NCBI GenBank assembly: GCA_964584075.1
Contig: CAZOYV010000006.1
Coordinates: 1-62,213, forward strand
Reading direction: 5' to 3'
DNA: 62,213 nucleotides
Source: an uncultured Rickettsiales bacterium
GTDB taxonomy: Bacteria > Myxococcota_A > UBA796 > UBA9615 > CAYRNR01
Made by a program: the position numbers and the translations under genes. Below, in pieces: positions 1 through 62,213 of the stretch; positions within the stretch are counted from its first letter, which is position 1, and each line of letters starts with the position of its first letter. The notes beneath the pieces are model-generated. The model was not told the origin of the DNA. It worked only from the letters and a program-made list of their open reading frames with translations, and did no database searches.

Positions 1-100
1 GAGGTGCCGGTCTCAGGACCGGCCCTCCGCTACTCTACCGCCTTTGCGTGAGAACTTCTTCTTCCTCTTCTTCGAGGGGCCGCGGCGCCCGCCCGGGCCG

Positions 101-2557
101 CTAGTAGCAGTAGGTCTGGGTCGTCGTCGTGAAGCCGTTGATCTGCGTGATCACCCCGCTGGGCCAGTCGATGTCGGCCACGTCCCACAGCTGGTCGTCG
201 GAGATCATGTTGCGCGTGTAGGTCGCCTGGAGGATCCCCGAGAGGTAGATCCGGACGGTGGCGATCGTCGAGGCGCAGCCGCCGGGGCACGAGCTGGCGG
301 CGTCCTCGCCGTAGTAGTGGACCATCACCTCGTAGGTCCCGCTGGCGGGGGTGACGATGTTGATGTTCTCCGGGCCCCAGCCGTAGATCGCGTCGATGTC
401 GAGGCTGGGATCGTCGTCGGGGCTGCCGGTGTACCACGCCGGGTTCATGTTGCAGTAGCAGCAGTCCCACGGGCTGTCGAAGAAGCTGTGGCCGGTCTGC
501 ACCAGGTGCAGGTCGAGGTCGGGGTCGCCGTGGTCCCAGACCAGCTGGATGTGCATGTCCTGCCACGGCACGACGTCCACCTGGCAGGTCACCGGCGTGG
601 ACCACAGCCCGGTGGTGTCCATCACCCGCAGCTCGACGAGGTAGGTCCCGGCCAGGTCGAGCCACAGGGTCGGGTTGACCGAGGTGGGGTTGACCAGGTT
701 GGTGGTGGACCCCGAGGGCTGGCTGACCAGGCTCCACTGGTAGCTCAGCGGCACGTTGTTGTTCGGGTCGTGGCTGCCCGAGCCGTCGAACTGGGCGGTG
801 TCGAGCGGGTCGTAGGCGTACGGCCCGCCGCAGTCGGCCACCGGCGGGTCGTTGACCACCACGCCCTGGCCCAGCAGGTCGACGAACACCACCGGCTCGT
901 CCGGGTCGTTGCTCTCGATCGCGATCTGTCCCGTGTAGCTCTGTGGTGCGCTGGGGGTGAAGCCGACCTCCATCATCACGCTGCCCATCGCCGGGATCAC
1001 CGATCCTGCCGGGTTGGACACGATCGTGAACTCGGCCGGGGCGTTGAGGTTGATCGCGGTGAGCGACAGGTCGGCCTGGCCCAGGTTGTGGATCGTGGTG
1101 AACGCGGTGACGTTGGTGCCCACCGGGACCTGGCCGAAGTCGATCGTCCACGGGTCGCAGTCGATGTCGGGGTACAGCGTGGGCTGGGCCACCAGCTGGA
1201 CGTCGACCACCGGCTCGTCGGGGTCGTTGCTGGCGATGCTCAGCGTGCCGCTGTCGGCGACGGTGTCGACCGGGGAGTAGGTCACCCAGATCACGTCCAG
1301 GTCGCCGGTGGCGAGCGAGGCGGGGAACGGGTTGGTCGAGATCGCGAACTCGGCGCTGCCGCTGATCGTCACGCCGGTGACGTCCAGCGGGGCCCCGCCC
1401 ACGTTGGACACGTCCACCGGCAGCGGCAGGGTCTGGCCGATGTCCACCACGCCGAAGTCCACCAGCAGCGGGTCGACGAGGATGTCGGGCACCGGCTGGA
1501 ACTCGCCGATCAGCTCGAGGTACGCGGGGTCCTCGTCGGGGTCGTTGCTCGGGATCACCACCTGGCCGGTGTCCTGGCCGGTGTCGCTGGGGGTGTAGGT
1601 CACGGTGATCGTGTCGCACGCCTGCGGCGCCAGCGTGACGCTGGACGGCGCGCCGTCGAGGGTGAAGTCCGAGGACCCGCTGAGCGTGATCGCGCCGAGG
1701 TCGAGGTCCGCCGAGCCGATGTTCCAGACCAGCGAGTCGAGCTGCAGCGAGTTGCCGATCAGCACCGCCCCGAAGTCCAGCAGCGGCGGATCCAGCTCGA
1801 TGTCGGGGGCCGGGGCCATCTCCCCGCTGATCGGGATCTGGACCTCGGGCTCGTTGCTGGCGTTGCTGTGGATCTTCAGCGTGCCGACGTCGGCCTGGGG
1901 GTCGTCGGGGACGTACGAGACGCCGACCTGGATGCTGTAGCCCGGCGGCAAGACGACCGGCGCCGGGTTGGACTGCAGGGTGAAGTCGGTGGAGCTGCCG
2001 GGGGACAGGTAGATGTCGTCGATCTCCAGATCGGAGGTCCCGGTGCTGGTCAGCGTCACGACCTCGACCGCCTGGACGTAGCTCGGTACGGCGCCGAAGT
2101 CGATCGCGGTGGGCGTCCAGTCGATCTCGGCCCACGGCTCCTCGACCACGTCCAGGACGTGGACCGGGACCTCGATCTCGGGCTCGTCGGGGTCGTTGCT
2201 GGTCACCAGGATCACGTCCTCGGCCGGGCCGAGCTCGCCGGTGTCGAGCTCGACGAGCAGCTTCACGCCGGTGCTGGGATGGATCTCGCCGCTGTAGTTC
2301 TCGACCGAGAACGGGCCGCTGCCGTCGACCAGCACCACCGAGTCGACGTACAGCGAGCCGCCGCCGATGTTGTCGACCGCCAGCGTCTGCTCGGCGACCA
2401 CGCCCTGCAGCACGGTACCGAACCCGATCTCGTCGGGGTTGACGAAGATGTCGGGCGGCAGCTCGTGCAGCACGTTGTCGTTGCACGCCGCCCCGGCGAG
2501 CAGCAGCGCCGCCGCGGTGGTGAGCACCGGCCCACGGATCCATCGTCGATGCGTCAT
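101..2557 (-). CDS. Secreted lipoprotein with five choice-of-anchor D/ASH-type Ig repeats, a PKD domain and a C-terminal YfaP/DUF2135-like domain (~818 aa)
   Basis: Start trimmed to MTHRRW. Lipobox LAGAAC. Five repeats of PDIxxxPxxxDFGxV...SNDPDEP. PKD-like NDPPVADCG..FDGSGSHDP..LSYQW. C-terminal QLVWDHGDPDLDLH...DIDAIYGWGPENI. Confidence 0.8.
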   Translation of the reverse strand: MTHRRWIRGPVLTTAAALLLAGAACNDNVLHELPPDIFVNPDEIGFGTVLQGVVAEQTLAVDNIGGGSLYVDSVVLVDGSGPFSVENYSGEIHPSTGVKLLVELDTGELGPAEDVILVTSNDPDEPEIEVPVHVLDVVEEPWAEIDWTPTAIDFGAVPSYVQAVEVVTLTSTGTSDLEIDDIYLSPGSSTDFTLQSNPAPVVLPPGYSIQVGVSYVPDDPQADVGTLKIHSNASNEPEVQIPISGEMAPAPDIELDPPLLDFGAVLIGNSLQLDSLVWNIGSADLDLGAITLSGSSDFTLDGAPSSVTLAPQACDTITVTYTPSDTGQDTGQVVIPSNDPDEDPAYLELIGEFQPVPDILVDPLLVDFGVVDIGQTLPLPVDVSNVGGAPLDVTGVTISGSAEFAISTNPFPASLATGDLDVIWVTYSPVDTVADSGTLSIASNDPDEPVVDVQLVAQPTLYPDIDCDPWTIDFGQVPVGTNVTAFTTIHNLGQADLSLTAINLNAPAEFTIVSNPAGSVIPAMGSVMMEVGFTPSAPQSYTGQIAIESNDPDEPVVFVDLLGQGVVVNDPPVADCGGPYAYDPLDTAQFDGSGSHDPNNNVPLSYQWSLVSQPSGSTTNLVNPTSVNPTLWLDLAGTYLVELRVMDTTGLWSTPVTCQVDVVPWQDMHIQLVWDHGDPDLDLHLVQTGHSFFDSPWDCCYCNMNPAWYTGSPDDDPSLDIDAIYGWGPENINIVTPASGTYEVMVHYYGEDAASSCPGGCASTIATVRIYLSGILQATYTRNMISDDQLWDVADIDWPSGVITQINGFTTTTQTYCY

Positions 2558-2697
2558 GGCACTACCCCGCGTTCCATACCGCCGATCGTTCTTCCCCGGA
2601 TGCGCGCAGTGTACCGGGGGTCGACAACCGCGACCAGGATAAACCCCGCGTCGCAAACCACTTGGCACGCCCCCCGCCGACCCTTCATGCTGGCGGC

Positions 2698-4635
2698 ATG
2701 CGCAGATGGACGATCGGAGTCGTGCTGGGGCTGTGCTGCGGGGTGCTCCCCGCCGGGGCGTCGGAGCCCACGGCCACCTGGGTGCTGTTCGCCGACAAGG
2801 GGATCGCGGCGGAGGCCGTGGACGCGGCGCTCCACGACCGCCGCAGCGAGCTGTCCCCGCGGGCGCTGCAGCGGCGGCAGCGGGTGCGCGGGGACGGGGG
2901 CGTCGACGTCCGCGATCTCCCCGTCGCCGCCGGCTACGTCGAGGCGGTGCTGGCCACCGGCGCGCGGCACCGCGCGACCTCGCGGTGGCTCAACGCGGTC
3001 AGCGTCGAGGCCGACCCCGCCCAGCGCGCGGCGATCGCGGCGCTGCCGTTCGTCGCCGAGCTGCGACCCGTGGCGCGCCGCGCGCGGGACGGCGATGGCG
3101 TCCCGCCGGTGCCGCCGGCGGTCCCGCCACCGGGTCTCGACCCGGTCTACGGCCTGGCCTTCGACCAGCTGGCGCTGATCGGGATCCCCAGCCTCCACGA
3201 GTGCGGCCTGACCGGCGCCGGGGTGGTGGTCGGGGTCCAGGACACCGGGTTCCAGCTCGACCACCAGGCGTTTGCCCACCTGGACGTGATCGCGACCCAC
3301 GACTTCATCGACGACGACGACGAGGTCGGGTTCGAGGACGGCGACCCCGAGGCGCAGCACCGCCACGGGACCTCGGTGCTGTCGCTGGTCGCCGGCTGGG
3401 ACGAGGGCACGTTCTGCGGTGTCGCGCCCGACGTGTCGGTGATCCTCTCCAAGACCGAGGACACCTCGCAGGAGGAGCCGATCGAGGAGGACTGGTGGGT
3501 CGAGGGCGTCGAGTGGGTCGAGGGCCAGGGCGCCGACCTGATGACCGCCTCGCTGGGCTACTTCGACTGGTACGAGCCCGAGGACCTGGACGGCCAGACG
3601 GCGGTCACGACCCAGGCGGCCAGCGTGGCGCTGGCCAACGGGCTGATCCTGGTCAACAGCGCCGGCAACGGCGGCCCCGGGCTGTTCACCCTCGGCGCCC
3701 CGGCGGACACCGACGGGCTGATCTCGGTGGGGGCGGTCAACGTCTTCGGCAGCCTCGCCGAGTTCTCCTCGCGCGGGCCCACCTGGGACGGCCGGCTCAA
3801 GCCCGACGTGTGCGCGATGGGGGTCCAGAACTGGGTCGCGGATCCCGACACCACCGACGAGTACCGCCAGGGCAACGGCACGAGCTACGCCGCGCCGATG
3901 ACCGCGGGGCTGGTGGCGCTGCTGCTGCAGGCCCACCCCGGCCTGGGCCCCTGGGAGATGCGCGACCTGCTGGCCAGCACGGCGTCGCAGGCCAGCATGC
4001 CAGACTGGAACATGGGGTGGGGGATCGCATCGGGCGTCGCCGCCGCGGGGCTGTACTGCACCTGCCAGGACCTGGACGCCGACGGCTGGTACGACGCCGA
4101 GTGCGGCGGGCTGGACTGCGACGACGCGCGCCCCGGGATCCACCCCGAGGCCACCGAGGTGTGCAACGGCTTCGACGACGACTGCGACGGCGTCCCGTTC
4201 CCCGGCGAGGAGGACCTGGACGCCGACACCGTGCTGGCCTGCGACGACGGCAGCGGGGAGACCGACTGCGACGACGAGGACCCGGCCAGCTGGCCCGGCG
4301 CCCCCGAGACGCCCTACGACGGCGTCGACCAGGACTGCGACGGCCAGGACCTCGTGGACGTCGACGGCGACGGGGTGCCGGGCCCCGCCGAGGACTGCGA
4401 CGACGACGACCCCGCGGTCCACCCCGGGGCCGGCGAGGACTGCGCCGACGGGATCGACAACGACTGCGACGGGAGGATCGACGGGGGGGACCCGGACTGC
4501 GCCGAGGACGACGGCGGGCCCACGCTGGAGGGCAGCGGGTGCGCGTGCGGGGTGGGGGACCGCGCCGCGAGCGCGGGTGTGCTGCTGTGGTTGCTGGCGG
4601 GGATCGCGCTGCTACAGCAGCGGCGCGTCGTGTAG
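2698..4635 (+). CDS. S8 (subtilisin-like) serine peptidase with MopE-like putative metal-binding repeats and a MYXO-CTERM-like sorting tail
   Basis: Signal peptide. Catalytic motifs VQDTG, HGT, SAGN, GTSYAAP. Repeats DCDD..IHPxAxExCNGxDDDCDG. C-terminus GSGCAC + hydrophobic stretch + RR. Confidence 0.9.
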   Translation: MRRWTIGVVLGLCCGVLPAGASEPTATWVLFADKGIAAEAVDAALHDRRSELSPRALQRRQRVRGDGGVDVRDLPVAAGYVEAVLATGARHRATSRWLNAVSVEADPAQRAAIAALPFVAELRPVARRARDGDGVPPVPPAVPPPGLDPVYGLAFDQLALIGIPSLHECGLTGAGVVVGVQDTGFQLDHQAFAHLDVIATHDFIDDDDEVGFEDGDPEAQHRHGTSVLSLVAGWDEGTFCGVAPDVSVILSKTEDTSQEEPIEEDWWVEGVEWVEGQGADLMTASLGYFDWYEPEDLDGQTAVTTQAASVALANGLILVNSAGNGGPGLFTLGAPADTDGLISVGAVNVFGSLAEFSSRGPTWDGRLKPDVCAMGVQNWVADPDTTDEYRQGNGTSYAAPMTAGLVALLLQAHPGLGPWEMRDLLASTASQASMPDWNMGWGIASGVAAAGLYCTCQDLDADGWYDAECGGLDCDDARPGIHPEATEVCNGFDDDCDGVPFPGEEDLDADTVLACDDGSGETDCDDEDPASWPGAPETPYDGVDQDCDGQDLVDVDGDGVPGPAEDCDDDDPAVHPGAGEDCADGIDNDCDGRIDGGDPDCAEDDGGPTLEGSGCACGVGDRAASAGVLLWLLAGIALLQQRRVV

Positions 4636-5652
4636 CGGGACGCGGCACAGCACGGGATCGTCGTCGCACACCGACAGCAGCTGGCGGTCGACCACCACCA
4701 GGCCGTGGAACGCGTCGGCGAGGTACACGCGGTCGGCGTCCGCGATCACGTCGGCCAGGCCGGTGCCCACCGAGATCGCGGCCATCGGCATCGGGTCCTC
4801 GTAGCCGCCCGCGGGGGCGCGCAGATCCACCAGGTGCAGCATCCGCGTGCCGCTGGCGACGGTGACCAGCGGGCCGTCGCAGAACAGCCCGCCGCGCTCC
4901 GGGGCGCCGCCGTCGAGCTCGAGCTCCACGGCGCCGACCGGGCGAAGCTCGCCGTCCTGCATCGCGAGCACGTGGAGCCAGCCGTGCTCGTCGAAGGCGA
5001 CGATCACCGGGTCGCCGCCGGGCTCGGGGCGGGTCTCGGCGACGGCCAGCACCTCGCCCTCGTCGAGCACGCACAGTGCCTCCTGGACCAGCGCGTCCCC
5101 CTCGGTGCGCAGCACCGCGAGCCCCTGGGAGCGCGCGGCCAGCACGCGGTCGTCCGCCGCCAGCGCGAGCGCGCTGATCCGCCCCGGGTAGTCCACGCGC
5201 CCGGTGGCGCGCAGCGCTCCGCTCGCGGCGTCGCGCAGGTCGAGACGCGAGCCGCAGGCCAGGACCACGCGGTCGCCGTCGCCGCGCAAGGTCCGGCAGC
5301 GGGCCGCGGGGCCGCCCGCGGGCAGCACGGTGCGGACCGCCTCGCCGCCCTTCCAGCGGGCCAGCCGCCCGGTCTCGTCGAGCAGCAGGATCCCGTCTTC
5401 CACGCGGGCGATGCCCACCAGCTTGCAGCCGGGGTCGATGCGCGGCCGCCGCTCGTAGCCGGGCAGCGCGACGACCTCCAGGCCGCGGGGGGTGGCGAGG
5501 CACAGCTGATCGTCCCAGCGGGCCAGGCGCTCGGGTCGGCCGCCGAGGAGGCTGTCCAGCATGCGCCGCGAGATGTCGTCGTCGTCGAGCAGCTCGTCGT
5601 CGGCCGGGGCCCCCTCGCGCGGGGGGAGCGGCCGCAGGTCGTAGCGAATCAT
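4612..5652 (-). CDS. Hypothetical beta-propeller protein with LVIVD-like repeats
   Basis: Start trimmed to MIRYDL. Motifs RVYLADAFHGLVVVD and LVTVASGTRMLHLVDLRAP resemble LVIVD blades. Confidence 0.55.
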   Translation of the reverse strand: MIRYDLRPLPPREGAPADDELLDDDDISRRMLDSLLGGRPERLARWDDQLCLATPRGLEVVALPGYERRPRIDPGCKLVGIARVEDGILLLDETGRLARWKGGEAVRTVLPAGGPAARCRTLRGDGDRVVLACGSRLDLRDAASGALRATGRVDYPGRISALALAADDRVLAARSQGLAVLRTEGDALVQEALCVLDEGEVLAVAETRPEPGGDPVIVAFDEHGWLHVLAMQDGELRPVGAVELELDGGAPERGGLFCDGPLVTVASGTRMLHLVDLRAPAGGYEDPMPMAAISVGTGLADVIADADRVYLADAFHGLVVVDRQLLSVCDDDPVLCRVPLHDAPLL

Positions 5653-5769
5653 CGATGCCTCGCCGGGTCCGTCGTCGTGGTGCCCGGAGTCGGGTGCCCA
5701 CCCACCATCGTACTGTACGGAGAGACGGGCTGGGCTGCAATGCTCGTGAATGTTGTTCATCTCCGGTTC

Positions 5770-6705
5770 TCAGGGGTGGAGCAGGGTCAGCACCCCGGCC
5801 ACCGTCGCCGCTGCAAGCGGCGCGCCACAGAACAGGGCCATCGGCAGCACCACGACCAGCGAGCGGGTGGTGCTGCACTGGTGCACCCGGGCGGTGCCGT
5901 TGATCATCAGCACGGTCCACCAGATCACCTGGATCAGCGCGCCGATCACGGGGAACAGCCCGAGCCAGCCGGTGCCGCCCAGCGCGTACAGCGCGACCTT
6001 CAGCGTCGCCGGCAGGCCGTGCTCGCCACCCGCCCCCACGACGCGCAGCGCCGCGTGCTGTGCAGCCGCCACGACCGCGAACAGCCCGAATGTCGCCAGC
6101 GGGGCCAGCAGCGCCATCCCGAGGTGGGCCGCGGCGGCGCCCAGCGCCTGCAGCAGCGGCCCCGGGCCGGCGCCTCCGCCGCCGCTCGACGTCACCGCCA
6201 GCCACAGCGCATCGAGCAGGACCCCACCGCCGGTGGCCGTGGTCTGCAGCATCCACCACACCTGGTGCAGCAGCGCCCCGAGCAGCGCGTAGCCCACGGC
6301 GGCGCCGAGGTCGCGGGTGGGGTGCAGCTGGTCGAAGAACGTGTCGGGGCGCGAGATCACCCCCGAGGTGGTCCGCCACCACGACCGCGCCCGCCCCAGC
6401 TCGCGGCGTTCCTCCCAGGCCACCGGGGCCACCAGCGTCTTGCGCAGCCGCCCCCGGCAGCGCTCGCAGTAGCGGATCCCGCGGATCGAGACGTCGCAGG
6501 CGGTGCAGGTGAACGCCCCGCAGCCCGCACACACGCCGCTGACCGGGTGGCCGGGGTGCTCGCGGCACCAGCCGGCAGGGCCGCGCGCCACCGCGGGGGG
6601 CGCCAGCTGCAGCGCCGCGCGGCACTCCACGCAGCGCCCGCCATCGAGATCGCCGGCGGCCTGGGCCGCGCCGCACTCGCCACACCGCCGGACCGCCGCG
6701 ACCAC
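5770..6705 (-). CDS. Zinc-ribbon/B-box-like zinc finger + Yip1-family membrane protein (paralogue 2)
   Basis: CxxC..CxxC, then C-x2-H...CxxCG.FTCxxC...CxxC. Multi-TM region with SRPDTFF and VHQCSTTRSLV, typical of Yip1. Confidence 0.75.
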   Translation of the reverse strand: MVAAVRRCGECGAAQAAGDLDGGRCVECRAALQLAPPAVARGPAGWCREHPGHPVSGVCAGCGAFTCTACDVSIRGIRYCERCRGRLRKTLVAPVAWEERRELGRARSWWRTTSGVISRPDTFFDQLHPTRDLGAAVGYALLGALLHQVWWMLQTTATGGGVLLDALWLAVTSSGGGGAGPGPLLQALGAAAAHLGMALLAPLATFGLFAVVAAAQHAALRVVGAGGEHGLPATLKVALYALGGTGWLGLFPVIGALIQVIWWTVLMINGTARVHQCSTTRSLVVVLPMALFCGAPLAAATVAGVLTLLHP

Positions 6706-6714
6706 GCCGTGCTC

Positions 6715-7131
6715 CTACGCCACGCCGGTGAGGATCGTGTACAGCCAGTTGGCGAGGAACACCACGACGCCGGCGACCCACAGCCCGGTCTTCTCGTGGC
6801 GGGTCAGGCCCAACCGCAGCGAGCCGAGGCGGAACGCGATGCGCACCGCGGTCCACAGCGTGAACCCCGCGGCGAGGAAGAACAGCAGGCTGCCCAGTGG
6901 GGACTGGACGATCCCCAGGATCGGCTCCAGGTGGACCTGGTGGACCCACGCGCGGGTCATCCCGCAGGTGAAGCACGGGTAGCCGGTGATCTGCTTGAAG
7001 CTGCAGATGTACGGGTTGCGGTGGAACGGGAACCACGCCGCGGCGGCGAAGGCCACCGCGAACAGCGCGGCGAACAGGGCGCGCTCGTCCCACTCGCGGC
7101 GCACGGGGCGGGGGCGCAGGCCGGGGCTCAC
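6715..7131 (-). CDS. DUF2752 family membrane protein (138 aa)
   Basis: Motif CSFKQITGYPCFTCGMTRA...SPLG. GTG start overlaps the upstream TGA (GTGA). It is the C-terminal part of ORF 6715..7992. Confidence 0.8.
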   Translation of the reverse strand: MSPGLRPRPVRREWDERALFAALFAVAFAAAAWFPFHRNPYICSFKQITGYPCFTCGMTRAWVHQVHLEPILGIVQSPLGSLLFFLAAGFTLWTAVRIAFRLGSLRLGLTRHEKTGLWVAGVVVFLANWLYTILTGVA

Positions 7132-8093
7132 CCGAGGACCTCCACGAGGATCATCACGAAGAAGAACGCCACGTACGCCACCACCGGCGCGATGCACACG
7201 ATCCCCACCGGGATCAGCACCGAGAGCGCGCGGGTCGGCGAGCAGCCGTGGACCTTGGAGATCCCGACGACCATCAGCCCGGTCCACCAGAACGGGTGCA
7301 GCCACTGCCCGACGTAGGGGACCAGCCCGCACCAGCCGGTGCCCAGCGCGTACAGCCCGATCTTGAGCGTCGCGACCAGGCCGAGCTCCCCGCCCGCCCC
7401 GAACAGGCGCAGCGTCCCGTGCTGCAGGCAGGCCATCAGCAGGTAGCCCAGCAGCGTCATCAGCGGAGCCAGCACGATCACGGCCATCCCCATCCCGCTG
7501 ACGAACCCCAGCCCGATCAGGGCGGGGTGGGGGCCCGAGCTGGGCGGGCCGGAAGGGGCGAACAGCCCCACGCCGCCGACCAGGATGCCCATCGCGACGT
7601 ACATCAGCCCGAACAGGATCTGCCACGACGACGTCAGCGTCGCGCCGATGCCCCCGTAGAGCAGCGCCGAGCCCAGGTCGCGGGTCGGCTCCATCGCGTC
7701 GAAGAACCGCGCCGGACGCGCCGTGATCTCGGCGGTCGTGCGCCACCAGCCCTGGAGCCAGCCGATCGCGCGCCGCTCCTCGAACGGCACCGGGGCGGTC
7801 AGCCGCACGGCGAGGTCGTCGCGGCACGAGCGGCACAGCCGCACCCCGCGGACGCTGACGTCGCAGGCGGTGCAGGTGAACGTGCCGCAGCGGCTGCACA
7901 CCCCGGTGACCGGCCGGTCGGGGTGCTCGGCGCACCACCCCGCCGGCCCGCGCGCCACGGGCGGCGCCGCCAGCCGCAGGTGCTGGTTGCACTCGGCGCA
8001 GCGCCGCGCCTCGGGATCGGCCTGCACCGCCCCGCAGTGGAAGCAGCGCGGGCCGCCGTCCTCGATCGCCACGGCCGTGCCCGTCTCGCTCAC
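7128..8093 (-). CDS. Zinc-ribbon/B-box-like zinc finger + Yip1-family membrane protein (paralogue 1, 321 aa)
   Basis: CFHC..CAEC, then CAEHPDRPVTGVCSRCGTFTCTAC. ARPARFF and VHGCSPTRAL Yip1-like motifs. GTGA overlap with the upstream gene. Confidence 0.75.
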   Translation of the reverse strand: MSETGTAVAIEDGGPRCFHCGAVQADPEARRCAECNQHLRLAAPPVARGPAGWCAEHPDRPVTGVCSRCGTFTCTACDVSVRGVRLCRSCRDDLAVRLTAPVPFEERRAIGWLQGWWRTTAEITARPARFFDAMEPTRDLGSALLYGGIGATLTSSWQILFGLMYVAMGILVGGVGLFAPSGPPSSGPHPALIGLGFVSGMGMAVIVLAPLMTLLGYLLMACLQHGTLRLFGAGGELGLVATLKIGLYALGTGWCGLVPYVGQWLHPFWWTGLMVVGISKVHGCSPTRALSVLIPVGIVCIAPVVAYVAFFFVMILVEVLG

Positions 8094-8776
8094 GACGCCA
8101 GCTCCCGCAGGAATCCGCCGCAGAGCAGCAACACCGTCGTCGCCCACGATACTCCCGCCAGGCGGGCGCGCGTGCCGCGGCGGTTCAGGCGGCGCTCCTC
8201 GACCCGCACCCCCAGCGTCGCCAGCAGCAGGCCGTGGGGCAGCAGCAGCGCCCAGAACCAGTTGGCCAGCCCCAGCGGGAAGGCGCGCAGCAGCACCAGC
8301 GCGGCCACCGGCGGGCCCGCCGCGGCGAGCCAGAACCCCAGCGCGCGGTGCAGCCGCCCGTGCTCGAACGGCGCGCCGGCGGGGTAGGCCAGGCGCGGCA
8401 GCAGCGACAGCGCGGCCACGCCCCCCAGCGCCGCGATCCACCACGCCCGGTGGACCACCACGCCCGGCATCGCGCTCCAGAACTCGGCGGGCGGTGGCGC
8501 GGGCCGGAACGCCCACCCCGCGCCGGTGGCCACCACCGCGGCGAGCCCCAGGACCCAGGCGCCGCCGCGGCGATCGGGGGGCTCGAGGCGGGACCCCAGC
8601 AGCGCCGCGGCGAGGCTCCCGACCGTCGCCGCCGCGCCCAGCGCCAGCGCCGCGCTCCACGGGCCGAGCAGCGGCCCGTCGCGCCACTCCAGCGCCAGCT
8701 GGCCGGCCTGCACGCCGAGGTAGGTGATCCCCCAGCACAGGAGGAACGGCTCGAGCCGGGAGCGGGGGTCAGCCAC
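8090..8776 (-). CDS. Hypothetical multi-pass membrane protein (228 aa)
   Basis: About six hydrophobic segments. Overlaps the lpxC stop and the downstream GTG start, consistent with operon packing. Confidence 0.6.
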   Translation of the reverse strand: MADPRSRLEPFLLCWGITYLGVQAGQLALEWRDGPLLGPWSAALALGAAATVGSLAAALLGSRLEPPDRRGGAWVLGLAAVVATGAGWAFRPAPPPAEFWSAMPGVVVHRAWWIAALGGVAALSLLPRLAYPAGAPFEHGRLHRALGFWLAAAGPPVAALVLLRAFPLGLANWFWALLLPHGLLLATLGVRVEERRLNRRGTRARLAGVSWATTVLLLCGGFLRELAS

Positions 8777-9647
8777 TCGCCGACAGCGACGGCGCGTCCT
8801 GGGTGTCGATCTCGACCGCGCCGCGCTCGAGCGCCAGCCGCACCAGCGACAGGTTGAAGGCGTGCCCGGAGCGGTGGGCCACGAAGCGGCCCAGCACCGG
8901 GGCGCCGAGCAGCGCCAGGTCGCCGATCATGTCCAGCAGCTTGTGGCGCACGCACTCGTCCTCGAAGCGCAGGCCCTCGGGGTTGAGCACCCGCTCGTCG
9001 TCGAGCACCACGGCGTTGTCCAGGCTGCCCCCCAGCGCCAGCCCGTGGCGGCGCATCGCGTCCACGTCGGCCAGCAGCCCGAACGTCCGCGCCGGGGCGA
9101 TCTCGGTGGCGAACGCGCGGGCGTCCCCCTCGAACTGCCGCCGCTGCGAGCGCAGCAGGGGGTGGTCGAAGGCGATCCGGCACTCCAGCGCCAGCCCCAC
9201 GTGGGGCTCGAGGCGGCACCAGCGGTCGTCGCCGGGGTCGCGGGCCTCCACCGGCGCGACGACCCGCAGCACCGTGCGCGGTACGCCCTGCTGGACCGTG
9301 CCGCCGTCGATCAGCGGCACGACGAACGGGCGCGCCGAGCCGTCGAGGATCGGGATCTCGGGGCCGTCGACCTCCACCAGTGCGTTGTCCACGCCGGTGC
9401 CGTGCAGCGCGGCGATCAGGTGCTCCACCGTGGCGACCCGGGCGTCGCCGACCCCCAGCGTGGTGGCCAGCGTGGTCTGCACCACGTGCTCGACGCGGGC
9501 GGGGATCCGCGGCGCCGCGGGCAGGTCCACGCGGCGGAACGCCAGCCCGTGGTCCGGGGGGGCGGGGTGCACCACCGCGCGGACCGTCCGGCCGCTGTGC
9601 AGGCCGATGCCCTCGAACGTCAGCGGCTTGCGTACCGTGCGCTGCAA
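8769..9647 (-). CDS. lpxC: UDP-3-O-acyl-N-acetylglucosamine deacetylase
   Basis: MQRT..GIGLHSG, TVEHL, EIPILDGSA, EIAPARTFG, GGSLDNAVV and HKLLDMIGDL zinc motifs. Confidence 0.97.
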   Translation of the reverse strand: MQRTVRKPLTFEGIGLHSGRTVRAVVHPAPPDHGLAFRRVDLPAAPRIPARVEHVVQTTLATTLGVGDARVATVEHLIAALHGTGVDNALVEVDGPEIPILDGSARPFVVPLIDGGTVQQGVPRTVLRVVAPVEARDPGDDRWCRLEPHVGLALECRIAFDHPLLRSQRRQFEGDARAFATEIAPARTFGLLADVDAMRRHGLALGGSLDNAVVLDDERVLNPEGLRFEDECVRHKLLDMIGDLALLGAPVLGRFVAHRSGHAFNLSLVRLALERGAVEIDTQDAPSLSASG

Positions 9648-9713
9648 CCCTGTCCCTCCTGGACGCTCCCTACATAGCCGACCCGCCGGGATCGGCCAAG
9701 CCCCGCGGCCCGC

Positions 9714-10163
9714 TCACTCCTCGTCCGGCTCCGGCAGCTCGAACGAGACCTCGTCGCCGACCTCGACCCCGTGGTCGTCGAACCAGCCCTTGTTGACCTC
9801 CAGCACGTACTGGCAGGGCTTGCGCGACGAGTGCGAGTCGGTGTCGCGCGGGGACATGTCGGTGATGTGCACGATCTGCTTGTCCGCGTCGATGAACGCG
9901 ATGGACAGCGGCACGTAGGTGTTCTTCATCCAGAAGCTGCGGAGCTCCTCGCGGTCGTACACGAACAGCATCCCGCGATTGCGGCCCAGCTTCTGGCGGT
10001 ACATCAGCCCGCGCTCCTGCTGGCCGGCGGTCATCGCCAGCTCGACCTTGAGGCTGGCGTCCCCGACCTCCAGCCGGGTGGTGCGCAGCCCGGTCTGGGC
10101 GCAGCCGAAGCCCGCGGTCCCCACCACCGCGAGCACCAGTCCGATCATCGCGGCCCTCGTCAT
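9714..10163 (-). CDS. DUF192 domain protein with signal peptide/lipobox
   Basis: ERGLMYR, GMLFVY, FWMKNTYVPLSIAFID and YVLEVNKG motifs. Confidence 0.92.
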   Translation of the reverse strand: MTRAAMIGLVLAVVGTAGFGCAQTGLRTTRLEVGDASLKVELAMTAGQQERGLMYRQKLGRNRGMLFVYDREELRSFWMKNTYVPLSIAFIDADKQIVHITDMSPRDTDSHSSRKPCQYVLEVNKGWFDDHGVEVGDEVSFELPEPDEE

Positions 10164-10165
10164 GG

Positions 10166-11188
10166 TCAGAACAGCTCCCCGCTGGCGGCAGGGGGCGTCA
10201 CCCCCAGGTGCGCGTAGGCCGCCGGCGTCAGGACCCGCCCGCGGGGGGTGCGCTGCAGCAACCCCTCGCGCAACAGGTACGGTTCGTACACCTCCTCGAT
10301 GGTGTCCTTCTCCTCGCCGATCGCCGCGGTCAGGGTCTCGACCCCCACCGGGCCCCCGCCGAACTTCTCGGCGATCGTGCGCAGGATCCGGCGGTCCATC
10401 TCGTCCAGGCCCCTGCCGTCCACGCCGAGCCGCTGCAGGGCGGCGTCGGCCACCGCGCGCGTCACGGTGCCGTCGCCCTCCACCTGGGCGAAGTCGCGGA
10501 CCCGGCGCAGCAGGCGGTTGGCGATCCGCGGCGTTCCGCGCGACCGGCAGGCCAGCTCGCCGGCACCGTCGGTGGCGAGCACGACGTCCATCAGCGCCGC
10601 CGAGCGTCCGATGATCTGCTGCAGCTCTGCCGGCTCGTAGAAGTCCAGCACCAGGTGGATCCCGAACCGGCTGCGCAGCGGCGAGGTCAGCAGCCCGCTG
10701 CGGGTGGTGGCCCCCACCAGCGTGAACGGCCGCAGGCTGACCGGCACCGACCGCGCGGTGGGCCCCTCGCCGAGGATCAGGTCGAGCTTGAAGTCCTCCA
10801 TCGCCGGGTAGAGGACCTCCTCGACGGCCTTGGGCAGCCGGTGGATCTCGTCGATGAACAGCACGTCGCCGGCCTCGAGGTTGGCCAGCAGCGCGGCGAG
10901 GTCGCCGGCGCGCTCGACCATCGGCCCCGAGGTGGTGCGGATCGCCACGCCCATCTCGCGGGCCACCACGTGGGCCAGGGTGGTCTTGCCCAGCCCCGGC
11001 GGGCCCGACAGCAGCACGTGGTCGAGGGCCTCCTCGCGGTGCCGCGCCGCGTCGATGAAGACCCGCAGGTTCTCCTTGACGCGGGTCTGCCCGACGTACT
11101 CGCCGAGGGTCTTGGGGCGCAGCGCCGACGAGGCGGACTCGTCGTCGGCGACGCGCAGCGGGCTGACCTCGCGGTCCTGGTCTTCCAT
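10166..11188 (-). CDS. ruvB: Holliday junction branch migration helicase RuvB
   Basis: [51 protein letters not shown] and RTPRGR. Confidence 0.98.
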
Positions 11189-11250
11189 CGGTCCTCTCGG
11201 TCCGCAGCCTATCGTGCCCGACGAACAGGCGCGCCTCTCGGAGACGGCTT

Positions 11251-11328
11251 GAACCGCAGAGCGCGCCGAGCGCGCGGAGTTCGTATTCTACGAGGAACCC
11301 TCCGCGTTCTCAGCGCTCTCCGCGGTTC
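11251..11328. repeat. Imperfect 78-nt hairpin element with 9-nt-period arms between ruvA and ruvB
   Basis: GAACCGCAGAG-CGCGCCGAG-CGCGCGGAG ... CTCCGCGTT-CTCAGCGCT-CTCCGCGGTTC. Confidence 0.75.
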
Positions 11329-11366
11329 CATCGCAACCTCCCGCCGGTGCCGGGTCCCTTCTCGCC

Positions 11367-11984
11367 TCACCGGCCCTTCGGCGTCAGCTTCGTCAGCGCC
11401 CGGCGGAGCAGCTCGTCGAGGGGCTCGTCGGGGCCCGCGTCGAGGCCCCGCAGCGCCGCCGCGATCTCCGGGCGCTTGAACCCGAGCCCGCTCAGCGCGT
11501 CCACCAGATCCCGCTGCACGCCCGGGCCCGCCGGGGCCGCCGCCACCGCCCCCGGCACGCCGGCGCCGCCCTGCGGCCGCGCCCCGGGGAGCTTGTCGCG
11601 CAGCTCCAGCACCATCCGCGCCGCGCTCTTCTTGCCCACCCCGGGCACCAGCGACAGCCGCTTCTCGTCGCCGAGCAGGATCGCGTCGTACAGGTCGGCC
11701 GGCGTCAGGTGGCCGAGGATCTGCAGGGCCAGTTTGGGCCCGATCTGGCTGACGCTGTTCAGCGCCAGGTACAGGTCGCGCTCCTCGCTGGAGGCGAACC
11801 CGTACAGCGTGATCGCGTCCTCGCGCACCGAGGTCTGGATCACCAGCGAGACGGTCTCCCCGCGCTCCGGCAGGGCCGCCAGGGTGGTGGCGGTGACGGT
11901 GACGTGGAAGCCGACGCCGCCCACGTCGACCACCACCCAGCCGTCGCCGATCTGGGACAGCTCCCCGCACAGCGACGCGATCAT
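11367..11984 (-). CDS. ruvA: Holliday junction branch migration protein RuvA
   Basis: MIASLCG, DVGGVG, VREDAITLYGF, IGPKLAL, VPGVGKKSAARMVLELRDK and ALSGLGF. Confidence 0.97.
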   Translation of the reverse strand: MIASLCGELSQIGDGWVVVDVGGVGFHVTVTATTLAALPERGETVSLVIQTSVREDAITLYGFASSEERDLYLALNSVSQIGPKLALQILGHLTPADLYDAILLGDEKRLSLVPGVGKKSAARMVLELRDKLPGARPQGGAGVPGAVAAAPAGPGVQRDLVDALSGLGFKRPEIAAALRGLDAGPDEPLDELLRRALTKLTPKGR

Positions 11985-12508
11985 CGGCGCCTCCTGAGCT
12001 GGGCCACCGCCTCGGCGGCGGTCAGCTTCTCGGCCAGCGGCGCGGCGTGGGCGTGGCAGATCGCCACGGCCAGCGCGTCGGTGGCGTCGGCGGGCAGGTC
12101 GAAGCGTCGCCCCAGCAGGGTCTCGACCATCATCCGCACCTGGCCCTTGTCCGCGCGGCCCGCGCCCGCCACCGCGCGCTTGACCCGGGCGGGCGGGTAC
12201 TCGTGGATCGGCAGCCCGGCCTGCACCGCGGCGAGGATCGCCACACCCCGCGCCTGGCCGAGCTTCAGCGCGGTGGCCGCGTTCTTGGCGTGGAACACCG
12301 ACTCGACGGCGGCCTCGTCGGGCGCGATCCGGCCGATCGCCGCCGACAGCTCCCGGTGGATCGTGGCCAGCCGGTCGGGGAACGGCTGGCCCGACGGCGT
12401 CTTGACCACGCCGGCGTCGACGCACACCAGCCGGCCGCCCTCCTCGCGGACCGCGCCGTACCCCGTGATCACGCTTCCGGGATCGATGCCAAGGACGATC
12501 CCGCTCAC
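11981..12508 (-). CDS. ruvC: Crossover junction endodeoxyribonuclease RuvC
   Basis: VLGIDPG, VESVF, LKLGQARG and DATDALAVA catalytic acidic residues. GTGA and ATGA overlaps with both neighbours. Confidence 0.97.
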   Translation of the reverse strand: MSGIVLGIDPGSVITGYGAVREEGGRLVCVDAGVVKTPSGQPFPDRLATIHRELSAAIGRIAPDEAAVESVFHAKNAATALKLGQARGVAILAAVQAGLPIHEYPPARVKRAVAGAGRADKGQVRMMVETLLGRRFDLPADATDALAVAICHAHAAPLAEKLTAAEAVAQLRRRR

Positions 12509-13263
12509 GTGCTGTCCGCGATGCGGTTCATCTCTTCGTCGGAGATATCGAAGTTGGCGTAGACGTGCTGGACGTCGTCGAGGTCCTCGAGCAGCTCGAT
12601 CAGGGTCAACATCTTCTCGGCGGTGTCGCCCTCGAGGGGCACGGTCGTGTTGGGCACCAGCGTCAGGCCGACCTCGCCGATCGGCACGCCGGCGTCCTCC
12701 AGCGCCTTGCGCACGGAGTCGAGCTCGTCGGGGGCGGTGAGCACCTCGAACTCGTCGCCCTCGTTCTCCATCTCCTCGGCGCCGGCCTCGAGGACGTGCT
12801 CGAAGACCTCGTCCTCGTCGAGGCCCTCGCCGGGGATCGTCAGCCGCCCGCGGCGGGTGAACGCCGACACCGCGCAGCCGGACTTGCCCAGGCTGCCGCC
12901 GCGCTTGGTCAGCAGGTGCTTGACCTCGGGGCCGGTGCGGTTCTTGTTGTCGGTCAGGCACTCCACCACGATCGCCACGCCGCCGGGGGCGTAGCCCTCG
13001 TAGCTGATCTCGATCAGCTCGGCGCCGTCGTCGCCGCCGACCGCCTTCTTGACCGCGCGATCGATGTTGGCGTTGGGCATGTTGGCGGCCTTGGCGGTCT
13101 GGATCGCGGCCCGCAGGCGGGGGTTGGACTCCGGATCGCCTCCCCCCCCGGAGCGGGCGGCGACGGTGATCTCGCGGATGATCTTGGTGAACAGCTTGCC
13201 GCGTGCGGCGTCCGCTGCCCCCTTCTTGCGCTTGATCGTCGACCACTTGCTGTGACCGGACAT
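12505..13263 (-). CDS. yebC: YebC/PmpR family DNA-binding regulator
   Basis: MSGHSKWSTIKRKKG, NPRLRAA, YEGYAPGG, LTDNKNRT and DDVQHVYAN. Confidence 0.97.
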   Translation of the reverse strand: MSGHSKWSTIKRKKGAADAARGKLFTKIIREITVAARSGGGGDPESNPRLRAAIQTAKAANMPNANIDRAVKKAVGGDDGAELIEISYEGYAPGGVAIVVECLTDNKNRTGPEVKHLLTKRGGSLGKSGCAVSAFTRRGRLTIPGEGLDEDEVFEHVLEAGAEEMENEGDEFEVLTAPDELDSVRKALEDAGVPIGEVGLTLVPNTTVPLEGDTAEKMLTLIELLEDLDDVQHVYANFDISDEEMNRIADST

Positions 13264-13340
13264 CGACTCCCTCTCTCTCGCGGATGCGCTCGCGAGGGCC
13301 GCGCGGATGCGGGCCCGCGCGCGGGCCCAGGACCAGGCTC

Positions 13341-13369
13341 GTTCTACCATTGCGGGTGCGCGTCGACAA
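13341..13369 (-). promoter_or_regulatory. Candidate sigma70 promoter for the yebC-ruv operon
   Basis: Minus strand TTGTCG-N17-TAGAAC with an extended TG. Confidence 0.45.
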
Positions 13370-13544
13370 GACGACAGGGCCGTGACGCGGGCGGTCTGTC
13401 GAGGCCCCTGCGAGCCCTGTGCAACCCGAGGTGCTGTGGTATGCTAGAGCCGCCCTGGAGTGAGGGGGAGAGCCGAGCTCTCGGGGGTCGACACTGCACG
13501 CGGGCTGGGAGCGCTTCGGCCCGATAGAGCCTCAGGAGGCCCGG

Positions 13545-13910
13545 GTGCCGAACGGTACCTCCAACTCCTCTCGGGATCACCGCGTCGCTGCGCGCTGTCC
13601 GCTGTTCGTCGAGGTCCAGGTCCGCGACCGGACCGGGGTCTACTTCCACCGCGCCCGCAACATCAGCGCCGGGGGGCTGTTCATCGACGCCCCGGTCCCG
13701 CTCGACGAGGGCACCGAGATCACGCTGCACTTCCGCCTGCCGGGCGGCAAGAACATCGACGTCGCCGGCAAGGTCGTGTGGACCACCAAGATGGCCGGGG
13801 TGCCGGTGCCGTACCCGGGGATGGGGGTGTCGTTCCTCGAGCCCAGCCCCGAGGCGCAGCAGGCGATCACGGCCTACGTCGCCGCGTTCGCCGGCGACAA
13901 CGGCCAGTAG
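13545..13910 (+). CDS. Stand-alone PilZ domain protein (myxobacterial TIGR02266-like)
   Basis: RDHRVAAR, ARNISAGGLFI, GKVVW and PGMGVSF. Confidence 0.85.
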   Translation: MPNGTSNSSRDHRVAARCPLFVEVQVRDRTGVYFHRARNISAGGLFIDAPVPLDEGTEITLHFRLPGGKNIDVAGKVVWTTKMAGVPVPYPGMGVSFLEPSPEAQQAITAYVAAFAGDNGQ

Positions 13911-13916
13911 CCCGCG

Positions 13917-15716
13917 CTACTCGGTCCGCTTCAGGACCAGGAACCCCGCCGGCAGCTCCAGCACGCTGGAGACGTCGCCGACCCCCATCGGCGCCAGCGC
14001 GTCGGCGATCACCGGCTGCAGGTCCGCGATCACCACCCGCCCGATGTCGCCGCCCTTGCTCGCGGTGGGCCCCTTGCTGTGGGCCCGGGCCAGGGCCGCG
14101 AAGTCCTCGCCGGCGCGCGCGCGGGCGACGAGGTCGTCCGCCAGCGCCCGGTCCTTGACGAAGATCTGGCTGACGCGGATCGTCGGCGAGCTGGCGCGGA
14201 TCTCGCCCCGCTGCTGGGCCCGCACGTCCTGGATCATCATCCCGACCGCGGAGACCATCTCGGAGCTGACGTGGCGCTGCAGCTCCTCGAGCTCCAGGAC
14301 GGCGTCGTCGTACTGGCCCTGCTGGACCAGCAGCGCGGCCAGCTGGTGGCGGGCGTAGTTGAACGTCGGGTCGGCGCGCAGCACCCCCCGCAGGGTCTGC
14401 TCGGCCTTGTCCCACTGCTCGGCGTTGACGTACGCCCCGGCCAGCTCGATCCGCAGCGCCAGGTCCGCCGGCGTCAGCTTGGTGGCGCGCAGGAAGTAGC
14501 TGGCCGCCAGCTCGGCCCGCTCCTGGAGCAGGTAGACCATCCCCATCCCGCGCAGCGCCTCGACGTTCGCCGGGTCCAGCGCCAGCGCCTGCTGCAGGCT
14601 GGCCTCGGCCTCGGTGTAGCGCTCCTCGCCGATCATCAGCACCGCCAGCGAGGCGTGGCTGACCGCGTAGCCGGGCTCCAGATCGATCGCCCTGCGGATC
14701 GCCTCCTCGGCCTCGGTGTTCCGCTGCAGCGCTGCGAGGCAGATCCCGCGGTTGAGGTGGGCGAGGGCGAAGTCCGGGGCCAGCGCGAGGGCCTCGTCGA
14801 ACGACGCCAGCGCGGCCTCGGGGGTGAACGACAGCGCCTCCAGCCCGGTGCGGAACGGGGTGAACACCTCGCGGGGGGCGCCACCGGCGACGACGTAGGC
14901 GGTCACCGCGCGCAGGTCGCGCAGGTACTCGTCGCGGGGGTCGAGCTTGAGCCCCTCGTCGAAGGCGTCCAGGGCCTCCTGCTCGCGGTGCAGCTTGAAG
15001 TACACCGTGCCCAGCTCCAGGTAGACCATCGGGTTGTGCTCGTCGAGCCGGACCGACTCCTCGAGCAGCTCCAGCGCCTCGTCGTAGCGCTCGTGGTGGG
15101 CCAGGTAGGTGCCCAGGTAGAAGTACGCCTCGGGCTCCCCGGGGGCCATCTCGATCGCCCGCCGGTAGGCCGCCACCGCCTCGTCCTCGCGCTCGGTGGC
15201 GAGGTACAGGCTGGCCAGGTGGTTGTGCGCCTCGATCAGGTCGGGGCGCAGCTCGATCGCCTTCTCGAACCCGGCGATCGCGCCGTCGATGTCGTCGCGC
15301 AGCGCTGCCGCCGCGCCCAGCCCGTGGTGGGCCCAGGCGAAGTCGGGGTCCAGCTGCAGGGCCTTCTCGAACTCGGCCTCGGCGATCTTGGGATCGTTGG
15401 TCGCCCGGCCGTACAGGTAGTGCGCGGCGGGGTCGCCGGGGTTGCGGTCGAGCGCCATCTTGTAGAACTGGATGGCGTCCTCGGAGCGGCCCTGGGCGGC
15501 CAGCAGGTCGATGTACAGGCGGTGGCCGTCGACGAAGTCGGGGGCCACCTGGAGCAGGTCGTACAGCTCGGCCTGGGCCTCGGCCAGGCGGTTCTGGTGG
15601 ACCAGGTCCTTGGTCGCCTGGTAGCGACGTTCCACCTCGGGGGTCAGCTCCCCGGCGTGGACCGGTAGCCCCAGCAGCAGCACGAGCAGGGCGAGGGCCG
15701 CGTGGCGGGTCATCAT
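13917..15716 (-). CDS. Secreted TPR-repeat protein with a C-terminal parvulin-type PPIase domain (~599 aa)
   Basis: GGAGG RBS before MMTRH. Signal peptide. More than ten TPR units (xLDPxxxxA). C-terminal GEDFAALARAHSKGPTASKGGDIG. Confidence 0.85.
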   Translation of the reverse strand: MMTRHAALALLVLLLGLPVHAGELTPEVERRYQATKDLVHQNRLAEAQAELYDLLQVAPDFVDGHRLYIDLLAAQGRSEDAIQFYKMALDRNPGDPAAHYLYGRATNDPKIAEAEFEKALQLDPDFAWAHHGLGAAAALRDDIDGAIAGFEKAIELRPDLIEAHNHLASLYLATEREDEAVAAYRRAIEMAPGEPEAYFYLGTYLAHHERYDEALELLEESVRLDEHNPMVYLELGTVYFKLHREQEALDAFDEGLKLDPRDEYLRDLRAVTAYVVAGGAPREVFTPFRTGLEALSFTPEAALASFDEALALAPDFALAHLNRGICLAALQRNTEAEEAIRRAIDLEPGYAVSHASLAVLMIGEERYTEAEASLQQALALDPANVEALRGMGMVYLLQERAELAASYFLRATKLTPADLALRIELAGAYVNAEQWDKAEQTLRGVLRADPTFNYARHQLAALLVQQGQYDDAVLELEELQRHVSSEMVSAVGMMIQDVRAQQRGEIRASSPTIRVSQIFVKDRALADDLVARARAGEDFAALARAHSKGPTASKGGDIGRVVIADLQPVIADALAPMGVGDVSSVLELPAGFLVLKRTE

Positions 15717-15888
15717 CGTTCCTCCGGACGGCGGGCAGAGGATAGTTACCAGCATGCCGCGGGCAACACAAATGGAACGCGTCCGTTCGAAAGGAACCGC
15801 GGGCGCCCGGGCGCCCTGGACAGCTCGCGACGCCGCGTGGAACAATCGGAGCGGGCCCCCTTGCCCGCGGGAAGCGAGCGTTGAAGTG

Positions 15889-17289
15889 ATGCGCAGAAGC
15901 TGGATGTTCCGTCCCGTCGCGTTCGTGGTCGCCGCGCTGATCGGCGCCGGCTTCCCCGGGATCGTCGGGCTCGGCGACCTCGGCGTCGCCCACGCCGCGG
16001 ACGCCACGACCATCGCCGTGCTCGGCGTCCACGGCCACCGCGACATCTCACGGTCGGAGCTCGACGACCTGACCGACGACCTGATCGCCTCCCTCGAGGA
16101 CGCCGGCGGCTACGTGCCGGTGCGGCCCGAGCAGTACGGCCGCAGCGTCTGGGACCAGCGCAACGCGATCCTCCAGGCGGTGTTCCTCGGCTCGGCCGAG
16201 TCCGGGCTGCAGGAGGGGCGGGTGCTGTACGACAACGCCCAGTTCCAGGGCGCGCTGGCCAGCCTCGAGAAGGCCGAAGGCTCGCTGGAGCGCGGCATCG
16301 AGTTCCTGCGCGAGCCCAAGCTGCTCGTCGAGATCCACCTCTACGAGGGCCTGGCCAACATGGCGCTGGGCGACATCGAGGCCGCCGAGACCCACTTCGA
16401 GGAGGTGGCCCGCACCGACCCGGCCCGCACCCTCGACCCGGTCCGCACCCCGCCCAAGATGCTCGAGGCGTTCGAGGCGGCCAAGACCCGCGTGGCCGAG
16501 TCCGGCGTGGCCACGATGGAGATCACCTCGGGGGGCGCCGACGGCGCCGACGTGTACCTCAACGGGCTGCGCTCGGGCAGCACCCCCACCGTTCTGGAGG
16601 TCCCGCCGGGCCGCTACCACATCACCGTGCACCACCCCGAGGTCGGCTGGGACTACCAGGACGAGACGGTCTACGCGGGCGACGACGTGCTGCTCGACTT
16701 CGAGCTCGACGACCGCGGGATCCGCGGGCTGGGCAAGGAGAAGCAGGAGTCGTCGCGCAGCCGCAAGGTCCAGTCGCTGTACCGCTCGCTGTCCGACGCG
16801 GTGGAGGCCGACCTGCTGCTGCTGGCCTCGGTCGACGAGGGCGACAACCTGCACCTGCAGCTGTACAGCCCGCGCTCCGAGGTGTTCTCCAAGGAGGTCT
16901 CGGGCCTGGTGACCCCGGGCGGGTCCCGGGACGCCCAGGCGTTCGACGAGCTCGTCGACCAGGTGCTGCGCTTCGAGGACGGCGTCGGCGGGATCCGCCC
17001 CGACGACACCGACACCAAGATGATCCCGGTGTACCTCGGCCGCAACCCGACGCTGAACCGCTTCCTGATGGGCACCCAGCCCGCCGAGCGGGTCGTGATC
17101 CAGCAGGTCGAGGTCGGCGGCGGCGGGGGCCCCACCGTCAAGAAGCCGGTCCACCAGCGCCCGCTGTTCTGGATCCTGATCGGCACCGCCATCGCCGGCG
17201 GCGCCGCGGCCGGCATCGCCGGCGGCGTCTACGCCAACCAGGACCCGGTCCTCGGCAACGGCACGGTCACGGTCGTGATCGAGCCCTGA
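15889..17289 (+). CDS. PEGA domain-containing exported protein with TPR-like helices and a C-terminal TM segment
   Basis: Signal peptide. ITSGGADGADVYLNG..GSTP..LEVPPGRYHITV (PEGA). Hydrophobic C-terminus PLFWILIG. Confidence 0.75.
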   Translation: MRRSWMFRPVAFVVAALIGAGFPGIVGLGDLGVAHAADATTIAVLGVHGHRDISRSELDDLTDDLIASLEDAGGYVPVRPEQYGRSVWDQRNAILQAVFLGSAESGLQEGRVLYDNAQFQGALASLEKAEGSLERGIEFLREPKLLVEIHLYEGLANMALGDIEAAETHFEEVARTDPARTLDPVRTPPKMLEAFEAAKTRVAESGVATMEITSGGADGADVYLNGLRSGSTPTVLEVPPGRYHITVHHPEVGWDYQDETVYAGDDVLLDFELDDRGIRGLGKEKQESSRSRKVQSLYRSLSDAVEADLLLLASVDEGDNLHLQLYSPRSEVFSKEVSGLVTPGGSRDAQAFDELVDQVLRFEDGVGGIRPDDTDTKMIPVYLGRNPTLNRFLMGTQPAERVVIQQVEVGGGGGPTVKKPVHQRPLFWILIGTAIAGGAAAGIAGGVYANQDPVLGNGTVTVVIEP

Positions 17290-17350
17290 GTCAGCAGCTC
17301 GCGGTACGGACGGATCCCCCACTACGCCGTGGTTCTCGAGCGTGGGGATC

Positions 17351-17610
17351 GAACCGCGGAGACCGCGGAGCGCGCGGAGGGGGGGGAGGGGATTGAACCA
17401 CAGAGCACACGGAGCACACGGAAGAAGACGGGAGGAAGGGGGGAACGGAACAGCGGGACAAGCTGAGACGCTACCCTCTGCATTCTCGGCGACCTCGGCG
17501 GTTTCACCCCTCCTTCTGCCTCTCTCTGGGCTCTCGGTGGCCTCTGGGGTTCCGTCATCCTCTTCTTGCTCTTCCTCCTCCAGCGCGTCCTCGGCGCCCA
17601 CCGCGGTTCA
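17351..17610. repeat. Cluster of five 9-nt-period arms of the same family (two forward, three inverted)
   Basis: Arms at about 17351, 17395 (forward) and 17476, 17523, 17578 (reverse), consensus AACCnCnGAG(nnCnCnGAG)2. Confidence 0.7.
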
Positions 17611-17648
17611 TTCCCCCTCCCGTCACGCCCCGGGCACCAACCTGCCCC

Positions 17649-17677
17649 TTGACGGCTGACTTCGTACGTTTTATACA
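17649..17677 (+). promoter_or_regulatory. Candidate sigma70 promoter of the RND operon
   Basis: TTGACG-N17-TATACA in an AT-rich patch; TACATT at a 19-nt spacing is an alternative -10. Confidence 0.6.
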
Positions 17678-17695
17678 TTTCGTCCCGAAACGTAC
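17664..17695. promoter_or_regulatory. Candidate TetR operator
   Basis: Perfect inverted repeat GTACGTTT-N16-AAACGTAC overlapping the -10 region. A TetR gene lies in the downstream operon. Confidence 0.55.
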
Positions 17696-17734
17696 AAAAA
17701 GGCTGAATCGGATTCAGCCGACTGCGAGGGACCG

Positions 17735-18943
17735 ATGACGCAGGAAGTCCCCGAGGCTCCCCCGGAGATCGCACCGGAGAACGCACCGGAGGAGACCCCC
17801 GTCCGCACCGGGCGCGGACCGGTGGTCTGGATCGTCGTGGTGCTGACGATCGTGCTCGGCGTCGGGCTGATGGCCCGCACCGGCCAGGCGCTGTGGCTGC
17901 GGATGCGGCCGCTGCAGGACGTCGAGGTCCCGCCGGCCAAGGTCGAGGCCATCGCCGTGGCGCCCCGGACCTTCGAGTACACCGTGCCGATCTCCGGGAC
18001 GCTGCAGCCGATCCGCTCGGCGACGGTGTTCCCCAAGATGGGCGGCAAGGTCGTGGCCGTCGAGGTCCAGCTCGGCGACGAGGTGAACGCCGGCGACGCG
18101 CTGGCCCGCGTGGAGTCGCCGGAGTACTCGCTGCAGGCGCAGCAGGCCGAGGTCGGGCTGCAGATGGCCGAGGAGGCGGTGGAGCTCGCCGAGCGCTCGC
18201 TGCAGCGGCTGGAGGACGTGCGCGCGGAGGTGGGCACGCTGGGGGTCAGCGAGCAGGAGTACGAGGAGGCCCGGATCCAGGTGGAGGGCGCCCGCACCCA
18301 GCGGGACGTGGCCAGGCTCAACCGCGATCTCGCGCGCCAGGTGGTGCGCAACCACGTGATGACCGCCCCCTGCGACGGCCGCGTGACCAAGGTGCTGGCG
18401 CGGCTGGGCAACATGGTCGGCAACGAGTACCCGGCGTTCCAGATCGACGACACCTCGCAGCTGTTCCTCGACACCGCGGTGGACGCCGCCGCCCTCGGCG
18501 CGGTGGAGCGCGGCCAGCCGGTGCGACTGTGGGCCGAGGACCACGAGGACCGCGAGCTCCAGGGCACCGTCACCGCGGTGTCCACCAGCCTCGACGCCTG
18601 GACCCGCAGGGGGCCCGTCGAGATCACGGTGGAGGACCCCGGCGGCGTGATCGGCAACCTGTTCGCCCGCGGCGAGATCGTCACCGGCGTCGAGGAGGGC
18701 GCGGTGGTGCTGCCGCTGGAGGTGGTGCGCCGCACCGCCGACGGCGACTGGGTGCAGGTCGCCCGGGACGGCTACGTCGCCGACGTGCCGGTGGAGGTGG
18801 TCGGCGAGGCCGACACCGAGCTGTCGGTGCGGGGGGTCGCGTTCGGCGCGCTGGTGATCCTGCCCGGCGCGGAGTACCTGGCCGAGGGCGAACCGGTGGA
18901 CGTGGTGCGCGTGATCGGAGCGGACGCCGATGTGGCTCAGTGA
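17735..18943 (+). CDS. RND efflux periplasmic adaptor (membrane fusion protein)
   Basis: N-terminal TM. GGKVVAVEVQLGDEVNAGDAL lipoyl half, coiled-coil hairpin, TAPCDGRV and LPLEVV motifs. Confidence 0.93.
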   Translation: MTQEVPEAPPEIAPENAPEETPVRTGRGPVVWIVVVLTIVLGVGLMARTGQALWLRMRPLQDVEVPPAKVEAIAVAPRTFEYTVPISGTLQPIRSATVFPKMGGKVVAVEVQLGDEVNAGDALARVESPEYSLQAQQAEVGLQMAEEAVELAERSLQRLEDVRAEVGTLGVSEQEYEEARIQVEGARTQRDVARLNRDLARQVVRNHVMTAPCDGRVTKVLARLGNMVGNEYPAFQIDDTSQLFLDTAVDAAALGAVERGQPVRLWAEDHEDRELQGTVTAVSTSLDAWTRRGPVEITVEDPGGVIGNLFARGEIVTGVEEGAVVLPLEVVRRTADGDWVQVARDGYVADVPVEVVGEADTELSVRGVAFGALVILPGAEYLAEGEPVDVVRVIGADADVAQ

Positions 18944-21900
18944 TCTGGCGATCAAGCGGCCCGCGTTCACCACCATCGTCGCGCTGCTGCTGATGGTCGT
19001 CGGCGCGATGGGCTACCTGCGGCTCTCCGTCGACTTCCTGCCCAAGTCCGACATGCCGGTGTTCTCGGTGATCGTGCCGTACCCCGGCGCGTCGCCGGAG
19101 CAGGTCGAGCAGCAGGTGGTCAAGCCCATCGAGGACCAGATGACCAGCATCTCGGGCCTCGACGACCTGTACAGCTACAGCCGCGAGCACGTGGGCATCG
19201 TCGTCGCCGCCTTCGACATGGGCACCGACACCGCGCTGGTGGGCAACGAGGTCCGCGACGCGTTCTACATGGCGCGCACGGAGCTGCCCGACGGGGTCGA
19301 GGACCCGATCTTCACCCGCTTCGATCCCAGCGCCCAGCCGGTGATGACCTGGGCGGTCTCCACCGAGCTGTCGTCCCTGGAGACGCGCACGCTGGTGGAG
19401 GAGGTGATCAAGCCCGAGATCGAGGGCATCAAGGGCGTCGGCACGATCCAGATCCAGGGCGGCGAGCAGCGGGAGATCCAGCTGGAGCTGGACCTGCCCA
19501 AGATGGCGGCGCTGCGGATCCCGTTCCTGCGCGTGCTGCAGCAGGTGGGCTACGACATCGCCGACATCCCCGGCGGGAACATGGAGGTCGGCGAGACCCG
19601 CTACTCGCTGCGCGCCAAGGGCACCGTCGACGATCTCGGCGAGCTCGGCGACATCATGCTGCAGCCGCTGCCCTCGCCGATCTACCTGCGCGACGTGGCC
19701 ACCGTCGTCGACGGCACCGTCGAGCAGAAGACCCTGGCCCGGGTCGGCGGCAAGCGGGCGGTGACCTTCGACGTGATCAAGGAGGGCGGAGCCAACACCA
19801 ACGCGATCTGCGAGGAGGTCCGCGCGGTGATGGCCGAGCTGGGGCACGAGCTGCCCGCCGGGACCGTGGTGTTCCCGGTCCTGGACAACTCGATCATCGT
19901 CGACGACATGGCCCACGAGATGCGGCTGGCGCTGATCCTCGGCGCCCTGTTCGCCGTGCTGGTGGTCTACGTCTTCATGCTCGACTGGCGCAGCACGCTG
20001 ATCTCGGCGGTGGCGCTGCCCACGTCGGTGATCACCACCTTCTTCTTCATGTGGATCGCGGGGTTCTCGCTCAACGTGCTGAGCCTGCTGGCGCTGTCGC
20101 TGGCGATCGGGATCCTGATCGACGACGCGGTGGTGGTGATCGAGGTCATCTACCGCCACATGGAGGCCGGCGAGGATGCGCTGACCGCCGCCAGGAACGG
20201 CACCAAGGAGGTCGGCATGGCGGTGATGGCCACCACCCTGTCGATCCTCGCGGTGTTCCTGCCGGTGGGCTTCGTCGGCGGCTTCATCGGCCAGTTCTTC
20301 AAGGAGTTCGGGCTCACCGTCGCCATCTCCGTGGCGGTCTCGCTGTTCATCGCCTTCACGGTCACGCCGATGCTGGCGTCCAAGTTCGGCAAGCTGCCGG
20401 ACCGCGAGAACCCGGGGCCCTTCGGCCGCCTGCAGCACCGGGTGATGACGGGGATGGAGGAGAGCTACCGCGGCGTCCTGGCCTGGGCCCTGGACCACGG
20501 CAAGCTGGTGTCCGTCACCGCGGTGGGGCTGTTCGCGGCCAGCCTGTTCCTCGTGGGCGTGGTGGGCTTCGAGTTCCTGCCCGACTACGACCGCAGCCGC
20601 TTCGAGGTCGACGTCCGCATGTCCCCGGCCACGACCCTGCTCGCCGCCGAGGAGAAGGCCATCGAGGTGGAGCAGCTGCTGCTCGCCATCGAGGAGGTCG
20701 AGGACGTCTACACGGTGGTGGGCCCCGACGGCGAGACCGACTGGATCCACATGACCGTGCTGCTGCCCGACAAGTCGGAGCGCAAGCGCTCGGTCTACGA
20801 GGTGATGGACGAGGCCCGCGAGGTGGTCGACGTGCTGCCGAGCGTGACCACCAGCGTGGTCGACCTGCCCATCGTCTCCGGCGGCGCGATGGGCAAGGCC
20901 ATCGAGATCGAGGTCCGCGGCGACGAGCTCGAGGAGATCGAGCAGGTCGCCACCGACATCCGCCTGGGGATGCAGCAGATCCCCGGCACCACCGGGGTCG
21001 AGACCACCTACCGCCCCGGCAAGCCCGAGCTGCGCCTCGACGTGGATCGCGGCAAGGCCGGCACCGCGGGGCTGAGCGTGGGCCAGGTGGGCATCGCCTC
21101 GCGGATGGCCGTGGCCGGCCAGGTGGTGGGCACCTACCGCGAGGGCGAGCGGGCCCACGACATCCGCATCCGCGCCCGCGAGATCGACCGCACCCCGCGA
21201 GCGCTGATGCCCAACCTGCTGCTGCTCAGCCCGCTGCCGCGGCCCGACGATCCCTGGGGCCAGGGCACCCCGGTGGCGCTGCAGAACGTCGCCACCCTGG
21301 GCTACCGCACCGCCCCGGCGGTGATCACGCGCCACGACCGGCAGCGCTACCTGGAGGTCAGCTGCGACCTGTCGGGGCGGGCGCTGAGCGACGTGCGCGA
21401 CGACATCCAGGCGATGATCGACGGCCTCGGGGTGCCCCCCGGCGTCGACGTCAAGATCCTCGGCGAGGTGGAGCTGATGGAGGACGCCGCCGGCAGCCTG
21501 ACCATCGCGCTGGTGCTGGCCGTGGTGTTCGTCTTCGCGGTGCTGGTCAGCCAGTTCGAGAGCTTCCTGCACCCGTTCACGATCATGCTGTCGCTGCCGC
21601 TGGCGGTGGTGGGGGCGTTCCTGACGCTGCTGCTGTTCGGCTGGTCGGTCAGCGTGGTGTCGATGCTGGGGATCATCCTGCTGATGGGGCTGGTGACCAA
21701 GAACGCGATCCTGCTGGTCGACCGCGCCAACCAGTTCCGCGACGAGGGGGTCTCGATCCGCGAGTCCCTGCTGCGGGCCGGGGCGCTGCGGCTGCGGCCG
21801 ATCCTGATGACCACGTTCGCGATGATCCTCGGGATGCTGCCCCCGGCGCTGTCCACCGGCTCGGGCAGCGAGCTGCGCCAGCCGATGGCGTGGCCGGTGA

Positions 21901-22013
21901 TCGGCGGGCTGGTGGCCTCGACGCTGCTGACGCTGGTGGTCGTGCCGGTGGTCTACAGCTGGATCGAGGGGCTGCGCGAGCGGCTGGGGACGAGGAAGGA
22001 GGCGGCGCCATGA
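18930..22013 (+). CDS. RND efflux permease, AcrB/AcrD/AcrF family
   Basis: 1027 aa. MWLSDLAIKRP start. Proton-relay motifs IGILIDDAVV, TKNAIL and RLRPILMTT are intact. Confidence 0.97.
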   Translation: MWLSDLAIKRPAFTTIVALLLMVVGAMGYLRLSVDFLPKSDMPVFSVIVPYPGASPEQVEQQVVKPIEDQMTSISGLDDLYSYSREHVGIVVAAFDMGTDTALVGNEVRDAFYMARTELPDGVEDPIFTRFDPSAQPVMTWAVSTELSSLETRTLVEEVIKPEIEGIKGVGTIQIQGGEQREIQLELDLPKMAALRIPFLRVLQQVGYDIADIPGGNMEVGETRYSLRAKGTVDDLGELGDIMLQPLPSPIYLRDVATVVDGTVEQKTLARVGGKRAVTFDVIKEGGANTNAICEEVRAVMAELGHELPAGTVVFPVLDNSIIVDDMAHEMRLALILGALFAVLVVYVFMLDWRSTLISAVALPTSVITTFFFMWIAGFSLNVLSLLALSLAIGILIDDAVVVIEVIYRHMEAGEDALTAARNGTKEVGMAVMATTLSILAVFLPVGFVGGFIGQFFKEFGLTVAISVAVSLFIAFTVTPMLASKFGKLPDRENPGPFGRLQHRVMTGMEESYRGVLAWALDHGKLVSVTAVGLFAASLFLVGVVGFEFLPDYDRSRFEVDVRMSPATTLLAAEEKAIEVEQLLLAIEEVEDVYTVVGPDGETDWIHMTVLLPDKSERKRSVYEVMDEAREVVDVLPSVTTSVVDLPIVSGGAMGKAIEIEVRGDELEEIEQVATDIRLGMQQIPGTTGVETTYRPGKPELRLDVDRGKAGTAGLSVGQVGIASRMAVAGQVVGTYREGERAHDIRIRAREIDRTPRALMPNLLLLSPLPRPDDPWGQGTPVALQNVATLGYRTAPAVITRHDRQRYLEVSCDLSGRALSDVRDDIQAMIDGLGVPPGVDVKILGEVELMEDAAGSLTIALVLAVVFVFAVLVSQFESFLHPFTIMLSLPLAVVGAFLTLLLFGWSVSVVSMLGIILLMGLVTKNAILLVDRANQFRDEGVSIRESLLRAGALRLRPILMTTFAMILGMLPPALSTGSGSELRQPMAWPVIGGLVASTLLTLVVVPVVYSWIEGLRERLGTRKEAAP

Positions 22014-22612
22014 GCAAGCGCGGCGACGAGACGCGGGCGCTGCTGGTCGACTCGGCGCGGGCCGTGATCGAGAAGATCGGGCTGCGCAAGACGACGCTGG
22101 AGGACGTGGCCGCCGAGGCGCGGGTCAGCCGCTCGACGATGTACTACCACTTCGAGAGCAAGGGCGACCTGGTCACCGCGGTGATCGACCACCTGATCGA
22201 GGACCTCCAGGACAAGGTCGGCCAGGCCGACGATCCCGCGGTCCCGCCGGAGCAGCGGATGCTCCAGATCGTCGCGGCGCTGGGCGCCGAGATCCAGCGG
22301 CTGCTGATGCTCTACGAGGTGACCCGCGACGTGGCCGGCGAGCTGGTCCCGCGGGCCCAGAAGCGCATCGACCAGTTCCAGGCCTGGCACCTGGCGGTGC
22401 TCGCCGGCGTGATCCGGGACGGGGTCGCCGCCGGTGTGTTCGTGGTCGACGACCCGGAGCGCTTCGCGCGGACTCTGCAGCTGGCGTTCCAGGGCGTCTT
22501 CAACCCGGTGATCAACGACGACTGGGACCGCTTGCTGGAGGACGCCCAGGCGATGATGCAGGTCTTCCTGCGCGGCATCGCCGCCGAGCCCGGGAGGGGG
22601 GCGCCGTGCTGA
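22010..22612 (+). CDS. TetR/AcrR family transcriptional regulator (200 aa)
   Basis: KTTLEDVAAEARVSRSTMYYHFESKGDL HTH. ATGA overlap with the permease stop. Confidence 0.93.
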   Translation: MSKRGDETRALLVDSARAVIEKIGLRKTTLEDVAAEARVSRSTMYYHFESKGDLVTAVIDHLIEDLQDKVGQADDPAVPPEQRMLQIVAALGAEIQRLLMLYEVTRDVAGELVPRAQKRIDQFQAWHLAVLAGVIRDGVAAGVFVVDDPERFARTLQLAFQGVFNPVINDDWDRLLEDAQAMMQVFLRGIAAEPGRGAPC

Positions 22613-23988
22613 GCCGTGCTGCCAGGATGGCACTGGGGATGGTGCTGCTCGTCGCGCTGCCGGCCCAGGCGCGGGAGTACACCCTCGCCGAGGCGGTCCA
22701 CGCGGCGCTGGCCGGCAGCGACGAGGTCGAGATCGCGCGGGCCAAGACCGCCGCCGAGCAGGCCAAGGCCGACGAGGCGCTGCTGATGTTCTTCCCCAGC
22801 GCCACGCTCACCGGGGGCTACGCGCGGCTGGACACCGCGCCCTACACGGTGACCACCGTCGACATCGCGGACATGCTGCCCTCGAGCCTGGTGGACGACC
22901 CCCTGTTCGGCCAGTTCTTCGAGGACATCGAGCCGATGGAGTGGCGCATCGAGTTCGCCCGCCTGGACAACTTCCAGGTCCAGCTGCAGGCCGAGCAGAT
23001 CGTGTTCGCCGGCACCGGGCTGCACCGCCAGCGGGCGATGGCGATGGCCAACCTGCGCTCCGCCCGCGAGGAGGAGCGCGCGGTGGCGCACGAGGTGGTC
23101 TACCAGGTCGAGGAGCTGTTCTGGCAGCTGGCCTACGCCCGCCAGGCGATCGAGGTCACCGAGGCGGGGATGGAGACCGTCGACGCCTACGTGACGCTGC
23201 TGAACAAGCTGGTCGCGGTGGGGCTGGCCACCGAGGCCGACCTGCTCACCGCCCAGGTGCAGCAGGCCTCGCTGGAGCTCGACGCGCTCAAGGCGCGCCA
23301 GGGCGCCGCGCTGGCCGAGAACGCGTTCCGCGTGCTGGTCCACGCCCCGCCCGGCGAATCGATCGAGCTCGATCTCGTCGATGGGACCATGCCGATCGAG
23401 CTGGAGCTGGACCTGGACGCGCTGACCGAGATCGCCCGCGCCGAGCGCCCCGAGGCGCGGATGCTGGAGCAGCAGGGCCTCGCCGCCCGCCACGGGGCCC
23501 ACGCGGCGCTGTCCACCTGGCTGCCGGCGGTGGCGTTCCAGGCCAACATGTACTGGAAGAACCCGGACCGCGCGGTGGAGCCCAACTGGTACTGGTCGGG
23601 GGACCTCACGCTGGGGCTGCAGTGGACGCTGTGGGACCGCGGCCAGGCCATCTCGCGCCACCGCCAGGCCAGGGCCGGGCAGCGCCAGGTGGCGGCCTAC
23701 CAGCACCAGCTGCACGACGGCGTGCGGCTCCAGATCGAGCAGGCGCTGAGCCTGTACCGCGAGGCCGACGAGCAGCGCGCCGTGGCCCGGCGCGCCGAGG
23801 AGCTCGCCGAGAAGAGCCTGCAGCTCACCGAGCTGAACTTCCGCGAGGGCCTGGCACGCAATGTCGACGTGCTCGAGGCCCAGACGGCGCTGTCCAAGGC
23901 CCGCCTCGACGCCATCGGCGCCGAGGCGGCCTACCGCACCGCCGAGGCCGGCCTGCGCCGCGCCATCGGGCTGGACCTGGAGGACTGA
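22606..23988 (+). CDS. TolC family outer membrane efflux protein
   Basis: Signal peptide. TLAEAVHAALAGS, two helical repeats, and GLARNVDVLEAQ. Confidence 0.92.
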   Translation: MLSRAARMALGMVLLVALPAQAREYTLAEAVHAALAGSDEVEIARAKTAAEQAKADEALLMFFPSATLTGGYARLDTAPYTVTTVDIADMLPSSLVDDPLFGQFFEDIEPMEWRIEFARLDNFQVQLQAEQIVFAGTGLHRQRAMAMANLRSAREEERAVAHEVVYQVEELFWQLAYARQAIEVTEAGMETVDAYVTLLNKLVAVGLATEADLLTAQVQQASLELDALKARQGAALAENAFRVLVHAPPGESIELDLVDGTMPIELELDLDALTEIARAERPEARMLEQQGLAARHGAHAALSTWLPAVAFQANMYWKNPDRAVEPNWYWSGDLTLGLQWTLWDRGQAISRHRQARAGQRQVAAYQHQLHDGVRLQIEQALSLYREADEQRAVARRAEELAEKSLQLTELNFREGLARNVDVLEAQTALSKARLDAIGAEAAYRTAEAGLRRAIGLDLED

Positions 23989-24608
23989 TGAGCGGGTTTT
24001 CCGCCCGACTGCTGACGGTCGCGATGATCGCGATCCTCGCCGTGCCGGCCGTCGCCGGCGCCAAGCGGCGCTCCACCGAGGAGTGGACCCACGAGAAGGG
24101 CGCCGTCGGCAACGCGGTGTTCTCCAGGCGCGTGGAGGGCGCCCGGATCCGCGAGTACAAGGTCGAGATGACGCTGGACGCCCCGGTGGAGGACGTGTGG
24201 GCGATGCTCACCGACTGGGACTCGGACGCGTACATGCCCCGCGTGCTGGAGCAGCGGGTGCTGTCCGGCGGCGGGAGCGACGTGGTCCTGTACCAGAAGG
24301 ACGACTGCTCCCCGCTGGAACCCCGCGACTACGCCCTGCGCGTCCACGCGTCCCGGGACGGAGCGACCTACTCCGTGCGCGCAGAGCTGGCCAACGACCA
24401 GGCCCCGGCCCCGGCCGAGGGCGTGGTCCGCATCGCCGACCACTACCGCGAGTGGACCCTGACCGCCGACGGAGACGGCTCGGTGCTGACGATGATCCTG
24501 TTCTACGACCCGGCGGGGAAGGTCCCGGACAAGCTGTACAACGCCGGCGTGCCGCGGGAGCTGCTCGGGATCAAGCCGTCCATCGAGGCCGCGCTGGCGG
24601 CACGCTGA
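23988..24608 (+). CDS. Exported START/SRPBCC-like lipid-binding domain protein (206 aa)
   Basis: TGATG overlap with the TolC stop. Signal peptide. MTLDAPVEDVWAML, PLEPRDY and YDPAGKVPDKLYN resemble START domains. Confidence 0.7.
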   Translation: MSGFSARLLTVAMIAILAVPAVAGAKRRSTEEWTHEKGAVGNAVFSRRVEGARIREYKVEMTLDAPVEDVWAMLTDWDSDAYMPRVLEQRVLSGGGSDVVLYQKDDCSPLEPRDYALRVHASRDGATYSVRAELANDQAPAPAEGVVRIADHYREWTLTADGDGSVLTMILFYDPAGKVPDKLYNAGVPRELLGIKPSIEAALAAR

Positions 24609-26738
24609 TCAGGGCTCGTCGGGCTCGCGGGCCTCGTCCTCCGGCCGGGCCGCCGCGGGTCTGGCCGCCCCGCCCGCCTTCTTCCGATCCTTGCGCGGAG
24701 GGTACAGCCGCCGCGACATCTCGCGCAGCCGCCGCTGGGCGCGCCCCAGCACGGTCCTGGGCGGGTACTCGCCGTCCGCGTCGGGGACCCCGGCGCGGAT
24801 CCCGGTCAGGACCTCCATCGCCTGCTCGATGGTGGTCACCGGGACCACGCGGAACTGCCCCTCGCGACAGGCCTGGACGACCTCGTCGTCGAGGACCAGG
24901 TCCTCGATGTTGACCCGCGGGATGATCACCCCCTGGCGGCCGGTCAGGCCGCGGTCGCGGCAGGTGGCGAAGAACCCCTCGATCTTCTCGTTGACCCCGC
25001 CCACCGCGAGCAGGTCGCCGCGCTGACTCAGCGAGCCGGTCAGCGCGAAGCCCTGGCGCACCGGCGCGCCGGCCAGGTCGCTGAGGATCGCGGCCAGCTC
25101 CGAGGCCGCCGCGGAGTCGCCGTCGATCATCCCGTGGTTCTGCTCGCAGGTGATCATCGACACCACGCCGAGCGGGTCGCGCTGGCCGAAGCGGTGGCGC
25201 AGCAGGCCGACGAGCAGGAACACGCCCTTGTCGAACGTCTTGCCGCTGAGCTTGGCCTCGCGCTCGATGTTGATCACGCCCTCGCGGCCCACCGCGGTGG
25301 TGGCCGTGATCCGCGTCGGCGCCCCGTAGCGCAGCCCGTCGACGGTGTAGACCAGCAGGCCGTTGACCGTGCCCACCTCGGTGCCGTCGGTACGGACCCG
25401 CAGGCGGTGCTTGCGCAGCCGCTCGCGGTGGCGCCGCTCCCCGCGGTCGAGGCGCCAGCGCCGCTGTCGCAGCGCCCGGTCGACGTCGCCGGCGGTGATG
25501 CTGGCGTGCCCCTCGTCCCCGGCGACCAGATCCGCCTGGGCGACGCGGTCGGCGAGCTCCCCGAGGCGTGCCGAGATCCGGCCGCGGCCCTCCACGTCGC
25601 GGACCTGCTCCTCGACCAGCCGGGCGAGGCCGTCGCGGCGCACGTGGCGCAGCCCCTCGGCGCGGCACCGGTGGGAGACGAACGCGGCCAGCCGGGCGCC
25701 GGTCTCGTCGTCGTAGGCCATGTCCGGCTTGCCGTCGGCGAGCAGCCCGAAGACCCGCCGCCCGGCCGGCTCGATCAGCGGCCCGAAGCGCGCGGTCTGC
25801 GTCCCGACCACCACCACGCGCAGCGCCAGCGGGATCGGGTCCGGCCGGACGTCGGCCATCGCCGGCGTCGCGGTGCCGGGGACGGCCGCCGGCGCCAGCT
25901 CGCGGCGGGACAGCGTCGCCAGCAGGCGGCGCACCAGCGTGCCGTCGGCGAGCAGCTCGTCGGCGTCGATCACGCACACCCCGCCGTCGGCCTCGAGCAG
26001 CGCCCCGCCGGCCAGCTGCGCCAGGCCGGGGGGGCCGTCGCCGGGCGGGGCGTCCACGGCGCCGAACAGCGTCCGGTGGTCGGCGACCGGCGCCCACACC
26101 ACCGGCAGCGCGCCCTCGCCCCAGCGCCTCCCGTCGCGGATCAGGTGCCCCCGGTAGCGCTCGGTGCAGCCGATCCGCGCCTCGTCGTCGGGCTCGTCGG
26201 TGCTGGTCAGCAGCGGCACGTCGCGCAGCGCCTGCTCGCGGAGCCGGACCAGGTGCCGCTTGACCTCGGGGCCGTCGCCGCGCGCCACCAGGGTCGCCAC
26301 CTGGGCCCGCACCGCCTTGCGGCCCTCGCGGCGGGTGGCGCCGCCCAGCAGGTTCATCGCGCGGGCGAACGCGTCGAGGGCGTCCACCAGCGCGCGACCG
26401 CGGCCCGCCGGCAGCGAGATCCGCCGCGGCCGCCGCGGGTCGTCGAAGCGCTCGACGTACAGGTGGTCGAGCACCTCGCGGGGCCGCGCCTCGGCCAGGC
26501 ACTGGCGCAGCAGCGTCCGCATCCCGGTGCCCGCCGCGCCGCGCAGCAGCAGGTGGTGCGTCGGGCTGCGCAGCCGCAGGGCGAGCTCCACCGTGGCGCG
26601 GGTCCGCGGGTCGCCGAGCCAGCGGTCGTCGGGAGCCACGCTGGCCGTGGACGGGCCGGGCAGCGAGCCGGGATCACAGCGCCAGCGCAGGTGATCGGGG
26701 TGCAGGGCGGTGAGGCGGTCGCGGGGTCCCGGCGGCAC
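24609..26738 (-). CDS. Lon-like protease (S16; LonC/YcbZ-like AAA_32 + Lon_C)
   Basis: LRWRCDP N-terminus, INIERE, catalytic DGDSA (Ser) and GGVNEKIEGFF (Lys). Confidence 0.9.
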   Translation of the reverse strand: MPPGPRDRLTALHPDHLRWRCDPGSLPGPSTASVAPDDRWLGDPRTRATVELALRLRSPTHHLLLRGAAGTGMRTLLRQCLAEARPREVLDHLYVERFDDPRRPRRISLPAGRGRALVDALDAFARAMNLLGGATRREGRKAVRAQVATLVARGDGPEVKRHLVRLREQALRDVPLLTSTDEPDDEARIGCTERYRGHLIRDGRRWGEGALPVVWAPVADHRTLFGAVDAPPGDGPPGLAQLAGGALLEADGGVCVIDADELLADGTLVRRLLATLSRRELAPAAVPGTATPAMADVRPDPIPLALRVVVVGTQTARFGPLIEPAGRRVFGLLADGKPDMAYDDETGARLAAFVSHRCRAEGLRHVRRDGLARLVEEQVRDVEGRGRISARLGELADRVAQADLVAGDEGHASITAGDVDRALRQRRWRLDRGERRHRERLRKHRLRVRTDGTEVGTVNGLLVYTVDGLRYGAPTRITATTAVGREGVINIEREAKLSGKTFDKGVFLLVGLLRHRFGQRDPLGVVSMITCEQNHGMIDGDSAAASELAAILSDLAGAPVRQGFALTGSLSQRGDLLAVGGVNEKIEGFFATCRDRGLTGRQGVIIPRVNIEDLVLDDEVVQACREGQFRVVPVTTIEQAMEVLTGIRAGVPDADGEYPPRTVLGRAQRRLREMSRRLYPPRKDRKKAGGAARPAAARPEDEAREPDEP

Positions 26739-26747
26739 GGGGCGCCC

Positions 26748-28724
26748 TCACTCCTCGAGGTCCGCCGAGATCGGCTTCTTCTCCCCCGGGGCGAGGGTCA
26801 CGGAGATGGTGCGCTCGGCCTCCAGCGGGGGGCACACCAGCTTGACGGTGTGGTCCCCGGGCTCGACCTCGAGGTTGCCGATCGGGGTCTGGCCGACCTT
26901 GCGCCCGTCGACGTAGACGTCGGCCCACGGCGTGGCGTTGATCGTCAGGTAGGCGGGCTCGACCTTCTCGGGCAGCTTCTCCAGCGTGGCGCGCACCACG
27001 ACGGTGCCCTCGGTGGGGAACGTCCCGCTGGCGGTGCCGTCCCTGTAGCCCTCGAGGCTGAAGGTCGCGGAGTATCGGGTGCCGGGCGCGCCGGCGTCGA
27101 AGCGGTAGGGCGAGCTGCGCCCCTGGGGCCCGCCGGTGATGCTGACGGTCGCGCCCGGCGGGCTGCTGCGGAACACCAGCGCTGGCGGGCCGGGCTCCGC
27201 GGGGGTGGCCGCCTCCGTCGGGGTCTCGGGCTCCACCGCCTCGGTGGCGACCTCCTCCCGCTGGAGCGACACCTTCAGCCGGAAGCGCTCGCCGGCCTCG
27301 ACCTGGAACTCGTCCTCGAAGGGCAGGAAGCCCTCCTTGCGCACCGTCAGCGTGTACCTGTGGTCGGGCTCGAGGTCCTCCTGGGTCGCCCCGATCGGCT
27401 TGCCGTCCAGCAGGATCTCGGCGTCCCGGGCCTCCGGCGGGGCGATCTCCAGCACCAGCGTGCCCGTGGTGGGGCCCAGCGGCTCGATCACCTCGGGCTC
27501 GGGGGCCAGGATCACGAACTTGACCAGCGCCCCGACGCCGCACAGCACCGCGAGCACCGCCGCGATCCAGACCAGCCCCGGGATCTTCCGCCTGCGGGGC
27601 TCGGCGTCGGGCTCGACCTCCTCCTCGTCGTCGATCGTGTCGACCTCTTCCTCGAAGTCGAGCTCGAGGTTCTCCTCCATCGAGGCCAGCGCGCTGGCGG
27701 CCTTGCGCGCCGCCTCGAGCCGGATGCCCTCCTGCTCGCGGTCCTGGGCGTACAGCTCGGAGAACCAGTCCTGGAACTCCAGCTGCATCTCGCTGACCGT
27801 GGCCGGCTTGATGTACTCCTCGAGCTCGTGGCGCATCTCCTCGGCGTCCTGGTAGCGGTTCCAGGGCCGCGGGTTCAGCGCGCGCTGCATGATGTGCTCG
27901 AGGGGCCGCGGGACCCCGGGGTTGAGCTGCTTGATGTCCGGGATGTCGCCGTTGCGGATCCGCTCCAGCGTCTTCAGCGGGGTCTCTTCCTTGAACAGCC
28001 GCGCCCCGGCGATCATCTCCCACAGGCAGATGCCGCAGGAGAACACGTCGGAGCGCTGATCCACCGCCTTGCCCTGGGCCTGCTCGGGGCTCATGTACTC
28101 GAACTTGCCCTTGAGCACCCCCTCCTCGGTGTTCTCGAACTGGGACTTGCTGGCCTTGGCGATCCCGAAGTCGGCCAGCTTGATGTGGCCGTCGTAGCTG
28201 ATCAGGATGTTGCTCGGCGAGACGTCGCGGTGGACGATCTCGAGGTCGTTGCCGGCCTCGTCCTTCTTGGTGTGGGCGTAGTACAGCCCGCGGCTCATCT
28301 CGTGGGCGACGTAGGCGGCGAACTGCATCGGCAGGCGCTTCTGCTGCTGCTCCAGCGTCCGCATCAGGATCTTCAGGTCCTTGCCGTAGACGCCCTCCAT
28401 CGCCAGGAAGTAGTGGTCGCGGATCTTGCCGAAGTCGTAGACCTGGACGATGTTGGGGTGCTGCAGCTGGACCGTCAGCTTGGCCTCGTCGACGAACATG
28501 CCGACGAACTCCTCGTTGACGGTCAGGTGCGGCAGGATCCGCTTGATCACCAGCTCCTTCTCGAACCCCCCGTGCCCGAAGGTGCGCGCGCGGAAGACCT
28601 CGGCCATGCCGCCGACGGCGATGCGGTCGATCAGGAAGTACTTGCCGAACGGCTCCGGCTCGAAGCGCAGCTTGGTCGAGGGCGTGTCCGCTTCGGACGG
28701 GTTGCTCGGCTGCTGCGACTCCAC
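26748..28724 (-). CDS. Membrane Ser/Thr protein kinase with extracytoplasmic PEGA-like domains
   Basis: GTG start after an AGGAG RBS. IAVGGMAEVF, VIKRI, HRDVSPSN, LADFG, GKFEYMSPEQ. TM segment, then PWADVYVDG..GQTP PEGA. Confidence 0.95.
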   Translation of the reverse strand: MESQQPSNPSEADTPSTKLRFEPEPFGKYFLIDRIAVGGMAEVFRARTFGHGGFEKELVIKRILPHLTVNEEFVGMFVDEAKLTVQLQHPNIVQVYDFGKIRDHYFLAMEGVYGKDLKILMRTLEQQQKRLPMQFAAYVAHEMSRGLYYAHTKKDEAGNDLEIVHRDVSPSNILISYDGHIKLADFGIAKASKSQFENTEEGVLKGKFEYMSPEQAQGKAVDQRSDVFSCGICLWEMIAGARLFKEETPLKTLERIRNGDIPDIKQLNPGVPRPLEHIMQRALNPRPWNRYQDAEEMRHELEEYIKPATVSEMQLEFQDWFSELYAQDREQEGIRLEAARKAASALASMEENLELDFEEEVDTIDDEEEVEPDAEPRRRKIPGLVWIAAVLAVLCGVGALVKFVILAPEPEVIEPLGPTTGTLVLEIAPPEARDAEILLDGKPIGATQEDLEPDHRYTLTVRKEGFLPFEDEFQVEAGERFRLKVSLQREEVATEAVEPETPTEAATPAEPGPPALVFRSSPPGATVSITGGPQGRSSPYRFDAGAPGTRYSATFSLEGYRDGTASGTFPTEGTVVVRATLEKLPEKVEPAYLTINATPWADVYVDGRKVGQTPIGNLEVEPGDHTVKLVCPPLEAERTISVTLAPGEKKPISADLEE

Positions 28725-28799
28725 GCTGCGCGCTCCTGGAGGGTCGATCTCTTGGCCCCCGGCCGAGGGCTCGGAGAGGCAAGGGATTTCAGGGAGTCG

Positions 28800-28829
28800 A
28801 GTATAGGGAGAACGCTCCGCGAGGGTCAA
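28800..28829 (-). promoter_or_regulatory. Candidate sigma70 promoter for the kinase-Lon pair
   Basis: Minus strand TTGACC-N18-TATACT. Confidence 0.6.
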
Positions 28830-28918
28830 GGCAGCAGCGGGGCCGCGCTATACACCTCGGATGGGGCGAGGCTACAATGGGCCTCGGGCCCATGCGAGCG
28901 AGCGCGAGGAGCGGACGG

Positions 28919-30412
28919 ATGACGGGTTGCTGGGCGGGCCGGTTGGCGACGGGATGGGTCCTGCTGGCGGCCCTGCTCCTCAGCGGCTGTCCGACCAAGT
29001 ACGAGCCCTACGACTTCACGATCCGGTTCGTGTTCCCGCCGGGACAGACCCCCCTGGCGGACCTGTACTCCCTGGAGATGGACGTCGAGTACGACTCCGG
29101 GGCGGGCTACACCTTCTACCTGCAGCCCGTCGCGGGGGGGAACTGGGAGCTGGAGGGCATCCCGCCGGTCGACGAGGGCGGCACCGTGGTGCTGCGCTTC
29201 CGCGGGATGGCGGTGGACCCCACCAACGCGGACAACGTGATCGAGGTCGCCAACGGGGTCTCCGGACCGGTGGCGCTGGGCTACGACACCGACGTGACCG
29301 TGTACTTCAGCGAGCGCCACGAGCTGGCGCTGGTCGAGGGAGCGCTCAACTCTCCGCGCCCGCGCGCGGGCGCGACGGCCATCGACGGCGGCGGGGCGAT
29401 CGTGGTCGGCGGCGGCGCGGTGGACGGCGACGGGACCGTGGCCGGGATCGAGCTGCTCGAGCCCGGGGAGGACGGCCGCTACCAGTTCACCCTGCTGCAC
29501 CCCGAGTACCGCCGCGCGGGGGCCACGCTGCATCGGGTCGATCGCAGCGCCAGCCCGCACCACGAGACGGTGCTGATCGCCGGCGGCTTCGACGCCGGCC
29601 TGACCGCCGACGACCTGCGGGCCGAGATCGACCGCTACGACCCGGCCGAGGACGCGATCACCACGATCCTCGACCTGCCCGTGCCGCTGGCGTTCCCCGC
29701 GCTGACCGAGCTGGGCGACGGCCGCCTGCTGCTGTCCGGCGGATGGACCAACGAGGTCGACCTGCTGGTGCCGTCCGGGCACTACGCGCTGATCGACCCG
29801 GTGGCGTCCTCGGCCGTCGAGGCCGGCCAGATGTCCCTGGCGCGGGTCGATCACCAGGCCGTGGAGCTGCAGGACGGCTCGGTGCTGGTCTGCGGCGGCA
29901 GCGACGGCACCGAGGACGGGGCCAGCGAGGACGACTGCGAGCTGTGGTCCCCGGGCGGGGTCAGCGGCACCGGTGCGCTCCAGCACGCCCGCGAGCGGTT
30001 CGCGATGCTGGCGTTGCCGGCCGACCCCCAGGGGCGGGTCGTGGCGTTCGGCGGTCGGTCCCGCGACGGGCTGGGCGGCGAGGCGGTGCTCGACAGCGTC
30101 GAGCTGTACGACCCCGCCAGCGAGCAGTGGACGCTGCTCGGCGCGCGGATGAACGCGGCCCGCGCGGGCTTCTCGGTGGCGCCGGTGCCCGAGGGGCGCT
30201 TCCTGGTCTGCGGCGGCGCCGACGAGGACGGGGTCTCGCGGGCCAGCTGCGAGGTGTTCGATCCCGACGTGGTCGCCTTCGGCCCGCACCCCAGCGCCAG
30301 CCTCGCCGGCGGCCGCCAGGGCCAGGCCGCCACCGTGCTGGACGGCGGCCTGATCCTGCACGTCGGCGGCTCGGGCGCCGAGCCCGAGAAGGCCTACCTC
30401 TACAACCCGTGA
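28919..30412 (+). CDS. Kelch/galactose-oxidase-like beta-propeller lipoprotein
   Basis: Lipobox LLSGC. Repeated R..H.A..L.DG.VL..GG and ELYDPA...W motifs. Confidence 0.85.
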   Translation: MTGCWAGRLATGWVLLAALLLSGCPTKYEPYDFTIRFVFPPGQTPLADLYSLEMDVEYDSGAGYTFYLQPVAGGNWELEGIPPVDEGGTVVLRFRGMAVDPTNADNVIEVANGVSGPVALGYDTDVTVYFSERHELALVEGALNSPRPRAGATAIDGGGAIVVGGGAVDGDGTVAGIELLEPGEDGRYQFTLLHPEYRRAGATLHRVDRSASPHHETVLIAGGFDAGLTADDLRAEIDRYDPAEDAITTILDLPVPLAFPALTELGDGRLLLSGGWTNEVDLLVPSGHYALIDPVASSAVEAGQMSLARVDHQAVELQDGSVLVCGGSDGTEDGASEDDCELWSPGGVSGTGALQHARERFAMLALPADPQGRVVAFGGRSRDGLGGEAVLDSVELYDPASEQWTLLGARMNAARAGFSVAPVPEGRFLVCGGADEDGVSRASCEVFDPDVVAFGPHPSASLAGGRQGQAATVLDGGLILHVGGSGAEPEKAYLYNP

Positions 30413-30443
30413 TCACCTGCGACCGGCGGTCGCAGGTGATCAC
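30409..30443. terminator. Perfect 16-bp hairpin between convergent genes; possible bidirectional terminator
   Basis: GTGATCACCTGCGACC-GGC-GGTCGCAGGTGATCAC starts at the kelch stop codon. No clear U-tract. Confidence 0.6.
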
Positions 30444-30451
30444 CGACGGAC

Positions 30452-30485
30452 TTGCAGCTGGCGGCGCGGTGCGCCGCAGCTGAAC
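30452..30485 (+). repeat. 34-nt REP-like palindromic element, copy 1
   Basis: TTGCAGCTGGCGGC-GCGGTGC-GCCGCAGCTGAAC. The flanking 14 and 13 nt match the copy at 43304-43337 (minus strand) exactly. Confidence 0.75.
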
Positions 30486-30515
30486 TCCGTCGGGGGGTGG
30501 TCGGGGGGGGGGCGG

Positions 30516-30854
30516 TTACTCGCCGCCGACGGTCTGCTTCCAGCCGTCGAGGGTCTCGCAGATGTCGCCGTTCTCCGACGACGCGGCCATGTCGGCGCGC
30601 AGGGTCGAGGAGTACTCGCCGCCCGGGGGCGTGCGCATCCCATAGGAGCAGACGGTGTCCAGCAGGGTCTGGTCCGGCACGCGGTACTCGGCCAGGCAGT
30701 CCTGCAGCTCGGAGTCGCCGTAGCTCACGCCGCACTCCTCGTAGATGTCGGCGAACTCGCGGCACATCTGCTGGCAGTCGTTCTCGCAGCCGGTCAGGCC
30801 GGTCAGGGCCAGCAGGCCCAGCAGGGTCGCGACGGTGGTCGCACGCGTGATCAT
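30516..30854 (-). CDS. Small Cys-rich lipoprotein (112 aa)
   Basis: Lipobox LTGC. CENDCQQMC...C...C...C...C pattern. C-terminal part of ORF 30516..31229. Confidence 0.75.
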   Translation of the reverse strand: MITRATTVATLLGLLALTGLTGCENDCQQMCREFADIYEECGVSYGDSELQDCLAEYRVPDQTLLDTVCSYGMRTPPGGEYSSTLRADMAASSENGDICETLDGWKQTVGGE

Positions 30855-31201
30855 GGCTCTTCCTCCGCTCCGCCGGCGGCCAGCTCCAGCTGCCAGGCGC
30901 CGCCCGCGGCGTCGCTCGTCCCGCACAGCTCGGCGTCGCCCTCGTCCAGCTGGTCGACGAACTGCAGGTACGCCCCGCAGGTCTCCACCTCGCCCGGGTC
31001 CGCCGCCAGCGTGCGGTGGTCGGTGAGGCAGCGGTTCAGATCCGTGGCCTCGACCTCGTCCCCGCAGACCGACTTGCGGAACCCGTACCAGCTGTTGCAC
31101 AGCTGCTGGCACTCGTTGAGACATCCGAGCGTCGGCATCGCCGCCAGACCCATCAGGATCCACCCGGCCGCGAACACCCTCCGCGAGGAAGTCCCGGGCA
31201 C
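30851..31201 (-). CDS. Small Cys-rich lipoprotein, paralogue of the downstream gene
   Basis: TLGC-LNECQQLC...C...C...C...C. Start could be GTG 31201 or ATG 31153. ATGA overlap with the downstream gene. Confidence 0.7.
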   Translation of the reverse strand: MPGTSSRRVFAAGWILMGLAAMPTLGCLNECQQLCNSWYGFRKSVCGDEVEATDLNRCLTDHRTLAADPGEVETCGAYLQFVDQLDEGDAELCGTSDAAGGAWQLELAAGGAEEEP

Positions 31202-31210
31202 GCCGCGAGC

Positions 31211-31239
31211 ATTCCACCACGGGGGACACAGAGCGTCAA
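31211..31239 (-). promoter_or_regulatory. Candidate sigma70 promoter for the lipoprotein pair
   Basis: Minus strand TTGACG-N17-TGGAAT. Confidence 0.45.
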
Positions 31240-31273
31240 GAATCCCCGCGGCCGCAGCCGATCCGCCGCCGAC

Positions 31274-31302
31274 TTGACCTCCGCGGCGGGGGTCCCTAGG
31301 AT
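31274..31302 (+). promoter_or_regulatory. Candidate sigma70 promoter for the mepA-like gene
   Basis: TTGACC-N17-TAGGAT, 27 nt before the ATG. Confidence 0.65.
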
Positions 31303-31329
31303 CGGCCAACTTTTCCGCGCGCACTCGAG

Positions 31330-32298
31330 ATGCGTTCCCTTCTGTCCCGACTCCCGTGGTTCCTGATGGCGTCTGCGCTGGTGGCATGGCTGCCCGCGCC
31401 CACCGCCGGCGAGCCCCCGCGGATCCACGACGGGATGCTCCGCCCCGACGGCGCTGGCTCCGCCGCGGCCCAGTTCACGCTGGACCACGAGGTCGAGCGC
31501 GAGGCCGAGGCCGGATTCGAGTCCGAGTCCGAGGCCGGGACCGAGGCCGGGACCGAGGCCGGGACCGAGGCCGAGACCGAGACCGAGATCGAGAGCGAGA
31601 TCGAGTCGCTGGACCCCGCCGCGATCACCGGCATCGGCGGCCCCGGCGAGCCCCTGGAGCTCGTCGACGAGCTCGATGAGCTCGAGCCCCCGGCGGTCCG
31701 CGACGGGGTCCCGGTCGGCAAGCACACCCACGGCTACCTGCTGCGCGGCCTGCCGTTCCCGATCGACGACGACCGCTTCACCGTGATCGCCCCCTGGCGC
31801 GCCTACTGCGTCCAGGACACGATCGACGGGCTGTTCGACGCCGTGGACGCCGTGGAGTCGCTGTACCCCGGCTCCCACGCGATCACGGTCGGCGACTGCA
31901 GCCGCGAGGGTGGGGGGTACCTCTCCCCGCACATGTCGCACCAGACCGGCCTCGACGTCGACATCGGCCCCTACTGGGCCGACGGCGAGGCCAAGACCTG
32001 GTTCGAGGCGATGCACCCGCACGAGATCGACATCCCGCGCACCTGGGCGCTGCTCGAGGCGCTGGTGAGCGACGAGTCGGTCAAGTACATCATCCTCGAC
32101 TACCGGCTCCAGCAGGTGTTCTACGAGTACGCCGAGGAGCTGCCGTGGATGGACGAGGAGTACCTGGAGCTGATCTTCCAGTACCCCCGCGGTCCCAGGC
32201 ACTTCGAGGGCATCATCCGCCACTGGGAGGGCCACTACAGCCACATCCACGTGCGGTTCCACTGCCCCGAGGGCACCGAGGACACCTGCGCCGAGTAG
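31330..32298 (+). CDS. Penicillin-insensitive murein endopeptidase (MepA-like, M74) with an acidic repeat linker
   Basis: Signal peptide. VGKHTHGYLLRG, GDCSREGGG, PHMSHQTGLDVDI and HYSHIHVRF zinc motifs. Confidence 0.85.
   Translation: MRSLLSRLPWFLMASALVAWLPAPTAGEPPRIHDGMLRPDGAGSAAAQFTLDHEVEREAEAGFESESEAGTEAGTEAGTEAETETEIESEIESLDPAAITGIGGPGEPLELVDELDELEPPAVRDGVPVGKHTHGYLLRGLPFPIDDDRFTVIAPWRAYCVQDTIDGLFDAVDAVESLYPGSHAITVGDCSREGGGYLSPHMSHQTGLDVDIGPYWADGEAKTWFEAMHPHEIDIPRTWALLEALVSDESVKYIILDYRLQQVFYEYAEELPWMDEEYLELIFQYPRGPRHFEGIIRHWEGHYSHIHVRFHCPEGTEDTCAE
31531..31608 (+). repeat. In-frame tandem repeats: (GAGGCCGGGACC)x3, then degenerate hexamers (GAGACC/GAGATC/GAGAGC)
   Basis: Read directly; encodes EAGTEAGTEAGTEAETETEIESEIES. 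Confidence 0.85.
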
Positions 32299-32366
32299 CC
32301 CCTCCGCCCCGCCCGTGACCGTGACAGCCGGGCAGCCCCGTGCGATCATCGGTCGCGGGGGTGACC

Positions 32367-34022
32367 ATGCGACCCAGCCTCGCGATCGTGGTCTCGCTGC
32401 TGCTCGGGATCGCCCTGCCCGCGACCCCGGCCGGCGCCAAGCCCGTCCCGGTGCCCGACGCGCCGTCGTGCGCCTACGCCCAGGTCAGCGCGGGCTCGTT
32501 CCACACCTGCGGCCTGCGCGGGGACGGGCACGTCGCCTGCTGGGGGGCCAACGACTACGGCCAGTCCACGGCCCCCGACGGCCAGTTCACCCAGATCAGC
32601 GCCGGCATCTGGCACACCTGCGGGGTCCACACCGACGGCTCGGTGGCGTGCTGGGGCTGGAACGAGTACGGCCAGGCCAAGCCCCCCGGCGGGGCGTTCA
32701 CCCAGGTCAGCGCGGGCTACGGCCAGACCTGCGGCCTGCGCTCCGACGGCAGCCTGATCTGCTGGGGCGCCGACACCGCCGGCGAGGCCAGCCCCCCTGC
32801 GGGGCGCTTCCGCCAGATCAGCGCCGGCCACTACCACACCTGCGGCGTGCAGCAGGACGGCACCGTCGCCTGCTGGGGGGACGACGAGTACGGGCAGTCG
32901 CGGGCCCCCGAGGGCCGCTTCGCGTTCGTCAGCGCCAGCGACGAGCACACCTGCGGCGTGCGCGAGACCGGCGCCGTGGAGTGCTGGGGCGCCGAGGAGT
33001 ACGGCCGGACCCGCGCCCCCGGCGGGGCGTTCACCCAGGTGGAGGCCGGCCCGTGGCACAGCTGCGGCCTGCTGGACGACGGCACCGTCGACTGCTGGGG
33101 CGGCAACTGGGCCGGCGAGGCCCGGCCCCCGGGCGGCGTGTTCGAGCAGGTCACGGTCGGCAGCGGCCACGCCTGCGGGGTCCGCACCGACGGCACGATC
33201 GAGTGCTGGGGCGACGACGTCTACGGCCAGTCCCGCCCGGTGCGCGGTGCGTTCCGCGCGGTGGCCACCGGCGGGACCCACATCTGCGGCCTGCGCAGCG
33301 ACGGCACGGCGACCTGTTGGGGCGGCTACCTGTCCGGCGAGCAGCCCCCGCCCTACGGCCAGTTCGTCCAGCTCAGCGCCGGCGACAAGCACGGCTGCGG
33401 GACCCGCGAGGACGGCTCGCTGGACTGCTGGGGCGCCAACCACTTCGGCGAGGCCGATCCCCCCGACGGGGTCTACACCCAGGTCAGCGCCGGCGGCAGC
33501 CACTCCTGTGCCGTCCGCGCCGACGGCTACGTGGTCTGCTGGGGCGCCAACGGCGCCGGCGAGTCCCGCCCCCCGACCGCGACGTTCACCCAGGTCGACG
33601 CCGGCGACCGCCACACCTGCGGCGTCCGCACCGACGGCCTGGTGTGGTGCTGGGGCGCCAACGACAGCGGCCAGTCCCGCGCCCCGGCGTCCGCCTTCAA
33701 GGCCGTCTCCGCCGGCGGCGGCCACTCCTGCGGCGTGCGGATCGACGGCACCCTGGAGTGCTGGGGCGCCAACGACCTGGGCGAGGCCTCCCCGCCCCCC
33801 GGCACGTTCACCACCGTCTCCGCCGGCACCGGCCACTCCTGCGGCGTCCGCGACGACGGCGCCGTGCTGTGCTGGGGCGCCAACACCTTCGACCAGTCGG
33901 TCAACCCCCGCGGCGCGTTCACCACCGTCTCCGCCGGCGGCGCCAAGTCCTGCGGCCTGCGCACCGACGGCTCGCTGGAGTGCTGGGGCGTCCTCGTCCG
34001 CCCGCCGCGCTGCACGCCGTAG
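32367..34022 (+). CDS. Secreted RCC1-like repeat protein (14 repeats of ~37 aa)
   Basis: Signal peptide. 14 copies of FxQVSAGxxHTCGxRxDGxxxCWGxNxxG. Confidence 0.9.
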   Translation: MRPSLAIVVSLLLGIALPATPAGAKPVPVPDAPSCAYAQVSAGSFHTCGLRGDGHVACWGANDYGQSTAPDGQFTQISAGIWHTCGVHTDGSVACWGWNEYGQAKPPGGAFTQVSAGYGQTCGLRSDGSLICWGADTAGEASPPAGRFRQISAGHYHTCGVQQDGTVACWGDDEYGQSRAPEGRFAFVSASDEHTCGVRETGAVECWGAEEYGRTRAPGGAFTQVEAGPWHSCGLLDDGTVDCWGGNWAGEARPPGGVFEQVTVGSGHACGVRTDGTIECWGDDVYGQSRPVRGAFRAVATGGTHICGLRSDGTATCWGGYLSGEQPPPYGQFVQLSAGDKHGCGTREDGSLDCWGANHFGEADPPDGVYTQVSAGGSHSCAVRADGYVVCWGANGAGESRPPTATFTQVDAGDRHTCGVRTDGLVWCWGANDSGQSRAPASAFKAVSAGGGHSCGVRIDGTLECWGANDLGEASPPPGTFTTVSAGTGHSCGVRDDGAVLCWGANTFDQSVNPRGAFTTVSAGGAKSCGLRTDGSLECWGVLVRPPRCTP

Positions 34023-34030
34023 ACGGCCGT

Positions 34031-34136
34031 CCGCCCGACTTCCACTCTTTGTCGCGTTCGGAGCCAGTTCCTGGAAGTCGGATGTCCGACTTCCAGATTC
34101 TGGCACTCGTCGCGCCAGTTTCTGGAAGTCGGGCGG
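34031..34136. repeat. Compound palindromic element: two 47-nt units at 51-nt period, 14-bp terminal inverted repeats and a central 12-bp palindrome
   Basis: CCGCCCGACTTCCA (34031-44) pairs with TGGAAGTCGGGCGG (34123-36). CTGGAAGTCGGA-TG-TCCGACTTCCAG at 34071-96. Confidence 0.8.
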
Positions 34137-34248
34137 GCAGCGCAGTGAGGGGTCGGATCGTGGCTGAAGCCACTGGACCACCATCCCTGTGGATTCCTCG
34201 TCGACCGGCTCTTCACCGGGTTACCCTGGTGGACGGGAGGGATGCGAG

Positions 34249-35253
34249 ATGCGCTACCGGCGTGCCCTGCTCGTCCTGGCTTCCATCTTGCCGGTGGCGG
34301 GCTGTGTCGATCCCCCGGACGACGACGCCACGACGACCGACGACGACACGGTGGTCGACGACCTCGATGACGACGACTCGGGTGATGACGACACCGTGGC
34401 CCCCACCTTCGGCTGCGAGTCGCAACCGGGATTCGACTTCGCGGAGGCCGTCCTGATCGAGGGCGGTGTGTTCTCCATGGGCTCCGACGTGCAGACGCCC
34501 TGGCCCGATCACGCCCTGTGGTTCGGCGGCCTCCAGCATGCCTACGGAGACGAGACCCCGGCGCACGACGTGGACCTGAGCCCGTTCTGCATCGAGCGGT
34601 ACGAGGTCACGCTGGAGCGCTACGAGGCCTGTGTCGACCAGGGGATCTGTGATCCGCTGGGATTCCAGTGGAACCAGAAGGATGGGGTCGACACCTGGAT
34701 CAACCACTACCCGGAGGAGTGCTGGGAGGACCTGTCGCTCTGCCTCCACTGGCCCGTCAACGCCAAGCACCGCGCACAGGCGGCGTCGTTCTGCGACTGG
34801 GCTGGCGGCCGGCTGTGTACGGAGGCGGAGTGGGAGCGCGCCGCCTCGGGCCCGGGGCCGGACAAGCCCACGTACCCCTGGGGTGATCAGCCCCCGGACG
34901 AGGATCTCGCGAATGTCTACGAGTACGGCGATCCGGCGGAGACGATCGTGATCGATCGGGTCGACGCCCACCCCGCGGGCGCGTCCGTAGAGGGCGTGTT
35001 CGACCTGACGGGGAACGTCTTCGAGTGGGTCTCCGACTGGGTCGCCCCCTACGATGTCGAGCCCGGTGGGCTCCCCGCCGTCGATCCGATCGGACCGCCC
35101 CGTGGACGGCACCGCATCGCCCGCGGGGGATGCGGGTTGGCCGTGATGGCCCACGAGATCACGACCAGGATGACCGCCGATCCCCTGTTCGACGGCGGGT
35201 GAGTGGGGATCCGGTGCTGCCGTGACGCGGTGCCCCTGGAGGAAGGTGAGTGA
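34249..35253 (+). CDS. FGE-sulfatase/SUMF1-family lipoprotein with an in-frame TGA at 35200-35202 (candidate Sec, or a nonsense allele ending at 35202)
   Basis: Lipobox VAGC. FSMGS, DETPAHDV, IERYEVT, WPVN, GGRLCTEAEWERAA, YPWG and DLTGNVFEWV motifs. After the TGA the frame continues VGIRCCRDAVPLEEGE-TGA. Confidence 0.8.
35210..35240 (+). promoter_or_regulatory. Candidate bacterial SECIS-like hairpin
   Basis: Folded by eye: TCCGG/CTGGA lower stem, GC/GC pairs, bulged T, GCCG/CGGT upper stem, loop TGACG starting 21 nt after the UGA. Confidence 0.4.
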
Positions 35254-35650
35254 GCAGGGCCCTGTGCTCGTTCGCCACGGTGACTGGAGACAGCCACCGA
35301 GGAACAGAGCACCGCCCTGGCCTTGGCTTCCCATCGCGTTTCCAGTGAAGGCGCAGGCGTCCCGGACGTCGTCATCCGACGCCGTCGGTGGGTGTACTCG
35401 TCCCCGCATCCGATGCCGGCGTCGATGGCGAGAACCGCCAACGACCAGGTGACCATCCGGGATGGCCTCCACATGCCTCGATCGAGCCACGGTTTCTCGC
35501 CGCGCTCGAGTGCAGCTTCAGACCCGGAACGAGCCTGCCGCGGTTCCTGTTGCTGGTCGAGGTGGCCCCGACGATGCAGCCGTCCGCCCGACGGACCTCC
35601 GCCGCGCCGGCATGGCCAGCGCGGGGGAGGGGATGCGGTGTCTCGTGGAA

Positions 35651-37723
35651 CTACAGCTGGGTGCGCCAGGCGGCGACGTCGACGCCCTTGCGGGTCAGGG
35701 CGCCGGTGGGGCACATCTCGCACAGCTTGTCCCAGCCCTCGCCGGGCAGGGTGTCGGCGAGCTTGCGCAGCAGCGGCGGCATCACGCGGGCGGTGAAGCC
35801 GCGGCCCTCGAGCGCCAGGGCGTTGTTGCCCAGCAGCTCCTCGCAGGCGCGGACGCAGGTGGCGCACATGATGCACTTGTGGCCCTCGTACAGCACGTGG
35901 GGGTGGCTGTCGTCGACCAGGTAGGCGCGGTGGTCGCCGGCGAAGCGCTGCGGGTCGACCATGTACTCGCTGCCGTACCGCTTGATCTTGCAGTCGTTGA
36001 CGGCGCGGCAGCCGCAGGCGAGGCAGCGCTCGGCCTCGGCCTGGGCCGTGGCCTCGGTGAACCCGGTCTCGACCTCGTCGAACGTCGTGCGGGCCCGCTC
36101 CACCTCGATCTCGGGCATCTCGGCGCGCGGCCGCTCGTCGAAGCCGGCCACCACCTCGGGCGGGATCTCGGGGAGCGCGCCCATCATGTGGCGGTACAGC
36201 GCCGGGTTGCCGATCACCTTCTCGCCGCGGACGTACTGGTCGATCGAGAACGCGGCGAGGTGGCCGTGGCCCGCCGCGCGGACCGCGATGTCGGCGCCGG
36301 TGAAGCAGTCGCCGCCGGTGAACACGTCGGGCAGCGCGGTCTGCAGCGTCTTGTCGTCGGCCTCGATGCTGTTCCAGCGAGTCAGGCCCAGCCCGGTGTC
36401 GGCGGTGCCGAAGGTGCTCACCCGCTGACCGATCGCGGCGATCGCGTTGTCCACCTGGATTCCGTACTCGCTGCCCTCCTGGGGCACCGGCCGGCGGCGG
36501 CCGGAGGCGTCGGGCTCGCCGAGCTCCATCTTGATGCAGGTGATGTCCAGCGCGTCGCCGTTCTTCTCGATCTTGATCGGCGCGGCCAGCAGCTGGATCT
36601 CGACGCCCTCGTGCTCGGCGGCGTCGATCTCGGGCTGGAACGCCGGCATCTCGGTGCGGGTCCGGCGGTACAGGATGAACACCTTCTCGGCGCCGCAGCG
36701 CAGCGCGGTGCGGGACGCGTCGATGGCGGTGTTGCCGCCGCCGACGACCATCACCCGCTTGCCGATCTTGGTGCTCTCGTCGCGGCTGACCTCGCCGAGG
36801 AACCCGATCCCGGACAGCACGCCGGGCAGGTCCTCGCCCTCGCAGCGCATCGTCGAGGCCTCCTGGGCCCCGAGGCCGAGGAACACCGCGTCGCTGCGGT
36901 CGCGCAGCTCCTGCAGCGACACGTCGCGGCCCATCTTGACGCCGTACTCGAAGGTCACGCCCATCCGCTCCAGGACGCTGACCTCCTTGTCGATCACGTG
37001 GCGCGGCAGGCGGTACGACGGGATCCCCCAGCGCATCATCCCGCCGGGGGCCTCGGCCGCGTCGATGACGTGCACCGAGTGGCCCTTCTGGCGCAGGTAG
37101 AACGCGCAGGCGACCCCGGCCGGGCCGGCGCCGACGACCGTGATCCTCTTGCCGGTGTCGGCCTCGCACTCCGGCACGTAGTCCGACCCGGCGTTCTGGT
37201 CCACGTCGCTGGGAAACCGCTTGAGGCTGCAGATCGCGATGGGGTCGTCGACCAGCCCGCGGCGGCACGCGTCCTCGCAGGGGCGCGGGCAGACGCGGCC
37301 CAGCGACGCCGGCTGGGGCAGCTGCTGCTTGATCAGCCGCAGCGCGTCGTCGTAGCGGCCCTTGGCGATGTAGTCGACGAACCCGGGGATGTCGATGTTG
37401 CACGGGCACGTGGTGTGGCACGGGCCGTAGCAGTCCCCGAAGTGGTCGCTGAACAGCAGCTCGAGGCACATCCGGCGGGCGCCGCGGATGTCCTCGCTGT
37501 CGGTCGTCACGACCATGTCGTCCATCACCGGGGTGGCGCACGACGGCACCAGGTTGGGCCGCCCCTGCACCTGCACCACGCACAGGAAGCACGAGCCGTA
37601 GGGCTTGAGGTCCTCGTGGTGGCACAGGGTCGGGATCTCGATGCCGACGCTCTTGGCCGCGTCCAGGATGGTCCCACCCTCGACCTCGACCGGCTTTCCG
37701 TCAATCGTGAGCTTGATGGTCAT
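35651..37723 (-). CDS. NfnA/BfuA-like subunit: N-terminal [2Fe-2S], GltD-like FAD/NADPH oxidoreductase core, C-terminal [4Fe-4S] motif
   Basis: IPTLCH..CFLC..SC, PCHTTCPCNID, LGRVCPRPCEDAC, VVGAGPAG, VVGGGNTAIDA, CLACGC and CIMCATCVRAC. Confidence 0.88.
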   Translation of the reverse strand: MTIKLTIDGKPVEVEGGTILDAAKSVGIEIPTLCHHEDLKPYGSCFLCVVQVQGRPNLVPSCATPVMDDMVVTTDSEDIRGARRMCLELLFSDHFGDCYGPCHTTCPCNIDIPGFVDYIAKGRYDDALRLIKQQLPQPASLGRVCPRPCEDACRRGLVDDPIAICSLKRFPSDVDQNAGSDYVPECEADTGKRITVVGAGPAGVACAFYLRQKGHSVHVIDAAEAPGGMMRWGIPSYRLPRHVIDKEVSVLERMGVTFEYGVKMGRDVSLQELRDRSDAVFLGLGAQEASTMRCEGEDLPGVLSGIGFLGEVSRDESTKIGKRVMVVGGGNTAIDASRTALRCGAEKVFILYRRTRTEMPAFQPEIDAAEHEGVEIQLLAAPIKIEKNGDALDITCIKMELGEPDASGRRRPVPQEGSEYGIQVDNAIAAIGQRVSTFGTADTGLGLTRWNSIEADDKTLQTALPDVFTGGDCFTGADIAVRAAGHGHLAAFSIDQYVRGEKVIGNPALYRHMMGALPEIPPEVVAGFDERPRAEMPEIEVERARTTFDEVETGFTEATAQAEAERCLACGCRAVNDCKIKRYGSEYMVDPQRFAGDHRAYLVDDSHPHVLYEGHKCIMCATCVRACEELLGNNALALEGRGFTARVMPPLLRKLADTLPGEGWDKLCEMCPTGALTRKGVDVAAWRTQL

Positions 37724-37739
37724 CGTCTCGTCCCTTCCT

Positions 37740-39524
37740 TCACACCACCACGACCGAGTTGAAGCGACACACGTCCCGGCACACGCCGCAGGAGATGCAC
37801 TTGTCCTGGTCGATGACGTGCAGCTCCTTCTTCGTGCCGGTGATCGCGTCGGTCGGACAGGGCTTCACGCAGGCCATGCAGCCGGTGCAGGAGTCGTCGA
37901 TCACGAAGGTCGTCAGATCCCGGCAGCGGCCCGCCGGGCACTTGTGGTCGTGGATGTGGGTCAGGTACTCGTCGCGGAAGTACTTCAGCGTGGTCAGCAC
38001 CGGGTTGGGCGCCGTCTGGCCCAGGCCGCACAGGCTGGTGCGCTTGATCCGGTCGGCGAGCTCCTCGAGCAGGTCCAGGTCCGACTCCTGCGCCTGGCCC
38101 TTGGAGATCTTGGTCAGGATCTCCAGCATCCGCTTGGTGCCGATCCGGCAGAACGTGCACTTGCCGCACGACTCCTTCTGGGTGAAGTCCAGGAAGTAGC
38201 GCGCGATGTCGACCATGCACGAGGTGTCGTCCATCACGACCATGCCGCCGGAGCCCATGATCGCGCCGGTCTTGGTCACCTCCTCGTAGTCGACCCGGGT
38301 GTCGAACAGCTCCGCCGGGACGCAGCCGCCCGACGGACCGCCCATCTGGACCGCCTTGATCGTGCGGCCGCTGTCGGAGCCGCCGCCGACGTCGAACACC
38401 ACCTCGCGCAGGGTCAGCCCCATCGGGACCTCGACCAGTCCGCCGCGCTTGATCCGGCCGGCCAGCGCGAACACCTTGGAGCCCTTGCTCTTCTCGGTGC
38501 CCTTGGCCGCGAACGCCTCGCCGCCCTCGAGGATGATCCACGGCACGTTGGCCAGCGTCTCGACGTTGTTGATGTTGCTCGGGTAGCCCCACAGCCCCTT
38601 CTGGGCCGGGAACGGCGGCCGGAACCGCGGCATCCCGCGCTGGCCCTCGATGGAGGCCATCAGCGCCGTCTCCTCGCCGCAGACGAACGCCCCGGCGCCC
38701 TCCTTGACCTTGATCTCGAAGTCGAAGCCGGTGCCCATGATGTCCTTGCCGAGCAGGTTGCGCTCGGTGGCCTGCTCGATCGCCATGTTCAGGCGCTTGA
38801 CGGCCAGCGGGTACTCGGCGCGGCAGTAGACGTAGGCGTGGTGGGCGCCGATCGCGACGCCGGCGATCGCCATGCCCTCGAGCACCGCGTTGGGATCGCC
38901 CTCGATCGTGGAGCGGTCCATGAACGCCCCGGGGTCGCCCTCGTCGGCGTTGCAGATCACGTACTTCTTGTCGGCCTGCGACCCGCGGGCGAAGGTCCAC
39001 TTCAGCCCGGTGGGGAAGCCGGCGCCGCCGCGGCCGCGCAGCCCCGAGATCTTGACCTGGTCGATGACCCACTCGGGGCCCTCGGCGATGGCCTTCTCGA
39101 GGGCCTTGTAGCCGCCGACGGCGATGTAGTCCTCGATGTTCTCGGGGTCGATCTTGCCGCAGTGGCGGAGCACGATCTGCTCCTGCTTGGCGTAGAACGC
39201 CCCCTCCTCGTCCTCGGGGTCCTCGGGGTGGAACATCCACTTGTCCACCGGCTCCCCGCCGACGATGTGGCTCTTGACGATCTTCCTGGTCTTCCCGGCG
39301 TTGAGGTTGCCGTAGTAGTAGACCTCGCCGGCCTTGTCGCGGACCTCGATGATCGGCTCGGCGTGGCAGTTGCCCATGCAGCTGGTGATCCCCAGCTCCA
39401 CGTCCACGCCCGCCTCCGCGAGCTCTTCCTTCAGGATCGTCTGGATCTTGTCGGCGCCGGCGGCGATGCCGCAGGTCCCGAGACCCACGATCACCTTGGT
39501 GACTTCACTTGCGCTGGGCTCCAT
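37740..39524 (-). CDS. HydB/NuoF-like (BfuB) NADH/FMN subunit with an N-terminal thioredoxin-like [2Fe-2S] domain and C-terminal 2x[4Fe-4S]
   Basis: GLRGRGGAGFPTG, NADEGDPGAFMDR, GAGAFVCGEETAL, SCGKCTFCRIG, CPAGRC, CTGCMACVKPCP and CISCGVCRDVC. Confidence 0.93.
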   Translation of the reverse strand: MEPSASEVTKVIVGLGTCGIAAGADKIQTILKEELAEAGVDVELGITSCMGNCHAEPIIEVRDKAGEVYYYGNLNAGKTRKIVKSHIVGGEPVDKWMFHPEDPEDEEGAFYAKQEQIVLRHCGKIDPENIEDYIAVGGYKALEKAIAEGPEWVIDQVKISGLRGRGGAGFPTGLKWTFARGSQADKKYVICNADEGDPGAFMDRSTIEGDPNAVLEGMAIAGVAIGAHHAYVYCRAEYPLAVKRLNMAIEQATERNLLGKDIMGTGFDFEIKVKEGAGAFVCGEETALMASIEGQRGMPRFRPPFPAQKGLWGYPSNINNVETLANVPWIILEGGEAFAAKGTEKSKGSKVFALAGRIKRGGLVEVPMGLTLREVVFDVGGGSDSGRTIKAVQMGGPSGGCVPAELFDTRVDYEEVTKTGAIMGSGGMVVMDDTSCMVDIARYFLDFTQKESCGKCTFCRIGTKRMLEILTKISKGQAQESDLDLLEELADRIKRTSLCGLGQTAPNPVLTTLKYFRDEYLTHIHDHKCPAGRCRDLTTFVIDDSCTGCMACVKPCPTDAITGTKKELHVIDQDKCISCGVCRDVCRFNSVVVV

Positions 39525-39569
39525 CGTTGCTTGCCCTCTCGCTTGCGGTTGAAGGAGACCGGGGGCGGA

Positions 39570-40052
39570 CTACGCGTCCGCCTGCTTCCCGGCGCCGTAT
39601 TCCTTGACCAGGACGTCCTCGGCCTTGGTCCGGTTGAGCTTCCCGTGGGTGCTGTCGTTGACCATGATCACGGGGGCCAGGCTGCAGCAGCCGACACAGG
39701 CCACCGACGACAGCGTGAACCGCATGTCCGCGGTGTTGCCGCCGTCCTGGACCTCGAGCAGCTCCTCGAGCGCCTCGGTGATCCCCTCGGCGCCGCTGAC
39801 GTGGCAGGCCGTGCCCTTGCAGACCTTGATCAGGTTCTCGCCGACCGGCTCGAGGCGAAACTGGGTGTAGAACGTGACCACCCCGTAGATCTGCGAGGCC
39901 GTGATGTCGGTGTGCTCGCAGATGTACTCCATCGCCTCGATGGGGACGAACCGGAACTGTTCCTGGATGCCCTGCAGCAGGGGGATCGCGGCCTCCGGTC
40001 CGGTGCCGTAGTGGTCGATGAGCAACGCCACCTTGCCGAGATCGATGTCCAT
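39570..40052 (-). CDS. HydC/NuoE-like (BfuC) [2Fe-2S] subunit
   Basis: Start MDIDLG after AGAGGA. LLQGIQ, VVTFYTQF, VCKGTACHV and ACVGCCSLAP. Confidence 0.93.
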   Translation of the reverse strand: MDIDLGKVALLIDHYGTGPEAAIPLLQGIQEQFRFVPIEAMEYICEHTDITASQIYGVVTFYTQFRLEPVGENLIKVCKGTACHVSGAEGITEALEELLEVQDGGNTADMRFTLSSVACVGCCSLAPVIMVNDSTHGKLNRTKAEDVLVKEYGAGKQADA

Positions 40053-40121
40053 GCGGCTGTTCCTCTCGCTGTGGTGAGATCGCACTCCAGGGGCCATGCC
40101 CCCTGGAGCGTGGGGACAACC

Positions 40122-40150
40122 TTTATAGAGGGGGCGTGGGGGCCCGTCAA
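40122..40150 (-). promoter_or_regulatory. Near-consensus sigma70 promoter of the Bfu-type operon
   Basis: Minus strand TTGACG-N17-TATAAA. Confidence 0.75.
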
Positions 40151-40191
40151 CCGGACCTGCAGCGGTCGTAAGATAGCGAAATACAAGGTGA

Positions 40192-41253
40192 TTAGTCTGG
40201 GCGAGTTTCCGCGCCGGGTGACGGCGCGGCGGGGGCCGCCGGAAGGCGCCGTCCCGTGCGCGCGGCGTCGTGCTGGAACTGGGGCCACGGGACGTCGGCG
40301 GGACCCCCCGCGCCGCCGTCGAAGGCGTACAGGCTCCAGTCCCACGACGCAGCGAAAACGGTGCCGTCGTCGGCCAGCGCGACGGAGGAGCGCACGTCGC
40401 GCCCGACCCGCTCCTGCCACGCGATCTCCCCGCTGTCGAGGGCCAGGGCGTAGACGCGGTTGTCGTTGCAGCCGACGAAGCACACGCCGCCCGACGCGAT
40501 CGCCGGGGTCCCGTAGACCCCGTCGCCGAGCTTGCGCTTCCAGCGCAGCCCGCCGTCCAGCGCCAGCCCGTAGACCCAGCCGGCGCGGGTGGCGGCCAGC
40601 ACCAGGTCGTCGCCCACGGCGCAGGAGGCGTAGACTTGGCCCTCGACCGGCGTGTTCCACGCCACCTTGCCGTCGCGCACGGCGTAGGCGTAGCCGTCCC
40701 ACGCGCCGTAGTACACGGTGCCGTCGGCGCCCACCGCGGCGGCGGCGACCACCGGCTCGCGGGCCACCGTCTCGACCCGCGTCCCGTCGGTGCCGTACAG
40801 CCCCTCGCCGGCGAGCAGCACGGCGTCCCCGGCGCAGACCGGCGAGGCGCTGATCAGGTCCGAGACGGTGACCTGGGCCAGCAGCCGGCCCTCGGGCGTG
40901 ACCGCGCGCAGGGCGCCGTCGTCGGCGCCGAACCACAGCTGGCCCGCGGCGTCGACGCACGGCGTGGTCATCACCGGCGCGCCGACCCCCAGCCGCCAGC
41001 GCTCGGCGCCGTCGGGGTCCAGCGCCCGCACGACGCCGTCGTACGAGCCGAACACCACCAGGCCGTCGGGGTGGACGCACGGCGCGGCGTCCACCGGGCC
41101 GTCGGTCTCGACCGTGAAGCGGAGCGACCCCTGGGCGTCCACCGCGTACAGCTTGCCGTCGCGGCAGCCCACGTAGACCGTCCCGTCGGGGCCCACCGCC
41201 GGGGAGCACGCCAGCATCGAGCCGGCCTTGAACGACCACCGCAGCCGGCCCAT
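40192..41253 (-). CDS. PQQ-binding-like (BamB-type) beta-propeller protein without an obvious signal peptide
   Basis: Repeated SPAVGPDGTVYVG..DG.LYAV...G..RW. C-terminal WPQFQHDAARTG. Confidence 0.88.
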   Translation of the reverse strand: MGRLRWSFKAGSMLACSPAVGPDGTVYVGCRDGKLYAVDAQGSLRFTVETDGPVDAAPCVHPDGLVVFGSYDGVVRALDPDGAERWRLGVGAPVMTTPCVDAAGQLWFGADDGALRAVTPEGRLLAQVTVSDLISASPVCAGDAVLLAGEGLYGTDGTRVETVAREPVVAAAAVGADGTVYYGAWDGYAYAVRDGKVAWNTPVEGQVYASCAVGDDLVLAATRAGWVYGLALDGGLRWKRKLGDGVYGTPAIASGGVCFVGCNDNRVYALALDSGEIAWQERVGRDVRSSVALADDGTVFAASWDWSLYAFDGGAGGPADVPWPQFQHDAARTGRRLPAAPAAPSPGAETRPD

Positions 41254-41254
41254 C

Positions 41255-42442
41255 TCAGCCGCCCCCCTTCTGCTCGAAGCAGTAGAACGTGCCGTTGCGG
41301 GCGCCGATGTAGATCCGGCCCCCGCCGATGCAGGCCGAGGACACGATGTAGGACCCGGTCTCGAAGCGCCACAGCGGCTCGCCGTCGCGCAGGGCGAGGC
41401 CGTGCAGGATCCCGTCCCAGTCGCCGATCACGACGACGCCGTCGACCACCGTCGGCGAGGCCCACATCCCCGCGTCCACCGGCGCCCGCCAGACCACCGC
41501 CCCGTCCCCGGCGCGCACCCGGTGGACCAGGGCGTCGTCGGCGCCGATCACCACGGTGCCGTCGACCACTGCGGGCGTACCCCAGATCCCGCCGCCGGCC
41601 CGGTACCGCCAGCGGCGCCGCCCGCTGCGGCGGTCCACGGCGTAGAGGAAGCCGTTCTCGCACCCGATGTAGACGGTGTCGTCCACCACCACGGGGCTGC
41701 TGTCGGTGTCGTCGCCGGTGGCGAACCTCCACAGCGGGTCCCCGCTGGTGGCGTCGACGCAGTGCAGGTAGCCGTCGTAGGACCCCACGTAGACCCGGCC
41801 GTCGACCACCGCGGGGGAGGACTCCACCGAGCCGCCGGTGGCGTGGCTCCACAGCACCATCCCGCCGGCGTTGATGCAGTACAGGTTCTGGTCCTCGGCG
41901 CCGAAGTAGGCCTTGGACCCCACCACCGCCGGCGTGGAGTCGACGTCCTTGCCGCCGCACGGGAGCTTCCAGCGCTCCACGCCGCTGTCGAGCTCGAGGC
42001 AGTGCAGGTGGTCGTCGCGGCTGCCGAACAGCAGGCAGTCGTCCCACAGCGCGATCGAGCCCTTGATCGAGTCGCCCACCGGGGTCTGCCAGATCGCCTC
42101 GCCCGTGTCGGCGTCGCGGCAGTAGCACACGCCGTCGAGGCCCGGCACGTAGACCCGGCCGTCGGCCAGCGCGGCCTGGCCGCTCCAGCCGGTGCCCTTC
42201 CAGGTCCGCGAGCCGCCGCCGGCCAGGTGCTCGACGTGGCTGCCGATCTCGAACGACCAGCGCACCACCGGGTCGCGGGGCACCGTGCCGAGGCCCTGCA
42301 GGGCCCGGGCGGCGTCTCCGCGGAAGGTCGGGATCCGCGGCGCGGGCTCGGCCCGCCCCGGCCACGGGACCGCGCTGGCGGCGAGGGCCGCGGCAGCGGT
42401 GCGGCAGACATCCCGTCGCGTCCATCCAGGGGGTCTCGTCAT
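41255..42442 (-). CDS. Tat-exported PQQ-binding-like beta-propeller protein (~395 aa)
   Basis: Twin-arginine-like leader TRRDVCRTAAAALAASA..RA. Repeated SSPAVVDGRVYVGSYDGYLHCVDA.SG..LW. Confidence 0.85.
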   Translation of the reverse strand: MTRPPGWTRRDVCRTAAAALAASAVPWPGRAEPAPRIPTFRGDAARALQGLGTVPRDPVVRWSFEIGSHVEHLAGGGSRTWKGTGWSGQAALADGRVYVPGLDGVCYCRDADTGEAIWQTPVGDSIKGSIALWDDCLLFGSRDDHLHCLELDSGVERWKLPCGGKDVDSTPAVVGSKAYFGAEDQNLYCINAGGMVLWSHATGGSVESSPAVVDGRVYVGSYDGYLHCVDATSGDPLWRFATGDDTDSSPVVVDDTVYIGCENGFLYAVDRRSGRRRWRYRAGGGIWGTPAVVDGTVVIGADDALVHRVRAGDGAVVWRAPVDAGMWASPTVVDGVVVIGDWDGILHGLALRDGEPLWRFETGSYIVSSACIGGGRIYIGARNGTFYCFEQKGGG

Positions 42443-42562
42443 GGGGGAATCGTATCGGCAGGCGCGGTCGGCGCTCCACTCCTGGCGCGATGTTTTCCCG
42501 CTCGCATATACTGGGGCCCCTTTGCTGCCCGCCCGGAGCGCGGGCTGGGACTGGAGGCAACG

Positions 42563-42973
42563 ATGGGCGGCGATGCCAAGGAGAGCCCGGAGAAGAGCCC
42601 GGAGAAGCTGGCCCAGACGATCATCGACCAGAGCTTCGACGTCGGCGACGTCGAGCCGGTCCCCCCCGACCTGGTGGCCACGCTGCGGGTGGTCGAGGGC
42701 GAGGACCGCGGGGCGATGCTGCGCCTCGACCGCAGCGTCTCGACGGTCGGCCGCTCGTCGTCGTGCGACCTGACGGTCCAGGACGACCGGATCAGCGGCA
42801 GCCACCTGACGATCACCTTCGCCGCGGGCGAGTTCCGCCTACGCGACAACGACTCCACCAACGGCACGCTGCTCAACGGCTCGCCGGTCAAGGAGTTCGC
42901 GCTCAGGGACGGGGATCAGATCCGGCTGGGGCACACGGTGCTGCAGATGGAGATCGACTTCAAGATGGAGTGA
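42563..42973 (+). CDS. Small FHA domain protein (136 aa)
   Basis: VGRSSSCD, DDRISGSH, DNDSTNGT and LRDGDQIRLG. C-terminal part of ORF 41228..42973. Confidence 0.92.
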   Translation: MGGDAKESPEKSPEKLAQTIIDQSFDVGDVEPVPPDLVATLRVVEGEDRGAMLRLDRSVSTVGRSSSCDLTVQDDRISGSHLTITFAAGEFRLRDNDSTNGTLLNGSPVKEFALRDGDQIRLGHTVLQMEIDFKME

Positions 42974-43184
42974 AGCCCGCCACCACCACCCACTTCTCGC
43001 CCAGCACCAAGCGCCCGGTCCGCCCCCCAAGCCCCAGGAGGCACGGGCTGAACTGCCCGATCCGCCCCCGTCGCCCGCTTCCGGGACGACCCGGCTCTCG
43101 GGCGTTGCTGCTTCTCGCCCGCGAAGCCGTGAGGGCCCCCGAAGATCCTTTCCACCGGGGGATCCAAGAACATCAGTCATCGAT

Positions 43185-43290
43185 CTCGATCGCTCGATCT
43201 CGACAGCTCGATCCCGGACTCGATCTCGGCATCGGTCTCGAACTCGATCTCGATCTCGGAATCGGAACGGGTACCGTTCCCGATCTCGCA
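43185..43290 (+). repeat. Degenerate (CTCGAT)n hexamer tract ending in a hairpin
   Basis: About 17 imperfect CTCGAT-like units. ATCGGAACGG-GTA-CCGTTCCCGAT hairpin at its right end. Confidence 0.75.
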
Positions 43291-43303
43291 CACGCGCCGA
43301 GCC

Positions 43304-43337
43304 GTTCAGCTGCGGCCCGCGGGGCCGCCAGCTGCAA
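43304..43337 (-). repeat. 34-nt REP-like palindromic element, copy 2
   Basis: Minus strand TTGCAGCTGGCGGC-CCCGCGG-GCCGCAGCTGAAC. Confidence 0.75.
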
Positions 43338-43344
43338 CGGCGAG

Positions 43345-43380
43345 CTGAAACGCTGCGGCCTCTGGCCGACCGCGTTTCAG
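43345..43380. terminator. Hairpin immediately after the HtrA stop
   Basis: CTGAAACGC...GCGTTTCAG outer stem with a CGGCC/GGCCG inner stem. Confidence 0.5.
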
Positions 43381-44747
43381 GGCTTCTCCAGCGCCACGTA
43401 GCGGTACGACTCGTCCGGCCAGAAGAACACGTACATCAGCAGGTGGTCGCGCTTCGACTCCAGCGTCTGCTTGGCGATGTCGATCGGGTAGCGCACGTCG
43501 ACGCCGTCCACCGACAGGATCACGTCGCCCCAGTGGAACCCGGCGCGCTGCGCCGGGCTGCCCGGGCGGACGCCCTTGACCATCAGGCCGGGCGGGACGC
43601 CGCGCTCGGCGAGGAACGCGGCCAGCTGCTCGGGCAGGATGTCGACGTTGAACCCCAGGTCGTCGCCGGTGTGCTCGACCCGCTCGCGGGTGGCGAGCTG
43701 CATCGGCGGGGTCTCGGCGAGGACCAGCGCCACGGTCTGGGCCTTGCCCTCGCGATAGCGCTCCACCTCCACCTCGGCACCGGGACCCAGGTCGTACAGC
43801 TGGCGCTCGATGTCCCGCGCGATCTCGGCGGGGGCGCCCCCGACGCGCGTGATCACGTCGCCCGGCTGCAGCCCCGCGGCCGCGGCCGCGCCACCGTCCT
43901 CGACCATCGCGACCACCACGCCGGGGGTGCCCGCCGGGGCGCCCAGCAGCGTGCGCAGCGCCTCGTCGGCGTCCTGCAGCCGCATCTGCGACTGGCCGCG
44001 GACGACCCGCCCGTCGGCGATCAGCGCCGCCGCCACGGCGGTGGCCAGGTCGCACGAGATGGCGAGGCCGATGCCGGTACCCAGCCCGAGGATCATCGTG
44101 TTGATCCCGATCACGCGCCCCTCGATGTCCACCAGCGGGCCGCCGCTGTTGCCGGGGTTGATGCTGGCGTCGGTCTGCAGGAAGTCCTGGATCGGCAGGT
44201 CGCCGAGGCCCTGGCGGCCGGTGGCCGAGATGTGGCCGACGGTCATCGAGTAGGTCAGCCCGAACGGCGCCCCCAGTGCGATCGCCCACTGGCCGATCGC
44301 GATGTCGCCGCCGGTGGCGAACCGCGCCGGCCGCAGGCCGCCGGCCTCGATGCGGATCACCGCCAGGTCGGTGGCGGGGTCCTCGCCGACGACGGTGGCG
44401 GGGTGGACCCTGCCGTCGTGGGTCCGCACGGAGATCTCCACGGACCCGCGGACCACGTGGTAGTTGGTCAGGATGTGCCCCTGCTCGTCGAGGATCACGC
44501 CCGAGCCGCTGCCCTCGATCAGCGGCTCGAACCCGCCCGGGTCGTAGTCGAAGAACGGGTCCTCGTCGCGCTCGGGATCGCCCTGACCGGCCCAGGTGCT
44601 CTCGACCAGGATGAACACCACCGAGTCGCTGGCCTGCTCGGCGACCGCGATGAAGCGGTCCTGCAGCTCGGTGGCCACGTCGGCCGCCGCGAGGCGCGGG
44701 ATGAAGATCGTGACGATCGCCAGGGTCCATACGTTCCGGAAGGACAT
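43377..44747 (-). CDS. HtrA/DegP-like trypsin serine protease with two PDZ domains
   Basis: GSGSGVI, LTNYHVV, TDLAVI, QTDASINPGNSGG and two PDZ motifs (AAAAGLQPGDVI, AQRAGFHWGDVI). Confidence 0.95.
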   Translation of the reverse strand: MSFRNVWTLAIVTIFIPRLAAADVATELQDRFIAVAEQASDSVVFILVESTWAGQGDPERDEDPFFDYDPGGFEPLIEGSGSGVILDEQGHILTNYHVVRGSVEISVRTHDGRVHPATVVGEDPATDLAVIRIEAGGLRPARFATGGDIAIGQWAIALGAPFGLTYSMTVGHISATGRQGLGDLPIQDFLQTDASINPGNSGGPLVDIEGRVIGINTMILGLGTGIGLAISCDLATAVAAALIADGRVVRGQSQMRLQDADEALRTLLGAPAGTPGVVVAMVEDGGAAAAAGLQPGDVITRVGGAPAEIARDIERQLYDLGPGAEVEVERYREGKAQTVALVLAETPPMQLATRERVEHTGDDLGFNVDILPEQLAAFLAERGVPPGLMVKGVRPGSPAQRAGFHWGDVILSVDGVDVRYPIDIAKQTLESKRDHLLMYVFFWPDESYRYVALEKP

Positions 44748-44850
44748 GGATGCTCCGCGGTTGAGCGGCCGAGGCCGCCGGCGCTACCATCTGCAACACC
44801 CCCGGGCCGGTCGGCCATCCGCCGGGTCCCGCGGGGGGAACGGGGTCACC

Positions 44851-45987
44851 ATGGACATCGTACGGACTGCCGCCCTGGCTTGCACCGCCCTGCTGGGGCT
44901 CGCCGCGCTGCCGGCCCACGCCGAGGACGCGTACTTCTCGATGATGAACCTGCAGGGCGGCTCGAAGCTGTTCGCCGCCGTGGCGGAGTCCAGCCAGGAG
45001 AACAACGAGCGGGTCCAGCGCGAGGTCGTCACCACCGGCCGCGCGCTGGACGCCCTCGGCGACGCGCTGGCCGCCGCCAGGCTGCGCACCGGCACGATGC
45101 CGGCGGATCAGTCGGCGCGCCACGGGGAGCTGACCGCGTCGTTCGACCTGCAGTGGCAGCAGCTCAACGGCTTCGTCGACCAGCTGGTGATGGACACCGA
45201 CGCGGCGTTCATGGGCGCCCTCGATCGCCACGTGGTGGCGCTGCAGGAGGCCGAGGGGATCACGCTGGGGACCTGCGAGCCGCCCCAGGGCGTGCTGGGG
45301 ATGGCGATGGGCCAGGCCAGCTGCGAGGGCAAGGACTACACCGCCCAGCTGATCACCGCCCTGGACGCGGACGAGGAGCTGCAGACCGCGGTGGCCGAGA
45401 TCCGCGGCCGCAGCTGGCCCCAGATCCGCCCCGCGCGGACCACCGTGGCGCCGGTGGCGCTGGACAGCGGCGTGGCCCTCGAGGGCGATCCCGCCTGGTT
45501 CTCCCCGGTGGGCGTGATGCGCGAGGCCGACGCCGCCGAGCCGCTGCTGCTGGCCTACGAGGAGGCCTACCGGATGGCGCAGCGGGAGGTCGAGCGGGCC
45601 ACCGAGGTGCACCAGACCAACCGCCGGATGTACGCCGAGGAGTCCGCCTCGCTGTCGGCAGACGAGCGTACCGCTCGCGAGGCCGAGCTGCAGGCCGAGC
45701 TGGACCGGCTCAAGGCCGCCAGCGAGGCGCTCACGGCGTGGCGCGAGGAGACCAGCGCCGCCGCGCTGGCGCAGATCTGGGAGCAGGCCGCGGGCAAGAT
45801 CGGACCGCTGGAGAAGCAGCTGGGCACCACCGGCCTCGGCGTGTGCCTGCAGCCCGACGACCTCGGCGGCTGTACCGGCAGCGACCGCACCGCCGACGTG
45901 GCCGCCTACCTCGACGGCCAGAAGAAGATCGCCAGGGCGCTGGAGCAGCACGCCGACCAGATCGCCGCCCCCGACCTGGGGCTGTAG
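44851..45987 (+). CDS. Hypothetical secreted helical protein (~378 aa)
   Basis: Signal peptide ending AHA. Coiled-coil-like composition. Codon style matches neighbouring genes. Confidence 0.7.
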   Translation: MDIVRTAALACTALLGLAALPAHAEDAYFSMMNLQGGSKLFAAVAESSQENNERVQREVVTTGRALDALGDALAAARLRTGTMPADQSARHGELTASFDLQWQQLNGFVDQLVMDTDAAFMGALDRHVVALQEAEGITLGTCEPPQGVLGMAMGQASCEGKDYTAQLITALDADEELQTAVAEIRGRSWPQIRPARTTVAPVALDSGVALEGDPAWFSPVGVMREADAAEPLLLAYEEAYRMAQREVERATEVHQTNRRMYAEESASLSADERTAREAELQAELDRLKAASEALTAWREETSAAALAQIWEQAAGKIGPLEKQLGTTGLGVCLQPDDLGGCTGSDRTADVAAYLDGQKKIARALEQHADQIAAPDLGL

Positions 45988-45999
45988 GGCGCCGGACCG

Positions 46000-46890
46000 C
46001 TACCCCTCTCCTGCCACCAGGCTCTCCCGGATGCGCAGGTACCCCTCGTAGCGCGATCGCGGGATCTGCCCCGCCTCCACCGCGTCACGGATCCGGCAGT
46101 CGGGCTCCTGATCGTGGCCGCAGTCGTCGAACTGGCACCCGCCGAGGTGGGGCACGAACTCCGGGAAGTGGTGGGCCAGCTCCTCGGCGGCGACCGCCAG
46201 CCCGAGGCTGCGGACCCCCGGCGTGTCGACCAGCGCGCCCCCGCCGGGCAGCGGCACCCAGGTGGCGGTGGTGGTCGTGTGGCGGCCCCGGCCGGTGACG
46301 GCGTTGACCTCCCCGACGCGGATCCGTAGCCCCGGGACCAGGCGGTTGAGCAGCGACGACTTGCCCACCCCGGAGTGGCCCACCGCCACCGTGTCGTGGC
46401 CCTCCAGCGCCCCGGCGAGCTCGTCGATCCCGGCGCCGCTGGTGGCGCTGGTGACCACCACCCGGAACCCGGCGTCGCGGTACGGCCGCAGCAGCGCCTC
46501 GTCGTCCGCAGCGGCGCGGTCCCACTTGTTGACGCACAGCAGCGGCGTCAGCCCGCAGCTGGAGGCCGCGACGGTGATGCGGTCGGCCAGCCCGGCGCTG
46601 AAGTCCGGCTCGCGGATCGAGATCACCCCCAGCACCTGGTCGACGTTGGCCGCCCAGACGCGGTCCGGGAGCCCGGGCCGCCGGGGTGCGCGGCGCAGCG
46701 CGCGACCGCGCGGGAGGAGGACGCGGACGATGCCCTCGTCCCCCGATCGCTCGACGTCGACGAGGTCTCCGGCGGCCAGCGGACCGTGGTCGCGCAGCAG
46801 CGAGCCGACCACGTTGCACGCCACCAGCGCGTCGCCGAGTTCGCACACGACCTGCCGGCCGTAGACCGCGATGACCCGCGCCGAATCCAT
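46000..46890 (-). CDS. rsgA: Ribosome small subunit-dependent GTPase A
   Basis: Circularly permuted GTPase: NKWD, GHSGVGKS, RHTTT, DTPG, and the zinc motif CQFDDCGHDQEPDC. C-terminal part of ORF 46000..49533. Confidence 0.95.
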   Translation of the reverse strand: MDSARVIAVYGRQVVCELGDALVACNVVGSLLRDHGPLAAGDLVDVERSGDEGIVRVLLPRGRALRRAPRRPGLPDRVWAANVDQVLGVISIREPDFSAGLADRITVAASSCGLTPLLCVNKWDRAAADDEALLRPYRDAGFRVVVTSATSGAGIDELAGALEGHDTVAVGHSGVGKSSLLNRLVPGLRIRVGEVNAVTGRGRHTTTTATWVPLPGGGALVDTPGVRSLGLAVAAEELAHHFPEFVPHLGGCQFDDCGHDQEPDCRIRDAVEAGQIPRSRYEGYLRIRESLVAGEG

Positions 46891-47001
46891 GACAGCGACC
46901 TTCCACGACCTAGTGTAGAGGGGAACGGAGGCCACCGCACTCGATTGAGATTTCCCCCCATCTGGCCTAGCCTTGTGGCATCTCGAACCGGGGATGGAAC
47001 C

Positions 47002-49008
47002 ATGCAGATCCGCATCGTCGAGCTGAGCCTGATCGCGCTGGTCTCGCTGGCAGTCCTGGCGCCGTGGCACGCCGCGGCCCAGGAACAGGGCGCCGGGGAC
47101 TCCGAAGGGGAGGGAGCCGACGGGGCTCCCGCGGGGGACGCGAGCGACGAGTCTCCGCCAGCCGGAGACGAGGCCGGCGAGGAGGAGGCGCCTCCCGCGG
47201 AGGCGCCCGCCGAGGCACCCGCGGAGGCGCCCGCCGAGGAGCCGCCACCGCCGCCGCCCGAGGAGCCTGCCGCGGCGGAGAAGCCCGCGCGCAAGGCCGA
47301 TCGCAGCGCCGCGTTCGTCTACGGCCCGCTCAACACCGCCGTCGGCCGCGAGGCCGCGGTGGCGCTGCTCGACGAGCGGCTCGCCGCCAGCGAGGGGATG
47401 CCCGGCCGCGTGCTGCGGATGGACGAGGTCCCGTTCGAGGAGAGCGAGCCGCTGTGGATCCTCGGCGGCGCCAGCGACGAGATCTGCGCCGAGGGCGGCG
47501 TGGCACCCAACTGGGCGACGGTGATCGACACCGCGCGGACCCAGCTCGACGGCCTGGAGACCAAGGCCGCCCAGGCGACGCTGGTCGAGGCCCTCGATCG
47601 GCTGGCGTGCACCGACGTGGTGATCGAGCGCGAGGTGCTGGGCCAGCTGTACATGCTGCGCGGCCTGGCCCAGTACTACGAGGGCGGCGAGGAGGCCGCG
47701 CGCCAGGACTTCCGCCGCGCCGCCACGGTCAACCCCGGGATCAAGTGGGACGACAGCTACCCGCCCGAGCCGAAGATGGTCTACCTCAAGGCCCGCGAGG
47801 ACATCTACCTGCAGGCCCGCGGCCGGGTCGAGGCGATGTTCCTGCCCGGCGAGGTGCTGCAGGTCGTGGTCGACGGCCAGACCGCCACCTCGGGCACGGC
47901 CGGCGGGATGGACGTGCACCCCGGGTTCCACCTGGTGCAGTACCTGATGCCGGACCAGACGCTGTGGTCCCGCGTGACCTACATCGAGGGCGGCGAGACG
48001 CGGCTGCTGGTCAGCCGCAGCGGGATGGCCGAGTCGATCCTGCTGGGCGGCTCCGACCCGGCGAACGCCCCGGTGGCGCGGGCGCTGATGCAGCGGCTGT
48101 GCGACGAGTGGGCGGTCCAGACGATCTACGTCGCCGACGTCGAGGACGGCGCCGACGACGAGGCCTACGTCTACCGCTTCAGCAAGGAGGGGGCGCGGTT
48201 CGAGCGGCTGCTGCCGCCGGTCCGCGAGGTGGCCGTGGGCGACACCCCGCCGGTGGAGGTGCGCTCCACGGTGGAGGGCCTGCTGGTGCTGCCCAACGCG
48301 GTCGCCGAGGGCTCCACCGCGACGATCACCGCCGAGGGCAGCGCGCTGAGCGCCGACGCCCGGATCTACCTCGGCGAGTACGAGGTGATGAACCTCAAGC
48401 ACGCCACGGCGCGCAGCACGTTCGCGCTGCCGGACAAGATCCCGGCCGGCGTCTACGACGTGCGGGTCGTGATGGCCGACGGCGACGAGACGACCTTCCC
48501 GCGGGCGTTCAGCGTGATCGGCGACACGCGCAGCCAGGTGGTCACGACCACGCCGCAGCAGATCGTCGTGGTCCAGGCCGGCGGCTCGGCGCTCCCCGAG
48601 CCCGAGGAGCGGCTGCGGATCGGGTTCCACTGGGGCTTCACGTACTACCGCGGCACGTGGGCCAACATGGATCTGGAGATGGACGTGCGCCTCGGCGAGG
48701 GGTTCTGCCTCGACGGCGGGATCGGCACGTTCATGGTCCACGACTACTACCCGCACGCCTACTGGCGGGCCGGGTTCAAGGTCCGCTGGTACCCCAAGAT
48801 CGTGCACGGGTTCTTCTCGGTCAACTTCCAGCAGCTGTTCGAGGACCTGCACATGGGGCCGCGCGCCGCGGTGGGGCTGGACTTCGTGATCCCCCACATC
48901 AAGCACTTCTACTTCACCGTCGAGACCGGCGGCGGCGTGATGTTCGAGAACGAGCGAGAGCTGTACGGCTGGTACCACTTCATGGGTGGCACCGGGATGC
49001 GGTTCTGA
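47002..49008 (+). CDS. Large exported hypothetical protein: acidic linker, TPR-like/PEGA-like module, Ig/IPT-like domain, aromatic beta-rich C-terminus (~668 aa)
   Basis: Signal peptide. ARIYLG..PDKIPAGVYDVRVVMADG (IPT-like). Alternating aromatic strands ending GMRF. Confidence 0.7.
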   Translation: MQIRIVELSLIALVSLAVLAPWHAAAQEQGAGDSEGEGADGAPAGDASDESPPAGDEAGEEEAPPAEAPAEAPAEAPAEEPPPPPPEEPAAAEKPARKADRSAAFVYGPLNTAVGREAAVALLDERLAASEGMPGRVLRMDEVPFEESEPLWILGGASDEICAEGGVAPNWATVIDTARTQLDGLETKAAQATLVEALDRLACTDVVIEREVLGQLYMLRGLAQYYEGGEEAARQDFRRAATVNPGIKWDDSYPPEPKMVYLKAREDIYLQARGRVEAMFLPGEVLQVVVDGQTATSGTAGGMDVHPGFHLVQYLMPDQTLWSRVTYIEGGETRLLVSRSGMAESILLGGSDPANAPVARALMQRLCDEWAVQTIYVADVEDGADDEAYVYRFSKEGARFERLLPPVREVAVGDTPPVEVRSTVEGLLVLPNAVAEGSTATITAEGSALSADARIYLGEYEVMNLKHATARSTFALPDKIPAGVYDVRVVMADGDETTFPRAFSVIGDTRSQVVTTTPQQIVVVQAGGSALPEPEERLRIGFHWGFTYYRGTWANMDLEMDVRLGEGFCLDGGIGTFMVHDYYPHAYWRAGFKVRWYPKIVHGFFSVNFQQLFEDLHMGPRAAVGLDFVIPHIKHFYFTVETGGGVMFENERELYGWYHFMGGTGMRF

Positions 49009-49021
49009 CGGAGGCACGAGG

Positions 49022-49606
49022 ATGCAACGGACCACGGCATGGGCGATCGCGCTGGCGCTGCTGCTGACCCCGGCGCAGGCGCTGGCCAAGAAGCCCGCCG
49101 ACGACGCGTTCAAGGCGTTCGAGGAGGAGCTGCTGCAGACCTCCGGGCTGGACGAGGACGACGAGAAGGCGCTCAAGCAGATCCGCAAGTGCGACAAGTT
49201 CGACGACATCTGGCAGCGCCACCTCGAGGACCCGCGCGAGTACGCCCTGTCGGGCACCCGCGACGAGCTGCGGCGCTCGGTGGCGTGCTGGGAGAAGGTC
49301 GAGAACAAGATGCCCACCGGCCACGAGGGCATCGACAGCTGGGTCGTGCAGTGGAACGGCTTCGTCAAGGGCGTCGAGCTGTGGGTCTGGGCCCGCATGG
49401 CGATCGAGGTCGGCGAGCGCGACAACTTCTGCACGCGCATCGCGTCGGCCGAGGAGCAGCTGCGGGCCACGGCCGAGGGGGCCCGGGCGCTGCCCGACCA
49501 GTTCACCACGGCCGAGGGCAAGGACCTGGCCAACGCGCCCTACATCGCGGTGGTCGACGTCCACACCGCGGTCCACAAGCACCGCGAAGACTCCGGGTGC
49601 GAGTAG
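49022..49606 (+). CDS. Hypothetical secreted protein (194 aa, 4 Cys)
   Basis: Signal peptide ending ALA. 13-nt gap after the upstream gene. Confidence 0.7.
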   Translation: MQRTTAWAIALALLLTPAQALAKKPADDAFKAFEEELLQTSGLDEDDEKALKQIRKCDKFDDIWQRHLEDPREYALSGTRDELRRSVACWEKVENKMPTGHEGIDSWVVQWNGFVKGVELWVWARMAIEVGERDNFCTRIASAEEQLRATAEGARALPDQFTTAEGKDLANAPYIAVVDVHTAVHKHREDSGCE

Positions 49607-50295
49607 CGCTGGTCGCCTCGCTCGTGGGCCTCGCGCTGTGGCCCGTGGGGGGGTGCAAGACGACCACCGCGACCACCCCGGCCGCGACGGTCGACGAGTC
49701 CGCCGGGAGCGCGTACGTCCCGCCGCCGCCCTACGTCTTCGAGGGGCTGCACCAGCTGGGACCGGCGGTCCTCGCCGGGGTGGGCTGGGGGCGGGCCGGC
49801 GCCGGCGAACTGGTCTCCGCCCTGCGGCTGGAGCGCTACGACACCGAGGAGACGCGCTGGGGCCCGCCCGGGGAGGACGTCCCGGTCCTGGAGGTGCACT
49901 CGGCCCGCCGGCTGTCGATCACCGCGTTCCTGTTCGACCGCGACGACGGGACGGTCCGCTCGGTGCTGATCCGCGACCTGCCCCACGCGCCGCCCCCGCA
50001 GGCCGAGATCACCGGCTTCCTGCCCTACCTCGAGGCCTTCCCGGGCAAGATCGGGGTCTACTCCTACCCCGAGGAGGACGGGACCCACGGAAAGCCGTAC
50101 CGGTTCCTGTTCGTCTCCGATCTGGGGGTCAAGTTCGGCCTCGGCCAGGAGGCCGACGGGCTGTGGTACCTCGACCACGTGGAGTACTTCGATCCGGCCT
50201 GGGACGCCGCGCGGCTGTCCGGCTACAAGTACGGCGGGGTGCTGGTCGAGCTGGACGTGATCACCCCCCTGGAGCGGCGCCGCGATGAGCAGTGA
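49597..50295 (+). CDS. Hypothetical lipoprotein (~232 aa)
   Basis: GTG start overlapping the upstream stop. Lipobox VGGC. C-terminal part of ORF 49039..50295. Confidence 0.65.
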   Translation: MRVALVASLVGLALWPVGGCKTTTATTPAATVDESAGSAYVPPPPYVFEGLHQLGPAVLAGVGWGRAGAGELVSALRLERYDTEETRWGPPGEDVPVLEVHSARRLSITAFLFDRDDGTVRSVLIRDLPHAPPPQAEITGFLPYLEAFPGKIGVYSYPEEDGTHGKPYRFLFVSDLGVKFGLGQEADGLWYLDHVEYFDPAWDAARLSGYKYGGVLVELDVITPLERRRDEQ

Positions 50296-50998
50296 CTCCC
50301 CGGGCGGCGGGTGCCTGACCGGACCGCTCGCCGCGGTGTTCCTGGTGGCGGCCGCGCCGTTCCTGGCGCTGTACGCGTTCCTCACCGGCAAGGGCGGCGA
50401 CCAGGCCCGCGAGCAGCTCCGGCTGCCGTACCTGGCGATCAGCAAGATGCACTCCGAGGACCGCCAGGCGCTGAACCGGGCGCGGCGCTCCGGGGAGCAG
50501 TGCCTCGAGACGCTGTACGGCAAGGCCGGCGAGGAGTTCCCCGAGTCGATGGTGCGCGAGACCGCCGAGGAGGTCCGCGGGCTGGTCGCCAAGGTCTACG
50601 AGGTCGGGGAGCGGCTGGCCGAGGCCCGCTCGTTCGCCCGCCAGCACGATCCCGACCAGATCGCCCGCGAGCAGGCCGACCTGGAGCTGAAGATGGAGGA
50701 GGCCTCGGGCCTCGACGAGAAGCGCGGGCTCGACCAGGCCGCCGAGGCGCTGGCCGATCGGGCGCGCCACGCCGCCACGATCAGCCAGGAGATCCGCTCG
50801 CTGTCCGCCCAGCTGAGCGCGGGCTCGCGGGCGCTCGAGGCGCTGCACGCCCAGCTCTCGCGCGTGTCGATCCAGCCGGACGACGCGAGCGCGCGGACCG
50901 ACACGTTGCTGCGCGAGGTGCGGGGCCACCAGCGGGACGCCAGTCGCGCGCTGGAGGCCTACGCCGCCACCGCGCGCGAGGTCTCCCGGCTGCGATAG
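50285..50998 (+). CDS. Hypothetical membrane-anchored coiled-coil protein (237 aa)
   Basis: One N-terminal hydrophobic segment followed by long amphipathic helices. Confidence 0.7.
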   Translation: MSSDSPGGGCLTGPLAAVFLVAAAPFLALYAFLTGKGGDQAREQLRLPYLAISKMHSEDRQALNRARRSGEQCLETLYGKAGEEFPESMVRETAEEVRGLVAKVYEVGERLAEARSFARQHDPDQIAREQADLELKMEEASGLDEKRGLDQAAEALADRARHAATISQEIRSLSAQLSAGSRALEALHAQLSRVSIQPDDASARTDTLLREVRGHQRDASRALEAYAATAREVSRLR

Positions 50999-51189
50999 CG
51001 GGTCCCGTTCGCTAGTGTTGGTTTTTCGGGTTTTCACAGTATTGCGAGCCCTCGGCGGTGCCGTTTTGATCGAACCGGCTTGCCAACAGAACCAAGGGCC
51101 GTGGTACCATCGGGCCAGCTTCTGTTGCCGGCTGAAAGTGGACCAGCTGTGTAGCGGCCGGCGGCGCCGGTCGGGAAAGGGAGAGAAGA

Positions 51190-51552
51190 ATGCTGCGACC
51201 GATCATGGGTGTGAGTGTGGCGCTGGCCTTCATGCTGGGCCTGGTGGGCTGCGGCCTCATCGGCGGTGGCGGGGACACCGAGACCCCCGAGGTGAAGACC
51301 CCGGAGGAGAAGGTCGAGGAGCCCACCAAGGAGGAGGAGGCCGAGGAAGAGGCCGAGGAGGAAGGCGAGGAGGCCGGCGACGAGGAGGCCGAGGAGGCCG
51401 GTGACGAGAAGGCCGGGGAGACGGCCGAGGCGCCGGCCGAGGAGAAGGCCGAGGAGGAGGCCACCCAGGCTCCCGCGACCTCCGGCTTCAACAAGGGTGG
51501 CCGGTCCACCGGTGGCCGCGGCTCCACCTCCGTCGCCAAGCCCAAGAAGTAG
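51190..51552 (+). CDS. Small Glu/Ala-rich low-complexity lipoprotein with a basic tail
   Basis: GGGAGAG RBS. Lipobox LVGC. E-rich body and KPKK end. Confidence 0.75.
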   Translation: MLRPIMGVSVALAFMLGLVGCGLIGGGGDTETPEVKTPEEKVEEPTKEEEAEEEAEEEGEEAGDEEAEEAGDEKAGETAEAPAEEKAEEEATQAPATSGFNKGGRSTGGRGSTSVAKPKK

Positions 51553-51571
51553 CGTACCAGCGCTGGATCGT

Positions 51572-51615
51572 CGCTCCGCCCGGCCCTCCGCCGCTGGAGG
51601 GCCGGGCGCCGAGCG
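51572..51615 (+). terminator. GC-rich hairpin after the small lipoprotein
   Basis: GCCCGGCCCTCC-N6-GGAGGGCCGGGC, extended by CGCTC/GAGCG. No U-tract. Confidence 0.5.
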
Positions 51616-51704
51616 TCGTCGCCGAGTCGGGACCGCGGTGCCAGCCCCGGGGGGCAGCGTCCGCGGTTTTGCTGTTCTACAATGCGTTGGAAGCGAGGCC
51701 GCCG

Positions 51705-53357
51705 ATGACCGACGCCCCTGAGCCCCTGCGCCGCGAGTTCAGCACGCTGTTCGAGTTCCTCGACACGTTCCGCAGCGACATCCGCGACGGGTACCTGACC
51801 GTCGCCACGGAGGGCGAGTACGAGGCGGGATCGCGCTGCACGGTGGAGATCGAGGTCCCGATCTTCGAGGACGAGGTGGAGATCGAGGCGGAGGTCGTGG
51901 ACCTCGAGGAGGACGGGCTGACCCTGCGGCTCGAGGAGGACGACGACGGCTACGAGCGCCTGGAGTGGATCTTCGAGATGTGCGGCCGGTTCATCGAGGA
52001 GATGCTCAGCACCGGCCGGTTCAAGCTCGTCGCCCAGCCCGGCGCGGCGCCCGCGGCGCCCGCGGCGCCCGCTGCACGGGCCGGCGCGGTCCCGGCGGCG
52101 GCCCCGGTGGCGGCGGCCCCGGCAGCGGCGGCCCCGGCGGTCGACGGCGTACCGGCCGGGGTGGAGCCCCGGCGGACCGGAGAGCTGACCCCCGAGTCCT
52201 ATCGCCGGGTGCTGATGGACGCCTACAAGGAGCAGTTCCGGGGGGTGATCCAGCTGGACCACTCGCTGGGGACCACGACGCTGTTCTGCGAGCGCGGAGG
52301 CCCGGTCCAGGTGCGCGACGATCCGGTGGTCGTCGAGGAGTGCCTGGGCGTCCTGCTGACTCGCGCGGGCCGGCTCGACGAGGCGCAGCTCAAGGCCAGC
52401 CTCGAGGCGATGAACGAGACCGGCAAGCTCCAGGGGGAGGTGCTGATCGAACAGGGCCTGCTGACCTTCCCGGTGCTGGTGATGGCCCTGATGAAGCAGA
52501 CCGAGATGAAGGTCCTGCGGCTCCACGAGCAGGCCGAGGGCAGCTTCGCGGTGTACCCGCTGGAGCGCCACCGGACCAAGTTCATCACGCCGCCGCTGAA
52601 GGTCCCGGCGGTGCTGTTCAAGATGATGCGGGCCAAGTTCGACGAGGTCACCGGCGAGCAGATCGCCGAGCTCCAGCGGCCGTACCTCGACCTGTACAGC
52701 CGCGTCGTGATCGACTTCCCGGTGGACGACCTGCAGCTGAAGAAGACCGAGCAGGAGTTCCTCGACATCCTCGGCCGCCGCAGCTACCGGCTGCGGCAGA
52801 TCTACAGCGTCAGCAACCTGGGCCGCCAGGCCACGGCGCTGAACCTGCTGGCCCTGATCGAGCTGGGGATCCTGCAGTTCGACAAGGAGGAGGACAAGAC
52901 CCAGGTGATGGGCAACCTGGAGTCGAAGCTCCAGACCAAGCACCGCGCGATCCAGGACCAGAACCACTTCGAGCAGCTGGAGATCCACTGGGCGGCGCGG
53001 GACAAGGACGTGGAGAGCGGCTACGCCCGGCTCAAGGAGGAGTGGGAGGCGATCGGGGAGGGCGTGACGCTGCCCCCCGAGCTGGCCCAGATGCGGGCCG
53101 AGATCCTCGAGACGCTCGAGACCGCCTACGAGATGCTGCGCGACAAGCAGTCGCGCCAGACCTACCGCGCCGAGCACTACGAGGCCCAGCAGATCCAGTT
53201 CAGCGCCGACATCTTCTTCCGCCAGGGCGAGATGCTGATGATCAAGAAGCGCTGGAGAGAGGTGCAGGAGAACTTCGAACGCGCCGCGGAGCTGCGGCCC
53301 GGCAACCGCAAGTACCAGAGCGCGGTGGCGTCGCTGAAGAACCTCCCGCGGGACTGA
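51705..53357 (+). CDS. PilZ-like + DUF4388-like + J-domain-like + TPR protein (~550 aa)
   Basis: N-terminal beta domain (IEAEVV..DGLTLRL), A/P linker, LFCERGGP..LGVLLTRAGRL..QGEVLIEQGLL, then NHFEQLEI..VESGYARL..LETAYEMLRD..R.TY and one TPR. Confidence 0.7.
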   Translation: MTDAPEPLRREFSTLFEFLDTFRSDIRDGYLTVATEGEYEAGSRCTVEIEVPIFEDEVEIEAEVVDLEEDGLTLRLEEDDDGYERLEWIFEMCGRFIEEMLSTGRFKLVAQPGAAPAAPAAPAARAGAVPAAAPVAAAPAAAAPAVDGVPAGVEPRRTGELTPESYRRVLMDAYKEQFRGVIQLDHSLGTTTLFCERGGPVQVRDDPVVVEECLGVLLTRAGRLDEAQLKASLEAMNETGKLQGEVLIEQGLLTFPVLVMALMKQTEMKVLRLHEQAEGSFAVYPLERHRTKFITPPLKVPAVLFKMMRAKFDEVTGEQIAELQRPYLDLYSRVVIDFPVDDLQLKKTEQEFLDILGRRSYRLRQIYSVSNLGRQATALNLLALIELGILQFDKEEDKTQVMGNLESKLQTKHRAIQDQNHFEQLEIHWAARDKDVESGYARLKEEWEAIGEGVTLPPELAQMRAEILETLETAYEMLRDKQSRQTYRAEHYEAQQIQFSADIFFRQGEMLMIKKRWREVQENFERAAELRPGNRKYQSAVASLKNLPRD

Positions 53358-53363
53358 TCCGCG

Positions 53364-54590
53364 CTACGGACGCGTCGCGTCGTTCCCCGGGCCGTCGCGG
53401 GCCAGCAGGTCCAGGGCCGTCGCGGCGAGCACGATCACCCCGTCGGGCAGGCAGCCCTCGTCCAGATCGAAGGTGCTGGTGTGCAGCTGCCGCGGCTCGC
53501 GGTCCGGGGTCGTGCAGCCGAGGCGGACCATCGCCCCCGGGGCCTCGGGGAGGTACCGGCTGAAGTCCTCGGCGCCCATGCTCGGCTTCTCGATCCACCG
53601 GATCCGCTCCGGACCGAGCGTCGCCTCGACCGTGGCACGGAGCCGCTGGATCAGGGCCCGGTCGTTGATCACCGGGTCCGCCCCGCGCTGCAGCTCGACG
53701 CGGAACGAGCCGCCCCACGTGGTGCTGACCCCACCGGCGACGCGCCGGATCAGATCGGGGATCTGCTGCATCTGCGCCAGGGAGGCGGTGCGCACCGAGC
53801 CGGCGATCTCGACCTGGTCGGGGATCACGTTGGGGGCCTGGCCGCCGTGGATCTCGCCGATGGTGACGATCACCGGCTCCAGGGCGTCGAGCCGCCGGTC
53901 GACGGCGAGCATCAGGTCCTGGACCAGCTTGCTGGCGATGAACACCGGGTCCACCGAGAGGTGCGGGCGCGCCGAGTGCCCGCCCTGGCCCTCGACCACC
54001 AGCCGGAACGTGGCGATGCTGGCGGTCAGGGCCCCGACCCGCAGGCCGATCCGGCCGGTGGGCAGGGTCGGGTCGACGTGCAGCGCGAGGATCGCCTCGA
54101 CGCCGTCCATCGCCCCGCGCTGGACCATCTGGATCGCGCCGCCGGGGTTGGCCTCCTCGGCGGGCTGGAAGATCAGCCGGATGCGCCCCGGGATGGCGTC
54201 CCGGCGGCGCGCCAGCAGGGTCGCCACGCCCAGCAGGATCGCGGTGTGGGCGTCGTGCCCGCAGGCGTGCATCACGCCGGCGCGGCAGGAGCGGTACTCC
54301 ACCTCCTTGGCGTCCTGGATCGGGAGGCCGTCGATGTCGGCCCGCAGGGCGACGGTGCGCGGTGCGTCCGCGTCGCCGGCCCCGAGGTCGAGGATCAGCC
54401 CGGTGCGGCCCTCGTCGAGGCGGGGGGACACGCCCAGCGCCCGCAGCTGCTGCACCAGGTAGGCGGTGGTCTCGCGCTCCTCGTAGCCCAGCTCGGGGTG
54501 GCGGTGCAGGTGGCGGCGCCAGCGCACCAGCTGGGGCTGCAGCTGCTGCGCCTCGTCGCGCAGCGCGCGCGCTAGCTCTTCAGGCGTCAT
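53364..54590 (-). CDS. M20D family amidohydrolase
   Basis: RRHLHRHPELGYEE, ALRADIDGLP, MHACGHDAHT, FQPAEE, GGHSARPH and SMGAEDFS. Confidence 0.93.
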   Translation of the reverse strand: MTPEELARALRDEAQQLQPQLVRWRRHLHRHPELGYEERETTAYLVQQLRALGVSPRLDEGRTGLILDLGAGDADAPRTVALRADIDGLPIQDAKEVEYRSCRAGVMHACGHDAHTAILLGVATLLARRRDAIPGRIRLIFQPAEEANPGGAIQMVQRGAMDGVEAILALHVDPTLPTGRIGLRVGALTASIATFRLVVEGQGGHSARPHLSVDPVFIASKLVQDLMLAVDRRLDALEPVIVTIGEIHGGQAPNVIPDQVEIAGSVRTASLAQMQQIPDLIRRVAGGVSTTWGGSFRVELQRGADPVINDRALIQRLRATVEATLGPERIRWIEKPSMGAEDFSRYLPEAPGAMVRLGCTTPDREPRQLHTSTFDLDEGCLPDGVIVLAATALDLLARDGPGNDATRP

Positions 54591-55380
54591 CGCCGAACAG
54601 CACCTCGTCCATCGAGTAGCGGCCGGGCACCCGGCCCGGGGTGTGGACCCACGCCGCGGCGCGCAGGGCGCCCAGCGCGAAGATGCGGCGGTCGCCCGCG
54701 CGGTGGACCAGCTCCAGGCGCTCGCCCTCGCCCAGCAGGTAGACCGTGTGCTCGCCGGGGACGTCGCCACCGCGGACCGCGTGGATCCCCAGCTCACCGT
54801 CGGGGCGCGGACCCACCGCGCCGCGGCGCCCTCCGAGGCGCTGCGCCGGTGCCGCGCCCAGGTCGTCGGCGAGGGCCAGCGCCGTGCCGCTGGGGGCGTC
54901 GACCTTGCGGCGGTGGTGGATCTCGACCAGCTCGTGGTCCCACCCGGAGAGGGCCCGCGCGGCGTCGCGGACGAGGCGCCGCAGCACGTTGACGCCGAGG
55001 CTCATGTTGGGGGCGACGACCACCGGCACCTCGGCGGCCAGCGCCCCGATCGCCTCGTCGTGAGCCGGTCCCAGCCCGGTGGTGCCGATCACGGCCGGGA
55101 TCGGGCGCCGCCGCAGGGCCTCGAGCAGCACCGCGGTGCCGGCCGGGGCGCTGAAGTCGACGACCACCGCGGCCCCGGCCAGCGCCGCGCCGGGATCGCC
55201 GGTGGCCGTCACGCCGTCGGCCACGGCGGCCCCGGCCTCGTCGGGCGCGACCAGCGCGCCGGCCAGCGACCAGCCGGGGCGCTCGCCGATGGCGCGGACC
55301 ACCAGCCCTCCGGTGGTCCCGGTGGCGCCGCAGACGGTGACGGGGATCGGGACCGCTGGCGGCTCAGGCAACGACGCCAC
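54580..55380 (-). CDS. dapB: 4-hydroxy-tetrahydrodipicolinate reductase
   Basis: GATGTTG, VVDFSAP, VIGTTG, APNMSLGVN, EIHHRRKVDAPSGTA, RGGDVPGEH and FALGALRAA. Confidence 0.96.
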   Translation of the reverse strand: MASLPEPPAVPIPVTVCGATGTTGGLVVRAIGERPGWSLAGALVAPDEAGAAVADGVTATGDPGAALAGAAVVVDFSAPAGTAVLLEALRRRPIPAVIGTTGLGPAHDEAIGALAAEVPVVVAPNMSLGVNVLRRLVRDAARALSGWDHELVEIHHRRKVDAPSGTALALADDLGAAPAQRLGGRRGAVGPRPDGELGIHAVRGGDVPGEHTVYLLGEGERLELVHRAGDRRIFALGALRAAAWVHTPGRVPGRYSMDEVLFGDDA

Positions 55381-56245
55381 CCGCGCTCAGCATCTCGCGC
55401 AGCAGCGCCTTGTCCGCCTCGCTCATCTGGGCCAGCGGGGTACGGACCTCGTCGGAGTCGATCAGGCCCACGGTCTGGGCCGCGACCTTGACGCCCAGCG
55501 GGTTGACCTCGGACAGCATCGCGCGGATGACGCCGAAGTAAGTGTAGTGGAGCTCGCGGGCCTCGTCGAGGTCGCCCCAGCTGTACATCTTGTAGAGCTT
55601 GGCGAACGGCTCGGGGATCACGTTGCTGACCGCCGAGACGATGCCCTTGGCGCCCAGAGCGAGCATCGGCAGGAACGCGGTGTCGTCCCCGGCGAGCACC
55701 GCCGCGTGGTCGCCCGCCGCGGCGATCACCTGCGAGGCGCGCTCCATGTCGACGGTGGCCTCCTTGATCGCCTCGACGTTGGGCAGCACCGCCAGCGAGG
55801 CGATCGTGTCGGGGGCCAGCGAGACCCCGGTCCGCCCGGGCACGTTGTACAGGATGATCGACGTCTCGACCGCGTCGGCCACGGCCCGGAAGTGGACGTC
55901 GAGGCCGGCCTGGTTCGGCTTGTTGTAGTACGGCGTGACGACCAGCAGGCCGTCCACCGCCAGCTGCTCCATGCGGCGCGCGTTCTCGATCGTCGTCTGG
56001 GTGTTGTTGGACCCGACGCCGGCGACCACGGGGACCCGTCCGCCGACCTCCTCCATCACCCACTCGACCATCTGGATCTGCTCCCGCTGCGTCAGCGCCG
56101 GGGTCTCCCCGGTGGTGCCGTTGACCACCAGGCCGTCGACCCCGTGCTCGATCTGCGACTCCAGCAGGCTCTTGAGGCTGCCGTGGTCCAGCTCGCCGTC
56201 CTTCATCGGGGTGATCAGGGCGGTGAAGACTCCCTTGTACCGCAT
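55364..56245 (-). CDS. dapA: 4-hydroxy-tetrahydrodipicolinate synthase
   Basis: GVFTALITP, GTTGE, PYYNKP, LYNVPGRTG, IKEA and NPLGVK. Confidence 0.96.
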   Translation of the reverse strand: MRYKGVFTALITPMKDGELDHGSLKSLLESQIEHGVDGLVVNGTTGETPALTQREQIQMVEWVMEEVGGRVPVVAGVGSNNTQTTIENARRMEQLAVDGLLVVTPYYNKPNQAGLDVHFRAVADAVETSIILYNVPGRTGVSLAPDTIASLAVLPNVEAIKEATVDMERASQVIAAAGDHAAVLAGDDTAFLPMLALGAKGIVSAVSNVIPEPFAKLYKMYSWGDLDEARELHYTYFGVIRAMLSEVNPLGVKVAAQTVGLIDSDEVRTPLAQMSEADKALLREMLSAGGVVA

Positions 56246-56256
56246 GGCGTGTCTCC

Positions 56257-57087
56257 CTATCCGTCGATGGTCTCGAAGCGTCCCTCGTACACGCGCCGGG
56301 CCGGACCCGACAGCCACATCGCGTCACCCCGCCGGCCGCTCCAGCGGACCCGCAGCGAGCCGCCCGGCATCGCGATCTCCACGTCAGAGCGTACCACCCC
56401 CGCGCCGATCAGTGCTGCCGCGGCCGCGCACGCGCCCGAGCCGCACGCCCGCGTCTCCCCCACGCCGCGTTCCCACACCCGGGCCTCGATCCGGTCCGCC
56501 GCGCACACCCGCGCGAGCTCGACGTTGACCCCGTGCGGGAAGGCGGGGTGGCGGGCCGCGGCCGCGCCGACCGCTGCCAGATCGGGCGCTGGGCCTTCGT
56601 CGGGGGCCCGGATCACCAGGTGGGGGTTGCCCATCGAGACCCGCCAGCCGCGCCAGCGGCCGCCATCGGCATCGAGCTCGACGTCCGGCTCGGGGGTGGG
56701 CGTCGGGCCGGCGGCGAACACCGCGCCGAGGTCCACGGACCAGATCCCGTCGCCGCGCCGCGCGGCCACCGGGCCGGCGTCGGTCTGCAGCGTCAGCGTC
56801 CCGTCGCCCGGGACGCGGCCGTGGTCCTCGAGGTAGCGCGCCGCGCAGCGCAGCCCGTTGCCGCTGAGCTCCGCGCGGCCACCGTCGGCGTTGATCACCA
56901 CCACCCGGTGGGCATCGCCCTCGGGGGTGACGCGCAGCAGCCCGTCGGCCCCGGCCCCGCGCCGGCGCGGGCACAGCGCCCGGGCCAGCGACGCGAGCCG
57001 GTCATCGGCGGCGTCGTCGGGATCGACGATCAGGAAGTCGTTCTCGGCGGCCTGGTACTTCTCGAACGAGACGCTGCCCACGCGCAC
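56257..57087 (-). CDS. dapF: Diaminopimelate epimerase (first catalytic Cys replaced by Ser)
   Basis: FEKYQAAENDF, GADGLL, NADGGRAELSGNG, MGNPH, FPHGVNVE, RVWERGVGETRACGSG and PGGSL. Confidence 0.92.
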   Translation of the reverse strand: MRVGSVSFEKYQAAENDFLIVDPDDAADDRLASLARALCPRRRGAGADGLLRVTPEGDAHRVVVINADGGRAELSGNGLRCAARYLEDHGRVPGDGTLTLQTDAGPVAARRGDGIWSVDLGAVFAAGPTPTPEPDVELDADGGRWRGWRVSMGNPHLVIRAPDEGPAPDLAAVGAAAARHPAFPHGVNVELARVCAADRIEARVWERGVGETRACGSGACAAAAALIGAGVVRSDVEIAMPGGSLRVRWSGRRGDAMWLSGPARRVYEGRFETIDG

Positions 57088-57130
57088 ATGCCCCCGCCCG
57101 TCCTCGCGCGCGATCCCGGTGCGAGGCGAG

Positions 57131-58471
57131 TCAGAAGCGGATGATACCGCGAATCTCGGTTCCGAACACGGCCTCGCGGTAGGGCTCGTACAGCGGGCCG
57201 GGGACCATCACGCCCACCGTGCCGGCGAGCTCGAAGTTCTCGTACAGCCGCCAGGTGGCGCCGAGGTCGACCTCGACGGCGAGGTGCAGGTCGTCGCCCT
57301 CGAGGTCCGGATCGGGGTCGACCAGCTGGCGGGCGGCGATGAAGTCGAGGCGGACGCGGACGTTGTCCAGCGGGTCGATGTAGCCGCTGGGCTTGACGTA
57401 GAAGCAGTTGGCGACGCCCATCCCGGTGACCGCCTGGCTCTCGTCGATCCCGCCGCCCTGGAGCTTGAAGCTGGGCATCGGGTTCTCGAACAGCAGCAGC
57501 GCGATGTCGTAGTCCCGGTCGAACGTGAAGGTGTGGATCTTCTCGTCGTCGAGGTCCTTGTCGCCGGTGGCCAGGCCCAGCTGGAACTCGGCGCCGAACG
57601 GCAGGATCTCGATGCCCGCGGTGAACGCCCCGCCGCCGCCGAGGAGCTCGGCGTTCTCGATGTTGAGCGACGAGAGGTTGCCCTTGCCGTACTGCAGCGC
57701 GGCCTCGAGCTCGACCTTCAGCGGGCCCAGCCGGGTGCGGCCCCACAGGTCGACGTAGAGCGTGTTCCAGCTGTCGGCCGGCATCCGCCGCCAGTGGACG
57801 TACAGCCCGGCGCTGTGCACGTCGCTGAGGAACCCGCCGGCGAAGGTGATGCCCCAGATGTCGTCGTCCTCGTTGATCAGCCCCTCGAGGTAGGTGTCGA
57901 ACGCCAGCGACAGCTGGATCGGACCGATCCGGCCGAGGACCTGGACGCGGTCGACGGTGTCGCCGTAGAACGCGTTGTCCGCGTTTCCGTCGTTGACCAT
58001 CACGCCCATGCCCCAGTGGTTGCCCATCCGGCCGAAGCGGAAGTCGACGTACGGCGTCCAGATCTCGCCCCAGACCCGCTTGACCACCGCCGCCAGCGCG
58101 TAGTCCGCCGGGGGGACGATGCCCTCGGTGAGCTGGGGCGGGTCGGCGTAGGCATCGCCGGTCGCGCCGGTCAGCCCGGTGGTGACCAGGGTCCCGGCGT
58201 CGGAGCCGAAGATCTGCAGGTCGAGCGCGTCGAGCTGGCCGTAGACGTGGACGTGGGGGTTGACCTCGAGGTGCGGGTTGAGCCGCAGCCGCTGGTCGAA
58301 GTACGCGCGGTTCTCCTCGGAGAGCTCCCCCTCGCGGTCCAGCGAGAGGGTGTCATAGAGATAGAAGCGCGTGCGATCGTAGCCCTCGAGGTGGAGGTCC
58401 ACGGCCTGCGCGAGACCGGGGACCGACAGCGACACGAGGAGGAGGATCGCGAGGGTGTGGGTTCGCTGCAA
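57131..58471 (-). CDS. Outer-membrane beta-barrel protein (alginate-export/TIGR04551-like)
   Basis: TTG start after AGGAG. Signal peptide. DFRFGRMGNHWGMG, alternating strands, C-terminal RF. Confidence 0.75.
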   Translation of the reverse strand: MQRTHTLAILLLVSLSVPGLAQAVDLHLEGYDRTRFYLYDTLSLDREGELSEENRAYFDQRLRLNPHLEVNPHVHVYGQLDALDLQIFGSDAGTLVTTGLTGATGDAYADPPQLTEGIVPPADYALAAVVKRVWGEIWTPYVDFRFGRMGNHWGMGVMVNDGNADNAFYGDTVDRVQVLGRIGPIQLSLAFDTYLEGLINEDDDIWGITFAGGFLSDVHSAGLYVHWRRMPADSWNTLYVDLWGRTRLGPLKVELEAALQYGKGNLSSLNIENAELLGGGGAFTAGIEILPFGAEFQLGLATGDKDLDDEKIHTFTFDRDYDIALLLFENPMPSFKLQGGGIDESQAVTGMGVANCFYVKPSGYIDPLDNVRVRLDFIAARQLVDPDPDLEGDDLHLAVEVDLGATWRLYENFELAGTVGVMVPGPLYEPYREAVFGTEIRGIIRF

Positions 58472-58506
58472 CAGTTGCTCCTGCGGGCACGGCGAGGGAC
58501 CGGGAC

Positions 58507-58535
58507 TGCGTACCACCGCCCCCTGGACGTGTCAA
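58507..58535 (-). promoter_or_regulatory. Candidate sigma70 promoter for the barrel gene (and possibly the dap genes)
   Basis: Minus strand TTGACA-N17-TACGCA with an extended TG. Confidence 0.5.
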
Positions 58536-58576
58536 GCTGGGGCGGCGCGGAGCGGGCCCGCCCGGCAGCCCCGGAG

Positions 58577-58607
58577 TTGACACCGGTGCGGCGCCCTCCG
58601 ATAGCAT
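58577..58607 (+). promoter_or_regulatory. Candidate sigma70 promoter for fbp
   Basis: TTGACA-N19-TAGCAT; the spacer is long. Confidence 0.4.
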
Positions 58608-58629
58608 CGCGAGACCTGCGGAGGCGACC

Positions 58630-59682
58630 GTGAGCGTCGAGATCGGCATCACCCTGACCCAGCACATCCTCAACGAGCAGCGGATGCACCCCACCGCCCG
58701 GGGGGACCTCACCGGATTGCTGACCCAGATCGGCGTGGCGGCCAAGATCATCACCGCCCAGATCCGCCGCGCCGGGCTGGTCGACGTGCTGGGCTCCACC
58801 GGGCGCAAGAACGTCCACGGCGAGGTCGTCCAGAACCTGGACGAGCTGGCCAACAGCACGATGCTGCACACGCTGGCGGCGTCGGGCTTCGTCGCGGCGA
58901 TGGCCAGCGAGGAGGAGCAGGACTACGTCGAGGTCCGCGAGCAGAAGCGCGGCACCTACGTGGTGATGTTCGACCCCCTCGACGGCTCGTCCAACATCGA
59001 CGCCAACATCAGCATCGGCACGATCTTCGGCATCTACCGCAAGGCCTCGCCGGGCTACGACGTCACCCGCCGCGACTTCCTGCGCCCCGGCCGCGAGCAG
59101 GTCGCCGCGGGGTACGCGATCTACGGCAGCTCGACGATGTTCATCTACAGCACCGGCCACGGGGTCCACGGCTTCACCCTCGACCCCACCGTCGGCGAGT
59201 TCCTGCTCAGCCACCCGGACCTGCGGGTGCCCTCGGAGACCCGGAGCCTGAGCATCAACACCTGCAACTCGCCGTACTGGGCCGACTGGGTCCACCGCTT
59301 CATGCAGGCCGTGATGGCGCGCAACGACCTGGACAAGCGCCGCATCTCGCACCGCTTCATCGGCAGCCTGGTGGCCGACTTCCACCGCAACCTGCTGCAG
59401 GGCGGCGTGTTCCTCTACCCCGACGACAGCTTCAACCGCGACGGCAAGCTGCGGCTGCTGTACGAGTGCAACCCGCTGGCGTTCCTCGCCGAGCAGGCCG
59501 GGGGGATGGCGACCAACGGCTGCGAGTCGATCCTCGACATCGTGCCCGAGACGCTGCACGACCGCGTGCCGCTGGTGATCGGCAACCGCGAGGCGGTGCA
59601 GCTCGCCGCCGACGTGCTGTGCGGCCGCGACCTGTCGGACTCGCAGGACCCCGACGCCGACCGAACCGTCAAGACGATCTAG
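58630..59682 (+). CDS. fbp: Class 1 fructose-1,6-bisphosphatase
   Basis: GEVVQNLD, ASEEE, FDPLDGSSNID, SIGTIFGIY, GSLVADFHR and GKLRLLYECNP. Confidence 0.96.
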   Translation: MSVEIGITLTQHILNEQRMHPTARGDLTGLLTQIGVAAKIITAQIRRAGLVDVLGSTGRKNVHGEVVQNLDELANSTMLHTLAASGFVAAMASEEEQDYVEVREQKRGTYVVMFDPLDGSSNIDANISIGTIFGIYRKASPGYDVTRRDFLRPGREQVAAGYAIYGSSTMFIYSTGHGVHGFTLDPTVGEFLLSHPDLRVPSETRSLSINTCNSPYWADWVHRFMQAVMARNDLDKRRISHRFIGSLVADFHRNLLQGGVFLYPDDSFNRDGKLRLLYECNPLAFLAEQAGGMATNGCESILDIVPETLHDRVPLVIGNREAVQLAADVLCGRDLSDSQDPDADRTVKTI

Positions 59683-59688
59683 CCCGCC

Positions 59689-60726
59689 TCACGAGACGAA
59701 CAGGAAGTCGCGGACCTCGACGAGCCGCGTCCCGGCCAGCCGTGCGCGGATCTCGGCGCGGGCGCCGCGGGCACCGACGGCGACGATCAGCAGGTCGAAC
59801 GACAGCGCCTCGACCTCGTCGGCGGGCCGCACCGGCGCGCCCTGGCGGGTGCGGCCGATCTTGGCCGGATCGATGTCCAGCACGGCGACGAGCTCGGCGG
59901 GCGAGCGGGCCAGCGCGCGCCGCCACGGCCGCGCCCCGACGCCCGCCCCCCAGACCACCACCCGCGACACCTCGGGCAGCCGCGTGCGGGCCAGGTGGTC
60001 CCACTTCAGCTCGAAGAACGACCGCCGCGCATAGCGCGGGTCGGTGCGCGTCAGCCGGTCGTCGCGGTCGGTCCAGCGCAGCAGCCGCTCGGGGAGCTTG
60101 TGGAACCGCGCGCCGGCGCGCAGGCAGCGCAGCCACAGGTCGTAGTCCTCGGGGAACGGCCCCTCGCGGTAGCCCCCGACGCGGCGCAGCAGCGCGGTGC
60201 GGACCACCACCGCGGGGTGGACCACCGGGTTCTCGACGAGGAACTCGCGGACGAAGTCGTCGTGGGCCTCGATCGAGTCCAGCCACGCGCCGTAGGCCCG
60301 GAAACCCCCGGCGGCGGGGCCGTCGGGGCGGGTGATCTCCACGCGGGTGTCGCACACGTCGACCTCGGGGTGCGTGGCCAGGAACGCCCGCTGCCGGGCG
60401 AGCCGCTCCGGGTGGGCCACGTCGTCGGCGTCCATCCGGGCCAGCAGCGGGGCGCGGGCCCGGGCCAGCCCGGCGTCCAGCGCCGCGACGATGCCGGCCG
60501 GTCGCGGCAGGCGCACCGGCTGGACGCGAGGATCGGCCGCGGCGTGGCGGGCCAGGACCGCGGGGGTGCCGTCCCGCGAGCCGTCGTCGACCACGACGAT
60601 CTGCAGCTCGCGGAGGCGCTGGTCGCGGATCGAGCGCAGCGCGGCGCCGACGGTCGCCTCGGCGTCGCGCACCGGGATCAGCACGGTCACGGCGGGCGTC
60701 GGGGTGGCGGCGGGATCGGCCGGCAC
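59689..60726 (-). CDS. Family 2 glycosyltransferase with a C-terminal Rossmann-like tail
   Basis: VLIPVRDA, VVDDGSRD, ARMDADD, HPAVV, EDYDLW, then VVWGAG. Confidence 0.92.
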   Translation of the reverse strand: MPADPAATPTPAVTVLIPVRDAEATVGAALRSIRDQRLRELQIVVVDDGSRDGTPAVLARHAAADPRVQPVRLPRPAGIVAALDAGLARARAPLLARMDADDVAHPERLARQRAFLATHPEVDVCDTRVEITRPDGPAAGGFRAYGAWLDSIEAHDDFVREFLVENPVVHPAVVVRTALLRRVGGYREGPFPEDYDLWLRCLRAGARFHKLPERLLRWTDRDDRLTRTDPRYARRSFFELKWDHLARTRLPEVSRVVVWGAGVGARPWRRALARSPAELVAVLDIDPAKIGRTRQGAPVRPADEVEALSFDLLIVAVGARGARAEIRARLAGTRLVEVRDFLFVS

Positions 60727-60815
60727 GGCATCTCCAGCGCGACCGGGGGGCCGCGGATCGTCCCGGGGATGATACCGCCGTGCCCGCTGCGGGGAATGCT
60801 GCTAGGCTGCGGGGG

Positions 60816-61607
60816 ATGCTCCGCCGCGCCGCCACGATCGCCTGCTGCCTGCTGCTGGCGTCGTCACTCGCCGGCTGCTTCTTCCTGCCCTACCGCCCGT
60901 CCGATCAGCCCGATCCCTACGGGGAGTACCCCCACGGGAGCGACCCCGACCGCGACGACGACGGCGACGGCTTCACCGAGAACGAGGGCGACTGCGACGA
61001 CGGCGACGCGGCCGCGTTCCCGGGCGCCCCCGAGGTGGACAACCAGGTGGACGACGACTGTGACGGCGAGGTGGACGAGCCGCCCGACCCGGTGGACCTC
61101 GACGGCGACGGCTGGACCCCCGAGGACGGGGACTGCGACGACGGCGATCCCGAGGTCCACCCGACGCTGGCCGATGTCTGCGACGACCGCGACAACGACT
61201 GCGACGGCACGCTCAACGAGGACGCGATCGGTGACGATCCGCAGGAGCCCAACGACGCGGTGCCGTACCACTTCGGCGACCTGACCGACGACGTGTCCAC
61301 CGTGGCGGGCTACCTGCACAACGAGGCCGACGTAGACCGGTTCTCGTTCTACGCCGAGGACACCCTGTTCGGCAGCTTCGATCTCGCGGTCGAGCTCAGC
61401 GGGGTGCCGGGCAGCGCCGACTACGTGCTCGAGCTGTGGCTCGGGCCGACGCTGCTGGCGGCCAGCGACACCAGCGGGGGGGAGAGCGTGACCCACGAGG
61501 GGGACACCTGGGAGGACGACTCCGGCACCTACGAGGTCGTGGTCTACTCCGTGCTGGGCTACTCCTGCGATCACGCCTACACGCTGCGCATCGAGGCCAA
61601 CGGCTGA
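60816..61607 (+). CDS. Lipoprotein with MopE-like putative metal-binding repeats and a PPC-like C-terminal domain
   Basis: Lipobox LAGC. DCDDGD..FPGAPE.DNQVDDDCDG repeats. EPND..DVDRF..DYVLEL..GTYEVVV. Confidence 0.8.
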   Translation: MLRRAATIACCLLLASSLAGCFFLPYRPSDQPDPYGEYPHGSDPDRDDDGDGFTENEGDCDDGDAAAFPGAPEVDNQVDDDCDGEVDEPPDPVDLDGDGWTPEDGDCDDGDPEVHPTLADVCDDRDNDCDGTLNEDAIGDDPQEPNDAVPYHFGDLTDDVSTVAGYLHNEADVDRFSFYAEDTLFGSFDLAVELSGVPGSADYVLELWLGPTLLAASDTSGGESVTHEGDTWEDDSGTYEVVVYSVLGYSCDHAYTLRIEANG

Positions 61608-61732
61608 CCGGCGGCGCCCGGCCGCCGCGGGTTCGAATTCCACACTTTCTCCGGCCAGAACGTTCCAGGGACAGACGGCGCGCGGGGGGACCGCGGCGCC
61701 GGCGGGGCCGAAACCGAACCGGGAGGAACGCG

Positions 61733-62213
61733 ATGAACACGGCATGGACTCGATGGGCGACCCTGGCGCTGACGATGGCGCTGCTCGGCTGGGCGGGGAG
61801 CGCTGCGGCGCAGCAGGACGACGACGGGGACGGCTTCCCCGCGAACCAGGACTGCGACGACAACGACGCCACGATCCACCCCGGCGCGCCGGAGTCCTGC
61901 GACGGGCTGGACAACGACTGCGACGGGATCGTCGACGAGGGCTGCGGCGACCCCTGCACCGACGGGCTGGACAACGACGGCGACGGGCTGATCGACGAGC
62001 CCGACGAGTGCGGCGGCAACCCGGTGGATCAGGACGGGGACGGGTACCCCCAGGACCAGGACTGCGACGACCTCGACCCGACGGTCCATCCAGGCGCGTA
62101 CGAGGACTGTGACGGGCTGGACAACGACTGCGACGGGATCGTCGACGAGGGTTGCGGAGACGACGACGCGGGCGACGACGACGCGGGCGACGACGACGCG
62201 GGCGACGACGACA
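61733..62213 (+). CDS. Secreted MopE-like repeat protein, truncated by the window end (absent from the ORF track)
   Basis: GGAGG RBS at 61722. MNTAWTRWATLALTMALLGWAGSAAAQQDDDGDGFPANQDCDDNDATIHPGAPESCDGLDNDCDGIVDEG..., open to the end, finishing in (DDDAG)n. Confidence 0.85.
   Translation, partial: MNTAWTRWATLALTMALLGWAGSAAAQQDDDGDGFPANQDCDDNDATIHPGAPESCDGLDNDCDGIVDEGCGDPCTDGLDNDGDGLIDEPDECGGNPVDQDGDGYPQDQDCDDLDPTVHPGAYEDCDGLDNDCDGIVDEGCGDDDAGDDDAGDDDAGDDD

Follow-up and report, generated by a model that had tools for sequence, protein, structure and literature searches.

A conserved Yip1-like/DUF2752 gene pair and its probable lineage-specific elaboration behind lpxC in an uncultured microbial-mat bacterium

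A Yip1-like gene followed by a gene of the DUF2752 family constitutes the conserved unit of the locus described here, a unit smaller than the four-gene module proposed in the initial annotation of the same DNA. The locus, situated in a stretch of 62,213 nucleotides (the window) from an uncultured microbial-mat bacterium, can be regarded with moderate confidence as the form that a widespread but unstudied membrane cassette of two genes has taken, with elaborations, in one lineage; its products would form an inner-membrane complex or scaffold.

Organization of the locus

The genes lpxC, TM228, ZnYip-A, DUF2752, ZnYip-B and P382 follow one another in this order on the minus strand, with overlaps or short gaps throughout (Table 1). 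As described in the initial annotation, two paralogues possessing a zinc ribbon, the finger motif quoted there and a Yip1-like transmembrane (TM) domain flank the DUF2752 gene; the GTGA overlaps at the TM228/ZnYip-A and ZnYip-A/DUF2752 junctions had been located correctly, and the 9-nt gap between DUF2752 and ZnYip-B is likewise present in the sequence. P382 is a fifth co-oriented gene, additional to the earlier module. The annotated starts of TM228, ZnYip-A, ZnYip-B and DUF2752 coincide with the N-termini of their orthologues. The true start of P382 is probably M37 at position 5652, which would give a protein of 346 aa; its orthologues measure 338–352 aa, and the window's own protein is listed at 346 aa in the database.

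Table 1. Features of the locus, with positions in the window
Feature	Position	Strand	Description
lpxC (UDP-3-O-acyl-GlcNAc deacetylase)	8769..9647	-	Pfam LpxC 2.9e-100; TIGR00325 9.9e-95
TM228, polytopic membrane protein, 228 aa	8090..8776	-	GTG start lies within an 8-nt overlap with the end of lpxC
ZnYip-A, 321 aa	7128..8093	-	Zinc ribbon, B-box-like finger and Yip1-like 5-TM domain
Zinc ribbon of ZnYip-A	7989..8045	-	C17-x2-C20 ... C32-x2-C35
B-box-like finger of ZnYip-A	7824..7934	-	C54-x2-H57-x8-C66-x2-C69-x4-C74-x2-C77-x9-C87-x2-C90
DUF2752, 138 aa, three TM helices	6715..7131	-	Pfam PF10825
DUF2752 cysteine motif	6952..7005	-	C43 ... C53-x2-C56-G-M-T-R60; 61-sequence alignment
ZnYip-B, 311 aa	5770..6705	-	Three-part architecture as in ZnYip-A
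P382, soluble orphan	4612..5760	-	Closes the string; faces a convergent S8 peptidase gene

The order of lpxC and TM228 is preserved in all loci of the lineage, and the whole arrangement (lpxC-TM228-A-DUF2752-B-orphan) recurs in every related contig, save that ZnYip-B is missing from one relative, L011. Because the reading frames overlap, we infer that the cassette is co-transcribed with lpxC. A scan for sigma-70 promoters and terminators, uninformative at ~75% GC, returned nothing. The sequencing runs containing the stretch were of microbial-mat DNA only, with no RNA run found in the run search. The closest genome records are labelled "uncultured Rickettsiales", a name not relied upon here, since the loci in those records have 68–73% GC. 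None of the five proteins matched the PADLOC defence-system models; hence, a defence role is unsupported.

The outer members of the string have a narrow distribution. TM228, earlier taken for a core part of the module, gave no match in Pfam, NCBIfam or PADLOC and no similarity to the Yip1-like profile. Its orthologues (n = 10) share 27 invariant columns, and its profile retrieved only 8 clusters (all at E <= 1e-51) among 1.84 billion representative proteins, which argues against core membership; TM228 is a lineage-restricted orphan. P382 has no Pfam match either, but a PDB profile search returned WD40 proteins, NEDD1 among them, with E-values of 0.003–0.03, a weak WD40/beta-propeller-like signal. 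The P382 family is confined to this lineage, apart from one 34%-identical relative in L017, a locus harboring DUF2752 but lacking the Yip1-like gene.

Conservation of the Yip1-like/DUF2752 pair

In another 25 loci from genomes, DUF2752 is preceded at a distance of 0–60 nt by the end of a Yip1-like gene; this sample is biased to one DUF2752 subfamily by its CGMTR-type retrieval pattern. Judging from the record labels only, the pair-bearing genomes belong to Acidobacteriota, Verrucomicrobiota, Myxococcota/Deltaproteobacteria and others. Among the products of 33 genes located upstream of DUF2752, Pfam recognized Yip1 in 22 (best E 5.7e-21), DUF7544 in eight and DUF4234 in two; the head domains in this set included GYF_2 (seven proteins) and zf-B_box (five proteins). 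In the reverse test, metagenome loci were picked by the Yip1-like protein alone, with a sub-alignment of Yip1-like proteins as the query. DUF2752 was found directly downstream and co-oriented in 76 of the 80 loci, and the remaining four contigs end within 150 nt, so the score is 76/76 for informative loci, a figure overstating independence, since the 80 loci represent only ~8 clusters at 70% identity. The conserved co-occurrence with DUF2752, on which the initial annotation had made its proposal depend, is thus borne out in genome and metagenome loci alike and in several phyla.

The genes situated 3' of DUF2752 vary by lineage and encode, for example, membrane GT2 glycosyltransferases (5 loci), PlsY (2 loci), Dus, methyltransferases or ABC ATPases. 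A conserved third gene of the cassette was considered and rejected on account of this variation; hence, the pair alone is conserved. On the DUF2752 tree, the type of partner changes twice, which is the minimum, compared with a mean of 9.6 changes after shuffling (0 of 200 shuffles were as low). Acidobacteriota hold both Yip1-paired and DUF7544-paired DUF2752 clades. The phylogeny of DUF2752 tracks the partner family, not the host phylum.

The DUF2752 protein

The DUF2752 protein matches PF10825 with 42.4 bits (gathering score 27), and its AF2 model (pLDDT 88.9, pTM 0.80) features TM helices at residues 16–33, 78–99 and 111–135. Residues C43, C53, C56, G57, M58, T59 and R60 are invariant across 61 DUF2752 sequences, although this invariance is partly selected, the loci having been retrieved by a pattern fixing CGMTR. 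In the model, C53-x2-C56 is located at the N-terminus of a helix spanning residues 54–66. Based on its low K+R density (0.079, compared with 0.23 in the N-terminus and in loop 2), the cysteine loop is predicted to lie on the periplasmic face of the membrane. A PDB profile search with DUF2752 gave no match, the protein resembles neither DsbB, VKOR or DHHC nor any fold solved so far, and a literature search returned no paper on the family (PF10825). Foldseek searches of the PDB with the AF2 models of ZnYip and DUF2752 gave best E-values of 0.79 and 0.54, respectively, that is, no match; with no solved relative for either fold, structure offers no functional hint.

The ZnYip proteins and their duplication

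Both ZnYip proteins narrowly pass the gathering score of the Pfam Yip1 family (PF04893; 28.8 bits for ZnYip-A and 30.1 bits for ZnYip-B vs. 28.6), with matches covering positions 5–172 and 2–168, respectively, of the 173 in the profile (residues 125–306 of ZnYip-A). The helices of the AF2 model of ZnYip-A (pLDDT 90.7, pTM 0.81), taken together with K+R counts, predict five TM helices, a cytoplasmic N-terminal domain and an external C-terminus: positive charge resides in the loops TM2-3 and TM4-5, whereas K+R number ~0 in both the TM1-2 loop and the TM3-4 turn. The finger scores 20.4 (A) and 18.6 (B) bits against zf-B_box (PF00643), below the gathering score of 24.1. Accordingly, the Yip1 and DUF2752 assignments of the initial annotation were upheld by HMM, whereas its B-box-like finger stands by ligand pattern only. 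A PDB profile search with the finger retrieved the B-boxes of TRIM28 and TRIM63 as weak matches (E 0.12–0.6; TRIM28 E 0.12), and Foldseek with the whole ZnYip model left the finger unmatched. All 12 putative zinc ligands (four in the ribbon, eight in the finger) are invariant in 24/24 sequences of the lineage, and the eight finger ligands are also invariant in L016, L018, L019, L020, L030 and L036.

At the same time, the cytoplasmic head is swappable among relatives, where it can be a zinc ribbon, a B-box-like domain, GYF_2 or absent altogether. Since other lineages have a GYF_2 head or no head, the putative zinc sites belong to the structure of one kind of head and not to the core, and the description of the module as "zinc-regulated" finds no support.

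ZnYip-A and ZnYip-B display 48% identity over 294 residues (E 2e-83). In the phylogeny, the B copies form a single clade (99/99 support) nested among the A copies, a topology that places one duplication inside this narrow lineage, followed by the loss of B in one relative; both paralogues are present in nine of the ten lineage genomes. A single Yip1-like gene precedes DUF2752 in 24 of the 25 loci of other lineages, and L038 has two Yip1-like genes in tandem, an independent duplication. The analogy with eukaryotic Yip1/Yif1 drawn earlier is unsupported in view of the young, nested B clade, the lack of B in L011 and the single-copy state of nearly all other loci.

Cysteines of the partner proteins

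The DUF2752 partners (Yip1-like, DUF7544 and DUF4234) possess cysteine clusters in a late TM helix (CC, CCGC, CCCC, CxTCC); among the Yip1-like partners, the last helix has such a cluster in almost all relatives. In other phyla, the conserved cysteines of the partner comprise H-x-C in TM2, a P-x-C-G turn and CC in TM5. These are largely lost in the lineage studied here, which weakens the case for any cysteine-centred contact in it. In the window, ZnYip-A and ZnYip-B have one TM5 cysteine each (...IPVGIVCIAP... and ...LPMALFCGAP..., respectively); the cysteine census gives two for B, since the 35-residue span it covers includes the loop cysteine of VHQCS. Across the lineage, this census found VHxCS in every A copy and one or two TM5 cysteines in B. 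The TM5 cysteine is absent from five of the ten A copies, but at least one is found among the Yip1-like copies of every lineage genome, including L011, where it resides in A.

Proposed assembly and alternative readings

The natural interpretation is a membrane complex. The cassette consists of a gene for a Yip1-like protein of the inner membrane, with five predicted helices and a cytoplasmic head that can be exchanged, and of the DUF2752 gene directly after it, whose product has three predicted helices and a triad of invariant cysteines (C ... CxxC-G-x-T-R). In the present lineage, one duplication of the Yip1-like gene yielded A and B on either side of DUF2752, and TM228 together with the soluble, weakly propeller-like P382 joined the cassette, set directly behind lpxC. 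The products probably assemble into a stoichiometric inner-membrane complex in which Yip1-like subunits (in this case, A plus B) outnumber DUF2752. DUF2752 would pack on the Yip1-like domain, its triad being placed at the periplasmic face of the membrane near the last helix of the partner, and the heads, with three structural zinc sites each, could serve as cytoplasmic docking modules with P382 as a candidate client. Such a complex would most likely be a membrane scaffold or assembly factor, much like eukaryotic Yip1 and Bacillus YknW, and not a transporter or enzyme of a known type.

The cysteines also allow for a different division of labor, which we consider rather unlikely: DUF2752 could be a thiol-active or metal-binding factor (a disulfide relay, a metal clasp or a Cys-modifying enzyme) operating on the membrane cysteines of its neighbor, with the Yip1-like proteins as its clients. 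The constancy of DUF2752 next to the unrelated Yip1-like, DUF7544 and DUF4234 families, all with late-TM cysteine clusters, would fit this role, as would the odd number (three) of its invariant cysteines with CxxC at a helix N-terminus and the retention of at least one TM5 cysteine in every lineage genome, in A where B is missing. Still, half of the A copies lack the TM5 cysteine and the TM2 and P-x-C-G cysteines are lost, yet A is conserved and remains coupled to DUF2752, which for its part is unlike DsbB, VKOR, DHHC and any solved fold. It is more doubtful that the three DUF2752 cysteines and a fourth ligand or a reactive thiol from the last TM helix of the neighbor make up an intermolecular metal clasp or thiol centre on the outer-leaflet side of the inner membrane. 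If they did, DUF2752 would be a previously unrecognised common partner of numerous families of small bacterial membrane proteins, Yip1-like, DUF7544 and DUF4234 among them, the Yip1-like branch would represent its largest-bodied client class, and partners in the cytoplasm would be linked to the complex through the heads (zinc ribbon, B-box-like, GYF).

A model along the lines of the initial annotation, in which A and B form a zinc-regulated, Yip1/Yif1-like obligate heteromer engaged in membrane or vesicle trafficking, seems very improbable. The retention of two diverged paralogues in nine of ten genomes, their complementary cysteines (always VHxCS in A, one or two in TM5 of B) and the twelve invariant putative zinc ligands per protein are consistent with it. 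However, the duplication is recent and lineage-specific, one relative dispenses with B, nearly all other phyla have one copy, the same core is served by heads without zinc sites (GYF_2 or none), and no GTPase- or vesicle-related gene was found nearby in this locus or the syntenic loci of the lineage. Equally little weight is given to a role in envelope lipid or LPS biogenesis, e.g., tuning of LpxC or lipid A export, as the putative co-transcription with lpxC might suggest. The 8-nt overlap of lpxC and TM228 and the conservation of their order would be in line with such a role, and so would the GT2 and PlsY genes found after DUF2752 elsewhere; but the lpxC linkage is limited to one narrow, fully syntenic lineage, Dus, methyltransferase and ABC ATPase genes occupy the same downstream position in other loci, and the pair has no linked LPS gene in the loci of Acidobacteriota and Verrucomicrobiota.

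Three results define a partner for both families: the adjacency of this bacterial Yip1-like branch to DUF2752 in essentially every contig of sufficient length, the DUF2752 clades following the partner family and not the host phylum, and the exchangeable cytoplasmic head. This particular locus is of moderate value, being a single elaborated case marked by a duplication, two added orphan genes and its linkage to lpxC.

Comparison with known systems

Yip1 proteins are ancient membrane scaffolds; to our knowledge, their bacterial members are almost unstudied, and we know of no eukaryotic counterpart of DUF2752. The ZnYip proteins resemble eukaryotic Yip1/Yif1 and YIPF in matching PF04893 (borderline here, strong in the relatives, best E 5.7e-21), in their predicted topology, where five TM helices separate an N-terminal domain in the cytoplasm from a short C-terminus outside, and probably in acting as membrane scaffolds. 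Unlike them, the ZnYip proteins are bacterial inner-membrane proteins with a head composed of a zinc ribbon and a B-box-like finger, and the bacterial Yip1-like proteins considered here have an obligate DUF2752 neighbor; furthermore, A and B stem from a recent duplication, whereas Yip1 and Yif1 represent an ancient split.

The statement that the functions of bacterial Yip1 proteins are unknown needs a correction, since YknW of Bacillus, a member of the Yip1 family, has been described as an accessory subunit that serves the exporter YknXYZ (PMC4887032). YknW is a bacterial membrane protein of the same family and belongs to a membrane complex, in which its role is accessory or concerns assembly. 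In contrast, the operon analysed here and its syntenic relatives are devoid of ABC transporter and membrane-fusion protein genes, and neither a DUF2752 partner nor a zinc-finger head is reported for YknW in PMC4887032.

In the DUF7544 and DUF4234 cassettes, DUF2752 likewise adjoins a membrane protein, often with a zinc-ribbon or GYF head and a TM cysteine cluster. The present locus differs from them in the larger, 5-TM Yip1-like partner, in its two copies flanking DUF2752, in a cysteine cluster reduced to 0–2 residues, and in being linked to lpxC and accompanied by two orphan genes specific to the lineage. As for the B-box proteins (PF00643; TRIM and CONSTANS-type), the ZnYip finger shares with them eight Cys/His residues, putative ligands of two zinc ions, in a B-box-like spacing, but it scores below the gathering score of the family and is fused to a bacterial membrane protein.

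The Conserved Gene Pair

The locus is an elaborated member of an unpublished DUF2752 cassette (a literature search for DUF2752 or PF10825 found no paper), whose conserved unit is only the pair of genes encoding a Yip1-like protein and the small membrane protein DUF2752, since the genes 3' of DUF2752 vary by lineage (GT2 at 5 loci, PlsY at 2, Dus at 2, and others). The window (GC ~75%) harbors this pair within a tight gene string, correctly described in the initial annotation. The two Yip1-like paralogues, ZnYip-A and ZnYip-B (A and B), score 28.8 and 30.1 bits with the Pfam Yip1 HMM (gathering score 28.6) and are 48% identical (E 2e-83); DUF2752 scores 42.4 bits vs. a threshold of 27 with its Pfam HMM.

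Genes of the string and the convergent peptidase gene in the window
Feature	Position	Strand	Remarks
ruvA, ruvB		minus	head of the tight gene string
DUF192	9714-10163	minus	
lpxC	8769-9647	minus	
TM228 (228-aa membrane protein)	8090-8776	minus	GTG start overlaps lpxC stop by 8 nt
ZnYip-A	7128-8093	minus	GTGA overlap with TM228
DUF2752	6715-7131	minus	GTGA overlap with ZnYip-A
ZnYip-B	5770-6705	minus	9-nt gap after DUF2752
Soluble orphan	4612-5760 (as called)	minus	converges on S8 peptidase gene
S8 peptidase with Cys-rich MopE-like repeats	2662-4635	plus	3' end overlaps soluble orphan by 24 nt

Scanning one genome per species with the DUF2752 alignment yielded 56 loci. At 25 loci outside the seven of the window's lineage, the Yip1-like gene ends 0-60 nt upstream of DUF2752, with the exception of locus L023 (gap ~650 nt). 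The distant Yip1-like genes were found by tblastn with the window proteins (24-33% identity) and subsequent ORF reading; their taxa are those of the record titles (Acidobacteriota, Verrucomicrobiota, Myxococcota/Deltaproteobacteria, "uncultured"). In the Pfam tally over 33 genes upstream of DUF2752, the membrane modules were Yip1 (22/33, best E 5.7e-21), DUF7544 (8/33), and DUF4234 (2/33), the head domains GYF_2 (7/33) and zf-B_box (5/33) being counted within the same proteins. In the reverse test, made with the Yip1-like alignment alone, DUF2752 was directly downstream on the same strand in 76 of 80 metagenome loci, which are non-independent (29 clusters at 90% identity, 8 at 70%), with a median spacing of 28 nt between the HMM matches; the other four contigs stop ≤150 nt past the Yip1-like gene. 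Of the four-gene module suggested originally, the Yip1-like/DUF2752 adjacency stands, but TM228 is not supported as a core part: when 1.84 billion representative proteins were searched with its profile, this lineage orphan gave 8 clusters of equal length (all E ≤ 1e-51), and it has no match in Pfam, NCBIfam, or PADLOC.

In a group of high-GC genomes (L016, L018, L019, L020, L023), the gene after DUF2752, at a distance of -4 to +18 nt, encodes a membrane-anchored GT2 resembling polyprenol-phosphate-sugar synthases and possessing C-terminal TM helices; plsY comes next in L032 and L034. In L037 (Armatimonadota, 6577-7080), a zinc-ribbon membrane protein with a Pro-rich linker and a GCCCCCS run is encoded 264 nt past DUF2752.

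Partner Specificity of DUF2752

DUF2752 beside a Cys-bearing membrane partner is a pattern seen for Yip1-like, DUF7544, and DUF4234 proteins. Mapped onto the DUF2752 tree, the partner type changes twice, which is the minimum, vs. a mean of 9.6 changes for shuffled labels (0/200 shuffles were as low as two). All Yip1-paired DUF2752 fall on one side of a branch (SH-aLRT 92) spanning Verrucomicrobiota, Acidobacteriota, Myxococcota, and the window's lineage; here, the P-numbered lineage sequences are considered Yip1-paired by lineage, and context was read directly for the listed loci only. Since a separate DUF7544-paired clade also occurs in Acidobacteriota, DUF2752 has diversified with its partner and not merely with its host, as expected under a specific physical partnership. 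The DUF7544 partners (L043, L044, L046, L054, L059-L063; Acidobacteriota and Bacteroidota) are polytopic proteins of ~315 aa encoded just ahead of DUF2752, with a conserved G-C-x-T-C-C-I-G-F within a TM helix. The quantified Yip1-like branch, the partner-specific DUF2752 clades, and the swapping of heads are what this analysis adds.

Exchangeable Heads and Duplicated Yip1-like Genes

In both paralogues, a ribbon with four Cys ligands precedes a finger with eight ligands (C-x2-H-x8-C-x2-C-x4-C-x2-C-x9-C-x2-C). The 12 putative zinc ligands are invariant in 24/24 lineage sequences, and the eight of the finger are also retained in six more distant relatives. The finger is B-box-like in its spacing, but family membership is not supported: the Pfam zf-B_box HMM gives 20.4 (A) and 18.6 (B) bits, under the threshold of 24.1, and among solved structures the PDB profile search gives the TRIM28 B-box as the best match (E 0.12). 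Among the distant loci, ORF reading revealed that the head preceding the Yip1-like domain is exchangeable: a B-box-like finger only (L016, L018, L019, L020), a zinc ribbon only (Acidobacteriota and several Myxococcales), both as in the window (L030, L036), GYF_2 (Verrucomicrobiota), or no head (L045). Since heads free of zinc sites serve the same core, the zinc-regulated mechanism envisaged earlier is unsupported.

The analogy with a Yip1/Yif1-type pair is likewise not supported. The eukaryotic split is ancient, whereas in a tree of A, B, and outgroups all nine B copies group together (99/99) within the A copies, placing the duplication, by the tree, as one event inside the window's narrow lineage. 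Moreover, B is absent from a close relative (L011, 5069-7675), where the soluble orphan directly follows DUF2752 and the sole Yip1-like copy retains a TM5 cysteine. The divergence of A and B is complementary: A copies always have VHxCS in a cytoplasmic loop and a TM5 cysteine in 5/10, while B copies usually have VHRRS and 1-2 TM5 cysteines. Two tandem Yip1-like genes upstream of a single DUF2752 are also found in a sheep-colon Myxococcaceae MAG (L038, 4143-5873), an independent duplication. Such repeated duplication beside a single DUF2752 suggests that the complex may contain more than one Yip1-like subunit.

Predicted Topology and Possible Function

The confident AF2 models of ZnYip-A (pLDDT 90.7, pTM 0.81) and DUF2752 (pLDDT 88.9, pTM 0.80) yielded no solved structural relative. 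The Yip1-like domain is predicted to be N-in, C-out with five TM helices; its family-wide invariants are R107 (P-W-E-x-R motif), P127, H225, T242, and P295. DUF2752 has three long helices (16-33, 78-99, and 111-135), the first and second being separated by short interfacial ones, and C53-x2-C56 resides at the N-terminus of helix 54-66. Its K+R density over 61 sequences (0.23 in the N-terminus and loop 2, 0.08 in the cysteine loop and C-terminus) suggests an N-in, C-out topology with the cysteine triad (C43, C53, C56) on the periplasmic face.

The best-supported reading is that Yip1-like subunits and DUF2752 form a stoichiometric inner-membrane complex, in which the heads would be cytoplasmic adaptors and the periplasm-facing triad would lie beside the partner's last helix. 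The whole would serve for scaffolding or assembly, like Yip1 proteins and Bacillus YknW (PMC4887032). As an attractive rival, DUF2752 might instead have an activity directed at cysteines. Distant Yip1-like relatives also conserve H-x-C (TM2), P-x-C-G (a turn), and a CC cluster (TM5); the window's lineage has lost most of these, with at least one TM5 cysteine persisting per genome, and this erosion of partner cysteines weakens the rival. A link to LPS would draw only on the lineage-specific synteny with lpxC and on scattered lipid and glycan genes at other loci. The contigs bearing ZnYip-A share the order yebC-ruvCAB-DUF192-lpxC-TM228-A-DUF2752-B-orphan (B missing in L011), then the same convergent S8 peptidase/MopE gene in all syntenic relatives. 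A search of 5.8 billion clustered proteins gives only ~20 relatives of ZnYip-A, and synteny confined to one narrow lineage is, alone, little informative on function.

The Soluble Orphan and Record Labels

The soluble orphan has no match in Pfam, NCBIfam, or PADLOC, and the PDB profile search gave a weak WD40-like signal only (E 0.003). Its family of 24 proteins is lineage-confined apart from a 34%-identical relative in a more distant genome (L017, 1384-3129), encoded 66 nt after DUF2752 at a locus without a Yip1-like gene and with a divergent S-adenosylhomocysteine-hydrolase-like ORF upstream; this arrangement ties the orphan to DUF2752, not to the Yip1-like protein. The ATG at 5760 is 9 nt past the ZnYip-B stop, but judging from the 346-aa database copy, the true start is probably M37 at about 5652; the orthologues are 338-352 aa long with conservation starting near residue 60, and the resulting intergenic gap (~115 nt) matches that of the relatives.

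The window sequence originates from microbial-mat metagenomes. The closest genome records (L009-L020) bear the title "uncultured Rickettsiales bacterium" despite a GC of 64-73% and myxobacteria-like synteny at these loci; given a GC of ~70%, the titles are unreliable and look like automated mis-assignment.

Follow-up and report, generated by a model that had tools for sequence, protein, structure and literature searches.

The 62,213-nt stretch of DNA analysed here (hereafter, the window; 72% G+C) carries a gene whose reading frame is halted by a TGA codon and then continues, in the same frame, through residues expected at the end of a formylglycine-generating enzyme (FGE)-sulfatase domain. The locus thus raises the question of whether translation ends at this TGA or the codon is decoded and, in the latter case, as which amino acid.

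A gene with an in-frame TGA before the end of its domain

The open reading frame 34249-35202 halts at TGA 35200-35202 after ...RIARGGCGLAVMAHEITTRMTADPLFDGG, and the frame then reads VGIRCCRDAVPLEEGE up to a second TGA at 35251-35253 (Table 1). This arrangement is present in the sequence as described in the original prediction, which interpreted the gene as coding for a selenocysteine (Sec)-containing exported lipoprotein and held that the domain would be complete only with read-through. Consistent with that claim, the motif R292-G-G-C295-G is found in the window protein, with RGG and GIRC 25 residues apart, and the Pfam PF03781 match of the read-through protein (residues 65-325) spans profile positions 3-255 of 255 and reaches the end of the profile only across the UGA. 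With an E-value of 3.6e-34 and a score of 119 bits against a gathering cut-off of 23.3, the protein belongs to the FGE superfamily.

The N-terminus is compatible with export: MRYRRALLVLASILPVAG-C19 fits the lipobox pattern [LVI][ASTVI][GAS]C, as read by eye, and the G-C pair is kept in the family alignment. The same ATG start was called in a homologue that is 91% identical (P0001; 317 aa). The window copy is divergent, with FDGG in place of the family FDWG and RGGCG in place of RGSCFF. A scan of the gene surroundings identified no promoters or terminators.

Table 1. Features of the candidate selenoprotein gene; coordinates refer to the window.
Feature	Coordinates	Strand	Details
Predicted full-length selenoprotein gene (334 codons)	34249..35253	+	ATG 34249; putative Sec-UGA, codon 318; true stop TGA 35251-35253
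Shine-Dalgarno-like GGGAGGG	34235..34241	+	7 nt 5' of ATG 34249; read directly from the sequence
Putative lipoprotein signal peptide MRYRRALLVLASILPVAGC, lipobox VAG-C19	34249..34305	+	Read by eye; hydrophobic N-terminus and G-C kept in family alignment
FGE-sulfatase (PF03781) domain, residues 65-325, across the UGA	34441..35223	+	Pfam, AlphaFold2, Foldseek
Cys295 codon (R-G-G-C), proposed Sec318 partner	35131..35133	+	Conserved in nearly all family members; counterpart of human FGE Ser333
In-frame UGA, codon 318, predicted to be read as selenocysteine	35200..35202	+	TGA in 14/14 DNA sequences; Cys in 12 homologous proteins
C-terminal extension VGIRCCRDAVPLEEGE, predicted to be translated; GIRC, last core strand	35203..35250	+	Codon-position identity; modelled strand; Cys323 corresponds to Cys365 of human FGE
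SECIS-like hairpin	35213..35234	+	5' arm GGUGCUGC, 35213-35220; loop CGUGAC, 35221-35226; 3' arm GCGGUGCC, 35227-35234

The TGA is conserved in a family with cysteine-containing homologues

Searching the read-through protein against 5.8 billion proteins retrieved a coherent family with 41-91% identity. In the alignment of the best 50 homologues (alignment A1), 36 sequences end exactly at the TGA column (...FDWG), and 12 carry Cys at this position within the motif FDWG-C-[VI]G[IF]RCC. A further search of 1.84 billion representative proteins was dominated by matches to multi-domain FGE-sulfatase proteins, and family size is not derivable from it.

At the DNA level, the comparison included 14 distinct Sec-form sequences, namely, the window, L161 (91% identical to the window gene), L162, L165, L083, L002, L004, L082, L171, L003, L166, L167, L169 and L174. 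All 14 have TGA at the column, followed by [VI](T)GIRCC, a further 6-10 residues and the true stop codon, which is TAA or TAG in eight sequences and TGA in the remaining six. The Cys-form controls were three phylogenetically clustered genes (L001, L170 and L177), each with TGC or TGT at the corresponding position. Thus, the UGA is conserved at the same column in orthologues, other homologues have Cys aligned to it, and none of the homologues examined carries Trp, Gly, Arg or Asn there. Such Sec/Cys homologue pairs are the pattern by which selenoprotein families are defined (PMC12013277). Judging from the aligned sequences, chance does not account for the recurrence of the TGA among homologues.

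A lone in-frame stop close to the 3' end resembles a fresh nonsense mutation, as would be expected if the gene were a pseudogene or if the TGA were a sequencing or assembly error in the window. Against this, 14 distinct sequences drawn from independent assemblies share the TGA, even where the proteins are only about 40% identical, and the 91%-identical L161 retains the TGA, the extension and the downstream hairpin. An error or pseudogene is, thus, vanishingly improbable, and we consider sequencing error, private nonsense mutation and pseudogenization excluded by the comparative data.

The sequence downstream of the TGA is conserved as coding sequence

Among 12 Sec forms, the mean pairwise identity in the 30 nt 3' of the TGA was 0.80, 0.90 and 0.56 at codon positions 1, 2 and 3, respectively. 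The extension is therefore more conserved than the 30 nt 5' of the TGA, for which the corresponding values were 0.60, 0.63 and 0.56, and identity drops to 0.27, 0.32 and 0.29 in the 30 nt past the true stop. This pattern indicates purifying selection at the protein level that ends at the second stop, as befits a coding sequence running from the UGA to the next stop codon.

These values bear directly on the simplest reading, in which the TGA is an ordinary stop, the protein ends with ...DPLFDGG and the downstream conservation is non-translational, reflecting, for instance, a conserved 3' RNA element. In every database entry, the called ORF stops at the TGA, TGA is the commonest stop codon in this genome and the local RNA fold is unremarkable (see below), all of which would suit such a reading. 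However, conservation is higher in the 30 nt following the TGA than in the 30 nt preceding it, is relaxed at third positions and ceases at the second stop; the encoded peptide forms the canonical C-terminus of the Pfam domain, and the same motif is translated in the Cys-form homologues. Moreover, truncation would deprive the protein of its last core strand and of the partners of the invariant Cys182 and Cys190. We thus regard termination at the TGA as highly improbable.

In the neighbour-joining tree, the window gene belongs to a large, deep Sec clade. A separate Cys clade has a Sec-type member, P0038 (known from its protein sequence), nested inside it, and another Sec member, P0042 (L169, in which the TGA was verified), branches early. 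The positions of P0038 and P0042 imply at least two switches between Sec and Cys.

A bSECIS-like hairpin formed by conserved codons

The original prediction further described a hairpin resembling that of Escherichia coli fdhF, with a bulged U and the loop UGACG. A SECIS-like hairpin is indeed present 3' of the UGA, but the fdhF-like bulged U was not reproduced and the loop is CGUGAC instead. The hairpin (8 bp, including 3 G-U pairs; -10.6 kcal/mol) begins 11 nt after the UGA, and its loop begins 18 nt after the UGA. The 5' arm consists of the codons for Cys323-Cys324 (UGCUGC) plus two upstream bases, and the 3' arm is formed by the Ala-Val-Pro codons. Equivalent hairpins were found in the 13 Sec forms scored, with stems of 5-9 bp, loops of 3-8 nt and a spacing of 18-20 nt; each loop has a G at its first or second position, with G or U as the next base. 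The fourteenth Sec form, L174, inspected by eye, has the same 5-bp stem and the loop CGUGCU. The structure survives a codon deletion in the tail of L003, where the loop is GGC, and a codon insertion in the tail of L169.

The bSECIS consensus specifies a loop of 3-9 nt with G in the first two loop positions, a stem of 4-16 bp, a distance of 16-37 nt from the UGA and a minimum free energy of at most -7.5 kcal/mol (PMC13188914). The window hairpin conforms to this consensus, with a stability not above that of the controls and without covariation. Among the 13 Sec forms scored, the bare stem reaches -7.5 kcal/mol in nine and is weaker in four.

No hairpin anchored on the Cys-Cys codons was present in any of the three clustered Cys-form genes (L001, L170 and L177). 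The protein tails of the two forms differ, with CC-x-x-A-[AV] in Sec forms versus CC-[AS]-x-P-[VL] in Cys forms, as would be expected if the Ala codon GCN were kept for pairing with UGC. At the same time, the local fold was no more stable than dinucleotide shuffles (z = -0.04), nor did the hairpin surpass in stability the synonymous recodings that encode the same peptide, of which a fraction of about 0.03-0.78 was at least as stable. The negative result of the recoding comparison suggests that the structure is encoded at the amino acid level. In alignment A3, the inner 5 bp are paired in every one of 55 cells, and pair counting detected no significant covariation distinguishable from shuffles; this is because the inner pairs, being part of Cys and Ala codons, are invariant or vary on one side only. 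Rfam gave no SECIS or other relevant match, either at the gathering threshold across the whole window or at E-values up to 10 around the site. Since the fold is no better than shuffles or recodings, the hairpin alone is weak evidence for Sec insertion.

Selenocysteine machinery and genetic code

Scanning about 40 ORFs of the window with Pfam and NCBIfam identified no selA, selB or selD, an absence that, for a 62-kb fraction of a genome, says little about the genome as a whole. With ARAGORN, no tRNA-Sec was detected in the window or in the 14 family loci, and the window contained no tRNA genes of any kind. By contrast with the window, the contig of one family member, L166, encodes a full-length selB 7 kb upstream of the Sec-form gene (TIGR00475, 315 bits versus a cut-off of 242), complete with SelB winged-helix domains. 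Sec is predicted to be inserted in the organism from which the window derives.

A gene in the neighbourhood on L166 carries a MYXO-CTERM sorting signal, which points to Myxococcota as the source of that contig. The gene content of the window, with PEGA kinases, MopE motifs and TPR proteins, is in keeping with Myxococcota.

Read-through of the UGA could, in principle, follow from a reassigned genetic code. We rejected this option because TGA ends most of the confident, Pfam-supported genes of the window, so that the code is standard. Alternatively, the UGA might be read through by inefficient near-cognate or suppressor decoding, with Trp, Cys or Arg as the inserted residue; the lack of Sec machinery in the 62-kb window and of covariation support for the hairpin might be cited in favour. 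Yet no residue other than Cys is found at this position in homologues, the hallmark of Sec/Cys pairs (PMC12013277), the window hairpin agrees with the bSECIS consensus, and selB shares a contig with the family member L166. Furthermore, leaky decoding would be an odd way to complete an essential core strand across a deep clade. Non-Sec read-through is, in our assessment, very unlikely.

The UGA at 35200-35202 is thus, with high probability, decoded as selenocysteine (Sec318). The conservation of the TGA, the Cys-containing homologues and the signature of translation in the extension together lend support to the original interpretation of the gene product as a Sec-containing exported lipoprotein, and the signature seen across the family is as strong as sequences by themselves can provide.

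Fold and cysteine pairs

The AlphaFold2 model of the read-through protein, based on alignment A1, had a pLDDT of 82.6 and a pTM of 0.82, with the GIRC segment forming a confident strand at 323-326 (block pLDDT 97). The best Foldseek matches were FGE crystal structures (TM 0.59-0.71), and profile matches to the PDB had E-values of about 1e-37. The HMM alignment to human FGE (1Y1E) places Cys295 opposite Ser333, Sec318 opposite Asn360 and Cys323 opposite Cys365; the invariant Cys182 corresponds to human Cys218. In FGE, Cys365-Cys218 is a structural disulfide, and mutation of Ser333 alters activity (PMC4505483).

The catalytic Cys motif of true FGE is missing from the window protein, as had been noticed from the sequence: Thr takes the place of Cys336, and the position of Cys341 is lost in a 4-residue deletion. 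Lacking this Cu(I)-binding pair, the protein is not an FGE, and assignment as a formylglycine-generating enzyme proper was rejected.

Two patterns of co-occurrence connect the remaining cysteines. Where the recoded column has Cys or Sec, 27 of 29 domains also have Cys295, compared with 8 of 488 among the remaining domains, a count that takes in an unrelated subfamily with the motif RGGCYKY...C[VI]GFRC. The earlier suggestion that a Cys of the RGGC motif could lie near the recoded residue is thus strengthened, with Cys295 as the candidate partner. In addition, among all FGE-sulfatase domains fetched, Cys190 (RL-C-TEAEW) and Cys324, the second Cys of RCC, co-occur in 31 of 31 domains versus 0 of 268. 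We infer that Cys182-Cys323 and Cys190-Cys324 would form disulfides, which, by elimination, leaves Sec318 and Cys295 as a pair. This pair may represent a redox-active selenenylsulfide or, alternatively, a thiolate/selenolate metal site near the former FGE pocket. For the pairing of Sec318 with Cys295, as for an oxidoreductase role, we see about even chances.

Genomic neighbourhood

A SagB-type nitroreductase domain is fused to five Cys forms, and a homologous SagB-type gene adjoins four of the Sec loci, being located downstream of the Sec-form gene in L003, L083 and L167 (in L167, at 10917-11708) and upstream in L082. In the window, no SagB gene is found next to the selenoprotein gene. The upstream neighbour in the window encodes an RCC1 protein with 11 repeats (32340-34022), which is conserved in L161. 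Downstream of, and convergent to, the window gene lies a cluster encoding NuoE-like, NuoF-like and 2Fe-2S-GltD-like proteins (35651-40853), and a module homologous to this Nuo-like cluster (38-54% identity) follows the Cys-form gene of L001 co-directionally. Another Cys-form gene, L177, is followed by a gene for a VKOR-thioredoxin/DsbA fusion. A literature search for an FGE-SagB system yielded nothing usable.

These associations, although heterogeneous and compartmentally awkward, fit a redox enzyme that would need an electron partner. The flavoprotein partners are of cytoplasmic type, whereas the window protein looks exported. The gene product would most likely be an extracytoplasmic Sec-dependent oxidoreductase working with a flavoprotein.

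Proposed model and implications

We propose that the product of the gene 34249-35253 would be an exported lipoprotein of 333 residues that adopts the FGE-sulfatase fold and carries Sec318 at the UGA. Recruitment of SelB and tRNA-Sec to the UGA would fall to the hairpin at 35213-35234. The ribosome would then translate the last core beta-strand, V-G-I-R-C-C, and terminate at the genuine stop, 16 codons further on. The family motif would read F-D-W-G-[U/C]-[VI]-G-[IF]-R-C-C, with Sec in most members and Cys in a minority. In the folded protein, Cys323 would keep the canonical FGE structural disulfide with Cys182, and Cys324 would pair with the family-specific Cys190; Sec318 and Cys295, the latter in the RGGC loop at the position of human FGE Ser333, would be left as a selenenylsulfide or a metal site.

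On balance, we favour the broader view that the gene represents an uncatalogued selenoprotein family, the first with an FGE (C-type-lectin-like) fold. In this family, Sec318/Cys295 would replace the Cu-binding Cys pair in the same pocket. The resulting enzyme, either a Cu(I)-selenolate oxidase or a Se-dependent oxidoreductase outside the cytoplasm, would act together with SagB- or NuoEF-type flavoproteins, and the SECIS would be hard-wired in the Cys-Cys-x-x-Ala codons.

For annotation, the immediate consequence is that every Sec-form member found is truncated by gene callers, which leaves 36 of the 50 closest database clusters without the last core strand and two conserved cysteines; recognizing the Sec codon would correct these entries. 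The family would add one to a prokaryotic selenoproteome of 119 families/subfamilies (2026 inventory) and would put selenium into the fold of FGE, EgtB and SenA, which is known for Cu and Fe enzymes that activate O2. It also points to the use of selenium in an exported protein of GC-rich, probably Myxococcota-like, bacteria. The natural Sec and Cys forms, along with the flavoprotein fusions, provide material for working out this uncharacterised branch of the FGE superfamily.

Comparison with known selenoproteins and FGE-like proteins

The proposed recoding mechanism is the known bacterial one, and the family, although widespread, has no entry in the current catalogue of bacterial selenoproteins. 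The 2026 inventory describes 119 prokaryotic selenoprotein families/subfamilies with domain identifiers, and its Table 1 contains no PF03781, FGE or sulfatase entry (PMC13188914). An FGE-like selenoprotein family is likewise unmentioned in the deep-Sep, BSepDB and GOS papers (PMC12013277, PMC13326102 and PMC2398784), although the BSepDB family supplement might still list one. Full-text literature searches linking selenoproteins with FGE, SUMF1, DUF323 or PF03781 returned nothing relevant, and no model of NCBIfam release 20 was reached above its cut-off by the window protein.

With bacterial selenoprotein genes such as fdhF/FdhA (PMC13188914, Table 1), the genes described here share the in-frame UGA, the Cys homologues, a stem-loop within the ORF directly downstream of the UGA, a small apical loop with G[G/U] 18-20 nt after the UGA and selB in at least one carrier genome. 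What sets the family apart from the catalogued selenoproteins, besides the FGE-sulfatase domain, is the placement of Sec only 12-16 residues from the C-terminus and a SECIS that consists of the codons for a conserved Cys-Cys...Ala-Val tail; no Rfam or NCBIfam model matches.

The window protein resembles FGE (SUMF1; 1Y1E, 6S07, 6MUJ and 2Q17) in its fold, in the RGG...GFRC motif and in Cys182-Cys323, the counterpart of the Cys218-Cys365 disulfide. It differs in that the Cu(I)-binding Cys336/Cys341 are absent and Cys295 (at the Ser333 position) and Sec318 (at the Asn360 position) are conserved instead; furthermore, it has a lipoprotein signal and extra Cys residues. A C-terminal FGE-sulfatase domain is also found in EgtB/OvoA/SenA/OvsA, PvdO, GldK/PorK, CalU17 and ToxD. 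Among these, PvdO and GldK/PorK are also extracytoplasmic, PorK/GldK being lipoproteins, and SenA and OvsA handle selenium substrates. Sec is not known from any of these families. Unlike the EgtB/OvoA/SenA/OvsA sulfoxide or selenoxide synthases, the window protein does not have the DinB-type iron-binding N-terminal domain.

Assignment to the characterized families was rejected on NCBIfam scores. For a SenA- or EgtB-type synthase, these were 62 bits versus 420 (SenA) and 48 versus 360 (EgtB), with only the C-terminal FGE part covered; for PvdO and GldK-PorK, they were 24.8 bits versus 500 (PvdO) and 28 versus 350 (GldK).

Mammalian thioredoxin reductase has its Sec redox centre in a C-terminal GCUG motif. 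Other selenoproteins with a C-terminal Sec redox centre are the Cys-Cys-COOH selenoprotein SaoC and the KCU-star family (both listed in PMC13188914). The family described here resembles all three in that Sec lies near the C-terminus beside Cys residues, presumably in a selenenylsulfide. In contrast to SaoC, the KCU-star family and thioredoxin reductase, however, its Sec would open a buried core strand within a large domain instead of lying on a flexible tail, and the proposed partner Cys lies 23 residues upstream of Sec.

Gene neighbourhoods of the Sec and Cys forms

In both the window and the Cys-form locus L001, the family gene is adjoined by a NuoE-like/NuoF-like/2Fe-2S-GltD-like flavoprotein module, the two modules being 38-54% identical. 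The Cys forms P0023, P0027, P0032, P0039 and P0044 carry a fused SagB-type dehydrogenase of the nitroreductase fold, and SagB-type genes sharing 63-74% mutual identity adjoin Sec forms at the homologous loci listed in the table; none stands beside the family gene of the window. In L177, a gene for a VKOR-thioredoxin/DsbA fusion begins before the Cys-form gene has ended. NifU_N and a cysteine-desulfurase-like aminotransferase come after the fusion gene, and Nitro_FeMo-Co and ParA/Fer4 genes lie on the upstream side of the Cys-form gene. The RCC1-repeat protein encoded upstream of the family gene in the window has a signal-like N-terminus ahead of its repeats, and its gene is also conserved in L161, where it lies upstream of the homologue with 91% identity.

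The MopE 'putative metal-binding motif' turns up repeatedly in proteins encoded in the vicinity of family genes. This recurrence could be a hint of copper or could reflect the mere commonness of the motif in these bacteria. Among the GC-rich MAG contigs bearing the family, several (L002, L004, L013, L019, L022 and L037) have the record title 'uncultured Enterobacteriaceae bacterium' or 'Rickettsiales', apparently a placeholder or a taxonomic error in the public databases.

Features of the window and of the homologous loci (L numbers)
Feature	Locus	Position	Strand	Remarks
RCC1-repeat gene	window	32340-34022	+	11 RCC1 repeats (CWG.N..GQ)
RCC1-repeat gene	L161	750-2444
Complete RND efflux set	window	17660-23985	+	HlyD-type adaptor, AcrB-type pump (1032 codons), outer-membrane factor
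Ser/Thr kinase with PEGA domains, plus LonB-like protease	window	24609-28847	minus	the two adjoin each other
dapB-dapA-dapF	window	54580-57207	minus
MopE-motif protein	L161	3793-4605		directly downstream of family gene
MopE-motif protein	L174 (L174-176)	11095-13416		directly downstream of family gene
MopE-motif protein	L167	1409-2215
MopE-motif proteins	window	2524-4632, 60336-61604
VKOR-thioredoxin/DsbA fusion gene region	L177	8951-11732
Flavoprotein module	window	35651-40853	minus	convergent with family gene
Flavoprotein module	L001	2584-5548		co-directional with Cys-form gene
SagB-type gene	L167	10917-11708
SagB-type gene	L003	3832-4668
SagB-type gene	L083	3889-4719
SagB-type gene	L082	1555-2868	minus
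Variant Sec motif (P0042)	L169	3322-3366
Cys codon 190	window	34816-34818
Cys codon 324	window	35218-35220

Variant motif and cysteine pairs

In the Sec form P0042 the Sec motif takes the variant form F-D-E-W-U-V-T-G-I-R-C-C, with one residue fewer before the TGA and one more after it; at its locus, L169, the hairpin is displaced by one codon, and TAG serves as the true stop. P0052 and P0053, ending ...DYW and ...SEW, belong to the same variant class.

Across all FGE-sulfatase domains among the homologous proteins P0001-P0267, the second Cys of G[IF]R-C-C is perfectly associated with the Cys of RL-C-TEAEW (31/31 versus 0/268 domains). This co-occurrence suggests that an extra disulfide may be present in a subset of FGE-sulfatase domains reaching well outside this family. 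The other pair, formed by the RGG-C cysteine and the column Cys, seems to have appeared or been retained repeatedly, because the same two cysteines are found in a second, unrelated FGE-sulfatase subfamily with the motif RGGCYKY...C[VI]GFRC (paralogues L069, L146, L147 and L159).
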